DNA of 64,000 bases. It comes from Piromyces finnis finn. Lineage: Eukaryota > Fungi > Neocallimastigomycota. The position numbers and the translations under genes are program-made. The stretch spans positions 62,001 through 126,000 of the forward strand of contig MCFH01000022.1 of NCBI GenBank assembly GCA_002104945.1, in the 5' to 3' direction. The notes beneath the pieces were generated by a model. It worked only from the letters and a program-made list of their open reading frames with translations, ran no database searches and was not told where the DNA came from. This document shows positions 1-64,000 of this stretch, piece after piece. Numbering within the stretch: the stretch's first letter is position 1; every line of letters begins with the position of its first letter.

Positions 1-210
1 CGGCTGATTTAATATAGCTGGTTTAATTATTGGTTTATTGAAATTCTTTTTGTTTGAGTCGCTGATTTGTTTATTTTTCTTTATAGCATTAATACTAAAT
101 TTATTGTATTTCTGTTCATTCTTATATTGGAATTCTAAGTTTTCTGTTTCTGTATTATTTGCAATTTTGTTATAGTCGGAAGATTGCTTACTCCCCATAA
201 CTAATTTAAA
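1..210 (-). CDS. N-terminus of retrotransposon pol (partial, runs off the left edge), in the -1 frame relative to gag
   Basis: Minus-strand frame TTT AAA TTA GTT ATG GGG AGT...NKPIIKPAILNQP is open from 210 to 1. It overlaps the gag end CAT TTA AAT TAG, which contains a slippery heptamer T TTA AAT (210-204). Confidence 0.6.
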
Positions 211-1043
211 TGTTGGATGTTTTCAGGACAATCATCAATGACATGACCTATACGTTTACAATTTAGGCAAACATTTATCTTGAGTTCTGCTAATTTTTGG
301 GTTATTTCTTTCATGTCGTTATTTTCTTCTTGATATTGTCTATAGTTTTTGTGCTTGTAATTATTATTCCATTGATTTTGATAAGTTTTATTTTCCTGTG
401 GATGTATCGAGTTAGAGTTCGGATTATATAGTTTTGTTGTTTTATTTGTACTGTTATAAACATTCTTTTGTGATTGTGATGGCCTTTGATCATTTTTATT
501 TTTATTCCGGTTGTCCTCTATTATATTATATAATCTTTCCTTTTTCGAAGTTATCTTCATTGCTTCTTCTAGAGTATTTGGCTCTTCTTCTAATAGTTTT
601 TCATATATTCTAGTCCAATTTCTAAAGGCATTAACGTAATATGAAGCTATTATCTCTTCTGGAATTGACGTAGATTTTGTGGCTTCGTTCAAAATATTCA
701 TAAATCTCAAATCAAAGTCGCATATCTTTTCTCCTTTTCTTATACTTAGAGAAGATAAATCCAATATCTTAGAGTTCTTTGCTGAACTTCTTTTAAAATA
801 GTTATTTAAATTATTTATTATTGTATTATACGAGTCAGGTGTACTCTTGTTTAATCCGTTTAACACGATAGTCCTAGCCTTTTGTTCTGTTAACGGTAGT
901 AAAAATTTTATTTTATCCTTTTCTTCTATGTCATTAGAAGTACATCAGTACTCAAATTCAAACTTCCAATCTACAAATTTGGTTTTTCCATTTCCCAAAA
1001 TTGGAAGTCTTGAAAAGGTTAACGTTTTTGTAGAAGTATCCAT
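201..1043 (-). pseudogene. LTR-retrotransposon gag with CCHC zinc knuckle, interrupted by one in-frame TGA
   Basis: CLNCKRIGHVIDDC fits CX2CX4HX4C. The frame extends upstream of the listed ORF to an ATG at 1043 (MDTSTKTLTFSRLP...) with a single TGA at 947-945. Confidence 0.75.
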
Positions 1044-1164
1044 TATTTTTGTATATCTTATCGAATTATTTATATAATAATAACTTATATTTTCTTAATA
1101 TTAATATTTTATGATACTTCTTACTGTATGTTAATAGTAATAATATTGTTATTCTTTTTACTAT

Positions 1165-1204
<40 letters not shown>

Positions 1205-1600
1205 TTATTTAAATTAATTGTATGAATGATAATTTGTTAAACTTATCCTAATTGAATATAGTAATTAATAATTGATACTGAAATCTTTATATATAATATT
1301 TGAGTGATATTTGAATATAATATTTTATAATATTTGAATGATGTTTGCATATAATTTTTCTAATATTTGAATATTATTTTGAATTATTTGAATATAATTT
1401 TTTTTATAATATTTGCATATTATTTTGAATTTTACTTTGAATATGATATATTAATAATATTTAAATGATATTTGAATAAGCTTTTTAAAACATAGGTTCT
1501 TAATCTTGTCTTTTGAGTATGTAATACCTATATATATAAATATAAATGTATAAATTTGTTAGTAAAAGAAAATTTTATATTACTCTTACCGGGTTAAAAT

Positions 1601-1613
1601 GGATTCTCCACCA
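1601..1613 (-). promoter_or_regulatory. tRNA-type primer-binding site (probably tRNA-Ala) of the left-edge element
   Basis: Minus strand reads ...TGTAACA A TGGTGGAGAATCC: an LTR-like CA end at 1615, 1 nt, then TGG (complement of CCA). The first 9 nt pair with the 3' end of the local tRNA-Ala (...TCTCCA plus CCA). Confidence 0.6.
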
Positions 1614-2277
1614 TTGTTACAATGTTATATATTTCTTATATAATAACTTATTATTATCTTAATTTAATAACTTGAAGTTATTAAAAGTGATAATAATTTG
1701 TAACAAAAAAAAAAAATAAATAATTTGTTTTATTAAAACACAAAATCTATAAAAAAAATATAATGTTTTATTAATAACTATTTTATTAGTTAAATTTTAT
1801 TAAAAAATAATGTGTTTATGATTATTAACTATACTAATAATAATGTTTAAATAAAGGAATTAAAAGATTATTTATATTTTTCTATTAATATAAACTTTAA
1901 TTTATCTTCTTTAATTATGTTTTGTTATAAACAAATATTTAATTATAAATATCTAATTATTAATTACATTATAGTTTATTTACATGTTAATAATATCGGA
2001 ATTTTAAAAATAATTATTTGTTTATTTATTTATTTTTTACTTAAATACTAATTAATTATAACTAAATTTAACTTTGTTTTGAATTATTATTTTAATATTT
2101 ATTAATTTATTTCTACATTTAATTTTATCTTATTTATTTATTTATTATAAATTTGTTTTTAAGTTTAATATTAAATTGTTAATTAGAACTTACTTATATA
2201 ATTTTATTTCTTCATTAATAATTATTGTTGTTTTTATAATCATTTAAGTTTGCCTTATATCAAAAATATCATAAGCT

Positions 2278-2349
2278 GGGGATATAACTCAGTGGTAGAG
2301 TGCTTGCTTTGCATGCAAGAAGCCTCGGGTTCGATCCCCGATATCTCCA
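2278..2349 (+). tRNA. tRNA-Ala(TGC), copy 1
   Basis: Acceptor stem GGGGATA/TATCTCC with G3:U70, anticodon loop TT-TGC-AT, T-loop GTTCGAT. Confidence 0.95.
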
Positions 2350-2713
2350 TTAACTGACATTTTTATACTTAGTATTAAAATATGAATATAAAATATATAA
2401 ATTTATTTTATTAAGTAAATGTGTGAATTATTAAGAGTTTAATTGGATTTAAGTTATTAAGTTTAAAAGTTAGGATATATTCTATTAATTATATAATAAA
2501 GTAATATTGTTAAATTTTAATAAGAAATAATTATTAAAAATTTTTATTGAATTATTTTATTTAATTTTTTTTTATTACATATAGATGATAATTACAAATT
2601 ATTTAAATATTAAATTTACTATAAAATGAATATTAAAAATCTCACAAAGAATTTTTAAAATTACTCTTTATTCCTCTTATTTATATTTTTATTTTTAATA
2701 TAATATTGATATT

Positions 2714-2942
<229 letters not shown>

Positions 2943-3567
2943 TCTTTTATAATTTAAAATATTTTATAAAGTAAACTATCATTAATATATTATTATTTTT
3001 TAACCACAAAATACATTTCTCCTATTTATTAAAATAATCGTAATAATGGCTATTGGAAAATGTCTACTGTTTCTTATTGCTAAATGGTTATGACCTTTCT
3101 GGTCTGTTATATTGAAATTTCAGCCTAAACGCTCCTTAATACATTTACATAATTAATAATTGTACTATATTCTTTATTTATATGATTTTGTCACATATGA
3201 TCCTGTAGACCATGCATATTAACCACCGCAATGTTCCATTTATTACGAGAAAGGAATGTTGCTTGCGTTTTTGGTTTGTTTATTTATGTCAACACACATT
3301 ATTAATCTTCTAATTTAAAATGTACCATGTATACTTGTCCATCTCAGGTAGGCAAGATTAGTGTCATTATTATGATAATAAATTAGAATTCTCGATCTTA
3401 ACAATATAACCTAACATATCACAAAACCTAGGGGTGCATATTCGAACTAGTGGCAAAATATTATTATATTAATATTTAATCAATTAATAGTTTCAAAATT
3501 ACTATATTTCATTTATATTTAAGAAAAAATGTACAAAAAAATAATTAACAAGTTTTTTTAAAATTAA

Positions 3568-3639
3568 TGCCTATTGACGGAATTGAACCACCGACCTTCG
3601 CTTTACAAGAGCGACGCTCTACCACTAAGCCAAACAGGC
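3568..3639 (-). tRNA. tRNA-Thr(TGT), copy 1
   Basis: Reverse complement GCCTGTT...AATAGGC-A; anticodon arm TCGCT CT-TGT-AA AGCGA; T-loop GTTCAAT. Confidence 0.93.
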
Positions 3640-3647
3640 ATTACATT

Positions 3648-3718
3648 TGCGTTAACGGGGAATCGAACCCGGGCCATTTGCTTGGAAGGCAAATATTCTA
3701 CCTCTATACTATTAACGC
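3648..3718 (-). tRNA. tRNA-Gly(TCC), copy 1 (one T-stem C:C mismatch)
   Basis: GCGTTAA...TTAACGC-A; anticodon arm TTTGC CT-TCC-AA GCAAA. T-stem is CCGGG/CCCCG here but CCGGG/CCCGG in copy 2. Confidence 0.88.
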
Positions 3719-4873
3719 TTTATGCATTGATTTGTGTTAAGGAATGAACATAAATAGTTGAATTAGCTAGAATTTTAGGATTTAACCTTCAACTATTTAT
3801 ATTCCTTACTAGTGTTTAACTCTATTTTTAAAATATAAAAATTATAATATATAATTTTTATACATTTTTCTAGTAATTATTAATATTTTTATTATATAGT
3901 TATATTATTTGTATATAGTTATTTAAGACCTTTATTATTAGTATTAGTATAATTACTTATAATATTTTATACTTATAAAATTTTACAAAATTTTATTATT
4001 AAAATAGTTATAGGTATTTTATTATTATTTAAGGTTTATTTTATTAATTAACTTTATTGTATAATATTTTATAATTTGAAATTATGACATAGAATTTAAT
4101 TATAATTTTTACTAAAAGAGGCAACTGTTACACACAAAACAGAAGATACCTCGACAGAAAAATTATTATTTATGTCTAAAAAAGGGCATAATTAATTGAA
4201 TAATATAATTTTATTATATGTCATAATTAAATATATAATATATGATATGCAAAAATGTTACACATATCATAAATTAAAAATTTATTAATTATAAATTAAA
4301 AATTTTTCTATTCAAATATTAAGAGATTATTCATAATATATATTAAGGATTTAATTAATATATGTTACAGTGAATGATCCATATATTATGAATGAAATCA
4401 ATTTAAATCCTTAGCTATCCAAAACCATTAAATTTCAAATAATGGATAGTTGGAAAAAGTACGAGGATTTTTGAGAAAAATTTTAAAAATTGAAAAATCA
4501 AAAATAAATTAAATGAATAAAAATTAAAATTAAATAAATTTTTATTTTTATAACTATTCAAGTGTTTTGTGATATCTTATTTGAACCGTAGCATTTGTAA
4601 TACGCTACTCATATAAAAACATAATAAAAACTAACTGAATATACACGACTTAACCCATAGTAACTTATATGTAATAATTATATTATATTTATTATATAAT
4701 AATAATTATTAGCTTTAAATTAATAATATAAACTATTATTAAAATGTGAAAATAAAGGTAAAATTAGAAACTTAACTTAATGAGTTTATTATAAGAAATT
4801 ATAATAAACAAAACCAAATGTATCAGAATTATTTTGTGTATTTAATAGTTTTTTTAATATTTATTTTATTACT

Positions 4874-4921
4874 TATTATTATAAGATTAATTATAATAAA
4901 TAACTTTATACAAAATAATAA
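4874..4921 (+). repeat. 48-bp perfect direct repeat, left copy
   Basis: TATTATTATAAGATTAATTATAATAAATAACTTTATACAAAATAATAA, identical to 17678-17725. Confidence 0.92.
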
Positions 4922-5256
4922 ATTTTTTTGAATCATTTGATAAAATTAAAAATCATTTTATTGATATAAATTGATAGATAATAATTATAATAAAAATAAT
5001 TATCTAATATTAAATAATTATATTAAAAATATTATTTATAATTTATTATAATATAAATAATTATTTAACTTATGTATATTATACATTAATATATATTAAT
5101 AATTATTATATGTATATATATAAATATGTATATATGCATTTTAAATAATAATATATTTATATAATAAAAAATAATTTTATCTGAAATTAAAATTTATAAA
5201 TTGATTTTTTAATATAATTAATAATTATATTTAAACGTTTCTATTTAATTAACAAA

Positions 5257-7422
5257 ATGGTAACGTATCTAAATTTTGATTTATATAGTAACGAAGAAAT
5301 AGAAAAATTAGCTATTTTAATTTCAAACAAAAATGAATTAACAGATAATACTACTGCTTATATATTGGATCCCCAATTACCGTGTAAACAATGTAAAAAG
5401 ATTATTGAATGTCCTGGTCATTTAGGAAGAATTTCAATATATCAATATATTGTACATCCATTATTCACAAATGCATTATGTAAGGAACTTTGTCATCTAT
5501 GTCTTACCTGTAAAAAATATAATAATATAATTAAAAATGAATTAGATTGTTGTAATTCATCAGTTAAAAATATTACTTTTTCATTACACAAATTTAATAC
5601 AAATAATAATTATCCAAATGATAGTATGAATAAATACATAAATAAAAGAAATGAAAATAAATTCCAATCAGAATATGCATTTTTCTTTGGAAATCAACGG
5701 ATAAGTGTTATGAAAATGTATGAATTAATTCGTACTTCTGATTTCAGTAATAATCAGGAAATAAAAAATAAATTATTAAATGTATTTATTAAAAACATAC
5801 CGGTATTACCAATAAATATGAGACCGTCCATCATGGATTCTAATAACATTATAATTCATAATAATATAACATCCATGTATATACGATTATTAGAGTTAAA
5901 TCATTTATGTAAAGGTAATGTCAGTAATGGATATGCATTAAAGGTATATAATTTATATAAAAAAATTCTTGGAATTCAGAGTTCCACTGAAGCTACTACC
6001 GAAAGTTCGGATAAAAGTTTCATTAAACAATTATTATCAGGAAAGACAGGAATATTTAGAAGTATGTGTTTAGCTAAAAGACAAAACTTTTGTCTTCGCA
6101 GTGTTATTGTACCAAATATAAATATACCTTTGGATAAAGTATTGATATCAAAAGAATTTACAGATCAATTAATTCCTTATGGATATAAACCTAATGACTA
6201 TGTAATTATTAATAGACAGCCTACACTCCAAACTACTTCTATACTTTCCATTCGATCATTTCCTAGTAGTAGCCGAACCATTCAAATCAATCCATTAATA
6301 GCTAATGTTTTCCAAGCTGATTTTGATGGTGATGAAATGAATATTTTTTGGCTTCCAGGTGAAGAGTCTAAAAAGGAGTTAGCAAGTAAATTAAATATTA
6401 AAAATAATTTTCGTTCATTTAAGGATGGTTCACTTATGATTAAATTTATTCAAGATACTTTAACTGGTTTATACAATATGACAAGAGATGAACATATTGT
6501 TGAATCTCATGTTCTCGAAAATATATGTAAAAAATTGAAAATATCAAAGAAAAAATGGAATTCATTTTGTAAATATTACAAGTCTCGAATGAATACCGAT
6601 AAAATACCATATAAGTACTTACTTTCATTGTTACTTCCGAAATCACTAACTTTAAAAATGGGTGACGAATATTTAGTAGATCATGGCATTTTACTTCATA
6701 CTATCAATGGTGCTAATCAAACAGAATTGTTAAATTCCATTTCTCATTATGGTAACGATTTTTATTTAAAGTTTATGTGGGATGTACAACGTATGGTTCA
6801 TGAATATAACTTATTTCATATCATAAGTATTTCCATTTCAGATTGTATACCAGATACTGAACTTGAATACAAATTTAATTGCATTTTGGAAAAGATTCCC
6901 GATACTTTATCAACAATAACCTTGTCAAATATAGATTCGTATATCTTAACTTCGGGTAAGCACATTGATGGTAAATTAAAAGAATTATGTTTAAATAGTC
7001 ATTATGTATTAGTAAAATTAGCAGAAGCACTTGATAATAATTTAACTAATATTATCAATAGTGGATCAAAAGGATCAGGTGATAATCTTATTCAAATTTT
7101 AACATCGTTAGGAACTCAGGCTATATTACAAGAATGTTTTATTAAAAGAGGATATTCAGAAGGACTTACAGCCAAAGAATTATTTATCCATTCTAAATCA
7201 GGTCGTGCAGGTATTATTTCCACTTCACTTAATACTTCCTCTACAGGTTATTTACAAAGAGAGCTTGTCAAAAGCATGGAAGATATTGTAACCGATAAAG
7301 ATTTTATTGTTCGTGATTATAATAATAATGAAATCTATTATTATCCATTTTCATCAAATACTATTGATATAGATGATTCATTCTTAGAATACACTTATTC
7401 GATGTCAATCATTAATAAATAA
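5257..7422 (+). CDS. Divergent, intronless RNA polymerase largest subunit (RPB1/beta-prime type), N-terminal part ending just after the bridge helix; probably from a large DNA virus
   Basis: Clamp Zn motif CKQC...CPGHLGRI, SGKTGIFR...KRQNFCLRSVI, INRQPTL, catalytic QADFDGDEMN, SGSKGS, bridge helix TSSTGYLQRELVKSMED. 721 aa; no trigger-loop/jaw region and no CTD. Confidence 0.88.
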   Translation: MVTYLNFDLYSNEEIEKLAILISNKNELTDNTTAYILDPQLPCKQCKKIIECPGHLGRISIYQYIVHPLFTNALCKELCHLCLTCKKYNNIIKNELDCCNSSVKNITFSLHKFNTNNNYPNDSMNKYINKRNENKFQSEYAFFFGNQRISVMKMYELIRTSDFSNNQEIKNKLLNVFIKNIPVLPINMRPSIMDSNNIIIHNNITSMYIRLLELNHLCKGNVSNGYALKVYNLYKKILGIQSSTEATTESSDKSFIKQLLSGKTGIFRSMCLAKRQNFCLRSVIVPNINIPLDKVLISKEFTDQLIPYGYKPNDYVIINRQPTLQTTSILSIRSFPSSSRTIQINPLIANVFQADFDGDEMNIFWLPGEESKKELASKLNIKNNFRSFKDGSLMIKFIQDTLTGLYNMTRDEHIVESHVLENICKKLKISKKKWNSFCKYYKSRMNTDKIPYKYLLSLLLPKSLTLKMGDEYLVDHGILLHTINGANQTELLNSISHYGNDFYLKFMWDVQRMVHEYNLFHIISISISDCIPDTELEYKFNCILEKIPDTLSTITLSNIDSYILTSGKHIDGKLKELCLNSHYVLVKLAEALDNNLTNIINSGSKGSGDNLIQILTSLGTQAILQECFIKRGYSEGLTAKELFIHSKSGRAGIISTSLNTSSTGYLQRELVKSMEDIVTDKDFIVRDYNNNEIYYYPFSSNTIDIDDSFLEYTYSMSIINK

Positions 7423-7707
7423 ATATTGATAAAATATTAATATTTATAACCATAAAACTATATTAAAATAATAGTAAATATATTATATTATATATATATA
7501 TATATATTATATATTATGTATATATTATTTATAATTGGTATTTAAATTTTTTTAATAATATCAAATATTATAAACTTTATTATTAATTTAATTAAAATTA
7601 TAGGTATTTAAATCAATATTTATTTTATTAAATTGAATTTATAATCAAATCTTTTATATATATATAATATTAAAAAGAAATTATTTAAACATATTCAATA
7701 ATATATT

Positions 7708-7873
7708 ATTTATATATATTACATTTATTTATATATATTACATTTATTTATATATATATATTACATTTATTTATATATATATTACATTTATTTATATATA
7801 TTACATTTATTTATATATATATATTACATTTATTTATATATATATTACATTTATTTATATATATTACATTTAT
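7708..7873. repeat. Minisatellite: 8 copies of TTACATTTAT separated by variable (TA)n
   Basis: Counted directly; units are about 19-23 bp. Confidence 0.9.
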
Positions 7874-8270
7874 AATATTAATTTATAATATTATATATAA
7901 TTTTTAATGTAATAGTAATAAATTATTTTATTAAATACTTATTTAATTAAAATTTTAATAAAGTTTTTTTAATAATTCAAAGATATTAAAATAGATTATT
8001 TATACATTATGAAATTAATTATACATTACTAGTAATATATATATATATATATTATTATACATATACATATATTCTATATTATATATGTATATATATATAT
8101 ATTCTATATTATATATGTATATATAAATATATAGAATATTATACATATTACAATTACTTTTAATATAAATAACGAAATTTTTAAAAATAATTATTTAAAT
8201 AATAACTAAATAAATATAAAATTTAAAAAAATAATTTTATGCATCTATGATAATATTAATATCTTATTAA

Positions 8271-10499
8271 CTAAAAAAACATATAAATAGAATTATTTTT
8301 GAAAGATGAATAGATAGATCCATCTAAATTTCTTTTTAATAATAAATAAGGTTTATTAAGAATAGTTGATTTTAATATTTCTATGGATGCTTTACATGGA
8401 TAATAATCTTCATTATTCCATACACCATAGATAATAACTTTTTTATTGTTTTCATTTATAATACTATAATGATATGCAGTTATATTTTTAATATTCTTAC
8501 ATAAAAAAGAAAATGATGGTAGTGTATTATATAATTCATCATTATCTTTCATTATTGGTATTGTTGGTATTATTTCTGAATAAATCGATCTCCATAAATA
8601 TACCTTTTCATCTGAAAATTCCTTTTCTGTTATTAAAACTGTTTTATTATCTGAAACATATTGTTTAATGTATTTAGTTAATATAGCATTATCTATAATT
8701 GAAATTGAATTTTTTTTATACATAGAAAAAATAGCTTGTACAAAATCATCATTAAAATTGAACAAATTCTTATCTGAACTTAGTACATATTCATACCTAT
8801 AATTAGGAAGTACAAATAATTTACATGTGTTTAACATTATTATTAAAAAGGGAAAAGAAGAATTACAATTGTATACATAATCAAAAACACAATATGGATA
8901 TATATTCATATTATTATCTACTGAAAAAGATAGTATATTAATATCATTGTAATTATAATTTTCATTTATCAGTTTTAATTGCTTATTCTTAAACTTTTCT
9001 TTTATACAATTTATTAATTCGTGTTGACTAGGAATATTAATGTATTTATTACAATTAGAACATATTATAAATTTATTATTTATTTCTGGAATATCAAAAT
9101 ATTGTCTATATAAATCTTGTAATTTGTAACCATAAGAAATAAATAAATTGGAAGGAAATTTTCCTTTACAATGTTTGTCTAGTTTATAAGTAATATTAAA
9201 ATAAATAGATGATTCTTTTTCTTTGTACTTTCTTATCACTTTAACACATTTAGGAACAACATCTAATTCTAATACTGAATCAAATAATAACTTTTTATCA
9301 TGAAACGCAAAATTATTATCAGTAGAATTTTTATTTGTTGAAAGAACAATTTTATATCTTGAATTTTCTGGTGATCTATAATAATTATTATTCCACTGTA
9401 CATATGGTATATTATTCTTAATACATTCTTCTTTATCAGCGATTACTGGTAATACCTTATCCTTATTATTAAAATATCTAGTATAATATTTTCCAAATAA
9501 TCGATTATAATTTATTTTTAATGGAATATTTATTACTTTATTTCTTTTATAATAACTTACATGAAAATCAATGTATAATAAATAAAGATATTTTAACATT
9601 ATTTTAACCGTCATATACATATACCATTCTAATTCTTGAAATTGAATAATTTCTGTAAATTGTTTATACTTGTTATAAAGTTTCATATTCAATGACTGAT
9701 TAAAGATATTTATTGTATATACCAATTTTTCATTATTTTTTATTATATCTTCATTTTCATCGGTATATATATAGGGATATAAAGAATATTCATATAACAT
9801 CAAATCAAATAATTGGAAATTTATATTTATTGGGTATGTAAAAGAAACAATACTTGGTTTGAATCTAATTAGTAATTGATTACTTGAATAATTTAAACAT
9901 GGTAATAATTTACAAATAATATTATCATAAGTATCTCTTTTATAAAATATTATTTTATTTCCAGTGATTCTTATACTATCATGACAACATTTAATAATTA
10001 TGAAATTATCTGAATCTTTAATATCCTTACTCTTATCTTCTGCAATTAACACTTGATTATATTGATATGTTTCAGTATATCTTTTATTAAAGTAATGATA
10101 ATAATTTATTCCTTTGATAAAAGCAGTTACATATTGACAAGTACTTGGTAATTTTAACTTTATTATTTTATTATAAATATCTTTAAGTGTATATGAAGGT
10201 ATATTTATAGATATATAAAAATTTGTTTTAGTTATATCTTTCAAATCAAAATTATATTTAAATATCTTTTCATTACATAATTTTTCCAATGAATTAATAA
10301 GTAAAAAATTATTCAGATTATCATTTATATTATTATTGCTATAGTTAATAGTATATTGATCTTTAGTAAGATTATTACAATGAATGATACTTATTCCTTC
10401 AAAGAATGAAAAATATTCATTATTAATTATTATTTTATGTTCATTAGATAAATATTTTTCATTTTGTAATAAATTACGAATTAAATTAATAATTTCCAT
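8271..10499 (-). CDS. 742-aa intronless protein of unknown function; weak resemblance to the NCLDV/poxvirus early transcription factor large subunit
   Basis: A long uninterrupted ORF in very AT-rich DNA argues that it is coding. The product resemblance is by eye only (YTRY..LPVI..YYRSP..VVPKC..GKFPSNL). Confidence 0.6.
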   Translation of the reverse strand: MEIINLIRNLLQNEKYLSNEHKIIINNEYFSFFEGISIIHCNNLTKDQYTINYSNNNINDNLNNFLLINSLEKLCNEKIFKYNFDLKDITKTNFYISINIPSYTLKDIYNKIIKLKLPSTCQYVTAFIKGINYYHYFNKRYTETYQYNQVLIAEDKSKDIKDSDNFIIIKCCHDSIRITGNKIIFYKRDTYDNIICKLLPCLNYSSNQLLIRFKPSIVSFTYPININFQLFDLMLYEYSLYPYIYTDENEDIIKNNEKLVYTINIFNQSLNMKLYNKYKQFTEIIQFQELEWYMYMTVKIMLKYLYLLYIDFHVSYYKRNKVINIPLKINYNRLFGKYYTRYFNNKDKVLPVIADKEECIKNNIPYVQWNNNYYRSPENSRYKIVLSTNKNSTDNNFAFHDKKLLFDSVLELDVVPKCVKVIRKYKEKESSIYFNITYKLDKHCKGKFPSNLFISYGYKLQDLYRQYFDIPEINNKFIICSNCNKYINIPSQHELINCIKEKFKNKQLKLINENYNYNDINILSFSVDNNMNIYPYCVFDYVYNCNSSFPFLIIMLNTCKLFVLPNYRYEYVLSSDKNLFNFNDDFVQAIFSMYKKNSISIIDNAILTKYIKQYVSDNKTVLITEKEFSDEKVYLWRSIYSEIIPTIPIMKDNDELYNTLPSFSFLCKNIKNITAYHYSIINENNKKVIIYGVWNNEDYYPCKASIEILKSTILNKPYLLLKRNLDGSIYSSFKNNSIYMFF

Positions 10500-10672
10500 T
10501 AATTATTAATTAACCATACGGTTAATATCGTTTTATTTAAAACTTAAAATAAAATATTTAAAATTAGAATACAATTCTGAGTTTAAATTGTAGTTAGTTT
10601 TTTACTATTTTTAACTTTAGATATAATATTTTATATCGTTATTTAAAATTCACATTATTTCTATTCTAAATA

Positions 10673-11353
10673 CTACATCTTGTTTCTTTTACGATTTTTA
10701 AATGCTATACAACAGCAACACATACAACTTATTATAATACCAATAATAATAATAATACTAATATAAACTACTAAATATCCTAACCCTTCACCTTCATAAG
10801 GACCATTAACATATAGCTGTGAACATTTACCATCACTACACAATTGAGATGAACATTCTAAATTCGACTTACAAGATTCTTTATAGCCTTTACCACAATA
10901 CATATATCCACTATTACTTTTAAACAATCTTGTACGACTATAAATAACATCACAATGGCTTATTTCTGTATTATTAGTGATTGTGCATATTCCAGTTGCA
11001 CGTCCGTATTGTTTAGATAAATCAGTCATGATAAAACATTCATTATATAAACACTCTGAATCTTTATTACAATATCTATGAACTATACAATTATTACTTT
11101 CTATATCAGATCTAGAACACATATTTATAATATATTCAATCTCATTTCCATTTATATCTGGAATATTAATATAACCTTGACCTAGGTCATATTGCATACA
11201 AATGTCGTTTTTACAAAAAAAAGTAAGATAATATTTATTACGAATCTTCAAAACTTCATTTTTACTAATTGGTCCTATCATTTGATATCCATAAATCATA
11301 CAAGTCATTTCAATACATAATATTAAATAAAATATATTATTTAAAATTATCAT
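10673..11353 (-). CDS. Cys-rich single-pass membrane protein (Dickkopf-N-like Cys pattern)
   Basis: Hydrophobic N-terminus, about 14 ectodomain Cys (C..D.EC....C; CGK...E.C..N.EC.S..C..GKC), C-terminal TM helix followed by CCCC and a basic tail. Confidence 0.7.
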   Translation of the reverse strand: MIILNNIFYLILCIEMTCMIYGYQMIGPISKNEVLKIRNKYYLTFFCKNDICMQYDLGQGYINIPDINGNEIEYIINMCSRSDIESNNCIVHRYCNKDSECLYNECFIMTDLSKQYGRATGICTITNNTEISHCDVIYSRTRLFKSNSGYMYCGKGYKESCKSNLECSSQLCSDGKCSQLYVNGPYEGEGLGYLVVYISIIIIIGIIISCMCCCCIAFKNRKRNKM

Positions 11354-12573
11354 TGTTTAATAATTATATTACTATAATCTATTATTTAATTAATAAAAAT
11401 TGCAAAGAAATATACTACTGTTAAAAATATAATATATTTTTATTAATTATAAAAATATAGTATAATATATTATGAAATTGTAAAATATACTATATATTTA
11501 ATAATAATATTATAAATTTTTTATTGTTTAAATAGTATTGTGTTATGAAAGTATTTTAGAAATTAAATAATTATTAATTTTAATTATAAATTTTATATTT
11601 AAACTTATTTAATTATAATAATAATACCAATATTTATATATTATAAATTAATTCAAAATTTATATTTAAAATAGTTATAATATTGAATAAATTAATTTAG
11701 AAATTATATTTATTTAAAATAATTAAAATATTTATAGAATGTTGAAATTAATTATTATTAAATAATTATTTTATATATTATTAAATTAATTTATTTAAAA
11801 ATACTAAAATATATATTTTATAAAATATAAAATATATAAAAATCATTTTATAAATATATAAATTATTAATTTTAAGTTTATTTATTTTATATTTCATATT
11901 AACTAACTCCCTACTATATTTATTACTATTAATTTATACATATATATATGTATATATATATATAATTATAATTAATAAATGTAAAATCCAATTCACATCT
12001 TATATTTTGTACATTATTTATTATATTATTATTTTTTATTCTAAATTTTATATACAATATTTTTATTATTTATTATAGTATTTATGAGTATAGTTCATAC
12101 AATAATAATAAGTATTTATGAATATTTGTAAATAATTAATATATTATGTTAGAAGTATTGTTAAAGGATTATTAAATATTTTGGATTTTATTAATATGTC
12201 AGATAATTTATGAATTGTTAGAAGTTATTAATATACCAAATATATTTTGAATTAATTATTTAACTGGTATTATATTAAATTTTAAGTATTTTCAAATGTT
12301 TTTATAATCTGTTAATTTGTTGTTAAAACAGATATTTAACATATCTGGTATTATATATTATAACAAATAATAGAAATAGGTTTGTTAAACTAGAATTTAG
12401 ATTATTATTTAACAGATATATTTAGTATTATGATAGTTTTAAATAATTTTTATAAAATAAAAAAAAATAATTTGTAAATATAAACTGATTTTTTATAAAT
12501 TTCATATATAAAAAAATATAATAATATATTATTGTATAAAAATAATCTTCTAAAGTTGCCATTAAAAAATAAA

Positions 12574-15500
12574 ATGAAAAATTTTATATTATTAGTTATT
12601 TATTTAATAACATTAATTATTAATGTTACTGCTAAAAATAATATTGATGCTAATTGGATGAGTTATATCAATGATAATATACGAATTAATCAACTTAACA
12701 TTCCTGGAACACATGATTCTGGAACATATGATATAGGACAATTATCTAATAATAAAGTTTTAGAATCTTTAGTTGAAAGATCTATACTTGCACCTTATTC
12801 TCAAGTATTAGGTGGACTTACTCAAACACAAGAACTTGATATTACTGAACAATTAGAACATGGAATTAGATATTTTGATATAAGACTTACAATAAGCAAT
12901 AAAAATGATAAAAAACTTCATTTAACTCATGAATTCATTCCTTGTATAAATATTAAAAATAAATATAAATATTTATATTTTTCTGATGTATTAAGTGAAT
13001 GTTCAGAATTTTTAGATAAACATTATAATGAAACTGTTATTTTACATTTAAAAAGTGAAGATCTTCCTTCAGGAATTAATTCTACTCATGTAGCTAATTT
13101 AATATTTAATGATTTAGATAAATATCGTGCTAAAATATATACACTTAACTCATTTCCATCTCTTGGAAAAGTTAGAGGTCAAATGGTAATTGTTACACGA
13201 GATGAGTTTAAAACAGATTCAATTTTAGTTGATGATACATATAAAAAAGTTTCTATTGGTAATGTACTTTCATGGAAAGATATGGGTGGATGTGAAAAAT
13301 ATAATAATAAATATGATTGTTGTCCTAAATTAAATGGAGATTTGCGTGTTCAAGATGCTTATAATTTAGATGGAAGTGAAAAATGGGAATTAGCTCGTGA
13401 TATAATAGATAATGCAATTTTTGGTTGTAAATCTCAAAATGAATTTTTAACTATTAATGATATTAATAAATTGACTATTAATTTTATGAGTACAGCTAGA
13501 GCACATTCTTTTAGTTTAGAAGCATTACCACAATTAATACATGATATATCATTTGATGCTGGAATAGAAGATACAGCTAATTATGTAAATACAAAATTAA
13601 CTAAATATATCCTTGAACGAGAAAAAAATTTTCAAAACAAAATGTTTAACAATGAATGGATTTTTTTAGATTTTCCATCACTCGATGTTGTTCGTGCAAT
13701 TTATCAAAGTAATGGATATTTAAATCCTGAGTTAACTGCAGATAAAGTTGAAATATCTGACAAAGAATATATAATTGCTAATGCTAAATATTATGTTGCA
13801 TTAATTCCAATGGTAGGAAGTGCTGCAGCAGAATTAACTGGTGCTGTAATTGATGTTACTGCAACTATTGGAGAAACTATAGTAAATACAGTTGAAAGTG
13901 TAGCTGATGCAGTTGGATCTTTTTTCAAAGGATTTTTTTCTAAACGTGAAATTAGCGAATATGTTAAAGTATGTCTTCAACGTAAAACTTTAGCTAATGG
14001 TAATGAAATAGTTATAGTTAATTCTAAGTGTAAAAATAATCCAAAAAACAAATGGACTATTAATTCACATAATGAATATTATAATATTATTTCTGGATAT
14101 GATAGTAAATGTTTGGAATATGAAAATGGAAGCTTAAATGTTGTTAAATGTAAAACTAATCGAAAAAATCAAGATTTTAGTATTAAACATGGTGTTATTT
14201 GTTCAAGAATAGATGGATATAAATGTTTAGCTGGTGTGTTTGATATTCTACCAACACCTTTAGAATCAAAAAAATATGAAGGATTATCATGTTCTAAAGA
14301 TATTATCAAACGTGGTTATAAATGTTGTTCTAATCAAAATGCTAAAGTTGAAAAAGTTGATAATTATGGTAACTGGGCTAAAGAAAATGGTGAATGGTGT
14401 GGTATTGGGTATGAAAGATGTTCATTTGAAGTATTAGGATATCATTGTTGTTCATCTATTAATCCAAAAGTTGTCAAAGAAGATTCATATGGAAAATGGG
14501 GTGAAGAAGATGGAGAATTATGTGGTATTGGTGAAATGAATAGAGTTGTTACTTATAGAATTCGTAATATTAAAACTAAGCAATGTGTTTTAGTTAATAA
14601 TAGTGATGGTAATTTAATTGATTTAGGAGAGTGTACTACTTCGAATCATAGTTTATGGCATATTGCAAATGTCGATGAATATAACAACAAGAAAATTACA
14701 TCTGTTAAAAATGGAAAGTGTTTATATGCTGCTAATACACAAACATCAGGTTTAGAAATTTGTGAAGATGTTATGAATATTAAAGATCGTTATATGCACT
14801 TTGAAATTATTGAAGATAAATACTTATGTGTTAAAAATAGTAGAAATTTAAAATATAGTTGCTTAAGTAGTAAATCACTTAATTTTGAAGAATCATATGA
14901 TAAAAACGATGAAAGTTTCCAATGGGAAATACAAGATATAGATGAGGGTGTTATTGTTATTAAGGAAAATGATATATATAATCCTGATAAAAATAATGAT
15001 CCTCCAAAAATTTATCAACCACTTGATTTTGATTGTCCAATAGATAATTTCCCTTGTTGTTCTGATAATACTGAAATCATATATACTGATGAAGAAGGTA
15101 ATTGGGGACTTGAAAATGATGAGTGGTGTTTTATAAATAAATCAACTACAACAACTACTATAATATCTACTCCTACTTCTTCTGAATGCTATTTTGAAAC
15201 TTTAGGTTATTCATGTTGTCCTTCTGAAATTACAGAAGTAGCTTATACTGATGAAGATGGTAATAAATGGGGTATTATTAATAATGAATGGTGTGGTATT
15301 GTTGATCAAACATCTAGTACAACTACAACTACTTCAACTACAATAACTACAACAGTTAAACCATCTGCTACTATTAAACCTGGTCATACTGTTTATTGGT
15401 TCTATCATTCCTCTACAAATAAGTGTTTATATGCTCCTGAAAATGTAAATGGAAAAATTAAGATTAAATCATGTGATGATTCTAATTATTCTAAATGGAT

Positions 15501-16344
15501 GGTATTACCTTCTCGTAAAGGTTATTTCTATTCAATGGCTTATCCTGATTATTGTTTACAAGTTGATGATGAAAATAGTGGTTCACTTGCTTTAGGTAAA
15601 TGTGATGATCAAGCTAAATTAGAACATACAGATGATGCTTTCTTTAAATTAATTGGTTCTGATGATAAATGTATTGGTATCTTAGATGAAAATGATATGT
15701 ATAACAATGAAATAGAATTAAACTTAAATACTTGTATTGAAAGTGATAATGAAAAATTTTATGTTTGGGATAAACAACCAGATATTATTTGTTTTGCTGA
15801 AAATCTAGGTTACCAATGTTGTTCTGATCCTGAAACTATTGTTATTACCACTGATGAATATGGTGAATGGGGTATAGAAAATAATATGTGGTGTGGTATA
15901 TTAGGCTCTGAAAATAATATTCATAATATCACTCCTTCTATTAAAACTGAAACTTATTATTTATACAATTCATACACAAATAAATGTATTCATTCCAATG
16001 GTGTACTTAATGATAATATTACCTTGAATGATTGTGATTACTCAGAATATTCTCTTTGGGATGTTCCATATACACATGATGGTTATTTCCACTTAAAGTT
16101 TAATAATGATCATTGTCTAATGCTTGCCGATGATCTTTCCTTAATTTTAGGTATTTGTGGAAATGAAAGAACTAAATTTTATCGTAATGGTAATTATATT
16201 ATGTCTCCATTATATAAAAATATGTGTATTACATTAGATATTAATAATACTTTAGTTATGACTGATTGTAATGAATTTGATAATACTCAATTATATTACT
16301 TTAATCTCTGGAATGAGAATTCTATTGAATTAAATGATAATTGA
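12574..16344 (+). CDS. Secreted PI-PLC X-domain protein with four ricin-B-like lectin modules and five fungal dockerins (CBM10)
   Basis: Signal peptide from ATG 12574 (the listed start at 12532 is TTG). IPGTHDSG and QLEHGIRYFDIR are PLC-X motifs. Five CC..V..D..G.WG.EN..WCGI-type repeats, ricin-like CL...C...W repeats and Thr-rich linkers; no introns. Confidence 0.85.
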   Translation: MKNFILLVIYLITLIINVTAKNNIDANWMSYINDNIRINQLNIPGTHDSGTYDIGQLSNNKVLESLVERSILAPYSQVLGGLTQTQELDITEQLEHGIRYFDIRLTISNKNDKKLHLTHEFIPCINIKNKYKYLYFSDVLSECSEFLDKHYNETVILHLKSEDLPSGINSTHVANLIFNDLDKYRAKIYTLNSFPSLGKVRGQMVIVTRDEFKTDSILVDDTYKKVSIGNVLSWKDMGGCEKYNNKYDCCPKLNGDLRVQDAYNLDGSEKWELARDIIDNAIFGCKSQNEFLTINDINKLTINFMSTARAHSFSLEALPQLIHDISFDAGIEDTANYVNTKLTKYILEREKNFQNKMFNNEWIFLDFPSLDVVRAIYQSNGYLNPELTADKVEISDKEYIIANAKYYVALIPMVGSAAAELTGAVIDVTATIGETIVNTVESVADAVGSFFKGFFSKREISEYVKVCLQRKTLANGNEIVIVNSKCKNNPKNKWTINSHNEYYNIISGYDSKCLEYENGSLNVVKCKTNRKNQDFSIKHGVICSRIDGYKCLAGVFDILPTPLESKKYEGLSCSKDIIKRGYKCCSNQNAKVEKVDNYGNWAKENGEWCGIGYERCSFEVLGYHCCSSINPKVVKEDSYGKWGEEDGELCGIGEMNRVVTYRIRNIKTKQCVLVNNSDGNLIDLGECTTSNHSLWHIANVDEYNNKKITSVKNGKCLYAANTQTSGLEICEDVMNIKDRYMHFEIIEDKYLCVKNSRNLKYSCLSSKSLNFEESYDKNDESFQWEIQDIDEGVIVIKENDIYNPDKNNDPPKIYQPLDFDCPIDNFPCCSDNTEIIYTDEEGNWGLENDEWCFINKSTTTTTIISTPTSSECYFETLGYSCCPSEITEVAYTDEDGNKWGIINNEWCGIVDQTSSTTTTTSTTITTTVKPSATIKPGHTVYWFYHSSTNKCLYAPENVNGKIKIKSCDDSNYSKWMVLPSRKGYFYSMAYPDYCLQVDDENSGSLALGKCDDQAKLEHTDDAFFKLIGSDDKCIGILDENDMYNNEIELNLNTCIESDNEKFYVWDKQPDIICFAENLGYQCCSDPETIVITTDEYGEWGIENNMWCGILGSENNIHNITPSIKTETYYLYNSYTNKCIHSNGVLNDNITLNDCDYSEYSLWDVPYTHDGYFHLKFNNDHCLMLADDLSLILGICGNERTKFYRNGNYIMSPLYKNMCITLDINNTLVMTDCNEFDNTQLYYFNLWNENSIELNDN

Positions 16345-17122
16345 ATATTTAAATTAAAATAATATTTATAAAATAAAATAAATAATATATAAATTTAGAT
16401 ATAGATTAGAAGTTATTTAATATTAGTTTTCAAAATTTCTTTTGTAATTATAAAATTTAGTTTAATAAAATAAATAATTTTTTAAACTTTAAAAAACTTA
16501 TTAACTATATTTTTCACAAATAAAAAATATTAAGTGGTTAAGATCTATTATATTCATAGTTAGAATTTATTCAATCTATATATAAATAATTATAAATCTA
16601 AAATAGATTATTTCTCAATAAAAAATATAAAAAATAAAATTATAAAGTATAATGTTTTAATTAAACTTATAAAAGTTTATAAAAAAACTAAACATTATAT
16701 TTTTTAAAAGACTTTAATTTTTTTATAATATATTACATAAAGAATTTAACATATTATATTTTAAATATTTATATCGATTGATAAATTCTTATTTTATTTT
16801 TTTTTATATTTTATTAATTTTATACAAATATTTTTTTAAAATGATTATAAAATCTATAATAAATTTATTAAAAATTTATTAAATTAGGATTCATACTTTT
16901 ATACTTTATTTTTTATTATAATTTATTTCTATTACCGTTAAAAAAAATATTATAATTTATTTCTATCATTAATTTGAAATATTATTTAATAAATTTTATT
17001 TTTTATTTAATTATATAATTTTATTTATTTTATCATACTTATTTTTCATATAAATCATACACAATATTTATTTACATTAACTTTTATAATTTATTCATTA
17101 CATAATTATTTAACTACAAGTA

Positions 17123-17371
17123 ATGGCTGATCAATCTGAATTAGATAAATTTTTTGAAGAATCTCCTTTGTTTGAGGAAGATAGAAAAAGAGAACAAGAA
17201 GAATTGAAATTATTAGAAAAAATGTTACATAATGATAATATATTGGATAAATCACTTCGTTGTAAAAGATGTTTGAATAATAATATTGATATGAGACGTA
17301 TACAGCTTCGTCGTACTGATGAAGAAGCTACATTGGTATATTATTGCTTAAATTGCAATAGAATTATTTAA
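17123..17371 (+). CDS. Minimal TFIIS-C/RPA12/RPC11-type zinc-ribbon protein (82 aa)
   Basis: CKRC...IQLRRTDEE...YYCLNC matches the CxxC..QxRxxDE..CxxC ribbon and keeps the acidic DE pair. Confidence 0.82.
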   Translation: MADQSELDKFFEESPLFEEDRKREQEELKLLEKMLHNDNILDKSLRCKRCLNNNIDMRRIQLRRTDEEATLVYYCLNCNRII

Positions 17372-17388
17372 ATATATATATATTAAGT

Positions 17389-17445
17389 ATATTTAATAAT
17401 ATATTTAATAATATATTTAATAATATATTTAATAATATATTTAAT
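17389..17445. repeat. 12-bp tandem repeat ATATTTAATAAT, about 4.7 copies
   Basis: Read directly; starts 17 bp after the TFIIS-like stop codon. Confidence 0.85.
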
Positions 17446-17677
17446 TATACTTACATATTGAATAAATAATTAATACATGTATTGTATATGTATAATAATC
17501 ATTAATTTATCTATTATAAATCAAGATTAATAATATTAACAATATTAAAAAAAAATAGTATATTAATTATAATTATATAAATGTAAATAATTTAAATATA
17601 ATTTAAAATATAATTTAAATCTAAATTAATATTTTTAAAAAATATAATATAAAATGATAAATTATTAAAATATATAA

Positions 17678-17725
17678 TATTATTATAAGATTAATTATAA
17701 TAAATAACTTTATACAAAATAATAA
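17678..17725 (+). repeat. 48-bp perfect direct repeat, right copy
   Basis: Identical to 4874-4921; flanking bases differ on both sides. Confidence 0.92.
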
Positions 17726-18730
17726 CTCTTGATTTCTCAAATCGAACTCAAGAGTACTATTTATATGTTTTATTCTATTAAATTAAAATTTCTAAGAACA
17801 TTCTAATCTTAACAAGAATCTTTTTAGGAAAAGACTAGAAGAAAAACCTAAAAAGTTATTTGATTGATATTCTAATCATACCAATCATCGTAATATTAAG
17901 TAAAACCGTTGATAACGGGTAAAACCTTAATATCCGATTTCCTATTACATACTAATATATAGTTGTATAATATTATTAATGTAATTAGTATGTGCTTTAT
18001 CTTTTATAATACAAGTATATATATAAATGAATGTATAAATACATAATTAAATAAATTAATTAATCTAATATAGCGAATGAATAATTATTAACTAAATAAA
18101 TATTTACAATATTTAACTTAACAAATAACTATAATAATAAATAAATATATTAATATAATCTAATGGATTAATGATTATTAACTAAATAAATTATTTGTAA
18201 TATTTAATACTAAGAATAAATAATAAGTATTTATTCTTACATTATAATAAAAATAAACGATAATAACCCTTAAAAATGAATGAATAATAATTTTATGAAA
18301 ATATAACCCTATATAACCCTTACTTAAATAAATAATATTCTTTATTATATAATAAATTCTGAGTAAAAACGACCTAATAGTGATAATAATAAAATAAATT
18401 ATTAAATAAATAAAACGCCTTAATCTAATAATGTATAAAAATAATAAAATAATAATAAATAAATAAAAATGAATAAACAAACTAAAAATAAAATGGTACA
18501 TCAAATTATTAATTCTAGTGTTTATCCAAGTGTTCTTTAGAAATTCTCTTAAACTTATAAATTAATAAATAACTAATTGAGTAATTATTACTAAAATGAT
18601 AAACTTAAAACCTGGAAATAGAACAATAATAACAATTCTAAAGATAAAATACAGAACTCTTTTATGTTTCTGTATAAAATGAGTGTTTATAATAATTGAT
18701 ACTTTTAATATTTTAATTTTGTTATATTTT

Positions 18731-18840
18731 TATTTTAATTTTATTTTAATTTTATTTTAATTTTATTTTAATTTTATTTTAATTTTATTTTAATTTTATT
18801 TTAATTTTATTTTAATTTTATTTTAATTTTATTTTAATTT
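18731..18840. repeat. 11-bp tandem repeat TATTTTAATTT, 10 copies
   Basis: Read directly. Confidence 0.9.
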
Positions 18841-20042
18841 TAAATTTTAATTATTTTATTCAAGGTATTATACATTTAATGATAGTCAATGATAATTTAT
18901 AATAATTTTTCTAAATTTAAGCATTTTGAAGTAATAAGAAAATCAAATAAGTAATATTCTATAATATTTTATAATACTAAGACATAATTTTAATTTATTC
19001 TTTTAATTTTAATAAATAATAACAATAGTAATAATAATATTTAATAGTTAAAAATAATAATACATGTAATAATTGAAAATGTATAAAAGAAAGATAAAAT
19101 TCTTCTTTATAAAGAGGGGACAATAAATAGAGAATAAAAAAGACAATAAACAGATAATAAATAAATTATAGAATATAATAAAGATTTAATTTAAAACATA
19201 ATAAGAGTTTATTTTCGAGTTTTGAGTGATTTATTTGTTAATTATAAAGCATATTTTTTTATTTTATTTTAAATTTATTGTTTCATCATTGTAAAGAAAT
19301 GTGTCTTTAACAATAAAACAAATTATAATATTTACTAAATAACTTAGTAATATTAACACTTTAAAATATTCTGTAAATTATTAATTTATAAAAATATCAT
19401 TAAAAACACATAGAATTTAACTTAATAAGTTAGTGTTTAATAATATAATTATTTATTAATAAAATCTCGATTCTTTAAAATATTTGGGAAAATTCACTCG
19501 TATTTATACTAAAAATTTTTTAAATTAATTTATAAAATTTTTTCAACTTAAAATTCTTAACCAATCAATAATCTTCATATAAAATAAAATTTAAAAATAA
19601 AATAAAATAAAATAAAATTATAATTTTTTTAAAATAGTATCTATGAGGTCTCGAACTAGTGTCATTCAGACTCAAAGTCTTAGCTACTAACCACTAAGAC
19701 AATTTAGTTATTTCTAGTATTCATTACATGGTCCTCCTCCAGGATTCGGATACCAGACGAATCTAGAATTTTAATATTTAAATATATGTTTTTCTTTTTT
19801 AATAAACTAAACTAAGGAGTGAATTTTCTTAATTATAAAAATACATTTAATATAATAAAATACATTTTTTTTTTTTTTTTTAATATTACTAAAGTTAAAA
19901 ATAAAATATTGATAAATTTGATATTAATAAATTGTTTAATAATAAAATTGATATTGATAATGATATTAATAAGTTTTGATAATAATAATAATTGTGATTT
20001 TAATATTAATAATAAATATAATTTGAATTTTTTAACTATTTT

Positions 20043-23000
20043 TTATTTCTTTCTATTAAATTTTTTAAGTAGCCCCTTGCAATTTAGATTTTCTTCAGGC
20101 TCCCACGAAGCTTCATTGATTGAATACCCTTTCCATTTAATCAGGTATTGTATTTTTCCGTAATGTCTTCTTTTATCCAGAATTTCTTCAACTTCGTATT
20201 CTTCTTCATTGTCAACGGTAATAGGTGGCGGTGGTGGTTGAGATCTTCCAAATTTATCTTCGACATATTTCTCGAGATTGGATACATGAATAACTGGATG
20301 AATCTTAATAGATTTTGGGAGACTTAATTTAAATGTAACATTTGATATTTTTTCCAAGATTTTGTATGGGCCGAGTTTTCTTGGCTTAAATTTTTTATTT
20401 CCTTTGTGGATAATTAAAGAACTATCCAGCCAAACTTTGTCACCAACTTTAAAATTCGGAGCTTCTTTTCTACGTTTGTCAGCATGCTTCTTCTGGGTTT
20501 CCATGGCAGATTTTAAATTTTCTTTTAAGGTATTAATTAAAGTTTTAAAATCTCTTGTAAACTCTTCTGCTCTTGGGACTTTAGATAGGTCTGGAATAAC
20601 TGGTGAATATTTTGGATGAAAGCCGTAATTCAAAAAGAATGGAGAAAATTTGGATGATTCTTGAACCACGTTGTTATAACTAAATTCTGCAAGACTAAGA
20701 AAACTTTTCCAATTTGAACCTTTATAATTTGAGAAACATCTTAAATATTGTTCTATAACGGAGTTCACCCTCTCCGTCTGACCGTTTGATTGATGATGAA
20801 ATGGAGTAGACAACTTAAGTTCAATGCCAAGGGAGGAACAGATGGATTGGAAGAATTTAGAGGTAAATTGAGAACCTCTATCCGAGACAATAGATTCAGG
20901 TAGGCCATGAAGACGGAAAATATTATCAATAAAGGCTGTGGCTGTTTCGGCGGCGGAAGGAATACTTTTGAACGGAATGAGATGAACCATTTTTGTAAGA
21001 CGATCAACAACAACAAGAATGCAAGTGAAACCAGAAGATGAAGGCAAATCTGTAATGAAATCCATTGAAATGGATGACCAAGGACGCTCAGCAATATCAA
21101 GAGGATTCAGAAGACCATAAGGTTTATGACGAAAGGTTTTTGAACGACAACAAACTTCACAAGAACGAACGTAGTCTTTAACATCAGAAGAAATAGAAGG
21201 CCACCAGAAGTCTCTAGCAATAAGAGAAGATGTTTTCTTTATTCCGAAATGACCAGCTGAAGGAGAGTCGTGACAGAGTTTAAGAATTGAAAGACGACAA
21301 TTAGGAGGAACATAGATTCTGTCAGTAAAAAGGAGAAAACTATTGCTTAAGGAAAATTTGTCAATTTGAGGGTGAGGTATTGGAGGTTTCCTACAATCAA
21401 GATATTCACAGATTTTATTGTAAAAGTCATCATTTATATATTCGGAAAGAAAAGAATCACTAATGGACGAAACAGAAGTCACAATGGCACAAAAGTTTTC
21501 AGGGCGAAGAACATTAAAAGGAACATCAGAAGAGGAATTCGAATTGATAGCATAATCAGGACGACGAGATAGAGCATCAGGCTTACCGTTAGAAGAACCA
21601 GAACGATAAATAATAACAAAGTTAAATTCAGAGAGAAACAAAGCCCAGCGAACAAGACGTTGAGACATTTTTTCAGGTTTCTTTTGATAGAGTAAATTTC
21701 GATGATCCGAGTAAATCTTAAAAGTAGAAGAAGAGCCTTTAAGTAGATGACGCCATGTTTCAAGAGCAGCAACGATAGCTAAGAGCTCTTTATCATATAT
21801 TGGATAATTACGTTCAGGACCAGTAAGAGAGCGAGAAAAGAAAGCAACTGGATGGGTCATATTATCAATTGGAGAGACTTGCGAGAGAATAGCACCAATG
21901 GCAAAGTTACTTGAATCAGTTTCGACTATGAACGGAAGTTCACGATTAGGAAATATAAGAACAGGAGCAGAAACAAATAAGGACTTGAGTGAATCGAAAG
22001 CATCTTGAGCTTCTTTAGACCATACAAATTTAACATTTTTCTTCAAAAGTTTATGCAAAGGATGAGCGATCTTTGCAAAATTTGGAATAAATCGACGGTA
22101 GTAGTTCGCAAGACCAAGAAAAGATTGAACCTCTTTAACATTAGATGGAGTAGGCCAGTTTAAAATAGAAGAAACTTTATTTGGGTCCATGTGAATACCA
22201 TCAGTAGAAATCCTATGACCAAGGAAATCAATAAAAGAAACAAAAAACTCGCATTTTTCCAATTTAGCATAGAGCCCAGTATCCCTCAGGAGTTTCAAAA
22301 CAGTTTTGACATGAGAAATATGAGATTTATAATCCGAGGAAAAAATAATAATATCATCTATGTAAGAGAAAGCGAATTTACCAAGAACGTCTTCAAGAAC
22401 ATCATTAATGAAATGTTGAAAAACAGCAGGTGCATTTTTCAACCCAAAAGGCATCACACAGTATTCAAAATGACCTAACTTGCAAGTAAAAGCGGTTTTA
22501 TATTCATCACCACTTTTAATCCTGACCAAGTTATAGGCAGAACGAAGATCCAATTTTGAGAAAATCTTCCCTTTTCCAAGATGTTCAAGCATATCTTGTA
22601 TAAGAGGAAGGGGATAAGAATCACGAATAGTTATGGAGTTTAATTGGCGATAGTCAACACACATACGAAGTTGACCGTTTTTCTTAGGTACAAACAGAAT
22701 AGGAGCTCCCGCAGGCGATTTTGATTTTCTAATAAATCCTTTCTTGAGATTTTCTTTTATATATTCTTCTAAAGCAATTGATTCGGTTTCTGTTAAGGGA
22801 TAAATCGGTCCATAAAACAGTTTTGAATTTTCTTTGAGTTTTATTTCACAATCGTATGGACGGTGTGGAGGAAGTTTTTCGGCATTAGATTCATTGAAGA
22901 CATCAGCAAAGTCAGAGAGAACATCCGGAAGTATAATAGAAGAATTAGGTTCTGATTTAGAGTTTGAATCGGATTTGAGAATAGAATTGGAATGAATATT

Positions 23001-24510
23001 AGAATCAGAAAAAGAAGTCAAAACAGAAGTTGGTTCTTGATTTGAGAGAGACGAAGTAGAAAAGTTAACAGAAGACTTCTTAGAAACAGAATTGTTAATA
23101 TTTTTTGAAGAACCCGAACAGAGAATAGTACAAGTACGATTAGTTTCGTTTTGAGATTGGATGTTTTGTTTATCGACAAATATAGGGTAAGCGAATGAAT
23201 CATGCGGAGGTTCGTAGGAAGGATCTTCCATTGCAGGAAAAGCAGATCTTTCTTCAGGAAATTCAGGGACATTATTGGAGAGTGTTATACAACGATTATA
23301 ACAGTAATCGGATACAAATGAAATTTTGTTCTTTGTGAAATCGATAGAAGGATTGTGTTCTTTAAGCCAGTCTATTCCAAGAATACAAGGATAATAAGGT
23401 AGATCAGTTACATAGAATTGTGTTCGACAGAGATGATCTTTGTAGCGAAGATTCAAAGGAGATGTAATTCCAAAAAGAGATTGTCGACCACCGATACCAA
23501 CGATATTTGGTAGGTTACCGTCATCATGATAAGGAATGTTATTATCGTTACAGTAATCTACATCAATTAAATTAAGTTTGGATCCTGAGTCAATAAGAAT
23601 ATCCGTATTTAGTTCATAAGAAAGTTTAAATTTAGTTGTCATTTTATTATGAGTTTTGTTTTCTTCTTTAGGAGCGGATATAAGTGTGGGAATAGATATT
23701 AGTGAAGGATTTTCACGATCTTTATTCTTTCTTTTTGGACAATTATTAAGCTTATGACTTGAAGCACCACAATACACACAAAGATTTTCTTTCTTTCTTC
23801 TTTCCTTTTCTTCGTTTGAGATAGGGCCATGGTTATTCCTGTTTGTAATGGACTTTGTTATTTTTGAAGAGTGATGAAAAGATCTTTTCTTTCGGTTTTG
23901 GTCATTGTTTGAACCAGAAGGGAAAAAGGTATGGTGTGTAGATAATCTTGAATCGATTCTTGAAGCAATAGTCTGTAATGAAAGAAGATCCCTAGGACCC
24001 GGAAACATTTCCAAAATACGAACTGCAACTTGTTGATTAAGGCCAGCTATAAATGCATCCATTTTGGCTTGTTCATTCCAGTTTGATTCATCAGCATAGC
24101 GGTTAAATTCCAAGATATAGCCTCTAATTCCTCCTAATCGGCGTTGTTTTAAGGTTCTAAGCATTTGATTTGCAACATAGGTAGCATCGTTATAACCATA
24201 AAAAGCCTTAAATCTGTCAACAAAAGCTTGGTAGTTATTAAGACACGGATCATGGTTGTTTATTAAGACACGGATCATGGTTGTTTATAAGAGTAGCAGC
24301 CCAATTCATAGCGTCCCCATAAAGTCTTGATATTATATAGAGAATTTTGGTTGCGTCGTCTTGATACCGTTCAGGATATAGCATAAACACTAGCTCCACC
24401 TTAGCTAAGAAACCCTTCAGATACCTGCGATCCCCTGCAAAACCATCCTTAAGAGTTGCGTTTTCGAAAATATTATTATTATCCATGTGGTTGTTTTCGT
24501 TCTCTTCCAT
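20043..24510 (-). pseudogene. Element B gag-pol (CCHC, PR, RT, RNase H, IN, chromodomain), frameshifted by a 25-bp tandem duplication
   Basis: [35 protein letters not shown], chromodomain [20 protein letters not shown]. The duplication at 24239-24263/24264-24288 splits the ORF. Confidence 0.9.
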
Positions 24511-27053
24511 AGTACTTATGATGTTTTCTTTAATAAGCTTTAATAAATTTGTAAAAATAATAGAATAAAGTATTTAATTATATTTATTAATTGAGTAAAT
24601 CTTTTTATTAAATAATAATACAAACCAGATTATATAGTGTTAAACCATCAAATATATAACCTGTTTTATTCTTTATAATAAGTCCTTCGTAGCTCTTCAC
24701 GATAACACGTATAAAGTCGATTGTTAATATTAATTAAATTAATAAAAGAAAGGAACGGTGTAAAAATTTTTTTTTAGTGTCTAACTTATTGTTAGCAATA
24801 AAAATTATTACAGGTTTTCTTTCCCTATATCAACCTTATCCGAACGTAGAAGTATTATGTATAAGAGTTTAACTTCTCACGCTAAAGGAGTTATAAAGAA
24901 TATTATTTTATATTATTACAATTTTAATAAATTGTCTTAACAATTAATAATTATAATTAAAAATTAGAAATTGTTTTATTAGAAAACTTAATTTTAAAAT
25001 GTATTAATTAAGAAATATTATTTTATTAAAGTAAGGCATTTCCGGCTATTTTCCGGTCTATAATCAAACAGCAAAAGATAGTATACAACTATAAATCTCA
25101 CGCCAGCTTGCTTATTACAGCGTCTTGTACGTGGTGTACCTCGGATTCTCCTACTTCCTTATTCAAAGTAGAATAGCTCAGAGCCTGCCAACCCAATTAT
25201 TGTACAGGTTAAACTCGATCCCGTTAATCTTTTACTTTTTATAGTTTGAATTATATACCGCTTCTAAAGCGTACTAATTCTACTACTTTAAGTAAAAATA
25301 TTTCTTTAAAGAAAAGCTTCAACAATAAAACTTAAAAGTTTTATCTATAACAATTTCTTAAACACTAAGGTATTAAGCTTTTATATTATAAGGAGATTTT
25401 ATTGTAAAGAAATGTGTCTTTAACAATAAAACAAATTATAATATTTACTAAATAACTTAGTAATATTAACACTTTAAAATATTCTGTAAATTATTAATTT
25501 ATAAAAATATCATTAAAAACACATAGAATTTAACTTAATAAGTTAGTGTTTAATAATATAATTATTTATTAATAAAATCTCGATTCTTTAAAATATTTGG
25601 GAAAATTCACTCGTATTTATACTAAAAATTTTTTAAATTAATTTATAAAATTTTTTCAACTTAAAATTCTTAACCAATCAATAATCTTCATATAAAATAA
25701 AATTTAAAAATAAAATAAAATAAAATAAAATTATAATTTTTTTAAAATAGTATCTATGAGGTCTCGAACTAGTGTCATTCAGACTCAAAGTCTTAGCTAC
25801 TAACCACTAAGACAATTTAGTTATTTCTAGTATTCGTGTAAGAATTAATAATTATTTTTTGTATAAATTAATTCTTATTTAATTATGTGAAGATATTAAC
25901 TGGATTTAAAACAAATTCAGATAATATCTATAATTAATTAAACATAATAATTATAATTAAATAATTTCAATAATTATTTTAAAACACTTTTAAAAGTCAC
26001 CTTTTAAATTTTGATTCAGTGAAAGGGTTATGATTTCAAAAATTTAATATCAATATACTATAACCCTTAACCAAAAATAAGCAAGTACGAAATAAGGTGT
26101 AAATCGCCAAAAACGATCGCTACGGCTGTAAGTGCTACGGTGATGAAACTAGGTTTATTGGAAAGCTTAGGAAGAAAGCTACAATTTGGTACAATCGCGG
26201 TCCTTCTAACTGATCATTTAAGGAAGTTATGATCATTTAAAGATTTTATTAGGTAAATTAAAATCAATATGATATCAAGTATGGATCATAAATATTTCTT
26301 ATGACTTGATGAAATTAAAAATATATCAATAGGAATTTTAGTTATATTAATTTAATTAATGATAACGATTGTTACTAAAAATAGAACTAGACCCATTTAG
26401 GTGTAACAGTTAATACCTATAAATTAAATAATCTTAATTATTATAAAATAGGTTAACGGCAAGTTTTATTAGAAATAATTTTGAAAATAATAATTATTTA
26501 GTTATAACAAATATGTTATGGTAATATCAATTAATAATGATGAATTATTAATTGAATAGTTTTTATAATTACTAATTAGGATCAACTGTTTAAATGATTA
26601 ATCATATGTTTATTTTATTTTATGTCATGACAAACAAACAAACAAACAAACAAACAATCTTATTACTTATTTAATTATATTACTAATATATTATATGTAA
26701 TACTTTATTCTTATTAATATCAATTTAATAATCTGAACAAAGAATATAAAAGAGAATGAATTGAATTCGATTTTAATTCTTTGTAAAGATTATAGTTATA
26801 ATCTTAATTATATAGTTACTTATAATATCATTTATATTATTATTAAATAAATAAAAAATTTATAAAAAGTTATTTTAAAGTAAATATAAATTTTTCATTT
26901 TTCATTTGGGAGTTTAAGGTGTTATTTTATAATTAAATTTAATTTCTTAAAAAACATTTTTACTATATAATTAATAACATTCTGACCTGGCCGCATAACC
27001 AAACCCAAAAACTTAACAATAATCTTTACCCGCTGTTTAGTGGCTACTTTAGA

Positions 27054-28079
27054 ATGTTCACTCCGGTTCCTAATTTCCCAGACGAGGTAAACCAACTAAG
27101 AGAGGATGCTACTCAGACTGCCAAGGATATCATTGAGGGTATCAATGAAAATTTGGTTTTCCGTGAAGATTTTCAAAATTTTTCCAATGATGTGAATAAT
27201 CGTTTAAATGAAATCATGAGTGTATTAACCAATATGAATAATAATCAAACTGCTCAGAATGAAGATGAACAACCATTGTTACATACCAATTATGATAGGA
27301 TAGCTACTCCAAGACCTACTGTCTTTAGAGATGATGAATCTACTTCAACAAGATTTGATTTGGATCATGATGTTATCATGAGAGGCCGTTTTGCTACTCC
27401 AATCACTCAAGTGCCAGATCCAGGTATGTTCTCCGGTAAGACTAGTGATACCGATTTGTTTTGTCAATTATGTGAAGATACTTTCAAAACTCTACCAAAT
27501 CGAACTTTACCAGAAGAAACAAAAATTAATTTTGTACAATCCCGTCTTCGTGATGCTGCTAGAAATTGGTATCTTGCCAAGTACAAGGATAATATTTATC
27601 CATCTACCATGCAAGAATTGTTGGATGGACTAAGAATTGCTTTCTCAAATGTTGCTAGTTACAAGATAGCTAAAATCAAAATAATGCGTTTAAAACAACA
27701 ATATGGTAAAATAAATGATTATATCGAGGAATTCCGCTCTCTTTCACAACAATTTAAATGGAATGAAGAAGCATTATCTTTAATCTTTTATAATGGTTTA
27801 CATCCCAAATATCAGGAAGAAATTGAAAAGATGGAGGTATTTCCAACCACCATGGAGTCCATTATAACTAGATGTATTTTGATCGAAAGTTCTCTTTCTA
27901 CAAAGAATAAGATTAACCAGTCTTCCAACTCTAAATCTAACAAGAAAAGAAATTCACATTTCAACCACCACAGATCATACAACAACAACAACAACAATAA
28001 CAACAATAACTTCCAAAAATATAATAATAATTACAATAACAACAATTATAAAGCTCAAAAAATTAGTTCAAAAAACTAA
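27054..28079 (+). CDS. Element A gag (capsid-like; Asn-rich tail; no CCHC knuckle)
   Basis: Retrotransposon gag-like core (LRDAARNWY, YGKINDYIEEF, FYNGL). Ends TCA AAA AAC TAA. Confidence 0.85.
   Translation: MFTPVPNFPDEVNQLREDATQTAKDIIEGINENLVFREDFQNFSNDVNNRLNEIMSVLTNMNNNQTAQNEDEQPLLHTNYDRIATPRPTVFRDDESTSTRFDLDHDVIMRGRFATPITQVPDPGMFSGKTSDTDLFCQLCEDTFKTLPNRTLPEETKINFVQSRLRDAARNWYLAKYKDNIYPSTMQELLDGLRIAFSNVASYKIAKIKIMRLKQQYGKINDYIEEFRSLSQQFKWNEEALSLIFYNGLHPKYQEEIEKMEVFPTTMESIITRCILIESSLSTKNKINQSSNSKSNKKRNSHFNHHRSYNNNNNNNNNNFQKYNNNYNNNNYKAQKISSKN
28070..28076 (+). promoter_or_regulatory. -1 ribosomal frameshift slippery site A AAA AAC
   Basis: X XXY YYZ heptamer directly before the gag stop. 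The -1 frame (CTA AAT AAA GGA CTT CCA TTG) runs into the pol ORF at 28094. Confidence 0.8.
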
Positions 28080-28093
28080 ATAAAGGACTTCCA

Positions 28094-31000
28094 TTGAAGT
28101 CCCATCACCACTCGAATACAAAAATATTAAACTACACTTTTCCCACTATCAACAAAGATAATACATTACCTTCAACGTTTTTTACTTTTAATACATATGT
28201 ATTATCCAATAATGGAGGTACAAATAATGTACATAATAAAATTGCATGTACATCACTATTAGATAGTGGATCTTATTGTAATTTTATGTCGTACAAACTA
28301 TTACGTACATTACAATTACATCCTCATAAAATTAATAATGTTATCACTGTACAAGGTATCAGTGGTACTTCAATTGAACTTGATGAATATATCAACCTAA
28401 ACTTTCAGTTAAAACTATTTATCAACAATAAATTCCATTTCATCAATTTCAAAGAAAAATTTTTACTAGCGGATTATATTCCGACAGATTTATTATTTGG
28501 AAATATATTCATGTCCAAATATGAAATTCATTATAATTATAATAAAAATTATTTATATTCAAATTTAAAATATGATTTTAACAGAAAGAAATTCAATATG
28601 AAGCATGCTACTAAATTTTTAAAATTAGAACAATTCATTTCTTATAATAGAAATGACATAAATGTTACACCTACCACTTCTACAGGTGTAAATAACACAA
28701 AAAATAAAAATAAAAATTATTCCACCAATTTTTATAATTTAAAAAATAAAATTCATAATTTTTATTTCAGATCTAAAACCTTTAGTAAGAAGAAAAATGG
28801 TCGATTTCACAAATTTAACCCTAAACGTTCCAAATTTTTTAGAAAAGTTATATTAAATAAAAATAATTATGATAGATATAATTATAATTATTTAATTCAT
28901 ACTTTTTTGTCCGAAAAACCAGAAGAAGTAAGCAATTTAGAAGAACATACTATTGAGGATATTCCAAAACCCTATCGAGATTTGGCAAAAGTTTTCAGCA
29001 AACAAGAAGCTGATAAACTACCACCACATAGAATTACAGATTGTAAAATAGTACTAGAAAAAGATGCTACTCTTCACTATGGTCCCATCTATCCCTTATC
29101 AGAAGAAGAATCAAAAGTTTTAGAAGAGTATATCAAGGAAAATTTAGAAAAAGGCTTTATTAGACCATCCGAATCACCTGCAGGATATCCAGTGGTATTT
29201 CAGAAAAAGAAAGATGGTACTCTTAGAGTTTGTATTGATTATAAAAAACTCAATTCTGTAACGATACGTAACTCCTACCCAATACCACTTATTACCGACA
29301 TTATAGAACGTGTCAAAGGTGCAAAGTATTTCACCAAGCTCGACTTACGCTCTGCTTATAATTTAGTTAGAATAAGAAATGGTGATGAATATAAAACTGC
29401 TTTTCGCACAAAGTTTGGTCACTATGAATATTTAGTGATGCCATTTGGTTTACGTAACGCTCCTGCTACTTTTCAGGCATTTATAAATTCTGTTCTCAGA
29501 CCTTTCTTGGAAAAATCTGTTATTCTCTATTTGGATGATATTCTTATATTTTCAAAAACCTTAGAAGAACACCACCAACATGTACGTGAAGTTCTTTCTA
29601 AACTATTAGAAAATAATTTATATGCTAAACTTCCTAAATGTGAATTTGACAAACCACAAGTTGAATTCTTAGGATATGTTATTTCAGGTTCAGGAATTGC
29701 TACCGACCCAAAAAAGATAGAGTCAATCAAAAATTGGCCTATTCCTACTACAGTTAAGGATGTACAAAGATTTTTAGGTCTTTGTAACTACTATAGACGC
29801 TTTGTAATGAATTTTGCAGACTTGGCTAAACCCCTCCACAACCTAACAAAAAAGAATGCAAAGTTCAAATGGTCCACAGAATGTGAATCCTCATTTAACA
29901 TTTTAAAAACGCGTTTAACTTCAGCACCTATTTTATCACATCCTGATCCTCAAAAACAATATATTTTAGAATGTGATGCAAGTAATGTTGCTATCGGTTC
30001 TATACTTTCTCAATATGATTCAGAAAATCGTCTACATCCTGTTGCTTACTACTCCAGAAGTCTAAGTAGTTCTGAAGTTAATTATTCTATAACAGATAAA
30101 GAACTATTAGCCATTAAGGATTCTTTCTCTACTTGGAGGCACCTTCTTCTTGGTGCTAAATATAAAATAAAAGTTTACACTGATCATAGAAATTTACTTT
30201 ATACTCTTGGAGGAAAGGTAGGTAATCAAAGACAACATCGTTGGCACCTTTTCTTTCATGAATACGACTTTGAACTTATATACAGACAAGGTCGTAAGAA
30301 TGGTAAACCTGATTGTCTATCTCGCAGACCTGACTACATGGATAGGACTTATGAAGAAAAGCCAGAATATATTTTAGACTCAAAAAATGTAAAACTAATA
30401 CCAAGTTTCATTGGTATTATGAGTAACTTCTTGGAACAAGTTATTCAATACTTAAAGGACGACGAAACTGCTAAGGATATTATGCTATATTTCAGCCCAC
30501 ATAATGACCAAAAGGCTTATAGACCATTTAGGAAAATGAACAAGTTTGAATTAAAAAATAATCTTATTTTATATAATAACTTAGTTTATATCCCTGAGAA
30601 ACTACGTTTAGATGTTCTTATGAAATATCATGAACAACCCTCTGCTGGACATCTTGGTATAAAAAGGACTTTAGAATTGATAACTCGAAATTTTTGGTGG
30701 CCTAAAATTAAGGATGATGTCACTAAATTTGTTAATTCTTGTGAGACATGCACAAGAAATAAAGTAACTAGACATCGGAAATATGGAAAATTACAACCTT
30801 TAGATACTCCAGAACGTCCATGGAAATCTATAGAAATTGACTTTCTTTGTGGCCTTCCTGAGTCTAAAGGGTACACCGTAATTATGGTAGTGGTTGACCG
30901 CTTTTCTAAAATGATTCACTTAGTGCCGTTTAAACAAGTTCCAAACGCAGCACAAACTGCAAAAGCTTTTTTGAACAATGTATATCGTTTACATGGTCTC

Positions 31001-31891
31001 CCTTATGACCTATATACTGATAGAGGCTCACAATTTACAAGTGATGTTTGGCTCGAATTTTTGGATTTATTATATATTCATCCAAGAATAGCTACTACTG
31101 ACCACCATGAAACTGTTGGACAGGTCGAGAGGTCAAATTCTTTTATTGAACAGTATCTTAGATGTTATTCCAAGTCTTTCTATCATGACGACTGGGTTGA
31201 TTGGCTTCCACTTGCAGAATTCGCCTATAACAACGCTGTTAATGAATCAACCAAAGAAACACCATTCTTCATTAATTATGGTTTCCACCCTCCGATGGAT
31301 GAAATGACCCTATTACCACAATGTAATATTAATCATAAACTAGTTCAAAACGTTAATGATGCATTCAACCACATAAAAGAAGTGTTACTACGCTCCAAAG
31401 AGTTGTATAAAAGAAGAGTGGATAAAAGTCGTTTAGAAGCTCCAAAATTTAAAATTGATGATTTAGTTTGGATTCAAGCCCCACCTTCTCTAAATATTGA
31501 AAATAGTTCCAAATTAGCTCCTTGTAAATATGGTCCATATAAAATAACTCAAGTTTTGAGAAATAACAATTATGAAATCGATATCAAAAAATCACCTTTT
31601 CCCAAACACTATCCAATATTTCATGTATCTGAGTTGGAACCTTATAGATCAACTCCAAAAGAATTTTTAAATAGAACTGCGGATCCAGAATCAATAAAAG
31701 ATATAGTGGAAATATCTGGATTCCGTACAAATTATAAACAACAACGATATGAATATAAAATTCGATACAAATACCGTTCCGCTTATAATTGGGTACCAGC
31801 AAGTGAAGTAGAAGACAATCCACGTAATCAATACATTTATCAAAAATATTTAAAAAGTGGACGACATTATGCTTCTATAGCATATAATTAA
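28094..31891 (+). CDS. Element A pol (PR, RT, RNase H, IN, degenerate chromodomain)
   Basis: LLDSGS, YLDD, ECDAS, H..H..C..C, IDF/TDRG/VER, KYGPY, C-terminal YEYKIRYK..YNWVPASE. Confidence 0.92.
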   Translation: MKSHHHSNTKILNYTFPTINKDNTLPSTFFTFNTYVLSNNGGTNNVHNKIACTSLLDSGSYCNFMSYKLLRTLQLHPHKINNVITVQGISGTSIELDEYINLNFQLKLFINNKFHFINFKEKFLLADYIPTDLLFGNIFMSKYEIHYNYNKNYLYSNLKYDFNRKKFNMKHATKFLKLEQFISYNRNDINVTPTTSTGVNNTKNKNKNYSTNFYNLKNKIHNFYFRSKTFSKKKNGRFHKFNPKRSKFFRKVILNKNNYDRYNYNYLIHTFLSEKPEEVSNLEEHTIEDIPKPYRDLAKVFSKQEADKLPPHRITDCKIVLEKDATLHYGPIYPLSEEESKVLEEYIKENLEKGFIRPSESPAGYPVVFQKKKDGTLRVCIDYKKLNSVTIRNSYPIPLITDIIERVKGAKYFTKLDLRSAYNLVRIRNGDEYKTAFRTKFGHYEYLVMPFGLRNAPATFQAFINSVLRPFLEKSVILYLDDILIFSKTLEEHHQHVREVLSKLLENNLYAKLPKCEFDKPQVEFLGYVISGSGIATDPKKIESIKNWPIPTTVKDVQRFLGLCNYYRRFVMNFADLAKPLHNLTKKNAKFKWSTECESSFNILKTRLTSAPILSHPDPQKQYILECDASNVAIGSILSQYDSENRLHPVAYYSRSLSSSEVNYSITDKELLAIKDSFSTWRHLLLGAKYKIKVYTDHRNLLYTLGGKVGNQRQHRWHLFFHEYDFELIYRQGRKNGKPDCLSRRPDYMDRTYEEKPEYILDSKNVKLIPSFIGIMSNFLEQVIQYLKDDETAKDIMLYFSPHNDQKAYRPFRKMNKFELKNNLILYNNLVYIPEKLRLDVLMKYHEQPSAGHLGIKRTLELITRNFWWPKIKDDVTKFVNSCETCTRNKVTRHRKYGKLQPLDTPERPWKSIEIDFLCGLPESKGYTVIMVVVDRFSKMIHLVPFKQVPNAAQTAKAFLNNVYRLHGLPYDLYTDRGSQFTSDVWLEFLDLLYIHPRIATTDHHETVGQVERSNSFIEQYLRCYSKSFYHDDWVDWLPLAEFAYNNAVNESTKETPFFINYGFHPPMDEMTLLPQCNINHKLVQNVNDAFNHIKEVLLRSKELYKRRVDKSRLEAPKFKIDDLVWIQAPPSLNIENSSKLAPCKYGPYKITQVLRNNNYEIDIKKSPFPKHYPIFHVSELEPYRSTPKEFLNRTADPESIKDIVEISGFRTNYKQQRYEYKIRYKYRSAYNWVPASEVEDNPRNQYIYQKYLKSGRHYASIAYN

Positions 31892-34606
31892 TTAAAATAA
31901 TATTAATAAGTCAATAATTCTCTAAAAATAACTTTTACACCATTTACAAAATATTTTTATAACAACTAAATTTCGAAATTTAACTCATCACAAAATTTTG
32001 AAATTTCAACATTTCAAAAATTTTTACACCGAATATTTTTCAATTATCATATTAAAACTTTATTATTTTTTATTTTTATTTTCATATTCAAAATCTGCAG
32101 TATCAATTTTATTATTAAAATTTTACCTACAAGAAAATTTTTCAAAAAGTGAAATTTCAAAAATCTCACAATGGCCAAGTGACCTTTTGAAATTATTACT
32201 TCCTCTCGAAAAAATTTTTTTAAAATCAAAAATTTTTACTTTTCGCTCCAGTTCATAGAATTCGTCTGGAATACGAATTCCTAGGGAGGGCGTTGTGAAG
32301 ATATTAACTGGATTTAAAACAAATTCAGATAATATCTATAATTAATTAAACATAATAATTATAATTAAATAATTTCAATAATTATTTTAAAACACTTTTA
32401 AAAGTCACCTTTTAAATTTTGATTCAGTGAAAGGGTTATGATTTCAAAAATTTAATATCAATATACTATAACCCTTAACCAAAAATAAGCAAGTACGAAA
32501 TAAGGTGTAAATCGCCAAAAACGATCGCTACGGCTGTAAGTGCTACGGTGATGAAACTAGGTTTATTGGAAAGCTTAGGAAGAAAGCTACAATTTGGTAC
32601 AATCGCGGTCCTTCTAACTGATCATTTAAGGAAGTTATGATCATTTAAAGATTTTATTAGGTAAATTAAAATCAATATGATATCAAGTATGGATCATAAA
32701 TATTTCTTATGACTTGATGAAATTAAAAATATATCAATAGGAATTTTAGTTATATTAATTTAATTAATGATAACGATTGTTACTAAAAATAGAACTAGAC
32801 CCATTTAGGTGTAACAGTTAATACCTATAAATTAAATAATCTTAATTATTATAAAATAGGTTAACGGCAAGTTTTATTAGAAATAATTTTGAAAATAATA
32901 ATTATTTAGTTATAACAAATATGTTATGGTAATATCAATTAATAATGATGAATTATTAATTGAATAGTTTTTATAATTACTAATTAGGATCAACTGTTTA
33001 AATGATTAATCATATGTTTATTTTATTTTATGTCATGACAAACAAACAAACAAACAAACAAACAATCTTATTACTTATTTAATTATATTACTAATATATT
33101 ATATGTAATACTTTATTCTTATTAATATCAATTTAATAATCTGAACAAAGAATATAAAAGAGAATGAATTGAATTCGATTTTAATTCTTTGTAAAGATTA
33201 TAGTTATAATCTTAATTATATAGTTACTTATAATATCATTTATATTATTATTAAATAAATAAAAAATTTATAAAAAGTTATTTTAAAGTAAATATAAATT
33301 TTTCATTTTTCATTTGGGAGTTTAAGGTGTTATTTTATAATTAAATTTAATTTCTTAAAAAACATTTTTACTATATAATTAATAACATTCTGACCTGGCC
33401 GCATAACCAAACCCAAAAACTTAACAAATTATTTTTTAATTATTAAATTAATTATTTATTTAAACTATTAGCATACATTCATTTAAATTACTATAAACAT
33501 TTATCTATATTGATATTAATTATTCATTTACTTAATTTAAAATTTATTTAATTACTATATTAATTATTTATTTATTTAATTTAGTAATATATTTAAAATA
33601 ATAGTAAACATTCATTTATTTTTTAATTAATAATTTTTGTATTACATTTTATAAGAAACATTATATATTTTATTTTACGTTTGTATTTTATATTTATGTA
33701 TCGTATCTTGAAATAACTTATAGAAACAATTAGAAAATATAAATACATATTAGGACAATCGGATATTAAGGTTTTTCCGAATTTTAATCGGTTTTACTTA
33801 ATATTACGATGATTGATATATTAGTTATCAATCGAATATCTTTTTAGGTTTTTCTTCTAGTCTTTTCCTAAAAAGATTATTTGTTAAGATTAGAAATTCT
33901 TTATTAAACTTTAAATTATCAAAAAATTATAAATATAAGGACTCTGGAATTCCACTAAAGAATCCAGAGTTATTATTTTAAGACAATTATAATAAATAAC
34001 CCTTTCAAAAACTATATTCATAAAAAATATTTACATTAAAGATAGTCTTAATATTTTGTGTTTGTTATTATAATTCACTTATAATAAACTCTTTAAGATA
34101 AGTATTCATTTTTATTTACTATTAAGAAACTTCTCAATTTAATAATACATATTACGATTTGTATTATTATATTGTAGATAATAATTATTATTAAATATAT
34201 AATAATTATTACAATTCGTTACAATAGGTAATACATGGACTGTATTCTATTTGTAGTTTACTCAAATTGAATCAAAAGTGTATTTAATTAGTTTTAGTTT
34301 AGTTTTATTATTTTATTATTTAATTAAATTAGTATTAAATTAGTTTTGTTTATTTTATATTGAATATATGTATAATTAAATAGAATAGTATATTAAAATA
34401 TAATTTGTAAAAAATATAAATACATGTAAAATTTCATAGTTAAACGATGTAATTGTTATTGACTATAGTTTAGTTAATAACTAAATAAGAATAAATAAAA
34501 GAGGATATAAATAAATTTTGTTTTGTTTTTAATTTTTTATTTTATTTAGTGTTTTTGTTTTATTGTAAAAAATTTTATAATCTGTTTTAAATTTTAAAAT
34601 TTTTAC

Positions 34607-35608
34607 ATGGTTACTGTAGATAGATTTTCAAAAATGATTCATTTAGTTCCTTTTAAGAAAATACCTGATGCTAAACAAACAGCTACAGCTTTTATTAAAA
34701 ATATATTCAAACTTCATGGATTACCTTCTGAAATTTATACTGATCGTGGTTCACAATTTACTAGTGATCTTTGGAATAGTTTAATGAAAGAACTTAAAGT
34801 TAAAACTAAAATTGCTACCACTGATCATCATGAAACGGTCGGGCAAGTTGAAAGATGTAACTCTTTTATTGAACAATATCTCCGCTGTTATTCAAAGTCC
34901 TATTATCATGATGAATGGGTTGAATAGATTCACTTAGCTGAATTTGTTTATAACAATTCTATTAATGAATCTACCAAACAAAGTCCTTTCTTTATTAACT
35001 ATGGATTCCACCCTTCTGTTGATGATGTTTTCCTTTATGACAAATCCTATACTAATAATAATTTTATTAGAAATGTTTGTGATAATTTTAATTATGTTAA
35101 AGAAGTTTTATTTAGAGCCAAGGATTTATATAAAAAACATGCCGATAAGAAAAGGATGTTACCTCCTATATTTAAAGTTGGCGATAAAGTTTGGATTCAA
35201 GCTCCTCCATCCTTTTCTACGGTAGAAACTCCAAAACTTTCTCCTTGTAAATATGGACCCTATAAAGTTTTAAATGTTTTGGAAAATAATAATTATAAAA
35301 TAGATATACACAACTCTCCTTTCCCAAAACATCATCCAATCTTCCATATTTCGGAACTTGAACCTTTTATTCCTACTCCTTCAAGATTTTTATCAAGATC
35401 AAAGGATCCCGAATCAATTAAAGACATCATTGAGATTGCGGGATTTCGAACTAATTATAAACTTAAACGGTATGAATACAAAATTAGATACAAATACCGT
35501 TCTCAATATAATTGGGTTCCTTCTAGTGAAGTTGAAGATAACCCAAGAAACCAAAATATCTTATTATTATATTTAAAGAACAATAGGAAGCCTATTGATA
35601 TCGCTTAT

Positions 35609-35614
<6 letters not shown>
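34607..35614 (+). pseudogene. Element D: 5'-truncated integrase/chromo fragment related to A, with one premature TAG
   Basis: The listed ORFs 34607-34927 and 35156-35614 are in one frame, separated only by TAG at 34925-34927 (a W position in A). Clearly homologous to the A integrase. Confidence 0.85.
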
Positions 35615-35652
<38 letters not shown>

Positions 35653-35983
35653 AGAATGAAAAAAAAATGAGAAAATTATTACAATACAAAATTACTTCAA
35701 TTTAACTCATCACATTTAAAAATTGAAATTTCAAAAATTTTTATATTCACTATTTTTTAATTATAAAATTTATTTTTCAGCTTATTATTATTAATATTTT
35801 TAATATTAAATTTTAAAAAAATTTCAAAAAACATAAAAAACCCTTTAAAATCAAAATTTCAATTATGACAGTTGTACAACATAAAAAATTTCAAAAACAC
35901 ATTTTGTATACAATACATATATGTATTTCATAACAAAATTTCATTTTTACCAATTTTTGACAACTTTTGAAATTTCGCGAAAT

Positions 35984-36489
35984 TGTAAAGAACTAATGTT
36001 CAATAAATAAAAACACAAATATATAAAAAGGAAAATAATAAAAGCAAATAAAAATTTTATTATTGAACACTTAACAAAATTATAACAGGTTAGTGTTTAA
36101 TAATTTTATTTTTATTATAAAATTTCTTTGTTAATAAAAACTCGAATTCAAAATAATTTTTTGAGAAATTTCACTCGTATTTATATAAAAATTTTTAAAA
36201 GTAAATTTATAAAAATTTTACAACTTAATTTTTTAAGCCAATCAGAAATTATCTTCTTTGGTAAAATTTCGTTATAAAATATTTTAATAATTAAAAAAAA
36301 GATATTAATGAGGTTTCGAACTCGAGTAGTTCAAACCAAGGTCTTAGTTACTAACCACTAAGACAGGTTACTAATTTCTATGATTCGTTACATGGTCCTC
36401 CTCCAGGATTCGGATACCAGACGAATCAACTAAATTTATTTGTTACTTTATTATAAAAGAAATAATTGAAACGAGTGAATACATTTTGA

Positions 36490-36533
<44 letters not shown>

Positions 36534-39500
36534 TGAATATTAAATTATAAATATATTTTTTCATTTTCTATTTTCTATTTTCTATTCTCTTTTTCTCTTA
36601 TCAATTACTAATTTTTTTTTAAATTAATAACTATTACTAATGTGAATTATTAAAGTTTTTAATTAGTTCATCGCAGTTTAAATTACTTTCAGGTTCCCAA
36701 GATGCTTCTGAAAGCGGATAACCTTTCCATTTTATTAGATATTGAATCTTCCCATAATGCTTTCTTTTATCAAGTATTTCTTCTACTTCGTATTCTTCTT
36801 CTTCATTTACTATTATAGGTGGAGGTGGATCTTTGATTCTTCCAAAACTATCTTCATAATACGGTTCTAGGTTTGAAACATGAACAATTGGGTAAATCTT
36901 CAGCGATTTTGGTAATTCTAATTTATAAGTGAGATTAGAGATTTTACTAATTATCCTAAACGGGCCAAGTTTCCTAGGATTAAATTTTTTATTTCCTTTA
37001 TGAATTATCAAGGAGCTATCCAACCATACTTTGTCACCAGTCTTGAATGTCGGAGGTTCTTGTCTATACTTGTCGGCATATTTCTTTTGAACTTGGATGG
37101 CCTTCTTTAAGTTTTCTTTTAGTTTCTCCATTAGGTCTTCAAAGTCTCTTGTAAACTCTTCAGCTCTTGGAACATTCGTTTGGTCAGGAATTACCGGAGA
37201 GTATTTTGGGTGATAACCATAATTTAGGAAGAATGGTGAGAATTTTGTTGAGTCTTGAACAGCATTATTGTAACTGAATTCTGCCAATGGAAGAAAGTTG
37301 ATCCAGTTTGTTCCTTTATAATTAGAAAAGCATCTTAAATATTGTTCAACAACGGAGTTTACCCTCTCCGTTTGGCCATTGGATTGATGATGATATGGTG
37401 AAGAATATTTAACATTGACGTCCAAAGATTGACAAATAGATTTCCAAAATTTCGAAGTGAATTGCGCGCCTCTATCGGAAATAATTTCAGAGGGGAGACC
37501 GTGAATTTTGAAAATATAATTCAAAAAAGCAAAAGCAGTATCAGAAGCAGAAGGAATACCTTTAAAGGGAATGAGGTGGCACATTTTAGTAAGGCGGTCA
37601 ACTACAACAAGAATAGTGTTAAATCCATCCGAAGGAGGGAGGTCAGTAATGAAATCCATAGAAATAGAAGCCCAAGGATGGTCACTAATCTCAAGGGGTT
37701 GAAGTAAACCATATGGTTTATGACGAGAAGGCTTGGAGCGGCAACAAATCTCGCAAGATCGGATATAATTCTTAACATCAATAGAAATGGATGGCCACCA
37801 AAAGTCACGAGAGATCAAAGAAATAGTTTTGCGGATACCAAAATGACCGGCAGAGGGGGAATCATGACAGAGTTTCAAAACGGAGGGACGGCATTTTAAA
37901 GGGACATAGATTCTACTATCAAAAAGAAGAAAACTATTACTAAGGGAGAATTTATTACTTTGTGGATGTGGAGCTGGGAGATTCTTATTTTCAAGAAAAT
38001 TGCAAATGTCAATGTAAAAAGAGTCGTTCACATATTCAGATAATATTTCATCATTAAGAGAAGAAATGGAACAAATCAAAGCGCAGAAATTCTCAGGGCG
38101 TAAAACCGAAAAAGGAGCATCAGAAGGAAGAGAGGAATCCATATAATCAGGTCTTCGTGAAAGCGCATCAGGTTTACCATTAGATGAACCAGAGCGGTAG
38201 AGAATTTTAAAGTTAAATTCGGAAAGGAAAAGGGCCCAACGAACAAGACGTTGTGACATTTTTTCCGGTTTCTTTTGATATAGTAAGTTTCGATGATCTG
38301 AATAAATAGTAAACGGGGTTAAAGCACCTTTGAGAAAATGTCGCCAAGTTTCAAGAGCATTAACAATAGCTAAAAGTTCTTTATCGTATATAGGATAGTT
38401 TCTTTCAGCGGAAGTAAGAGATCTTGAATAGAAAGCGACAGGATGGATCATTTTATCATCAGGAGATTTTTGAGACAGAACTGCTCCTATAGCAAAGTTG
38501 CTAGAGTCGGTTTCAACAATAAAGGGAAGATCACGATTTGGGTGAGACAGGATGGGAGCAGATGAAATTAATGATTTAATGGTATTAAATGCATCAAGAG
38601 CTTCAGAGGAAAAATCAAATTTAACGTTTTTACGAAGTAGTCTGTGAAGGGGTTGTGCAACTTTGGCAAAATTAGGAATAAACCGACGATAGTAGTTGGC
38701 TAGGCCAATAAAAGATTGAACTTCCTTGACACTGGACGGAACTGGCCAATTAATAATAGCAGAAACTTTATTGGGGTCCATATGTATACCTTCAGAGGAT
38801 ATCCGATGACCAAGGAAATCAATAGAGGAAACAAAGAATTCACACTTTTCAAGCTTAGCATAAAGACCAGCATTTCTTAAGCGATCCAGGACTTCGATAA
38901 CGTGCTTAATGTGGGATTTATGGTTTTCAGAAAAAATAATTAAATCGTCAATATATGAATAAACAAAAATCCCTAGAATATTTTCCAGAACATCATTGAT
39001 AAAATGCTGAAAAACAGCCGGGGCGTTTTTCAGTCCGAATGGCATTACCAGGTATTCAAAGTGGCCGAATTTGCAGGTGAAAGCTGTTTTATATTCATCA
39101 CCCTTTTTGATTCGGACCAAATTATATGCTGATCGTAAATCCAATTTTGAGAAGATTTTCGCTTTACCAAGATGCTCTAGCATATCTTGAATCAGAGGTA
39201 GAGGATAGGAATCTCTAATGGTAATTTTGTTGAGTTCCCTATAATCTTGACAAAGACGGAGTTCACCATTCTTTTTAGGAACGAAAAGTACAGGCGCACC
39301 AGCAGGAGATTTGGATTTCCTAATGAAACCCTTTTTGAGGTTTTCATCGATATAATCCTTCAAAACTCTTGTTTCTTCGTCTGTTAGTGGGTAGATTGGT
39401 CCATAAAATAGCTTGGCATTTTCGATTAGGTTTATTTGGCAATCATAAGGACGATGAGGTGGTAATTGAGCAGCAGAAGATTCGCTAAAGACGTCCATAT

Positions 39501-42112
39501 ATGATTCTAATTCCTTCGGAAGTTTAGTAGTAGGATTTGAGTCTTTAAAAGAGTTTTTTGGTGAACAAGAATCAACTTTAGAAAGAGATATATTAGAAGC
39601 CATGACAGTACAAGTCTCTTGTGATAAAGGATCGTTAACAGATTCATTGTTAATTAAGACAGATTTAGAACGATTTTCTTTGGGATTACGAGAATGAGAT
39701 AAATTAGAATTTGAAAAAGAAGATTTAGGTTTGTCAATAAAAATAGGCAAAGAAACGGAAGAAGAGTTATTGCAATCAGTAGAAAAAACAGAAGTTTCCT
39801 GATGGAATTCGGGAACATTCGAAGGGAGAGTCATACAATGATCCAAGCAATATGAAGAACCAAAGGATAATTTATTATTTTCAAAGTCAATACTTGGATT
39901 ATGTTCCTTAAGCCAACGTAGACCTAGAATACAAGGATATACAGGTAGATCAGTAACGTAAAAGACAGTACGGCATAGGTGATCCATGTAGCGAAGATTA
40001 AGAAGTGGAGTAACTCCGAACAGTTTTTGGCTACCACCAATACCGAATACGTTGGGTAAATCTTCTTCATAGTGGTAGGGAATATTGTGATCGTTGCAAT
40101 AGTCGACATCTATTAGATTAAGTGTAGAACCGGAGTCTATAAGAATTTTTGTGTCTAGTTCAAACGATAATTTAAAATTTGAGGTTACCCTATCTTGTTG
40201 ATTTTTCTTGGAATTGGTAGAATTATTTTGTAGAGAAACTAAAGATTCGAATGCTGAGTTTTTATTTCTTCTCTTATGACAATCTTTCAGTTGGTGTCCT
40301 GGAGATCCACAATAGACACATAAGTTTTCCTTACTTCTTCTTTCTTTTTCTTCCTTGGATAACGGACCAAAGTATCTTTTCTTCTTGGGATGTTCTTTTA
40401 GATTTGTGGAAGCCTTTCTGGAGCCATTGCTGGAATTAGAACTTGGTCCCTTAGTATTTTTGTCAAAAAATAATCCCCTGGTAGCAAGTCTGGAGTCTAT
40501 TCTAGCTGCAATAGTTTGGAGGGAAAACAAATCTCTTGGTCCTGGGAACATCTCTAATATCTTCATTGCAACTTCTTGGTTGAGCCCAGCGATAAAAGCA
40601 TCCATCTTAGCCTCTTCATTCCAGTTAGATTCATCAGAGTATTTGTTAAATTCAAGGATGTATCCTCTGATGCCGCCCAAACGATGTTGCTTGAGAGTAC
40701 GTAGCATTTGATTGGCTACGTAGACTGCATCATTGTTCCCGTAGAATGCCTTTAGTCTTTCCTTGAATGCTTGGTAGTTGGTCAGACATGGATCATGGTT
40801 GTCAATAAGCGTAGCGGCCCAATTTAATGCATTTCCATAAAGGCGAGAAATCAGGTAGATAACCTTGCTCTCTTCATCTTGATATCTTTCGGGATAAAGG
40901 AGAAAAACAAGTTCTATTTTGGCTAAGAAACCTTTGAGATATTTTCTGTCTCCTGCGAAACCGTCTTTTAGTGAGGCGTTATCAAATATTTGTCCTTCCA
41001 TTAAAATTAAAAAAATATAATTGTTTGAAAATAAAAATTATGTAAATAAGATAAAGTTATGTTTGAAGAAATTAAGAAAGAAAAAAAAAATTAAATCTTT
41101 ATTATTATTTATTGATTAAAATATTTTAAATATAGACAAAGAGTCAAATTAAATAGTATTGGACCATCAAATATTTAATTTTATTAGTATTCAATACTAG
41201 GTCCCTTGTAGCTCTTTGTTGATAACGTAGATATTATCAATTGTTAATATTGGAAATGAAAATTTTCAATAAAAGGAATTAACGGTATTAGTTTCTTTAT
41301 TGTCACTTACTTAATTAAGCGGAAAGAAAAAAAATAGGTTTAATTCCCCGATTATTAATAATATCTAAACAACAAAGTATTACGTATAGGTGTCCAACTA
41401 TCCACGCTAAGGGAGGTATTGAATCCTAACTTCTTTGTTATTTTAATATTTTTTCAAAAATAATAAATAAAATTTAATTTTATTTATTAAAAGTAGAAAA
41501 CGTTTTATTAGAAAATGAATTTTTTCTTTATTATTAAATTAAGCGTCCTGGCGCTCCCCTTATAATAACTGTGGGTTTTACTTTTGTTTTCAGTACCCTT
41601 ATTGTTAAAATAAGCTTCACTGACTTACTTAATTTTTTAATAAATTAAAAATTCTTCCTTTTTTAAACACTAAGGTGTTATTATATATTTTAGGAGTTTT
41701 TATTGTAAAGAACTAATGTTCAATAAATAAAAACACAAATATATAAAAAGGAAAATAATAAAAGCAAATAAAAATTTTATTATTGAACACTTAACAAAAT
41801 TATAACAGGTTAGTGTTTAATAATTTTATTTTTATTATAAAATTTCTTTGTTAATAAAAACTCGAATTCAAAATAATTTTTTGAGAAATTTCACTCGTAT
41901 TTATATAAATGTTTTTAAAAGTAAATTTATAAAAATTTTACAACTTAATTTTTTAAGCCAATCAGAAATTATCTTCTTTGGTAAAATTTCGTTATAAAAT
42001 ATTTTAATAATTAAAAAAAAGATATTAATGAGGTTTCGAACTCGAGTAGTTCAAACCAAGGTCTTAGTTACTAACCACTAAGACAGGTTACTAATTTCTA
42101 TGATTCGTTACA
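35984..42112 (-). mobile_element. Full-length chromovirus element C (LTRs 35984-36392 and 41704-42112, 409 bp), nested in the 3' UTR of D
   Basis: TSD GAAAT on both sides. LTRs differ at two adjacent bases as far as seen. PPT and upstream hairpin are identical to B. Confidence 0.95.
36637..41001 (-). CDS. Element C single gag-pol ORF with canonical chromodomain
   Basis: 1454 aa uninterrupted: [53 protein letters not shown]. Confidence 0.95.
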   Translation of the reverse strand: MEGQIFDNASLKDGFAGDRKYLKGFLAKIELVFLLYPERYQDEESKVIYLISRLYGNALNWAATLIDNHDPCLTNYQAFKERLKAFYGNNDAVYVANQMLRTLKQHRLGGIRGYILEFNKYSDESNWNEEAKMDAFIAGLNQEVAMKILEMFPGPRDLFSLQTIAARIDSRLATRGLFFDKNTKGPSSNSSNGSRKASTNLKEHPKKKRYFGPLSKEEKERRSKENLCVYCGSPGHQLKDCHKRRNKNSAFESLVSLQNNSTNSKKNQQDRVTSNFKLSFELDTKILIDSGSTLNLIDVDYCNDHNIPYHYEEDLPNVFGIGGSQKLFGVTPLLNLRYMDHLCRTVFYVTDLPVYPCILGLRWLKEHNPSIDFENNKLSFGSSYCLDHCMTLPSNVPEFHQETSVFSTDCNNSSSVSLPIFIDKPKSSFSNSNLSHSRNPKENRSKSVLINNESVNDPLSQETCTVMASNISLSKVDSCSPKNSFKDSNPTTKLPKELESYMDVFSESSAAQLPPHRPYDCQINLIENAKLFYGPIYPLTDEETRVLKDYIDENLKKGFIRKSKSPAGAPVLFVPKKNGELRLCQDYRELNKITIRDSYPLPLIQDMLEHLGKAKIFSKLDLRSAYNLVRIKKGDEYKTAFTCKFGHFEYLVMPFGLKNAPAVFQHFINDVLENILGIFVYSYIDDLIIFSENHKSHIKHVIEVLDRLRNAGLYAKLEKCEFFVSSIDFLGHRISSEGIHMDPNKVSAIINWPVPSSVKEVQSFIGLANYYRRFIPNFAKVAQPLHRLLRKNVKFDFSSEALDAFNTIKSLISSAPILSHPNRDLPFIVETDSSNFAIGAVLSQKSPDDKMIHPVAFYSRSLTSAERNYPIYDKELLAIVNALETWRHFLKGALTPFTIYSDHRNLLYQKKPEKMSQRLVRWALFLSEFNFKILYRSGSSNGKPDALSRRPDYMDSSLPSDAPFSVLRPENFCALICSISSLNDEILSEYVNDSFYIDICNFLENKNLPAPHPQSNKFSLSNSFLLFDSRIYVPLKCRPSVLKLCHDSPSAGHFGIRKTISLISRDFWWPSISIDVKNYIRSCEICCRSKPSRHKPYGLLQPLEISDHPWASISMDFITDLPPSDGFNTILVVVDRLTKMCHLIPFKGIPSASDTAFAFLNYIFKIHGLPSEIISDRGAQFTSKFWKSICQSLDVNVKYSSPYHHQSNGQTERVNSVVEQYLRCFSNYKGTNWINFLPLAEFSYNNAVQDSTKFSPFFLNYGYHPKYSPVIPDQTNVPRAEEFTRDFEDLMEKLKENLKKAIQVQKKYADKYRQEPPTFKTGDKVWLDSSLIIHKGNKKFNPRKLGPFRIISKISNLTYKLELPKSLKIYPIVHVSNLEPYYEDSFGRIKDPPPPIIVNEEEEYEVEEILDKRKHYGKIQYLIKWKGYPLSEASWEPESNLNCDELIKNFNNSH

Positions 42113-42266
42113 GAAATGGCCATTTAAAATTCATTCCTCCATCCTCATGTGACCATTTCGAAATTTCAAAAATTTTGAAAATATTAAAATTTCAATATTT
42201 TAAATTCAATATAAGATATTCCACTATCAAAAAATTGTCTAGTATCCAATTTTAGTGGAAGGGCGT

Positions 42267-42912
42267 TGTCAAAATCACAATTCATGAAATTGACATTTCA
42301 TGAAATTTCATAATTTTGAATTATTAGTTAAATTAATTAAAATATTAATTTAATAATATTTTACTAATAATAGTTTATTTAATATAAATATTAATTGGAA
42401 AGCTATTTATTATCCGGAGATAAATAATGTAACAATTAATTAATATTAAACAAACCAATTAGTAAAATAAGATTCATTTAAATAATTATTAATATTATTT
42501 TTAACAACTTATTAATATCGATATCTAAAGAAAATTATATTATATTATTATTATATTTTATTAATATTTATATTTATATTTATATTATTATACATGTATA
42601 ACTTAAATTATATTATTATTATACTTTATTAATATCAACATTATATTAAAAATGAAAGTATAAATAAGTTGAACAAAGAACAACTTTAAGAAGTTCTTTG
42701 TGAGATTATTATACTCATTTTTATATAGTAAATTCAATATTTAAAATTAATAATTATCATTTATTTATATTATAAAAATCAAATAAAATATTTCTTAAAA
42801 AACTATATTTATTACTCTTTTATTTATAAAAATTTATTATTTACTATATAATTAAGCCTATCCTAACCTAGTAGACTTAATTATAGTTCTAAATCCACTC
42901 TAACTCTTGACA
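42267..42912 (+). mobile_element. Probable 3' LTR of element D
   Basis: Preceded by PPT GTGGAAGGGCGT (compare A). Starts TGTC, has TATAAATA and an A-like CTTTGTGAGATTAT motif, ends CTCTTGACA. Right boundary less certain. Confidence 0.65.
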
Positions 42913-42966
42913 TCGTGTTTATTCAGCTAGTTTTTATTATGTTTTTATATGAGTAACGTATCAATA

Positions 42967-43838
42967 TGTAAGAAATAATAATTATTTCAATCTAAATAAT
43001 TAATATTTCTTATTAGTTTAATAATTTAGTTAATAATATTTTATACACTTAAATTATTTATTTAATTTATTTAGTTAAATATAATGTATACATTCAGATA
43101 CTTTATTTAATTTATTTAGTTAAATATATTTCATATATTTATATAATTTATTTAATTTATTTAATTAAATAATAATTTGTTCATTTGATTTTTAAATAAT
43201 ATTTATATACAAGAATCCGTAATTTTACCCTTTAATTATATATTACTAATTAATTTACCTGTTATATCTAAACACGGATTTACTTTAGGAAATCGGTATT
43301 TTAAGGTTTTTCCGATTATTATTACAAATAATTGGTTTTACTTAAAATTTACACGATGACCAATATGATTAGAATATTGGTTGAAAACTTGTTTAGGTTT
43401 TTCTTCTAGTCTTTTCCTAAACATTTTATTTGTTAAGATTAGAACTCATTTATTTAACCTTATTTTTTAATAAAAATATAAATAAACACTCTTGAAATTC
43501 TTTAGAATTCAAGAGTTATTATTATAAGAAAAATTAATTATAATAAATAACAAATAATTTTATTTAATAAAAATTAATTAATAAAAAATCATATTATTAA
43601 TAAAACATAATTCTTATATTATACATTTTATTCTCATCCCTCTTCCCATTTGTGTTTTTTGTTGTTTATTATAAATCCTTATAATAAACTCGTTAAGTTC
43701 TAGTTTTTTAATTTCATATTTAATTTTTTATTATTTCTTTCCATATACATATAATTTAATATTAAATTTTAATATTGAGTTATCGACAAGTAATTATATT
43801 ATACTATTTAATATAAACATTATAATAAAATTACTACA
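42967..43838 (+). mobile_element. Family-E solo LTR, uninterrupted
   Basis: TGTAAGAA...TTACTACA with TSD CAATA (42962-42966, 43839-43843). Contains the shared core TAGGTTTTTCTTCTAGTCTTTTCCTA. Confidence 0.8.
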
Positions 43839-43877
43839 CAATAATTGATAAATAATTAAATTTATAAATTATGAATT

Positions 43878-43911
<34 letters not shown>

Positions 43912-44487
43912 TTAAAACACAGATAGTTAAAAATTAAAATAATTAACATGTATAAAATTATTAAATTAAAAATTATAAATGTAAACTTTTTTGTTTATTT
44001 AATTGTTTATTTATTTTTAAATTAAATAGTTTATATTTGTTTATAATTATACTTTAAAATAATAATTTTGTATAAATAGTGATAGAATTACTTTATTTTA
44101 AAAGATGTTCCTAATAATCCATAAAAATTAGATATAGTTATATTAAATTTATATATTATGGTTACTAATTATCCAAGAGAGAAAAATTAGATATTTATAC
44201 TTAATAAAACAATATTTATTTTACAACATTTATAATACATACTAGATGTATTAAATTTTAATTATTTAATAATACTAGAGTTATTAAATAATATGATAAT
44301 ATAATAATTTTATAATTAAATAAAATAACATTTTATATTAAAAACTAACACTTGCAAATGAACAAGTATAAAAATCATTTATTTTATTTTTATTTTCCTT
44401 ATTTTTATTTATAAATTTTTAGATACAGATATTATCACTTTTTATAGTAAAATATAGAATTAAGATAATATCCTCTTCGTATCATAA

Positions 44488-45119
44488 TGTAAGAAATTAG
44501 AATTAAACTTAAGTAATTCTATATTTCTTATTAAAATGTATACATTTTTCATGTTTTATTTTATTAATATTTTATAAATGTAACAATACTTATTATGTAA
44601 TATGTGTAATGTAAATTAAATTGTAGTTTTATTTTAAATTATATTAAACATTTTATTTAATTATTTAGTATATTTTATTATCTAAATTAAAATTAAAGTA
44701 AAATTGATAGGAACCGGATATTAAATATTTTTCCTATCACAAATAGATTTTGATTTAATTATTCGGTGATTAATAAGAATAGATTATTAATCGAAATCCT
44801 TCTAGGGTTTTCTTATCTAGTCTTTCCCTAGAAGATTTATTTGTTAGACTAGAAAATTCTTTAATTTAACCCAAAATTTTAAAATTCTTATAAATAAAAC
44901 AACTCTTGAATTTAATTAAAAAATTTAAGAGTTATTATTTTTTCTTTGTAAGAAAAAATAAACTCAAAACTTATTAAGAGAAAGTTTAAAAAAATTATTT
45001 TAAAAAAAAAATTATTATTCAATAATTTAAAATAAGAATAAAACAAAACATTAAAGATACGTATTACTCATTTTGTGAATATAGTTATATTATTATATTA
45101 CTTACAGTGTATTATTACA
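44488..45119 (+). mobile_element. Diverged family-E LTR
   Basis: TGTAAGAA start, E core and hairpin at 44790-44935, ATTATTACA end; no TSD. Confidence 0.65.
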
Positions 45120-45128
45120 TTGTAGTTA

Positions 45129-46345
45129 TGTAAAGTGGGCTAGGATTGGTATGTAACTTGGTCAGAATGTTTTATATAATATAACTTAATTTACTAATAA
45201 AATATTAAACTTATTTATTATTAAATCTTTTCTTCAAAACTTATTAAAGAATTTAAATAATACTAATTTAAAAATTAAATAGGTTTTTATATTTAAAATA
45301 AAAATTTTAATATAATTTAATTATGAAATTTGTTTATTAATTATTTATTTATTAAGATAATATTTATTAAGTTATATTATAATTAATAATTAATAATTAA
45401 TAATCTTACAAAGAATTTCAAAATTGATTTCAATTCTTTGTTTAAATACTTTTTCCTTACATATAATAAAATTACATTGATATTAATATTGATATTAATA
45501 ATAAAGATAAAAATAAAATAATTAAAATATTAATAATGGATATTGATATTAATAATATGAATTCATATGATAGATCTTAAGATTAATCTTTTAAATTACT
45601 TTTAAAATAAAAGTATTGTTTTAACCATGTTAAATTGTAAATATTTAATATTATAAATTGAGAATAACAATTACTGATACTAATTATATATTCTCATGAT
45701 TAATTAATTAATAATTATAACTAATGATTTTTGATCCAAAGGCTTTTTTGGTTTGATTATGATTGAGGTTATTAATCAAAATTATTTGAAAAATTATTAA
45801 TTAATTTTTATAATTGATTAGGTTTGTAATCAAGAATATTTATTAGCTAACCTTATTTAATAATAATGGAGAATTTTTAAATTGAATTATTTATAGAAAG
45901 TTGGATGACTTGAATAATGACTTTAATTATATAAATTAATATTAATCATTTTAATATATATTATTATATATTTATTGGAACTAATTAATTCTTTAAATAG
46001 CTATATCTCAAGAACTAGTGGTCTAAATTAGCTGAAAATTTGTGAGAATATAGATCTCGACTAGTACTTTCTAATAAAATTAATTTGAAGTCTCTAGAAA
46101 AGGAAAATAGGACACGAGATTAAGAAGTTATCGCTAGTTTCGTATAGCACATTTTCTTCTCAAGGGTTAATTTATTGAAAATTAAATTTTTGTGATCCTT
46201 AACCCTTTTCAATATTAAATTTTTCCAAGTGATCTTTTTAATTATTTTTAAAAGTGTTTTATACTTTTTGAAATATAAATTTGATTTTTAAGTTGTTTAT
46301 TTGAACATTTAATTTATTTTTTAATCGTCTTCTATTCTTGACACA
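45129..46345 (-). mobile_element. Solo LTR H (distant relative of A)
   Basis: TG...CA termini, GGTCAGAATGTT near the U5 end and GAAAAGGGGTTAAGGATCACAAAAATTTAAT near the U3 end as in A. Flanked by AGTTA on both sides. Confidence 0.75.
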
Positions 46346-46350
46346 AGTTA

Positions 46351-47343
46351 TGTTAAGTTTTTGGATTTGGTTATGCGGCCAGGTCAGAATGTTATCAATT
46401 ATATAGTAAATATGTTTTTTAAGAAATTAAATTTAATTATAAAATAACCCTTTAAACTTCCAAATGAAAAATTAATATTTATTCTTTAGAATAACTTTTT
46501 TATAAAATTTTATTTATTTATTAATAATAATATAAATGATAATATATTTAATAACTATATAATTAAGATTATAACTATAATCTTTACAAAGAATTAAAAT
46601 CAAATTAAATTCATTCTATTTTATATTCTTTGTTCAGATTATTAAATTGATAAAAATAAAGTATTACATGTAATATGTTAATAATATAATAAGATTGTTT
46701 GTTTGTTTGTTTGTTTTGTCATGACATAAAATAAAATAAACATATGATTAATCATTTAAACACTTGATCCATTAACCTATTTTATAATAATTAAAATTAT
46801 TTAATTTATAAATGTTAACTGTTACACCTAAATGGTTTAGTTCTATTTTTAGTAACAGTCACTATCATTAATTAAATTAATATAATTAGAATTTCTATTG
46901 ATATCTTTTTAATTTTCGTCAAGTTATAAGAAATGTCTATGATCCATACTTGATATCATATTAATTTTAATTTACTTATTAAAATCTTCAAATGATCATA
47001 TCTTCCTTAAATGACCAGTTAGAAGGACCGCGATTATACCAAAATATAGCTTTTCCCTTAAGCTTTCTAATAAACTTGGTTTCACAGCCGTAATACTTAC
47101 AGCCGTAGCACTCGTTTTTGGCGAGTTATGCGTAGTTTCGTATTTGTTTATTTTTGGCTAAGGGTTATAGTGTATTGATATTAAATTTTTTGAAATCATA
47201 ACCCTTTCACTGAACCAAAATTTAAAAGGTGACTTTTAAAGGTGTTTTAAAATAATTATTGGGATCATTTAATTCTAATTATTATGTTTAATTAATTATA
47301 GATATTACCTGAATTTGTTTTAAATCCAGTTAATATCTTCACA
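46351..47343 (-). mobile_element. Solo LTR of family A (diverged)
   Basis: Reverse complement starts TGTGAAGATATTAACTGG and ends CCAAAAACTTAACA. Flanked by AGTTA at 46346-46350 and 47344-47348. Confidence 0.9.
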
Positions 47344-47904
47344 AGTTAAGAATGTACATATAAAATTAAAATTATATATTAAATTCTTACATATAATTGA
47401 TACGAAGAAAAATATTATCTTAATTCTATAAATGAATATAGAAAGTGATAATATTTGTATCTAAAAAATAATATTTAATAAATAAAATTTAAAGAAAATA
47501 AAAATAAATGATTTTTATACTTGTTCATTTTCAAGTATTAGTTAGTTTTATAAAATATAGTTTATTTAATTATAAATTTTGATATTTAATAACTCTAGTA
47601 TTATTAAATATATATTTTATTATGAATACATCTCGGTATGTATGTGAATATAATTATAAGTATTATTTTAATAAATTTAATATTATTATCTAATTTTTCT
47701 GGATTATTAGGAACATTTTTAAAAATAAGTAATTCTATCACTATTTATACAAAATTATTATTTTAAGATATAATTATAAACAAATATAAACTATTTAATT
47801 TAAAAAGAAATAAACAATTAAATAAACAAAAAGTTTACATTTATAATTTTTAATTTAATAATTTTATACATGTTAAATATTTTAAATTTTTATCTATATT
47901 TTAA

Positions 47905-50900
47905 TTATTTGTAAAAATTTTACTAAACTTATAATTTAATATTAAAATATTAAATTAAATAAAAGGTTAAAAGATAACTAGGTTAGAAAAAAAAATGTTT
48001 TATTAAAATAATCTTAATTGATTTATAAATGAATAATTAAATTATGTATTATAGTTAAAATAATTCCTTTTTATTTTATTTAAAGAATATATATAATAAT
48101 AAGATTATTTAATAGTAATACTTATTAAGTATTAATAAGATAATAATCTTTACAAAGATTTAATTCATAAAACTATTCTAAACTATTTATACTATTTGTA
48201 ATTTTACATTTAATAATAAAATAACTTTTCAATACATGATTATATTCATAATATATTTTATAATACTTAAACTAAACTTAAGACTTATTCCTAATTATTA
48301 AAAAATAACTATTGTTTATAATATTCATAATATTAATTATTTCTTAATTATAATATAATTCATTGAATATAATATTAATAATTATAATCCTCTAGTTCAA
48401 AGATTATAAATTATGTTATTGAAATAATTATTATAAAATAAAGTTAATTAGTTCCGGAAAATAATTTTAATTTAATTAAACAATAATTTTTTATACTTTG
48501 AGTGAATGATTTATGTTTGATATATCAGGGGTGATCATTCTCTGAATAAACAATTAATCATTGCTAACAAAATATCTTTAAATTGGAATATCTCGTGAAC
48601 CAGCAGAGATATTGACATGATTTTAAGATATGTTGTTTGTCTCGAGCGTGGCTTTCTAACGAACTTAATTATAACCAAAATATTTTTATTCAAAAATCGT
48701 CATTCGTTGAGGAGATACGCGTGTTTTTTCTTATTCCATTTTAACGATAAGGGTTAAAGTTATTTATTATAAAAATTATTAAGGGTTAAGGTCATATTTT
48801 AACCTTTTCTAAATTTTTAAATATTTCTTAATAAAATTTTATAATTTATTTGAAAATAAAATATTTGTTGATTTTGAATTTTCATAAGTGATTTCACAAT
48901 TCCAAGTGATCTTGAAATTGTAATTTCACTAGTATTCGTGACATTATTTGTAAAAGTTTTACTAAACTTATAATTTAATATTAAAATATTAAATTAAATA
49001 AAAGGTTAAAAGATAACTAGGTTAGAAAAAAAATGTTTTATTAAAATAATCTTAATTGATTTATAAATGAATAATTAAATTATGTATTATAGTTAAAATA
49101 ATTCCTTTTTATTTTATTTAAAGAATATATATAATAATAAGATTATTTAATAGTAATACTTATTAAGTATTAATAAGATAATAATCTTTACAAAGATTTA
49201 ATTCATAAACTATTCTAAACTATTTATACTATTTGTAATTTTACATTTAATAATAAAATAACTTTTCAATACATGATTATATTCATAATATATTTTATAA
49301 TACTTAAACTAAACTTAAGACTTATTCCTAATTATTAAAAAATAACTATTGTTTATAATATTCATAATATTAATTATTTCTTAATTATAATATAATTCAT
49401 TGAATATAATATTAATAATTATAATCCTCTAGTTCAAAGATTATAAATTATGTTATTGAAATAATTATTATAAAATAAAGTTAATTAGTTCCGGAAAATA
49501 ATTTTAATTTAATTAAACAATAATTTTTTATACTTTGAGTGAATGATTTATGTTTGATATATCAGGGGTGATCATTCTCTGAATAAACAATTAATCATTG
49601 CTAACAAAATATCTTTAAATTGGAATATCTCGTGAACCAGCAGAGATATTGACATGATTTTAAGATATGTTGTTTGTCTCGAGCGTGGCTTTCTAACGAA
49701 CTTAATTATAACCAAAATATTTTTATTCAAAAATCGTCATTCGTTGAGGAGATACGCGTGTTTTTTCTTATTCCATTTTAACGATAAGGGTTAAAGTTAT
49801 TTATTATAAAAATTATTAAGGGTTAAGGTCATATTTTAACCTTTTCTAAATTTTTAAATATTTCTTAATAAAATTTTATAATTTATTTGAAAATAAAATA
49901 TTTGTTGATTTTGAATTTTCATAAGTGATTTCACAATTCCAAGTGATCTTGAAATTGTAATTTCACTAGTATTCGTGACATTATTTGTAAAAGTTTTACT
50001 AAACTTATAATTTAATATTAAAATATTAAATTAAATAAAAGGTTAAAAGATAACTAGGTTAGAAAAAAAATGTTTTATTAAAATAATCTTAATTGATTTA
50101 TAAATGAATAATTAAATTATGTATTATAGTTAAAATAATTCCTTTTTATTTTATTTAAAGAATATATATAATAATAAGATTATTTAATAGTAATACTTAT
50201 TAAGTATTAATAAGATAATAATCTTTACAAAGATTTAATTCATAAACTATTCTAAACTATTTATACTATTTGTAATTTTACATTTAATAATAAAATAACT
50301 TTTCAATACATGATTATATTCATAATATATTTTATAATACTTAAACTAAACTTAAGACTTATTCCTAATTATTAAAAAATAACTATTGTTTATAATATTC
50401 ATAATATTAATTATTTCTTAATTATAATATAATTCATTGAATATAATATTAATAATTATAATCCTCTAGTTCAAAGATTATAAATTATGTTATTGAAATA
50501 ATTATTATAAAATAAAGTTAATTAGTTCCGGAAAATAATTTTAATTTAATTAAACAATAATTTTTTATACTTTGAGTGAATGATTTATGTTTGATATATC
50601 AGGGGTGATCATTCTCTGAATAAACAATTAATCATTGCTAACAAAATATCTTTAAATTGGAATATCTCGTGAACCAGCAGAGATATTGACATGATTTTAA
50701 GATATGTTGTTTGTCTCGAGCGTGGCTTTCTAACGAACTTAATTATAACCAAAATATTTTTATTCAAAAATCGTCATTCGTTGAGGAGATACGCGTGTTT
50801 TTTCTTATTCCATTTTAACGATAAGGGTTAAAGTTATTTATTATAAAAATTATTAAGGGTTAAGGTCATATTTTAACCTTTTCTAAATTTTTAAATATTT

Positions 50901-53096
50901 CTTAATAAAATTTTATAATTTATTTGAAAATAAAATATTTGTTGATTTTGAATTTTCATAAGTGATTTCACAATTCCAAGTGATCTTGAAATTGTAATTT
51001 CACTAGTATTCGTGACATTATTTGTAAAAGTTTTACTAAACTTATAATTTAATATTAAAATATTAAATTAAATAAAAGGTTAAAAGATAACTAGGTTAGA
51101 AAAAAAATGTTTTATTAAAATAATCTTAATTGATTTATAAATGAATAATTAAATTATGTATTATAGTTAAAATAATTCCTTTTTATTTTATTTAAAGAAT
51201 ATATATAATAATAAGATTATTTAATAGTAATACTTATTAAGTATTAATAAGATAATAATCTTTACAAAGATTTAATTCATAAACTATTCTAAACTATTTA
51301 TACTATTTGTAATTTTACATTTAATAATAAAATAACTTTTCAATACATGATTATATTCATAATATATTTTATAATACTTAAACTAAACTTAAGACTTATT
51401 CCTAATTATTAAAAAATAACTATTGTTTATAATATTCATAATATTAATTATTTCTTAATTATAATATAATTCATTGAATATAATATTAATAATTATAATC
51501 CTCTAGTTCAAAGATTATAAATTATGTTATTGAAATAATTATTATAAAATAAAGTTAATTAGTTCCGGAAAATAATTTTAATTTAATTAAACAATAATTT
51601 TTTATACTTTGAGTGAATGATTTATGTTTGATATATCAGGGGTGATCATTCTCTGAATAAACAATTAATCATTGCTAACAAAATATCTTTAAATTGGAAT
51701 ATCTCGTGAACCAGCAGAGATATTGACATGATTTTAAGATATGTTGTTTGTCTCGAGCGTGGCTTTCTAACGAACTTAATTATAACCAAAATATTTTTAT
51801 TCAAAAATCGTCATTCGTTGAGGAGATACGCGTGTTTTTTCTTATTCCATTTTAACGATAAGGGTTAAAGTTATTTATTATAAAAATTATTAAGGGTTAA
51901 GGTCATATTTTAACCTTTTCTAAATTTTTAAATATTTCTTAATAAAATTTTATAATTTATTTGAAAATAAAATATTTGTTGATTTTGAATTTTCATAAGT
52001 GATTTCACAATTCCAAGTGATCTTGAAATTGTAATTTCACTAGTATTCGTGACATTATTTGTAAAAGTTTTACTAAACTTATAATTTAATATTAAAATAT
52101 TAAATTAAATAAAAGGTTAAAAGATAACTAGGTTAGAAAAAAAATGTTTTATTAAAATAATCTTAATTGATTTATAAATGAATAATTAAATTATGTATTA
52201 TAGTTAAAATAATTCCTTTTTATTTTATTTAAAGAATATATATAATAATAAGATTATTTAATAGTAATACTTATTAAGTATTAATAAGATAATAATCTTT
52301 ACAAAGATTTAATTCATAAACTATTCTAAACTATTTATACTATTTGTAATTTTACATTTAATAATAAAATAACTTTTCAATACATGATTATATTCATAAT
52401 ATATTTTATAATACCTAAACTAAACTTAAGACTTATTCCTAATTATTAAAAAATAACTATTGTTTATAATATTCATAATATTAATTATTTCTTAATTATA
52501 ATATAATTCATTGAATATAATATTAATAATTATAATCCTCTAGTTCAAAGATTATAAATTATGTTATTGAAATAATTATTATAAAATAAAGTTAATTAGT
52601 TCCGGAAAATAATTTTAATTTAATTAAACAATAATTTTTTATACTTTGAGTGAATGATTTATGTTTGATATATCAGGGGTGATCATTCTCTGAATAAACA
52701 ATTAATCATTGCTAACAAAATATCTTTAAATTGGAATATCTCGTGAACCAGCAGAGATATTGACATGATTTTAAGATATGTTGTTTGTCTCGAGCGTGGC
52801 TTTCTAACGAACTTAATTATAACCAAAATATTTTTATTCAAAAATCGTCATTCGTTGAGGAGATACGCGTGTTTTTTCTTATTCCATTTTAACGATAAGG
52901 GTTAAAGTTATTTATTATAAAAATTATTAAGGGTTAAGGTCATATTTTAACCTTTTCTAAATTTTTAAATATTTCTTAATAAAATTTTATAATTTATTTG
53001 AAAATAAAATATTTGTTGATTTTGAATTTTCATAAGTGATTTCACAATTCCAAGTGATCTTGAAATTGTAATTTCACTAGTATTCGTGACATTATT
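47905..53096 (-). repeat. Tandem array of five near-identical LTRs of about 1032 bp (period 1037), each separated by TTATT
   Basis: Units 47910-48943, 48949-49980, 49986-51017, 51023-52054, 52060-53091. Each has TG...CA termini, a TATA and the GTAAAGATTAT motif on the minus strand. TTATT occurs six times. Confidence 0.9.
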
Positions 53097-53157
53097 ATTA
53101 TTATTATTATTAATTTATAATTTATAAATTTAATTATTTATCATAATGTTATATGCT

Positions 53158-53229
53158 GGGGATATAACTCAGTGGTAGAGTGCTTGCTTTGCATGCAAGA
53201 AGCCTCGGGTTCGATCCCCGATATCTCCA
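53158..53229 (+). tRNA. tRNA-Ala(TGC), copy 2
   Basis: Same sequence as 2278-2349. Confidence 0.95.
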
Positions 53230-53593
53230 TTAACTAACATTTTTATACTTAGTATTAAAATATGAATATAAAATATATAAATTTATTTTATTAAGTAAAT
53301 GTGTGAATTATTAAGAGTTTAATTGGATTTAAGTTATTAAGTTTAAAAGTTAGGATATATTCTATTAATTATATAATAAAGTAATATTGTTAAATTTTAA
53401 TAAGAAATAATTATTAAAAATTTTTATTGAATTATTTTATTTAATTTTTTTTTATTACATATAGATGATAATTACAAATTATTTAAATATTAAATTTACT
53501 ATAAAATGAATATTAAAAATCTCACAAAGAATTTTTAAAATTACTCTTTATTCCTCTTATTTATATTTTTATTTTTAATATAATATTGATATT

Positions 53594-53765
<172 letters not shown>

Positions 53766-54390
53766 TCTTTTATAATTTAAAATATTTTATAAAGTAAACT
53801 ATCATTAATATATTATTATTTTTTAACCACAAAATACATTTCTCCTATTTATTAAAATAATCGTAATAATGGCTATTGGAAAATGTCTACTGTTTCTTAT
53901 TGCTAAATGGTTATGACCTTTCTGGTCTGTTATATTGAAATTTCAGCCTAAACGCTCCTTAATACATTTACATAATTAATAATTGTACTATATTCTTTAT
54001 TTATATGATTTTGTCACATATGATCCTGTAGACCATGCATATTAACCACCGCAATGTTCCATTTATTACGAGAAAGGAATGTTGCTTGCGTTTTTGGTTT
54101 GTTTATTTATGTCAACACACATTATTAATCTTCTAATTTAAAATGTACCATGTATACTTGTCCATCTCAGGTAGGCAAGATTAGTGTCATTATTATGATA
54201 ATAAATTAGAATTCTCGATCTTAACAATATAACCTAACATATCACAAAACCTAGGGGTGCATATTCGAACTAGTGGCAAAATATTATTATATTAATATTT
54301 AATCAATTAATAGTTTCAAGATTACTATATTTCATTTATATTTAAGAAAAAATGTACAAAAAAATAATTAACAAGTTTTTTTAAAATTAA

Positions 54391-54462
54391 TGCCTATTGA
54401 CGGAATTGAACCACCGACCTTCGCTTTACAAGAGCGACGCTCTACCACTAAGCCAAACAGGC
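54391..54462 (-). tRNA. tRNA-Thr(TGT), copy 2
   Basis: Same sequence as 3568-3639. Confidence 0.93.
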
Positions 54463-54470
54463 ATTACAAT

Positions 54471-54541
54471 TGCGTTAACCGGGAATCGAACCCGGGCCAT
54501 TTGCTTGGAAGGCAAATATTCTACCTCTATACTATTAACGC
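54471..54541 (-). tRNA. tRNA-Gly(TCC), copy 2
   Basis: Canonical cloverleaf with a fully paired T-stem. Confidence 0.93.
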
Positions 54542-54608
54542 TTTATGCATTGATTTTTGGTACACCACATTCAGAAAAATGCAATAAATCTATATATTTG
54601 GTAAATGA

Positions 54609-55745
54609 TGTGAAGATATTAACTGGATTTAAAACAAATTCAGATAATATCTATAATTAATTAAACATAATAATTATAATTAAATAATTTCAATAATTAT
54701 TTTAAAACACTTTTAAAAGTCACCTTTTAAATTTTGATTCAGTGAAAGGGTTATGATTTCAAAAATTTAATATCAATACACTATAACCCTTAACCAAAAA
54801 TAAGCAAGTACGAAATAAGGTGTAACTCGCCAAAAACGATCGCTACGGCTGTAAGTGCTACGGTGATGAAACTAGGTTTATTGGAAAGCTTAGGAAGAAA
54901 GCTACAATTTGGTACAATCGCGGTCCTTCTAACTGATCATTTAAGGAAGTTATGATCATTTAAAGATTTTATTAGGTAAATTAAAATCAATATGATATCA
55001 AGTATGGATCATAAATATTTCTTATGACTTGATGAAATTAAAAATATATCAATAGGAATTTTAGTTATATTAATTTAATTAATGATAACGATTGTTACTA
55101 AAAATAGAACTAGTGTAACAGTTAACACCTATAAATTAAATAATCTTAATTATTATAAAATAGGTTAACGGCAAGTTTTATTAGAAATAATTTTGAAAAT
55201 AATAATTATTTAATTATAACAAATATGTTATGGTAATATCAATTAATAATGATGAATTATTAATTGAATAGTTTTTATAATTACTAATTAGGATCAACTG
55301 TTTAAATGATTAATCATATGTTTATTTTATTTTATGTCATGACAAACAAACAAACAAACAAACAAACAAACAAACAAACAATCTTATTACTTATTTAATT
55401 ATATTACTAATATATTACATGTAATACTTTATTCTTATTAATATCAATTTAATAATCTGAACAAAGAATATAAAAGAGAATGAATTGAATTCGATTTTAA
55501 TTCTTTGTAAAGATTATAGTTATAATCTTAATTATATAGTTACTTATAATATCATTTATATTATTATTATTAAATAAATAAAAAATTTATAAAAAGTTAT
55601 TTTAAAGTAAATATAAATTTTTCATTTTTCATTTGAGAGTTGAAGGTGTTATTTTATAATTAAATTTAATTTCTTAAAAAACATTTTTACTATATAATTA
55701 ATAACATTCTGACCTGGCCGCATAACCAAACCCAAAAACTTAACA
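54609..55745 (+). mobile_element. Solo LTR of family A
   Basis: Near-identical to the A LTRs; TSD AATGA at 54604-54608 and 55746-55750. Confidence 0.95.
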
Positions 55746-57713
55746 AATGAAATAACCCTTATAATATATATGGATTTAAATATTTTTATTTGAGAAATTT
55801 ATATAACGATAGTAATAATAAGAATAGTAAATTAAATTAAATTAAAAACTTATAAATAATTTATTAAAGTAAAATAAACTTTTTATAATTTAATATAAGG
55901 ATGATAAAAATATAATTATATAAGGAAGAGAAAGACGCGTATATATATATAAAAAGGGAAGAGTTTTTAGTTTTAGTTAGTTTTTAGTTAGTTTATATTA
56001 ATTATATTATAAATAAAATAAAGATAAGGTGATAATAATAGAAGAATAAATAATATTATTGTTAGATTTAGTGAAGGAATTAATAATAATATTAGTTTAT
56101 TTTCTAAGATTATACCTATTTTTAAAAACAAATAATAATATAAAATAATAATAAATAATACTTATAAATAATAAAACTTGTAATAAAAATAATAAAACTT
56201 GTAATAAAAATAATAAAATAATAAATAAAATAATAAAATAATATATAATAAAAAATATTCATCTAGAATATAAATTTGTTATTTATAACTGTTGTAGTGT
56301 CCCAAACAATAAAGAAAAAGGTACTTATAATAAAATTCTGTACCATTTTGATAAATAATGAAATTAATAAATATAAAATTATTATTATACCTGATTTTTA
56401 AGTTAACCCTAAAAGTAACTTAAAACAAGTTATAGTTTAATTAAGTACTTTACCAAAATTCTTAAATAAAATTAATCCTAAACACTGCATATATTTTGAT
56501 TATTGAAAGAAAATAATAAACTTTAATTAATCGAGATCAAAATATATAACTCTTGTTAAATTAATTGTTAAATTAAATATTTAATAACTTCGTTAGTAAA
56601 TTACACTTTAAAAGTAAACAAATATAATAATTCATGTTATAAAATAATATAATTAAACACCTTTATTAAAACATTAAAAATAATTATTACTTTAATTAAT
56701 TGTAAAATAAACAACTTTTTATATTCTTTAACTTTTAATTGTTTCTTTTATTGTTATTTTTAATTACTTTTAATTACTTTTATTGTAAATAGTTATTAAT
56801 TTTATTATTTTAATGTAAATAGTTTAAACTTAAAAAGAAAATATAAATACATGTAAATATTCTTATTTTAATCATTATTATTATTATTAATAAAGAAATA
56901 TTATATAGTTAGATTAATATTTTATAATTTTAATAATCACTTTTATACTTAAATAAATAAAAATTTTAAATATTTAAATATTAGAAAAACAAGTGTTTCT
57001 AATAAAACAATTTAGTGTTTTAACAAAACAATTTTATTAATTTTTATAAAAACGATCTTAAATCTTAATCAATATAACTTATATAGTTATAACAAAAGAT
57101 ATAATATAATAATCACTTTTTGAAGTAAAATTCAAAATTAAGATTATTATCAAATTATATCAATTCGTTACATAAATCTATTTTTAAAACTAAGTTAAAA
57201 TTATTAAACTATTCTAAATTTAAATAAAAAAGTATAATCTATTCTGAAATTAAATAAAAAGTATTTAAAATAATATTTTAATTATTTAAAATATTTGAAA
57301 TATTTAAATTTAATTAAAATTCTTTTATTCCTTAAACTTAAATATTTATCTTAATTTAAATTTAACGGAATTATTATAAAATAATTTATTATTAAATTAT
57401 TCCATAAAATTTATTCAAAAATTTTATAATCAGTTTTACTAAATATTAATTTATTATTTAATAATTAATAATTAATTATTAAATAATCTAAAGATATATA
57501 TTATATCTTTACATTAACTATATTAGTTTATTTTCTTTACCACTTGATTGGGTAAAGCAAATAAACTTCTTATTTAATTAATAACCATTAATATATGGTT
57601 ATGCATATATCTGGCCAATAAATGGTGACCAGAATATATGGTTTCAATTGAAATATTTGTGGGCAAACTTATGGCTACAAATATTTCTTACAATGCCCCC
57701 CTAAAGAGAAAAC

Positions 57714-60700
57714 CTAGACAGGGTTTTGGACACTAACCATGAATTCCTGGTAGCATTTATCTTGAAATTCCTTGAGTAGCTTATCATAGTGGGAGTTCTT
57801 GTTGATGATATCAGCATCAACCCACTCTTGCCTAAAATCACTAAAGGTAGCTAAATATTGGTAGTTATCCTTCTTTCTTCGGGCATTCATGATTTTGATG
57901 ATTTTCTGGTAGCCCACTGGTGCAGGTGTTAGTTCTTCAGGTTTGTTATGGTAGGGTTCAAGTTCACTGATATGAAACACTGGGTAGACGTTGGGGAAAG
58001 GTGACTTGCTGATATCCAACCGGTAGTTTAGCTTGCTCTTATCAACCCCAATAACCTTGAAGGGTCCATACTTCCTTGCTTGTAGCTTGTAGAAAGGGAG
58101 AGGGTTGTAATTTTCTGGTTTTCTTAACCACACCAAGTCCAATAGCCTAATTTTTGGGAAGTTAAGTTCTCTTCTATGGTCCAAGTGGTCTAAGAACCGT
58201 GTTCTTGATATATCCAGCATGTGCTTTAAGTTACCTAAGTTGTGGGCAAAGCTATCTAATACAGGAGCTTCACCAAGTGAGTGAACAAGCTCTGAGTCTT
58301 GAGGGTTCATATGTACCTGGTAGTTATACAAGGCTAAGAATGGTGACTGCTTGGTAGAACTGTGTACTGCATTATTATAGCAGAACTCAGCCAAGTACAA
58401 GTACTTCAACCATTCAGCATCAAAGGTCTTCACAAAGCATCTAAGGTACATACTTACGTAGGAGTTGTTACGTTCTACCTGACCAACCGTTTCGTGATGG
58501 CTAGTGGTAGCAAGGTTTACTTCTACGCCAAAGAACCCCATAATGTCCTTCCATAACTTACTAGTGAACTGGACACCACGATCCGTAGTAACCGATTTAG
58601 GACAACCATGCAACTTGAATACATGTTGTAAGTACGCTAATGCTGTTTCTTTGGCAGTAGGCATACTCCTAAATCCTACTAAATGTATCATCTTGGTTAA
58701 CTTATCACTGCAAACCATGATACAACCCCTCCTAGTGACTTCCGGTGGTTCTGAAGGATCACTACCTGCTTTTCTTCGTTCCCTGATAGGTAAATCCGTC
58801 AGGAAGTCAATTTCTATTTCTTGCCAAGGCAAATCTGCAACATTTACCCTAGCAGCGCTACCGTACGGCTTGTGCCTATTGTCCTTTTGGGTACAACATA
58901 TGGTGCAAGCTTTTATATAACCCGCAACGTCATCCCTCATTTTTGGCCAGTAGTAGTTACTGGCTATCAGGTCATAAGTTTTATCTTTTCCCAGATGACC
59001 TGCTGTTTCACTATCGTGGTTAAGTTTTATGATTGTTTCTCTTAATACCTTTGGTACGTATGTACGTTCTGGTGCATCCTTTCTAACAATCAACCCATTA
59101 ATCATCAACCACTTCTTTTTGATGAGCTTGTGGCCTCTTTTTGCGTCAAGACCATCTCTAATTTCCCTAGCAAGCTCATCCGTGTTGTAAGCTTGTTTCA
59201 ATTCTCCCACAAAGCTTACTTCTAACACCGCATAGCACTCTTCTTCCACTGGTGGAAATTCTTTTACCTGTTCAGGTCGAAGGAGGCTAGCTTTTTCCAT
59301 CTCCAGTTGTATCTGTTCTGGAGATACCATTCTGGATAGGATATCGGCTCTACCATTCATTTTCCCTGGCCGATATATTATTTCGAAATTGTATGCAGCA
59401 AACAGCTCCTGCCATCTTGCTTGTCTTGCTGTCAACAACTGTGGTTTTGTGGCGAACAGGAGATTCCTATGGTCACTATATACTTAGACCTTATGTTTCG
59501 CACCCATCAACAGGTGTCGCCACTCGATGAAAGCATTCCTAATAGCCAACAACTCCTTTTCTGTGATGGAGTAGTTGATTTCTGCTTTCGTAAGCTTCTT
59601 GGAGTAGTAATACACATGGTGTAGTTCGTTGTCATCACCGAGTTGTGACAATACACCACCAACTACTAGACGATTGTCTATTAGCTTTTGTAGGACTCTT
59701 TTTAAATGCCCTACATGCTCTTCAAGTGACTTGGAGTAGATGATGATATCATCCAAGTACACCTGACAGCAGTCATTGATTTCCTCTGCCAACACCGTAT
59801 TGATGAACCCTTGGAACATGGCAGGAGCATTAGTCAACCCGAATGACATCACAAGATATTCGTAATGCCCAAACTTGGTTGAGAATGCCGTCTTGTATTC
59901 GTCACCTTCACGAATACGCACGAGGTTGTAGGCAGACTTCAAATCCAACTTGGAGAAGATAGTCGCACCTTTCATAGCTTCGAATACTTGACTAATGAGT
60001 GGTAAGGGGAAGGGGTTACGCACTGTTACCTTATTAAGACGCCTATAATCAATACATAATCGCCTTTCACCACTCTTTTTGGGCACGAATAATACAGGAT
60101 AACCTGCAGGACTCTCTGACTTTCTGATGAAGTCCTTTGTCAGGTTTTCCTCTATATATTCCTTCAGTGCTTTTTCTTCTTCTGGATTGAAGGGATATAT
60201 AGGCCCTTTATGAAGACTAGCATCCGGCTCCAGGTCGATCTTACAGTCGTAAGGACGATGTTCTGGTAGCTGATTTGCTATTTCTTCATTAAATGCTTCT
60301 TTGAAATTGTGGCAGTACTTCTCCACAATTTCTTCAGGCGTAGGTTGGTTTTTGTTTAAGTTTTCTTCCTGTACCAACCCTACGTAAATGTGATTTTTCT
60401 CTAAGTTCGACTCTTGTACCAACCCTCCTGAAACACAAGTTTTCTCTAAGTTGGATTTAAATGCCAACCCTCCGGAATCACATTTTTTCTCTAAGTCAAC
60501 ACTCCGTACCAACCCTACCGAAAGGGGATTTTTCTCTAAGTCAGAACTTTGTGTCAACCCTCCGGAAACGCGAACTTTCTGTAAGTTAGCACTTTGTACC
60601 AACCCTACTGAAATCACGGATTTCTCAAAGTTGGAACTCGATGCCAACCCTCCGGAACTTCCGTCCCTGGGTTCTCTTGCAGCCTTGTGGCTACCATTAC

Positions 60701-61283
60701 CCACGATTTCGGCTTCTATGTTTTCCGCAGTTACAGTTACCAGAGGCCTTCTTGCTTTTGCATTAGTAACTGTAGTTATGGGACTTAATTGAGTACAGTA
60801 GTAGATATCACCATCATTTATACCGTAACTGTTGGTATGTCCCTTTTCTTTATCATTATCCACTACGAAGTACCTCACTTGTGCATCTTTATCATAACCT
60901 CTGTAGATAAAGTGCTCATCCATGAATCCCAGTCCCACGATGATCATCTCCGGCATGTTGTCGGACAGGTTACAACTTGTGTTGAAACAGTATGGTTTAG
61001 CTTCCTGTTCACTAGATGGAGTTAATCACAACTTCAACTGCAAGTCGTCTGAGAACTGTTTTAACTCGATATCTCCATTAACAGTCCTAAATATGGCTGG
61101 TTTATTCACTACCTTAAACCCGAGTTTCTTTGCTAAGTTTGGGTGAATGAGGTTTGTAGTGGAGCCAGTATCATACAAGACTTCCACCCGTTTTGTATCC
61201 CGAGGGTTGCTTCTTGCGTTTATTTCGGCTACTAGTTGATTCTGACTGTAGTAGCTATTATTCACCGTTGGCTGACTAGCCAT
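57714..61283 (-). pseudogene. Element F pol (PR, RT, RNase H, IN, chromo-like) with two in-frame stops and an internal deletion
   Basis: The three listed ORFs share one frame, with stops at 61026-61028 and 59484-59486. YDTGS and YLDD are present. RT joins RNase H directly (KLIDNRL-VVGGVLSQ), so the RT thumb/connection is lost. PPT GGGGGGCAT then an LTR starting TGTAAG at 57692 (minus strand). Confidence 0.88.
60342..60656 (-). repeat. Seven 45-bp (15-aa) in-frame repeats between PR and RT of element F
   Basis: SGGLASSSNFEKSVI / SVGLVQSANLQKVRV / SGGLTQSSDLEKNPL / SVGLVRSVDLEKKCD / SGGLAFKSNLEKTCV / SGGLVQESNLEKNHI / YVGLVQEENLNKNQP. Confidence 0.9.
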
Positions 61284-61975
61284 GGCTTTAGGTAAGGGAT
61301 TATTTCCAATACTAGAAGGTCCTTGCTTTGGTTGTGTAATGTTGACACTAGAAGAATAGATTAGGATATCTATTCTATTACAATAACACTAAATTTAAAA
61401 TAAAAATAAAAATTGTTTTATTAAAAATATCTTTTATTATAATAGAAATTTTATTAATAACAATTACATCGATAAAATGATGAAAAATATCTTCTATTTA
61501 TATTTTTCCTAAATACATTTATATTATATTATAACTATTTATTTAAAATATATTATTATTTAAAATCTACACTAAATTCTTAATTATTAATAAATATTTA
61601 AACTATAACTATTTTTAGTAAAATACAATTGGCAATTCAAATTAAGTACTATTTAATTTGAATATGTGCCCATGTATTATTGATATATTAATCATTTATT
61701 ATTTATCTATTTCTATAAAAAAAACAATACTAAAACTAGGGATTTAAATTGAGAATATTAATTTACTTGTTAAACATTAAAAATAAATTAATAATTTATT
61801 TTGTTTTAAACTTTAATTATTAATAAATAAATTATGTCTCATTTTCTTTTTCTGAATATAATTTGTGTAACTTAAACAATAATACTTGTGGCTTAAGTTA
61901 CATTAAAGATATCAAACAGAGGCGTTTGATATCTTTACAATCTCTCTCTCTAAGTCGAGCTCCTGCGAGATTAAT

Positions 61976-64000
61976 TTATAAGTAATCTTTTCTCGAAGGA
62001 ATTTCAATTACAAATGGTTGGTATCTGTGCTTGATTAGATTACCAACTTTATTCTTTCTAATTTTCATGGAGGAGTCGTTCGACTTATATTTTGACTTTT
62101 TAGAGTTTCTTTCAAACTCTTGTATTAATTGTTTATCTGGAATCTGATCTTCAGAAATCCAAGTGGATTTGTCAAATCCTTTCCATGTTAACTTATAAAA
62201 TGTTTCACCATTAACAGATTTCATCTTTTCAATTTTCTCTGGAATTTTTTCAATTAAATCTGTGTTAAGGTGAATGTTCCTCTTCCTACGATTAGACCTG
62301 TCGTTAAACTTGTTTTCAAAGTATGGTTCTAACAATGAAACATGAAAGACTGGATGACATCTCATTGTCTTTGGATATTTCAATTTGAAAGCGAGAGAAC
62401 TAACTTTTCCAATTATCTCAAATGGGCCAAGCATTTGAGGTGCTAATTTTCTCTTTAGGTTAGTTCCAGGAGAATCTTTCAATAACCATACCTTCTTTCC
62501 CACTTCGAACTCCGGGGGAATCATTCTCTTCATATCGGCATATTTCTTATATGTTTCTTTTGCTTTTTCTAAGTTTTCTTTTAATAATTTAAAGTTTTCA
62601 TTCATATCAATTACTCTTTGTTCAGCTCTACTAGGTCTATCATTAGCTGGAATTTCTAAGCTGAACTTTGGATGAAAACCATAATTAGCAAAGATTGGAG
62701 ATTGATTTATAGATTGTTGTAAAGTATTATTATATGCAAATTCAGCAAATGGGATAAGATCAACCCAGTTATTCTGCTTTTTATTTATAAAACAACGGAA
62801 ATATTGTTCTAATATGCCGTTCACCCTCTCCGTTTGACCATCTGTCTGCGGATGGTTGGCAGTTGATAATGAATGATTGATATTAAGAAGGTCACAAAGT
62901 CTTGACCAAAAGTCAGAAGTAAATTGCGAGCCTCTATCAGAAATGATGGAATCAGGAAGACCATGCAAACGGAAGACATTAGCAATAAAAGCATCAGCAG
63001 CAATCGAAGCAGTAGGAAGACAACGTAAAGGAATGGCGTGAGCAAATTTAGTAAATCTATCGACAACAACCATGAGAGTTGTCATATCTCTGGACTTAGG
63101 AAGATCAACAATAAAATCAATAGAAATATCAGACCAGGGCCTACTGGGAGTGTCCAAAGGGGATAACAATCCATAAGGCTTATGTCTGGGGACTTTGGAT
63201 TTGCAACAAGTCACGCAAGATTTGATAAAAGATTTAACGTCTGAATGAAACCTTGGCCACCAAAAGTTTCTGGAAATCAGTTCAGTGGTTTTCTTAATAC
63301 CGAAATTACCAGCAGCAACAGAATCATGATGAAGTTCCAAAACTCTTGTCCTAAGAGATTTAGAAACATAAATAAGATTATTATATAACAAAAATCCCTC
63401 GTTATCAATAATAACTTTATCAATATTTTTAATAGGTGCATTACATGCAGAACCATTCATTTTAAATTGGACAATAGAATTATACAAATCGTCATTTTTA
63501 AGTTCTAATAAAATAGAATCGATTAACGGTTTGTTATCGCTATGATGAAACGAAATAGTAAGACAAGAAACATCAGAATTAATATTATTCTCTAAATGGT
63601 CACTTCTACGAGACAGGATATCAGGCTTACCGGATTTCTTTCCAGTTCTATAAATGAGTTTAAAATCAAATCTGGATAAGAACAAATTCCATCTAATTTG
63701 TCTCTGAGATAACATTTCAGGTTTTCTAGGAAATGTTAAATTCTTGTGATCAGTATAAATTATGAACGGATGGTGTGCACCTTCTAAATAATGACGCCAT
63801 TCTTCAAGAGCAACCACAATAGCCAAAAGTTCCTTGTCATATATAGGATAGTTTCTTTGACAACTCGTCAAACTTTTAGAAAGAAATGCAATAGGATGTA
63901 ATTTGCCATCAAATTCTTGAGAGAGAATAGCACCGACAGCATAATTACTAGCATCAGTTTCCACAATAAATTGTTTATTACTATCCGCATGTTTCAGAAT
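61976..64000 (-). CDS. Element G pol, 3' part (RNase H, IN, degenerate chromo-like); continues beyond the window
   Basis: ETDASNYAVGAILSQ, DDE core and GPF are present. The second His of the integrase HHCC motif is Asn (AAGNFG), so it may be defective. PPT AGAGAGAGAGAT then an LTR starting TGTAAAG at 61939 (minus strand). Confidence 0.88.
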   Translation of the reverse strand: MLKHADSNKQFIVETDASNYAVGAILSQEFDGKLHPIAFLSKSLTSCQRNYPIYDKELLAIVVALEEWRHYLEGAHHPFIIYTDHKNLTFPRKPEMLSQRQIRWNLFLSRFDFKLIYRTGKKSGKPDILSRRSDHLENNINSDVSCLTISFHHSDNKPLIDSILLELKNDDLYNSIVQFKMNGSACNAPIKNIDKVIIDNEGFLLYNNLIYVSKSLRTRVLELHHDSVAAGNFGIKKTTELISRNFWWPRFHSDVKSFIKSCVTCCKSKVPRHKPYGLLSPLDTPSRPWSDISIDFIVDLPKSRDMTTLMVVVDRFTKFAHAIPLRCLPTASIAADAFIANVFRLHGLPDSIISDRGSQFTSDFWSRLCDLLNINHSLSTANHPQTDGQTERVNGILEQYFRCFINKKQNNWVDLIPFAEFAYNNTLQQSINQSPIFANYGFHPKFSLEIPANDRPSRAEQRVIDMNENFKLLKENLEKAKETYKKYADMKRMIPPEFEVGKKVWLLKDSPGTNLKRKLAPQMLGPFEIIGKVSSLAFKLKYPKTMRCHPVFHVSLLEPYFENKFNDRSNRRKRNIHLNTDLIEKIPEKIEKMKSVNGETFYKLTWKGFDKSTWISEDQIPDKQLIQEFERNSKKSKYKSNDSSMKIRKNKVGNLIKHRYQPFVIEIPSRKDYL

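Follow-up and report, generated by a model that had tools for sequence, protein, structure and literature searches.

Endogenous fundsalphavirus elements have been described in the gut fungi Piromyces, Anaeromyces and Neocallimastix (Gong, Zhang and Han 2020, Virus Evolution, PMC7017919). The lineage is marked by a polymerase split into RP1n and RP1c and by its association with retrotransposons, and Piromyces finnis is among the hosts (PMC7017919). Junctions, a VETF-L-like gene, TFIIS, or the PI-PLC/dockerin pair considered below are not reported in that study (PMC7017919). The DNA described here comes from P. finnis contig MCFH01000022.1 (GCA_002104945.1), and all coordinates refer to a window of 64,000 nt, positions 62,001-126,000 of the forward strand. 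Within the window a block of virus-like genes interrupts a dispersed repeat. The block and its relatives share with the published elements the hosts (P. finnis, Piromyces sp. E2, Anaeromyces, Neocallimastix) and the RP1n and RP1c split; PolB, D5, a D6/D11-like SNF2 protein, a SAM methyltransferase and RPB2 are common to the published elements and to complete relatives of the block. Both the published elements and the block lie in retrotransposon-rich surroundings. In contrast to them, the block, a fragment of 12.8 kb, lacks PolB, which served as probe in the PMC7017919 study, and its target site, with a 48-bp duplication, can be read base by base.

Two other kinds of insertion offer a comparison. 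Polintons/Mavericks and Starships are, as the block, large gene-carrying DNA in eukaryotic chromosomes, endowed with virus-like or cargo genes. They encode an integrase or a tyrosine recombinase, have terminal repeats or defined ends, and make short duplications; the block differs in lacking their enzymes, their defined ends and their short duplications. Foreign or organellar DNA captured at breaks, such as nuclear mitochondrial copies and fragments of non-integrating viruses, is usually accompanied by small deletions or short duplications. Such captures resemble the block in being one-off fragments of arbitrary internal content, lacking an enzyme of their own and terminal repeats, but among them a duplication as long as 48 bp, clean and placed at a hairpin base, is unusual.

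Giant-virus-like integration junctions are rarely readable in eukaryotes, because the pre-insertion target is not known. In the present case the interrupted repeat has sister copies, and the event can thus be read to the base: a single insertion duplicated 48 bp and has one of its edges at a conserved hairpin. This is concrete evidence on the entry of integrase-less virus DNA into a fungal chromosome. An earlier note on this DNA had spoken of an undescribed virus-derived element; the lineage was already known, and it is the unusually clean junction that sets this copy apart.

The split repeat and its duplication

The 48-bp direct repeat bounding the block is perfect, as the earlier note had it, and extends by zero bases beyond either side. 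The longest chance repeat measured 17-26 bp in 30 Markov simulations of the window, and the remaining exact dispersed repeats of at least 30 bp in the window are LTR pairs, transposon copies, tRNA-cluster copies and tandem arrays. The 48-bp repeat is not a product of chance, and is the only one of its kind in the window.

The block splits one copy (E1) of a repeat, E, found three times in the window and dispersed as LTRs are (Table 1). The two pieces of E1 are complementary, since 252 + 272 - 48 gives 476 bp, against about 482 bp in E2, and the termini of E1 are well formed (TG...CA, with short inverted ends), so that the earlier description of a normal E copy with correct ends stands. The 48-bp segment occurs once in E2 and once in E3, between the same conserved neighbours as in E1; the block was correctly taken to be later than E. 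A hairpin folds in all three copies, with z-scores from -3.8 to -4.5 and a compensatory change in E2. Its stem starts at 17725/17726, and the right copy of the duplication ends at 17725, hence at the hairpin base, as had been noticed.

The history of E1 itself had been drawn too simply. A target duplication of 4-6 bp was not found around E1; the five bases to its left read TTATA and those to its right TACTA, at odds with the TTATA duplication formerly assigned to it. E1 and E2 resemble each other over 12 nt immediately beyond the left terminus, which suggests that E1 may not be the simple solo LTR it had been thought to be. E2 and E3 are 77% identical, and flank a nested younger element and a pol fragment; each is closer to E1 than to the other. 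No clean full-length E element was found in the window or in related loci.

Ty3-type elements and a tRNA cluster surround the block, and with matching composition place it in fungal chromosomal DNA. All five genes of the block have open ORFs, and the terminal genes sit about 300 bp inside both block ends, which fall in intergenic DNA. At a coding density of 73%, random breakpoints would place both ends outside the terminal genes about 7% of the time, a hint of preferred ends. In a P. finnis copy a palindrome has its centre upstream of RP1n, and the left end of the block is near the corresponding position. This proximity, together with the intergenic ends, was counted against capture at a random break.

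Table 1. Features of the inserted block, of repeat E and of the block genes (window coordinates)
Feature	Position	Strand	Description or basis
Inserted block	4922-17677 (12,756 bp)		five open genes; endogenous NCLDV-like (fundsalphavirus-type) genome fragment
48-bp target duplication, left copy	4874-4921		exact identity with right copy
48-bp target duplication, right copy	17678-17725		exact identity with left copy
E1, left piece	4670-4921 (252 bp)	+	starts with TGTAAT, 48-bp segment at end; homology to E2 and E3
E1, right piece	17678-17949 (272 bp)	+	ends with ATTACA; 82.5% identity to E2, 77.9% to E3
E2	33748-34229 (~482 bp)	-	dispersed repeat E copy
E3	43285-43727	-	dispersed repeat E copy
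Conserved E hairpin	17725-17755	+	folds of E1, E2 and E3; 48-bp duplication ends at its 5' base
RP1n, N-terminal half of split RNA polymerase largest subunit (721 aa)	5257-7422	+	Pfam Rpb1 domains 1-5
AT-rich spacer between two convergent viral genes	7423-8270		19-23-bp tandem repeats at 7687-7905, two palindromic stretches
VETF-like early transcription factor large subunit, predicted TBP-like fold (742 aa)	8271-10499	-	homologues, Foldseek
226-aa protein, hydrophobic N-terminus, no Pfam domain	10673-11353	-	partner gene of PI-PLC gene
Secreted PI-PLC-X / ricin-lectin / 5x CBM10 (fungal dockerin) protein	12574-16344	+	Pfam; signal-peptide-like start
TFIIS-type zinc-ribbon transcript-cleavage factor (82 aa)	17123-17371	+	Pfam Zn_ribbon_TFIIS

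Viral transcription genes and their relatives

On the basis of best hits, and of Pithovirus-type fold hits of the VETF-L-like protein, the block represents part of an endogenous NCLDV-like element belonging to the fundsalphavirus lineage, in line with the virus-derived origin first proposed. Public read sets yielded a complete relative, about 42.4 kb long and mapping as a circle (or in circularly permuted form); it carries PolB, D5, RPB2, a capping methyltransferase, SNF2 and RP1c, and is small for a virus-like genome encoding its own multisubunit RNA polymerase. RP1n, the VETF-L-like protein and TFIIS of the block are 75, 64 and 67% identical to their counterparts in this element, with 77-79% identity at the DNA level. 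PolB, D5, SNF2, SAM methyltransferase, RPB2 and RP1c are all present in the 42-kb relative and in P. finnis copies, and none is in the block, which is thus a fragment, not a whole element. Without RP1c and RPB2 the block alone cannot build a polymerase, and replication genes are also absent. P. finnis holds the genes of the block singly and in different arrangements.

RP1n homologues of about 720 aa occur across gut fungi, the nearest in P. finnis, Anaeromyces and Neocallimastix; the counterpart in the 42-kb element is a 717-aa gene. The metal-binding loop is conserved, and Pol III structures can be aligned over the active-site loop. The large subunit is divided into two genes where the archaeal A' / A'' split lies, and a separate RP1c gene is present in relatives of the block. 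Compared with a P. finnis copy, RP1n has a dN/dS of 0.15, which with the open ORFs fits a recent arrival, and would also fit retention for function.

The 742-aa protein had been set down as an orphan. It has homologues of 726-748 aa. In Foldseek it pairs with the VETF large subunit from Pithovirus, Marseillevirus and iridoviruses, at E values as low as 2e-12, and TBP cores and a chain of 708 residues in the poxvirus pre-initiation complex were also matched. By its predicted fold, in a weak structure model (pLDDT 55), the protein belongs to the early-transcription-factor large subunits and includes a TBP-like domain. Its gene adjoins TFIIS in the 42-kb element, where the neighbouring TFIIS gene encodes 80 aa. 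The similarity to the early transcription apparatus of poxviruses and other NCLDVs includes the match to VETF large subunits and TBP folds, TFIIS and polymerase subunits, and an SNF2 partner in relatives of the block. Sequence identity to those proteins is about 10-13%, and the polymerase large subunit is here split into two genes. The gene list of a little-studied lineage is sharpened by the replacement of an orphan with a candidate early-transcription-factor large subunit.

Routes of entry

The block may have arrived when viral DNA was captured, as a single event, at a staggered break inside repeat E, with subsequent fill-in and no element-encoded enzyme involved, a reading to which we give about an even chance. 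The target would have been broken with a 48-nt stagger, by one nick at the 5' base of the E hairpin and a second on the other strand at a distance of 48 nt. Host end-joining or replication-restart machinery would then have joined a free viral DNA piece between the two ends, and filling in of the single-stranded overhangs would have left the 48-bp segment on both sides. The viral fragment would have been static in place since insertion. We infer the staggered break, the joining pathway and the arrival in a single step from the product. Integrase, transposase or recombinase domains were not detected by Pfam in block ORFs of at least 80 aa, and inverted repeats at the block ends do not rise above the AT-rich background, as the earlier note had observed. 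Long flanking repeats were not found at other viral fragments among the related loci. For ordinary end joining a stagger of 48 nt would be long, which counts against the capture route.

Alternatively, the two E pieces may be what is left of a single full-length E retrotransposon, one from its 5' LTR and the other from its 3' LTR. Viral DNA would have replaced the interior and the LTR parts next to it through deletion plus insertion, and the 48-bp overlap would be accidental, reflecting where the breakpoints happened to lie in two LTRs still identical by then. The other LTR pairs of the window are 99.5-100% identical, and a perfect 48-bp match is therefore to be expected between LTRs of one young element. 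The resemblance between E1 and E2 outside their left termini, and the imperfect 5-bp flanks of E1, point in the same direction. Yet two breakpoints must have stripped every internal base, leaving exactly one LTR plus 48 bp, and random deletion does not predict a breakpoint exactly at the hairpin base. A gag/pol remnant is absent from the block, and a full-length E element is missing from the window and the loci. We regard this origin as unlikely.

The earlier note favored a segment of a virus-derived mobile element, non-autonomous and carrying cargo. Such a cassette would be moved in trans by machinery recognising structured DNA and making long duplications. The crisp duplication ending at the hairpin base, the intergenic ends and the five open genes would suit such an element, complete relatives could supply the missing functions, and a small cluster of VETF-L-like and RP1n genes recurs in another gut fungus. 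The cluster, however, differs in gene orientation and has no flanking repeats, and neither the gene order nor the junctions of the block were found a second time in the 27 related loci, a small sample. Conserved end motifs or terminal repeats of the block were not found, nor, among those genes of the 42-kb relative that could be read, a recombinase or integrase domain, and the notion of a mobile cassette appears quite improbable. There is likewise a small likelihood that viruses of this lineage leave sub-genomic modules through a structure-directed cut at the base of hairpins or palindromes, producing long duplications, and that the fungus or resident viruses then retained an open transcription module (RP1n, VETF-L-like, TFIIS). 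The left end would then be a natural genome end or a concatemer junction, as hinted at by the head-to-head RP1n palindrome in P. finnis.

Campbell-type integration, in which a circle carrying the block and a stretch of at least 48 bp identical to E underwent a single crossover with the chromosomal E, is highly doubtful. Such a crossover yields direct repeats equal to the shared core, and the 42-kb relative has a circular or circularly permuted map. Against it, the 48-bp segment and E-like sequence are absent from all 27 viral loci retrieved (a small sample), the block has only part of such a genome, in rearranged order, and 48 bp is short for homologous recombination, while a site-specific recombinase is absent. 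A misplaced or chimeric join mimicking an insertion is very unlikely indeed, even in a region so extremely repeat-rich: LTR pairs identical over 435 and 1134 bp are resolved in the window, as is a 1037-bp tandem array (5 kb), which suggests a long-read assembly, and a precise split of one repeat copy with 48 bp doubled on both sides is not expected of such joins.

Elements relying on a DDE integrase or transposase, Polintons/Mavericks included, were rejected, as the block has no such domain in ORFs of at least 80 aa and no inverted repeats above the AT-rich background, and a 48-bp duplication is far longer, as formerly remarked, than the 2-10 bp they produce. Elements using a site-specific recombinase, either prophage-like or Starship-like, were rejected as well, in view of the lack of a tyrosine or serine recombinase and of a shared core repeat elsewhere in the small sample of loci.

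Accessory genes and spacer

The 226-aa protein and the PI-PLC/ricin/dockerin protein had been considered host-type secreted genes carried as cargo. Homologues of the former sit beside a PI-PLC homologue in loci L018 and L019/L020. The best relatives of the latter are 33-39% identical; PI-PLC homologues adjoin RP1n in Neocallimastix, and others are on a viral-type metagenome contig. Occurrence of the pair beside viral genes in two independent places suggests that both are probably viral accessory genes, and makes a secreted, dockerin-bearing phospholipase-like protein a candidate addition to the repertoire of the lineage. In the AT-rich spacer, homology to other copies breaks off at 7547 and returns at 8006.

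The 48-bp duplication and the split repeat

The block of 12,756 bp is bounded by two copies of a 48-bp sequence (4874-4921 and 17678-17725) identical at 48 of 48 bases, and the match ends immediately on either side. The window is very AT-rich (24% GC), and the longest exact repeat generated by chance in 30 first-order Markov simulations of it spans 17-26 bp. The remaining exact dispersed repeats of at least 30 bp in the window are all LTR pairs, transposon copies, the duplicated tRNA cluster or a tandem array. As it exceeds the simulated maxima, and the other repeats of the window are all accounted for, the 48-bp direct repeat, on which the earlier note had built its case, is real and not a product of chance.

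The duplication falls within E, a dispersed LTR-like repeat whose structure is drawn from three copies, all residing in the window. The counterpart of the 48-bp segment is single in E2 and in E3, with the same conserved neighbours on either side. The two pieces of E1, the copy interrupted by the block, amount to 476 bp once 48 bp are subtracted, versus about 482 bp for E2. The pieces were compared separately and never joined, and the register of the flanks was derived from k-mer diagonals, which superseded a permissive self-alignment returning AT-rich noise only. Since one E copy is split, and the segment is single in the other two, the view that the block arrived after E holds. A hairpin is located directly after the right repeat and is found in all three copies of E (z-scores of -3.8 to -4.5 against shuffled sequences), one stem pair being altered on both sides in E2. 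The stem begins at 17725/17726, and the edge of the duplication thus coincides with the hairpin base, as previously noticed. Rfam matches in the window are all tRNAs, and E thus corresponds to none of the known RNA families.

The termini of E1 are well formed, with TGTAAT at 4670 and ATTACA ending at 17949. The TTATA target site duplication formerly ascribed to E1 is not borne out, the outer 5-bp flanks being TTATA at the left versus TACTA at the right; about 12 similar bases just beyond the left terminus are common to E1 and E2, and E1 may not have been a clean solo LTR. A 49-bp stretch just left of E1 (4600-4648) is 94% identical, on the opposite strand, to 42913-42961, about 320 bp from E3, and the neighbouring sequences are unrelated. 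A tandem or LTR-internal arrangement left of E1, suggested by this match, was discarded because the adjoining sequence is unlike E.

Features of the window (window coordinates)
Feature	Position	Strand	Description
RP1n	5257-7422	plus	721 aa; Rpb1 domains 1 to start of 5 (Pfam)
VETF-L-like gene	8271-10499	minus	742 aa
226-aa protein	10673-11353	minus	hydrophobic start; no known domain
PI-PLC/dockerin gene	12574-16344	plus	signal-peptide-like start, PI-PLC-X, ricin lectin domains, five CBM10 fungal dockerins
TFIIS	17123-17371	plus	82 aa; TFIIS zinc ribbon (Pfam)
E1, left piece	4670-4921		matches E2 and E3 in register, more weakly than the right piece
E1, right piece	17678-17949		82.5% identity to E2, 77.9% to E3
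E2	33748-34229	minus	dispersed-repeat copy, about 482 bp
E3	43285-43727	minus	dispersed-repeat copy
Full-length Ty3-type element	19288-25835		LTR pair 100% identical
Full-length Ty3-type element	25886-33427		LTR pair 100% identical
Full-length Ty3-type element	35982-42112		LTR pair 99.5% identical
tRNA-Ala/Thr/Gly cluster, first copy	2277-3718		1.48-kb repeat, 95.5% identical to second copy
tRNA-Ala/Thr/Gly cluster, second copy	53157-54541		1.48-kb repeat, 95.5% identical to first copy
Tandem array	47904-53138		about five units of about 1037 bp, 98-99.6% identical

The surroundings of the block are a nest of Ty3-type retrotransposons beside tRNA genes. The three full-length elements carry long open gag-pol frames, and more pol and gag fragments reside elsewhere in the window; judged from the open frames and the near-identical LTR pairs, retrotransposition here is very recent. 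One LTR (54604-55746) starts 63 bp from the tRNA-Gly of the second cluster copy, a position that fits tRNA-targeted Ty3-type insertion, which would explain the transposon nest. Exact look-ups of window proteins, RP1n and a Ty3 pol among them, matched no recorded sequence.

Viral genes of the block and their relatives

The five ORFs of the block are open, and none is broken. RP1n, the N-terminal half of a split RNA polymerase largest subunit, ends about where the archaeal subunit A' ends, its best solved relatives are archaeal A' chains, and its metal-binding loop is identical in alignment to Pol III structures. P. finnis, Piromyces sp. E2, Anaeromyces robustus, Neocallimastix and many gut metagenomes have relatives of about 717-748 aa that share 55-87% identity; beyond this family identity drops to about 30%. 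By comparison with these proteins, 721 aa is the normal length of the family.

The 742-aa protein, formerly regarded as an orphan, has no Pfam match, and its homologues (726-748 aa) are found in the same fungi as the RP1n relatives. A structure model built on 12 relatives is weak overall (pLDDT 55) and moderate at residues 60-320. Among solved structures it best matches a 708-residue chain of the poxvirus pre-initiation complex, with dozens of TBP cores ranking next; among predicted viral structures, the best matches are annotated as early transcription factor large subunit in Pithovirus, Marseillevirus, Solivirus and iridoviruses (E down to 2e-12). The predicted fold points to a VETF-large-subunit-like initiation factor, an assignment kept tentative by low TM-scores and an identity of about 10-13%. 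No relative was found in IMG/VR, queried with the single protein and with the alignment, and a single metagenome scan returned two short loci only.

Homologues of RP1n, the VETF-L-like protein and TFIIS (75, 64 and 67% protein identity, respectively) are encoded by contigs of 42.3-42.5 kb (L001-L013, Logan) recurring across many public sequencing runs, and the block is accordingly virus-derived, as had been proposed. This complete-looking relative, called here the 42-kb element, also encodes PolB, a D5-type primase-helicase, RPB2, a capping-type methyltransferase, a SNF2 helicase, RP1c (the C-terminal half of the split subunit, 439 aa), a very large lectin and chitin-binding protein (1500-1700 aa), and several unknowns; every ORF is open. 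Variants of 30-37 kb are also present. The contigs are equal in length and differ in start point, RP1n being placed 15.7, 23.1 or 25.8 kb into the contig, which indicates that the map is circular or circularly permuted. The 8-mer TAAAATGA is found 45-105 nt upstream of 9 of the 17 genes of the 42-kb element, versus 1.6% of random 120-nt windows (L001, L011), and is a candidate promoter motif of the element. It is not enriched in the block, which has only a one-mismatch version, upstream of the VETF-L-like gene.

In 2020 the gene set of the 42-kb element, split RP1n/RP1c included, was described for fundsalphaviruses endogenous to fungi, among them P. finnis, Piromyces sp. E2, Anaeromyces and Neocallimastix, in a paper that also remarked on neighbouring retrotransposons (PMC7017919). 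No other description of the lineage was found in the literature searched, and the copies described there are endogenous only. The earlier note had proposed an undescribed virus-derived mobile element, but the lineage was already known; new here are an unusually legible insertion junction, the VETF-L-like annotation, a probable dockerin-bearing accessory gene, and a complete-looking 42.4-kb relative with a circular or permuted map.

The P. finnis genome hosts large copies with the gene order of the 42-kb element, rearranged copies, and fragments that hold a single gene. Some of these fragments match block genes at 91-97% DNA identity, yet have different flanks; one P. finnis contig matches part of the RP1n gene and one LTR of the window at 97% DNA identity. 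The three viral genes share 77-79% DNA identity with the 42-kb element, and such similar values are consistent with one donor genome. Differences between RP1n and a 97%-identical P. finnis copy are mainly synonymous, and the dN/dS of 0.15 (449 codons) implies that divergence took place mostly under selection, which probably acted in replicating viruses before separate integrations.

The probable accessory gene pair

TFIIS and the VETF-L-like gene are direct neighbours in the 42-kb element, pointing away from each other across about 160 bp. In the block their relative orientation is unchanged, but they are separated by 6.6 kb holding the 226-aa and PI-PLC/dockerin genes, earlier called host-type secreted genes. 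Two contigs of Neocallimastix sp. 'constans' (L019, L020) carry, one after another, a 263-aa homologue of the former, a PI-PLC/dockerin homologue and RP1n (748 aa), the pair directly upstream of RP1n, with a copia-type element alongside. In a gut metagenome contig the pair comes after homologues of the lectin (37%) and of a 227-aa protein (50%) of the 42-kb element, in conserved order. Given viral neighbours in these two contexts, and since no close host copy of the PI-PLC/dockerin gene was found (best matches 33-39% identity), the two are probably accessory genes of the viral lineage, though the dockerin modules must ultimately be of fungal host origin. A weak CDtoxinA match in the PI-PLC/dockerin protein falls within a lectin-type domain. 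The 226-aa protein was also compared with the product of a 282-aa gene of the 42-kb element, and the two are unrelated.

Mode of insertion

The data are best accommodated, with moderate confidence, by one event in which free viral DNA was captured where the chromosome had broken. A break within E would have left a 48-nt stagger, free viral DNA would have been captured there once, and fill-in of the staggered ends would have produced the 48-bp duplication on either side. This reading is the best fit because one target is split, the duplication is clean, one of its edges is at the hairpin base, the insert is a fragment and not a genome, and neither enzyme nor end signals are present. An identical product would result from a replication template switch with exit and re-entry separated by 48 bp.

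It is unlikely that the E pieces instead represent both LTRs of a single element that had its interior replaced. The mobile cassette envisaged in the earlier note appears improbable. Domain and repeat searches agree with the note: no integrase, transposase or recombinase domain was detected in the block ORFs, and terminal inverted repeats did not rise above the AT-rich background. The gene order of the block (RP1n, tail-to-tail VETF-L-like gene, 226-aa/PI-PLC pair, TFIIS) recurs in none of the 27 fetched loci, and no exact direct repeat of at least 24 bp bounds those other viral fragments that could be inspected. In another gut fungus carrying VETF-L-like and RP1n genes side by side the two share a strand, and neither TFIIS nor flanking repeats accompany them. 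No evidence for the block as a mobile unit was thus found; the original observation, an unusually long duplication included, was essentially right, and its interpretation partly right.

Slightly less probable still is the single-crossover integration of a circle carrying the 48 bp. The map of the 42-kb element is circular or permuted; no copy of E was found in any fetched related locus, every viral locus included. As a test for circular permutation of the block, TFIIS was also looked for in Neocallimastix in the interval from the PI-PLC gene to RP1n, and was not found there. An assembly artefact is the least credible alternative, as the assembly resolves identical kilobase repeats.

At either end the block extends about 300 bp beyond its terminal gene, and the left-end region (4973-5257) is homologous to the spacer that separates a head-to-head pair of RP1n genes within an inverted duplication of P. 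finnis (L027, MCFH01000062.1:204791-226452; arms 96.8% identical). With its arms, this palindromic spacer of 534 bp (8961-9494 of the locus) looks like the junction of a concatemer or the end of an integrated genome, and the left end of the block is about 70 bp past the position of the palindrome centre, in weak alignments of AT-rich sequence. The end of the donor DNA could have been a natural terminus or a concatemer junction, an idea given low weight because of the weakness of such alignments.

In gut metagenomes (L023-L026; ENA, JGI) VETF-L-like (728 aa) and RP1n (717 aa) genes are adjacent on one strand, in DNA of 20% GC with few other ORFs, 98-100% identical across samples; this may be a two-gene remnant retained in another gut fungus. 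In the block the spacer between the convergent RP1n and VETF-L-like genes (7423-8270) has a GC content of 6-13%, and features tandem repeats of 19-23 bp along with palindromic stretches at 7411-7587 and 7923-8219. Other viral copies are homologous up to 7547 and again from 8006, and this gap may represent an internal rearrangement joint.
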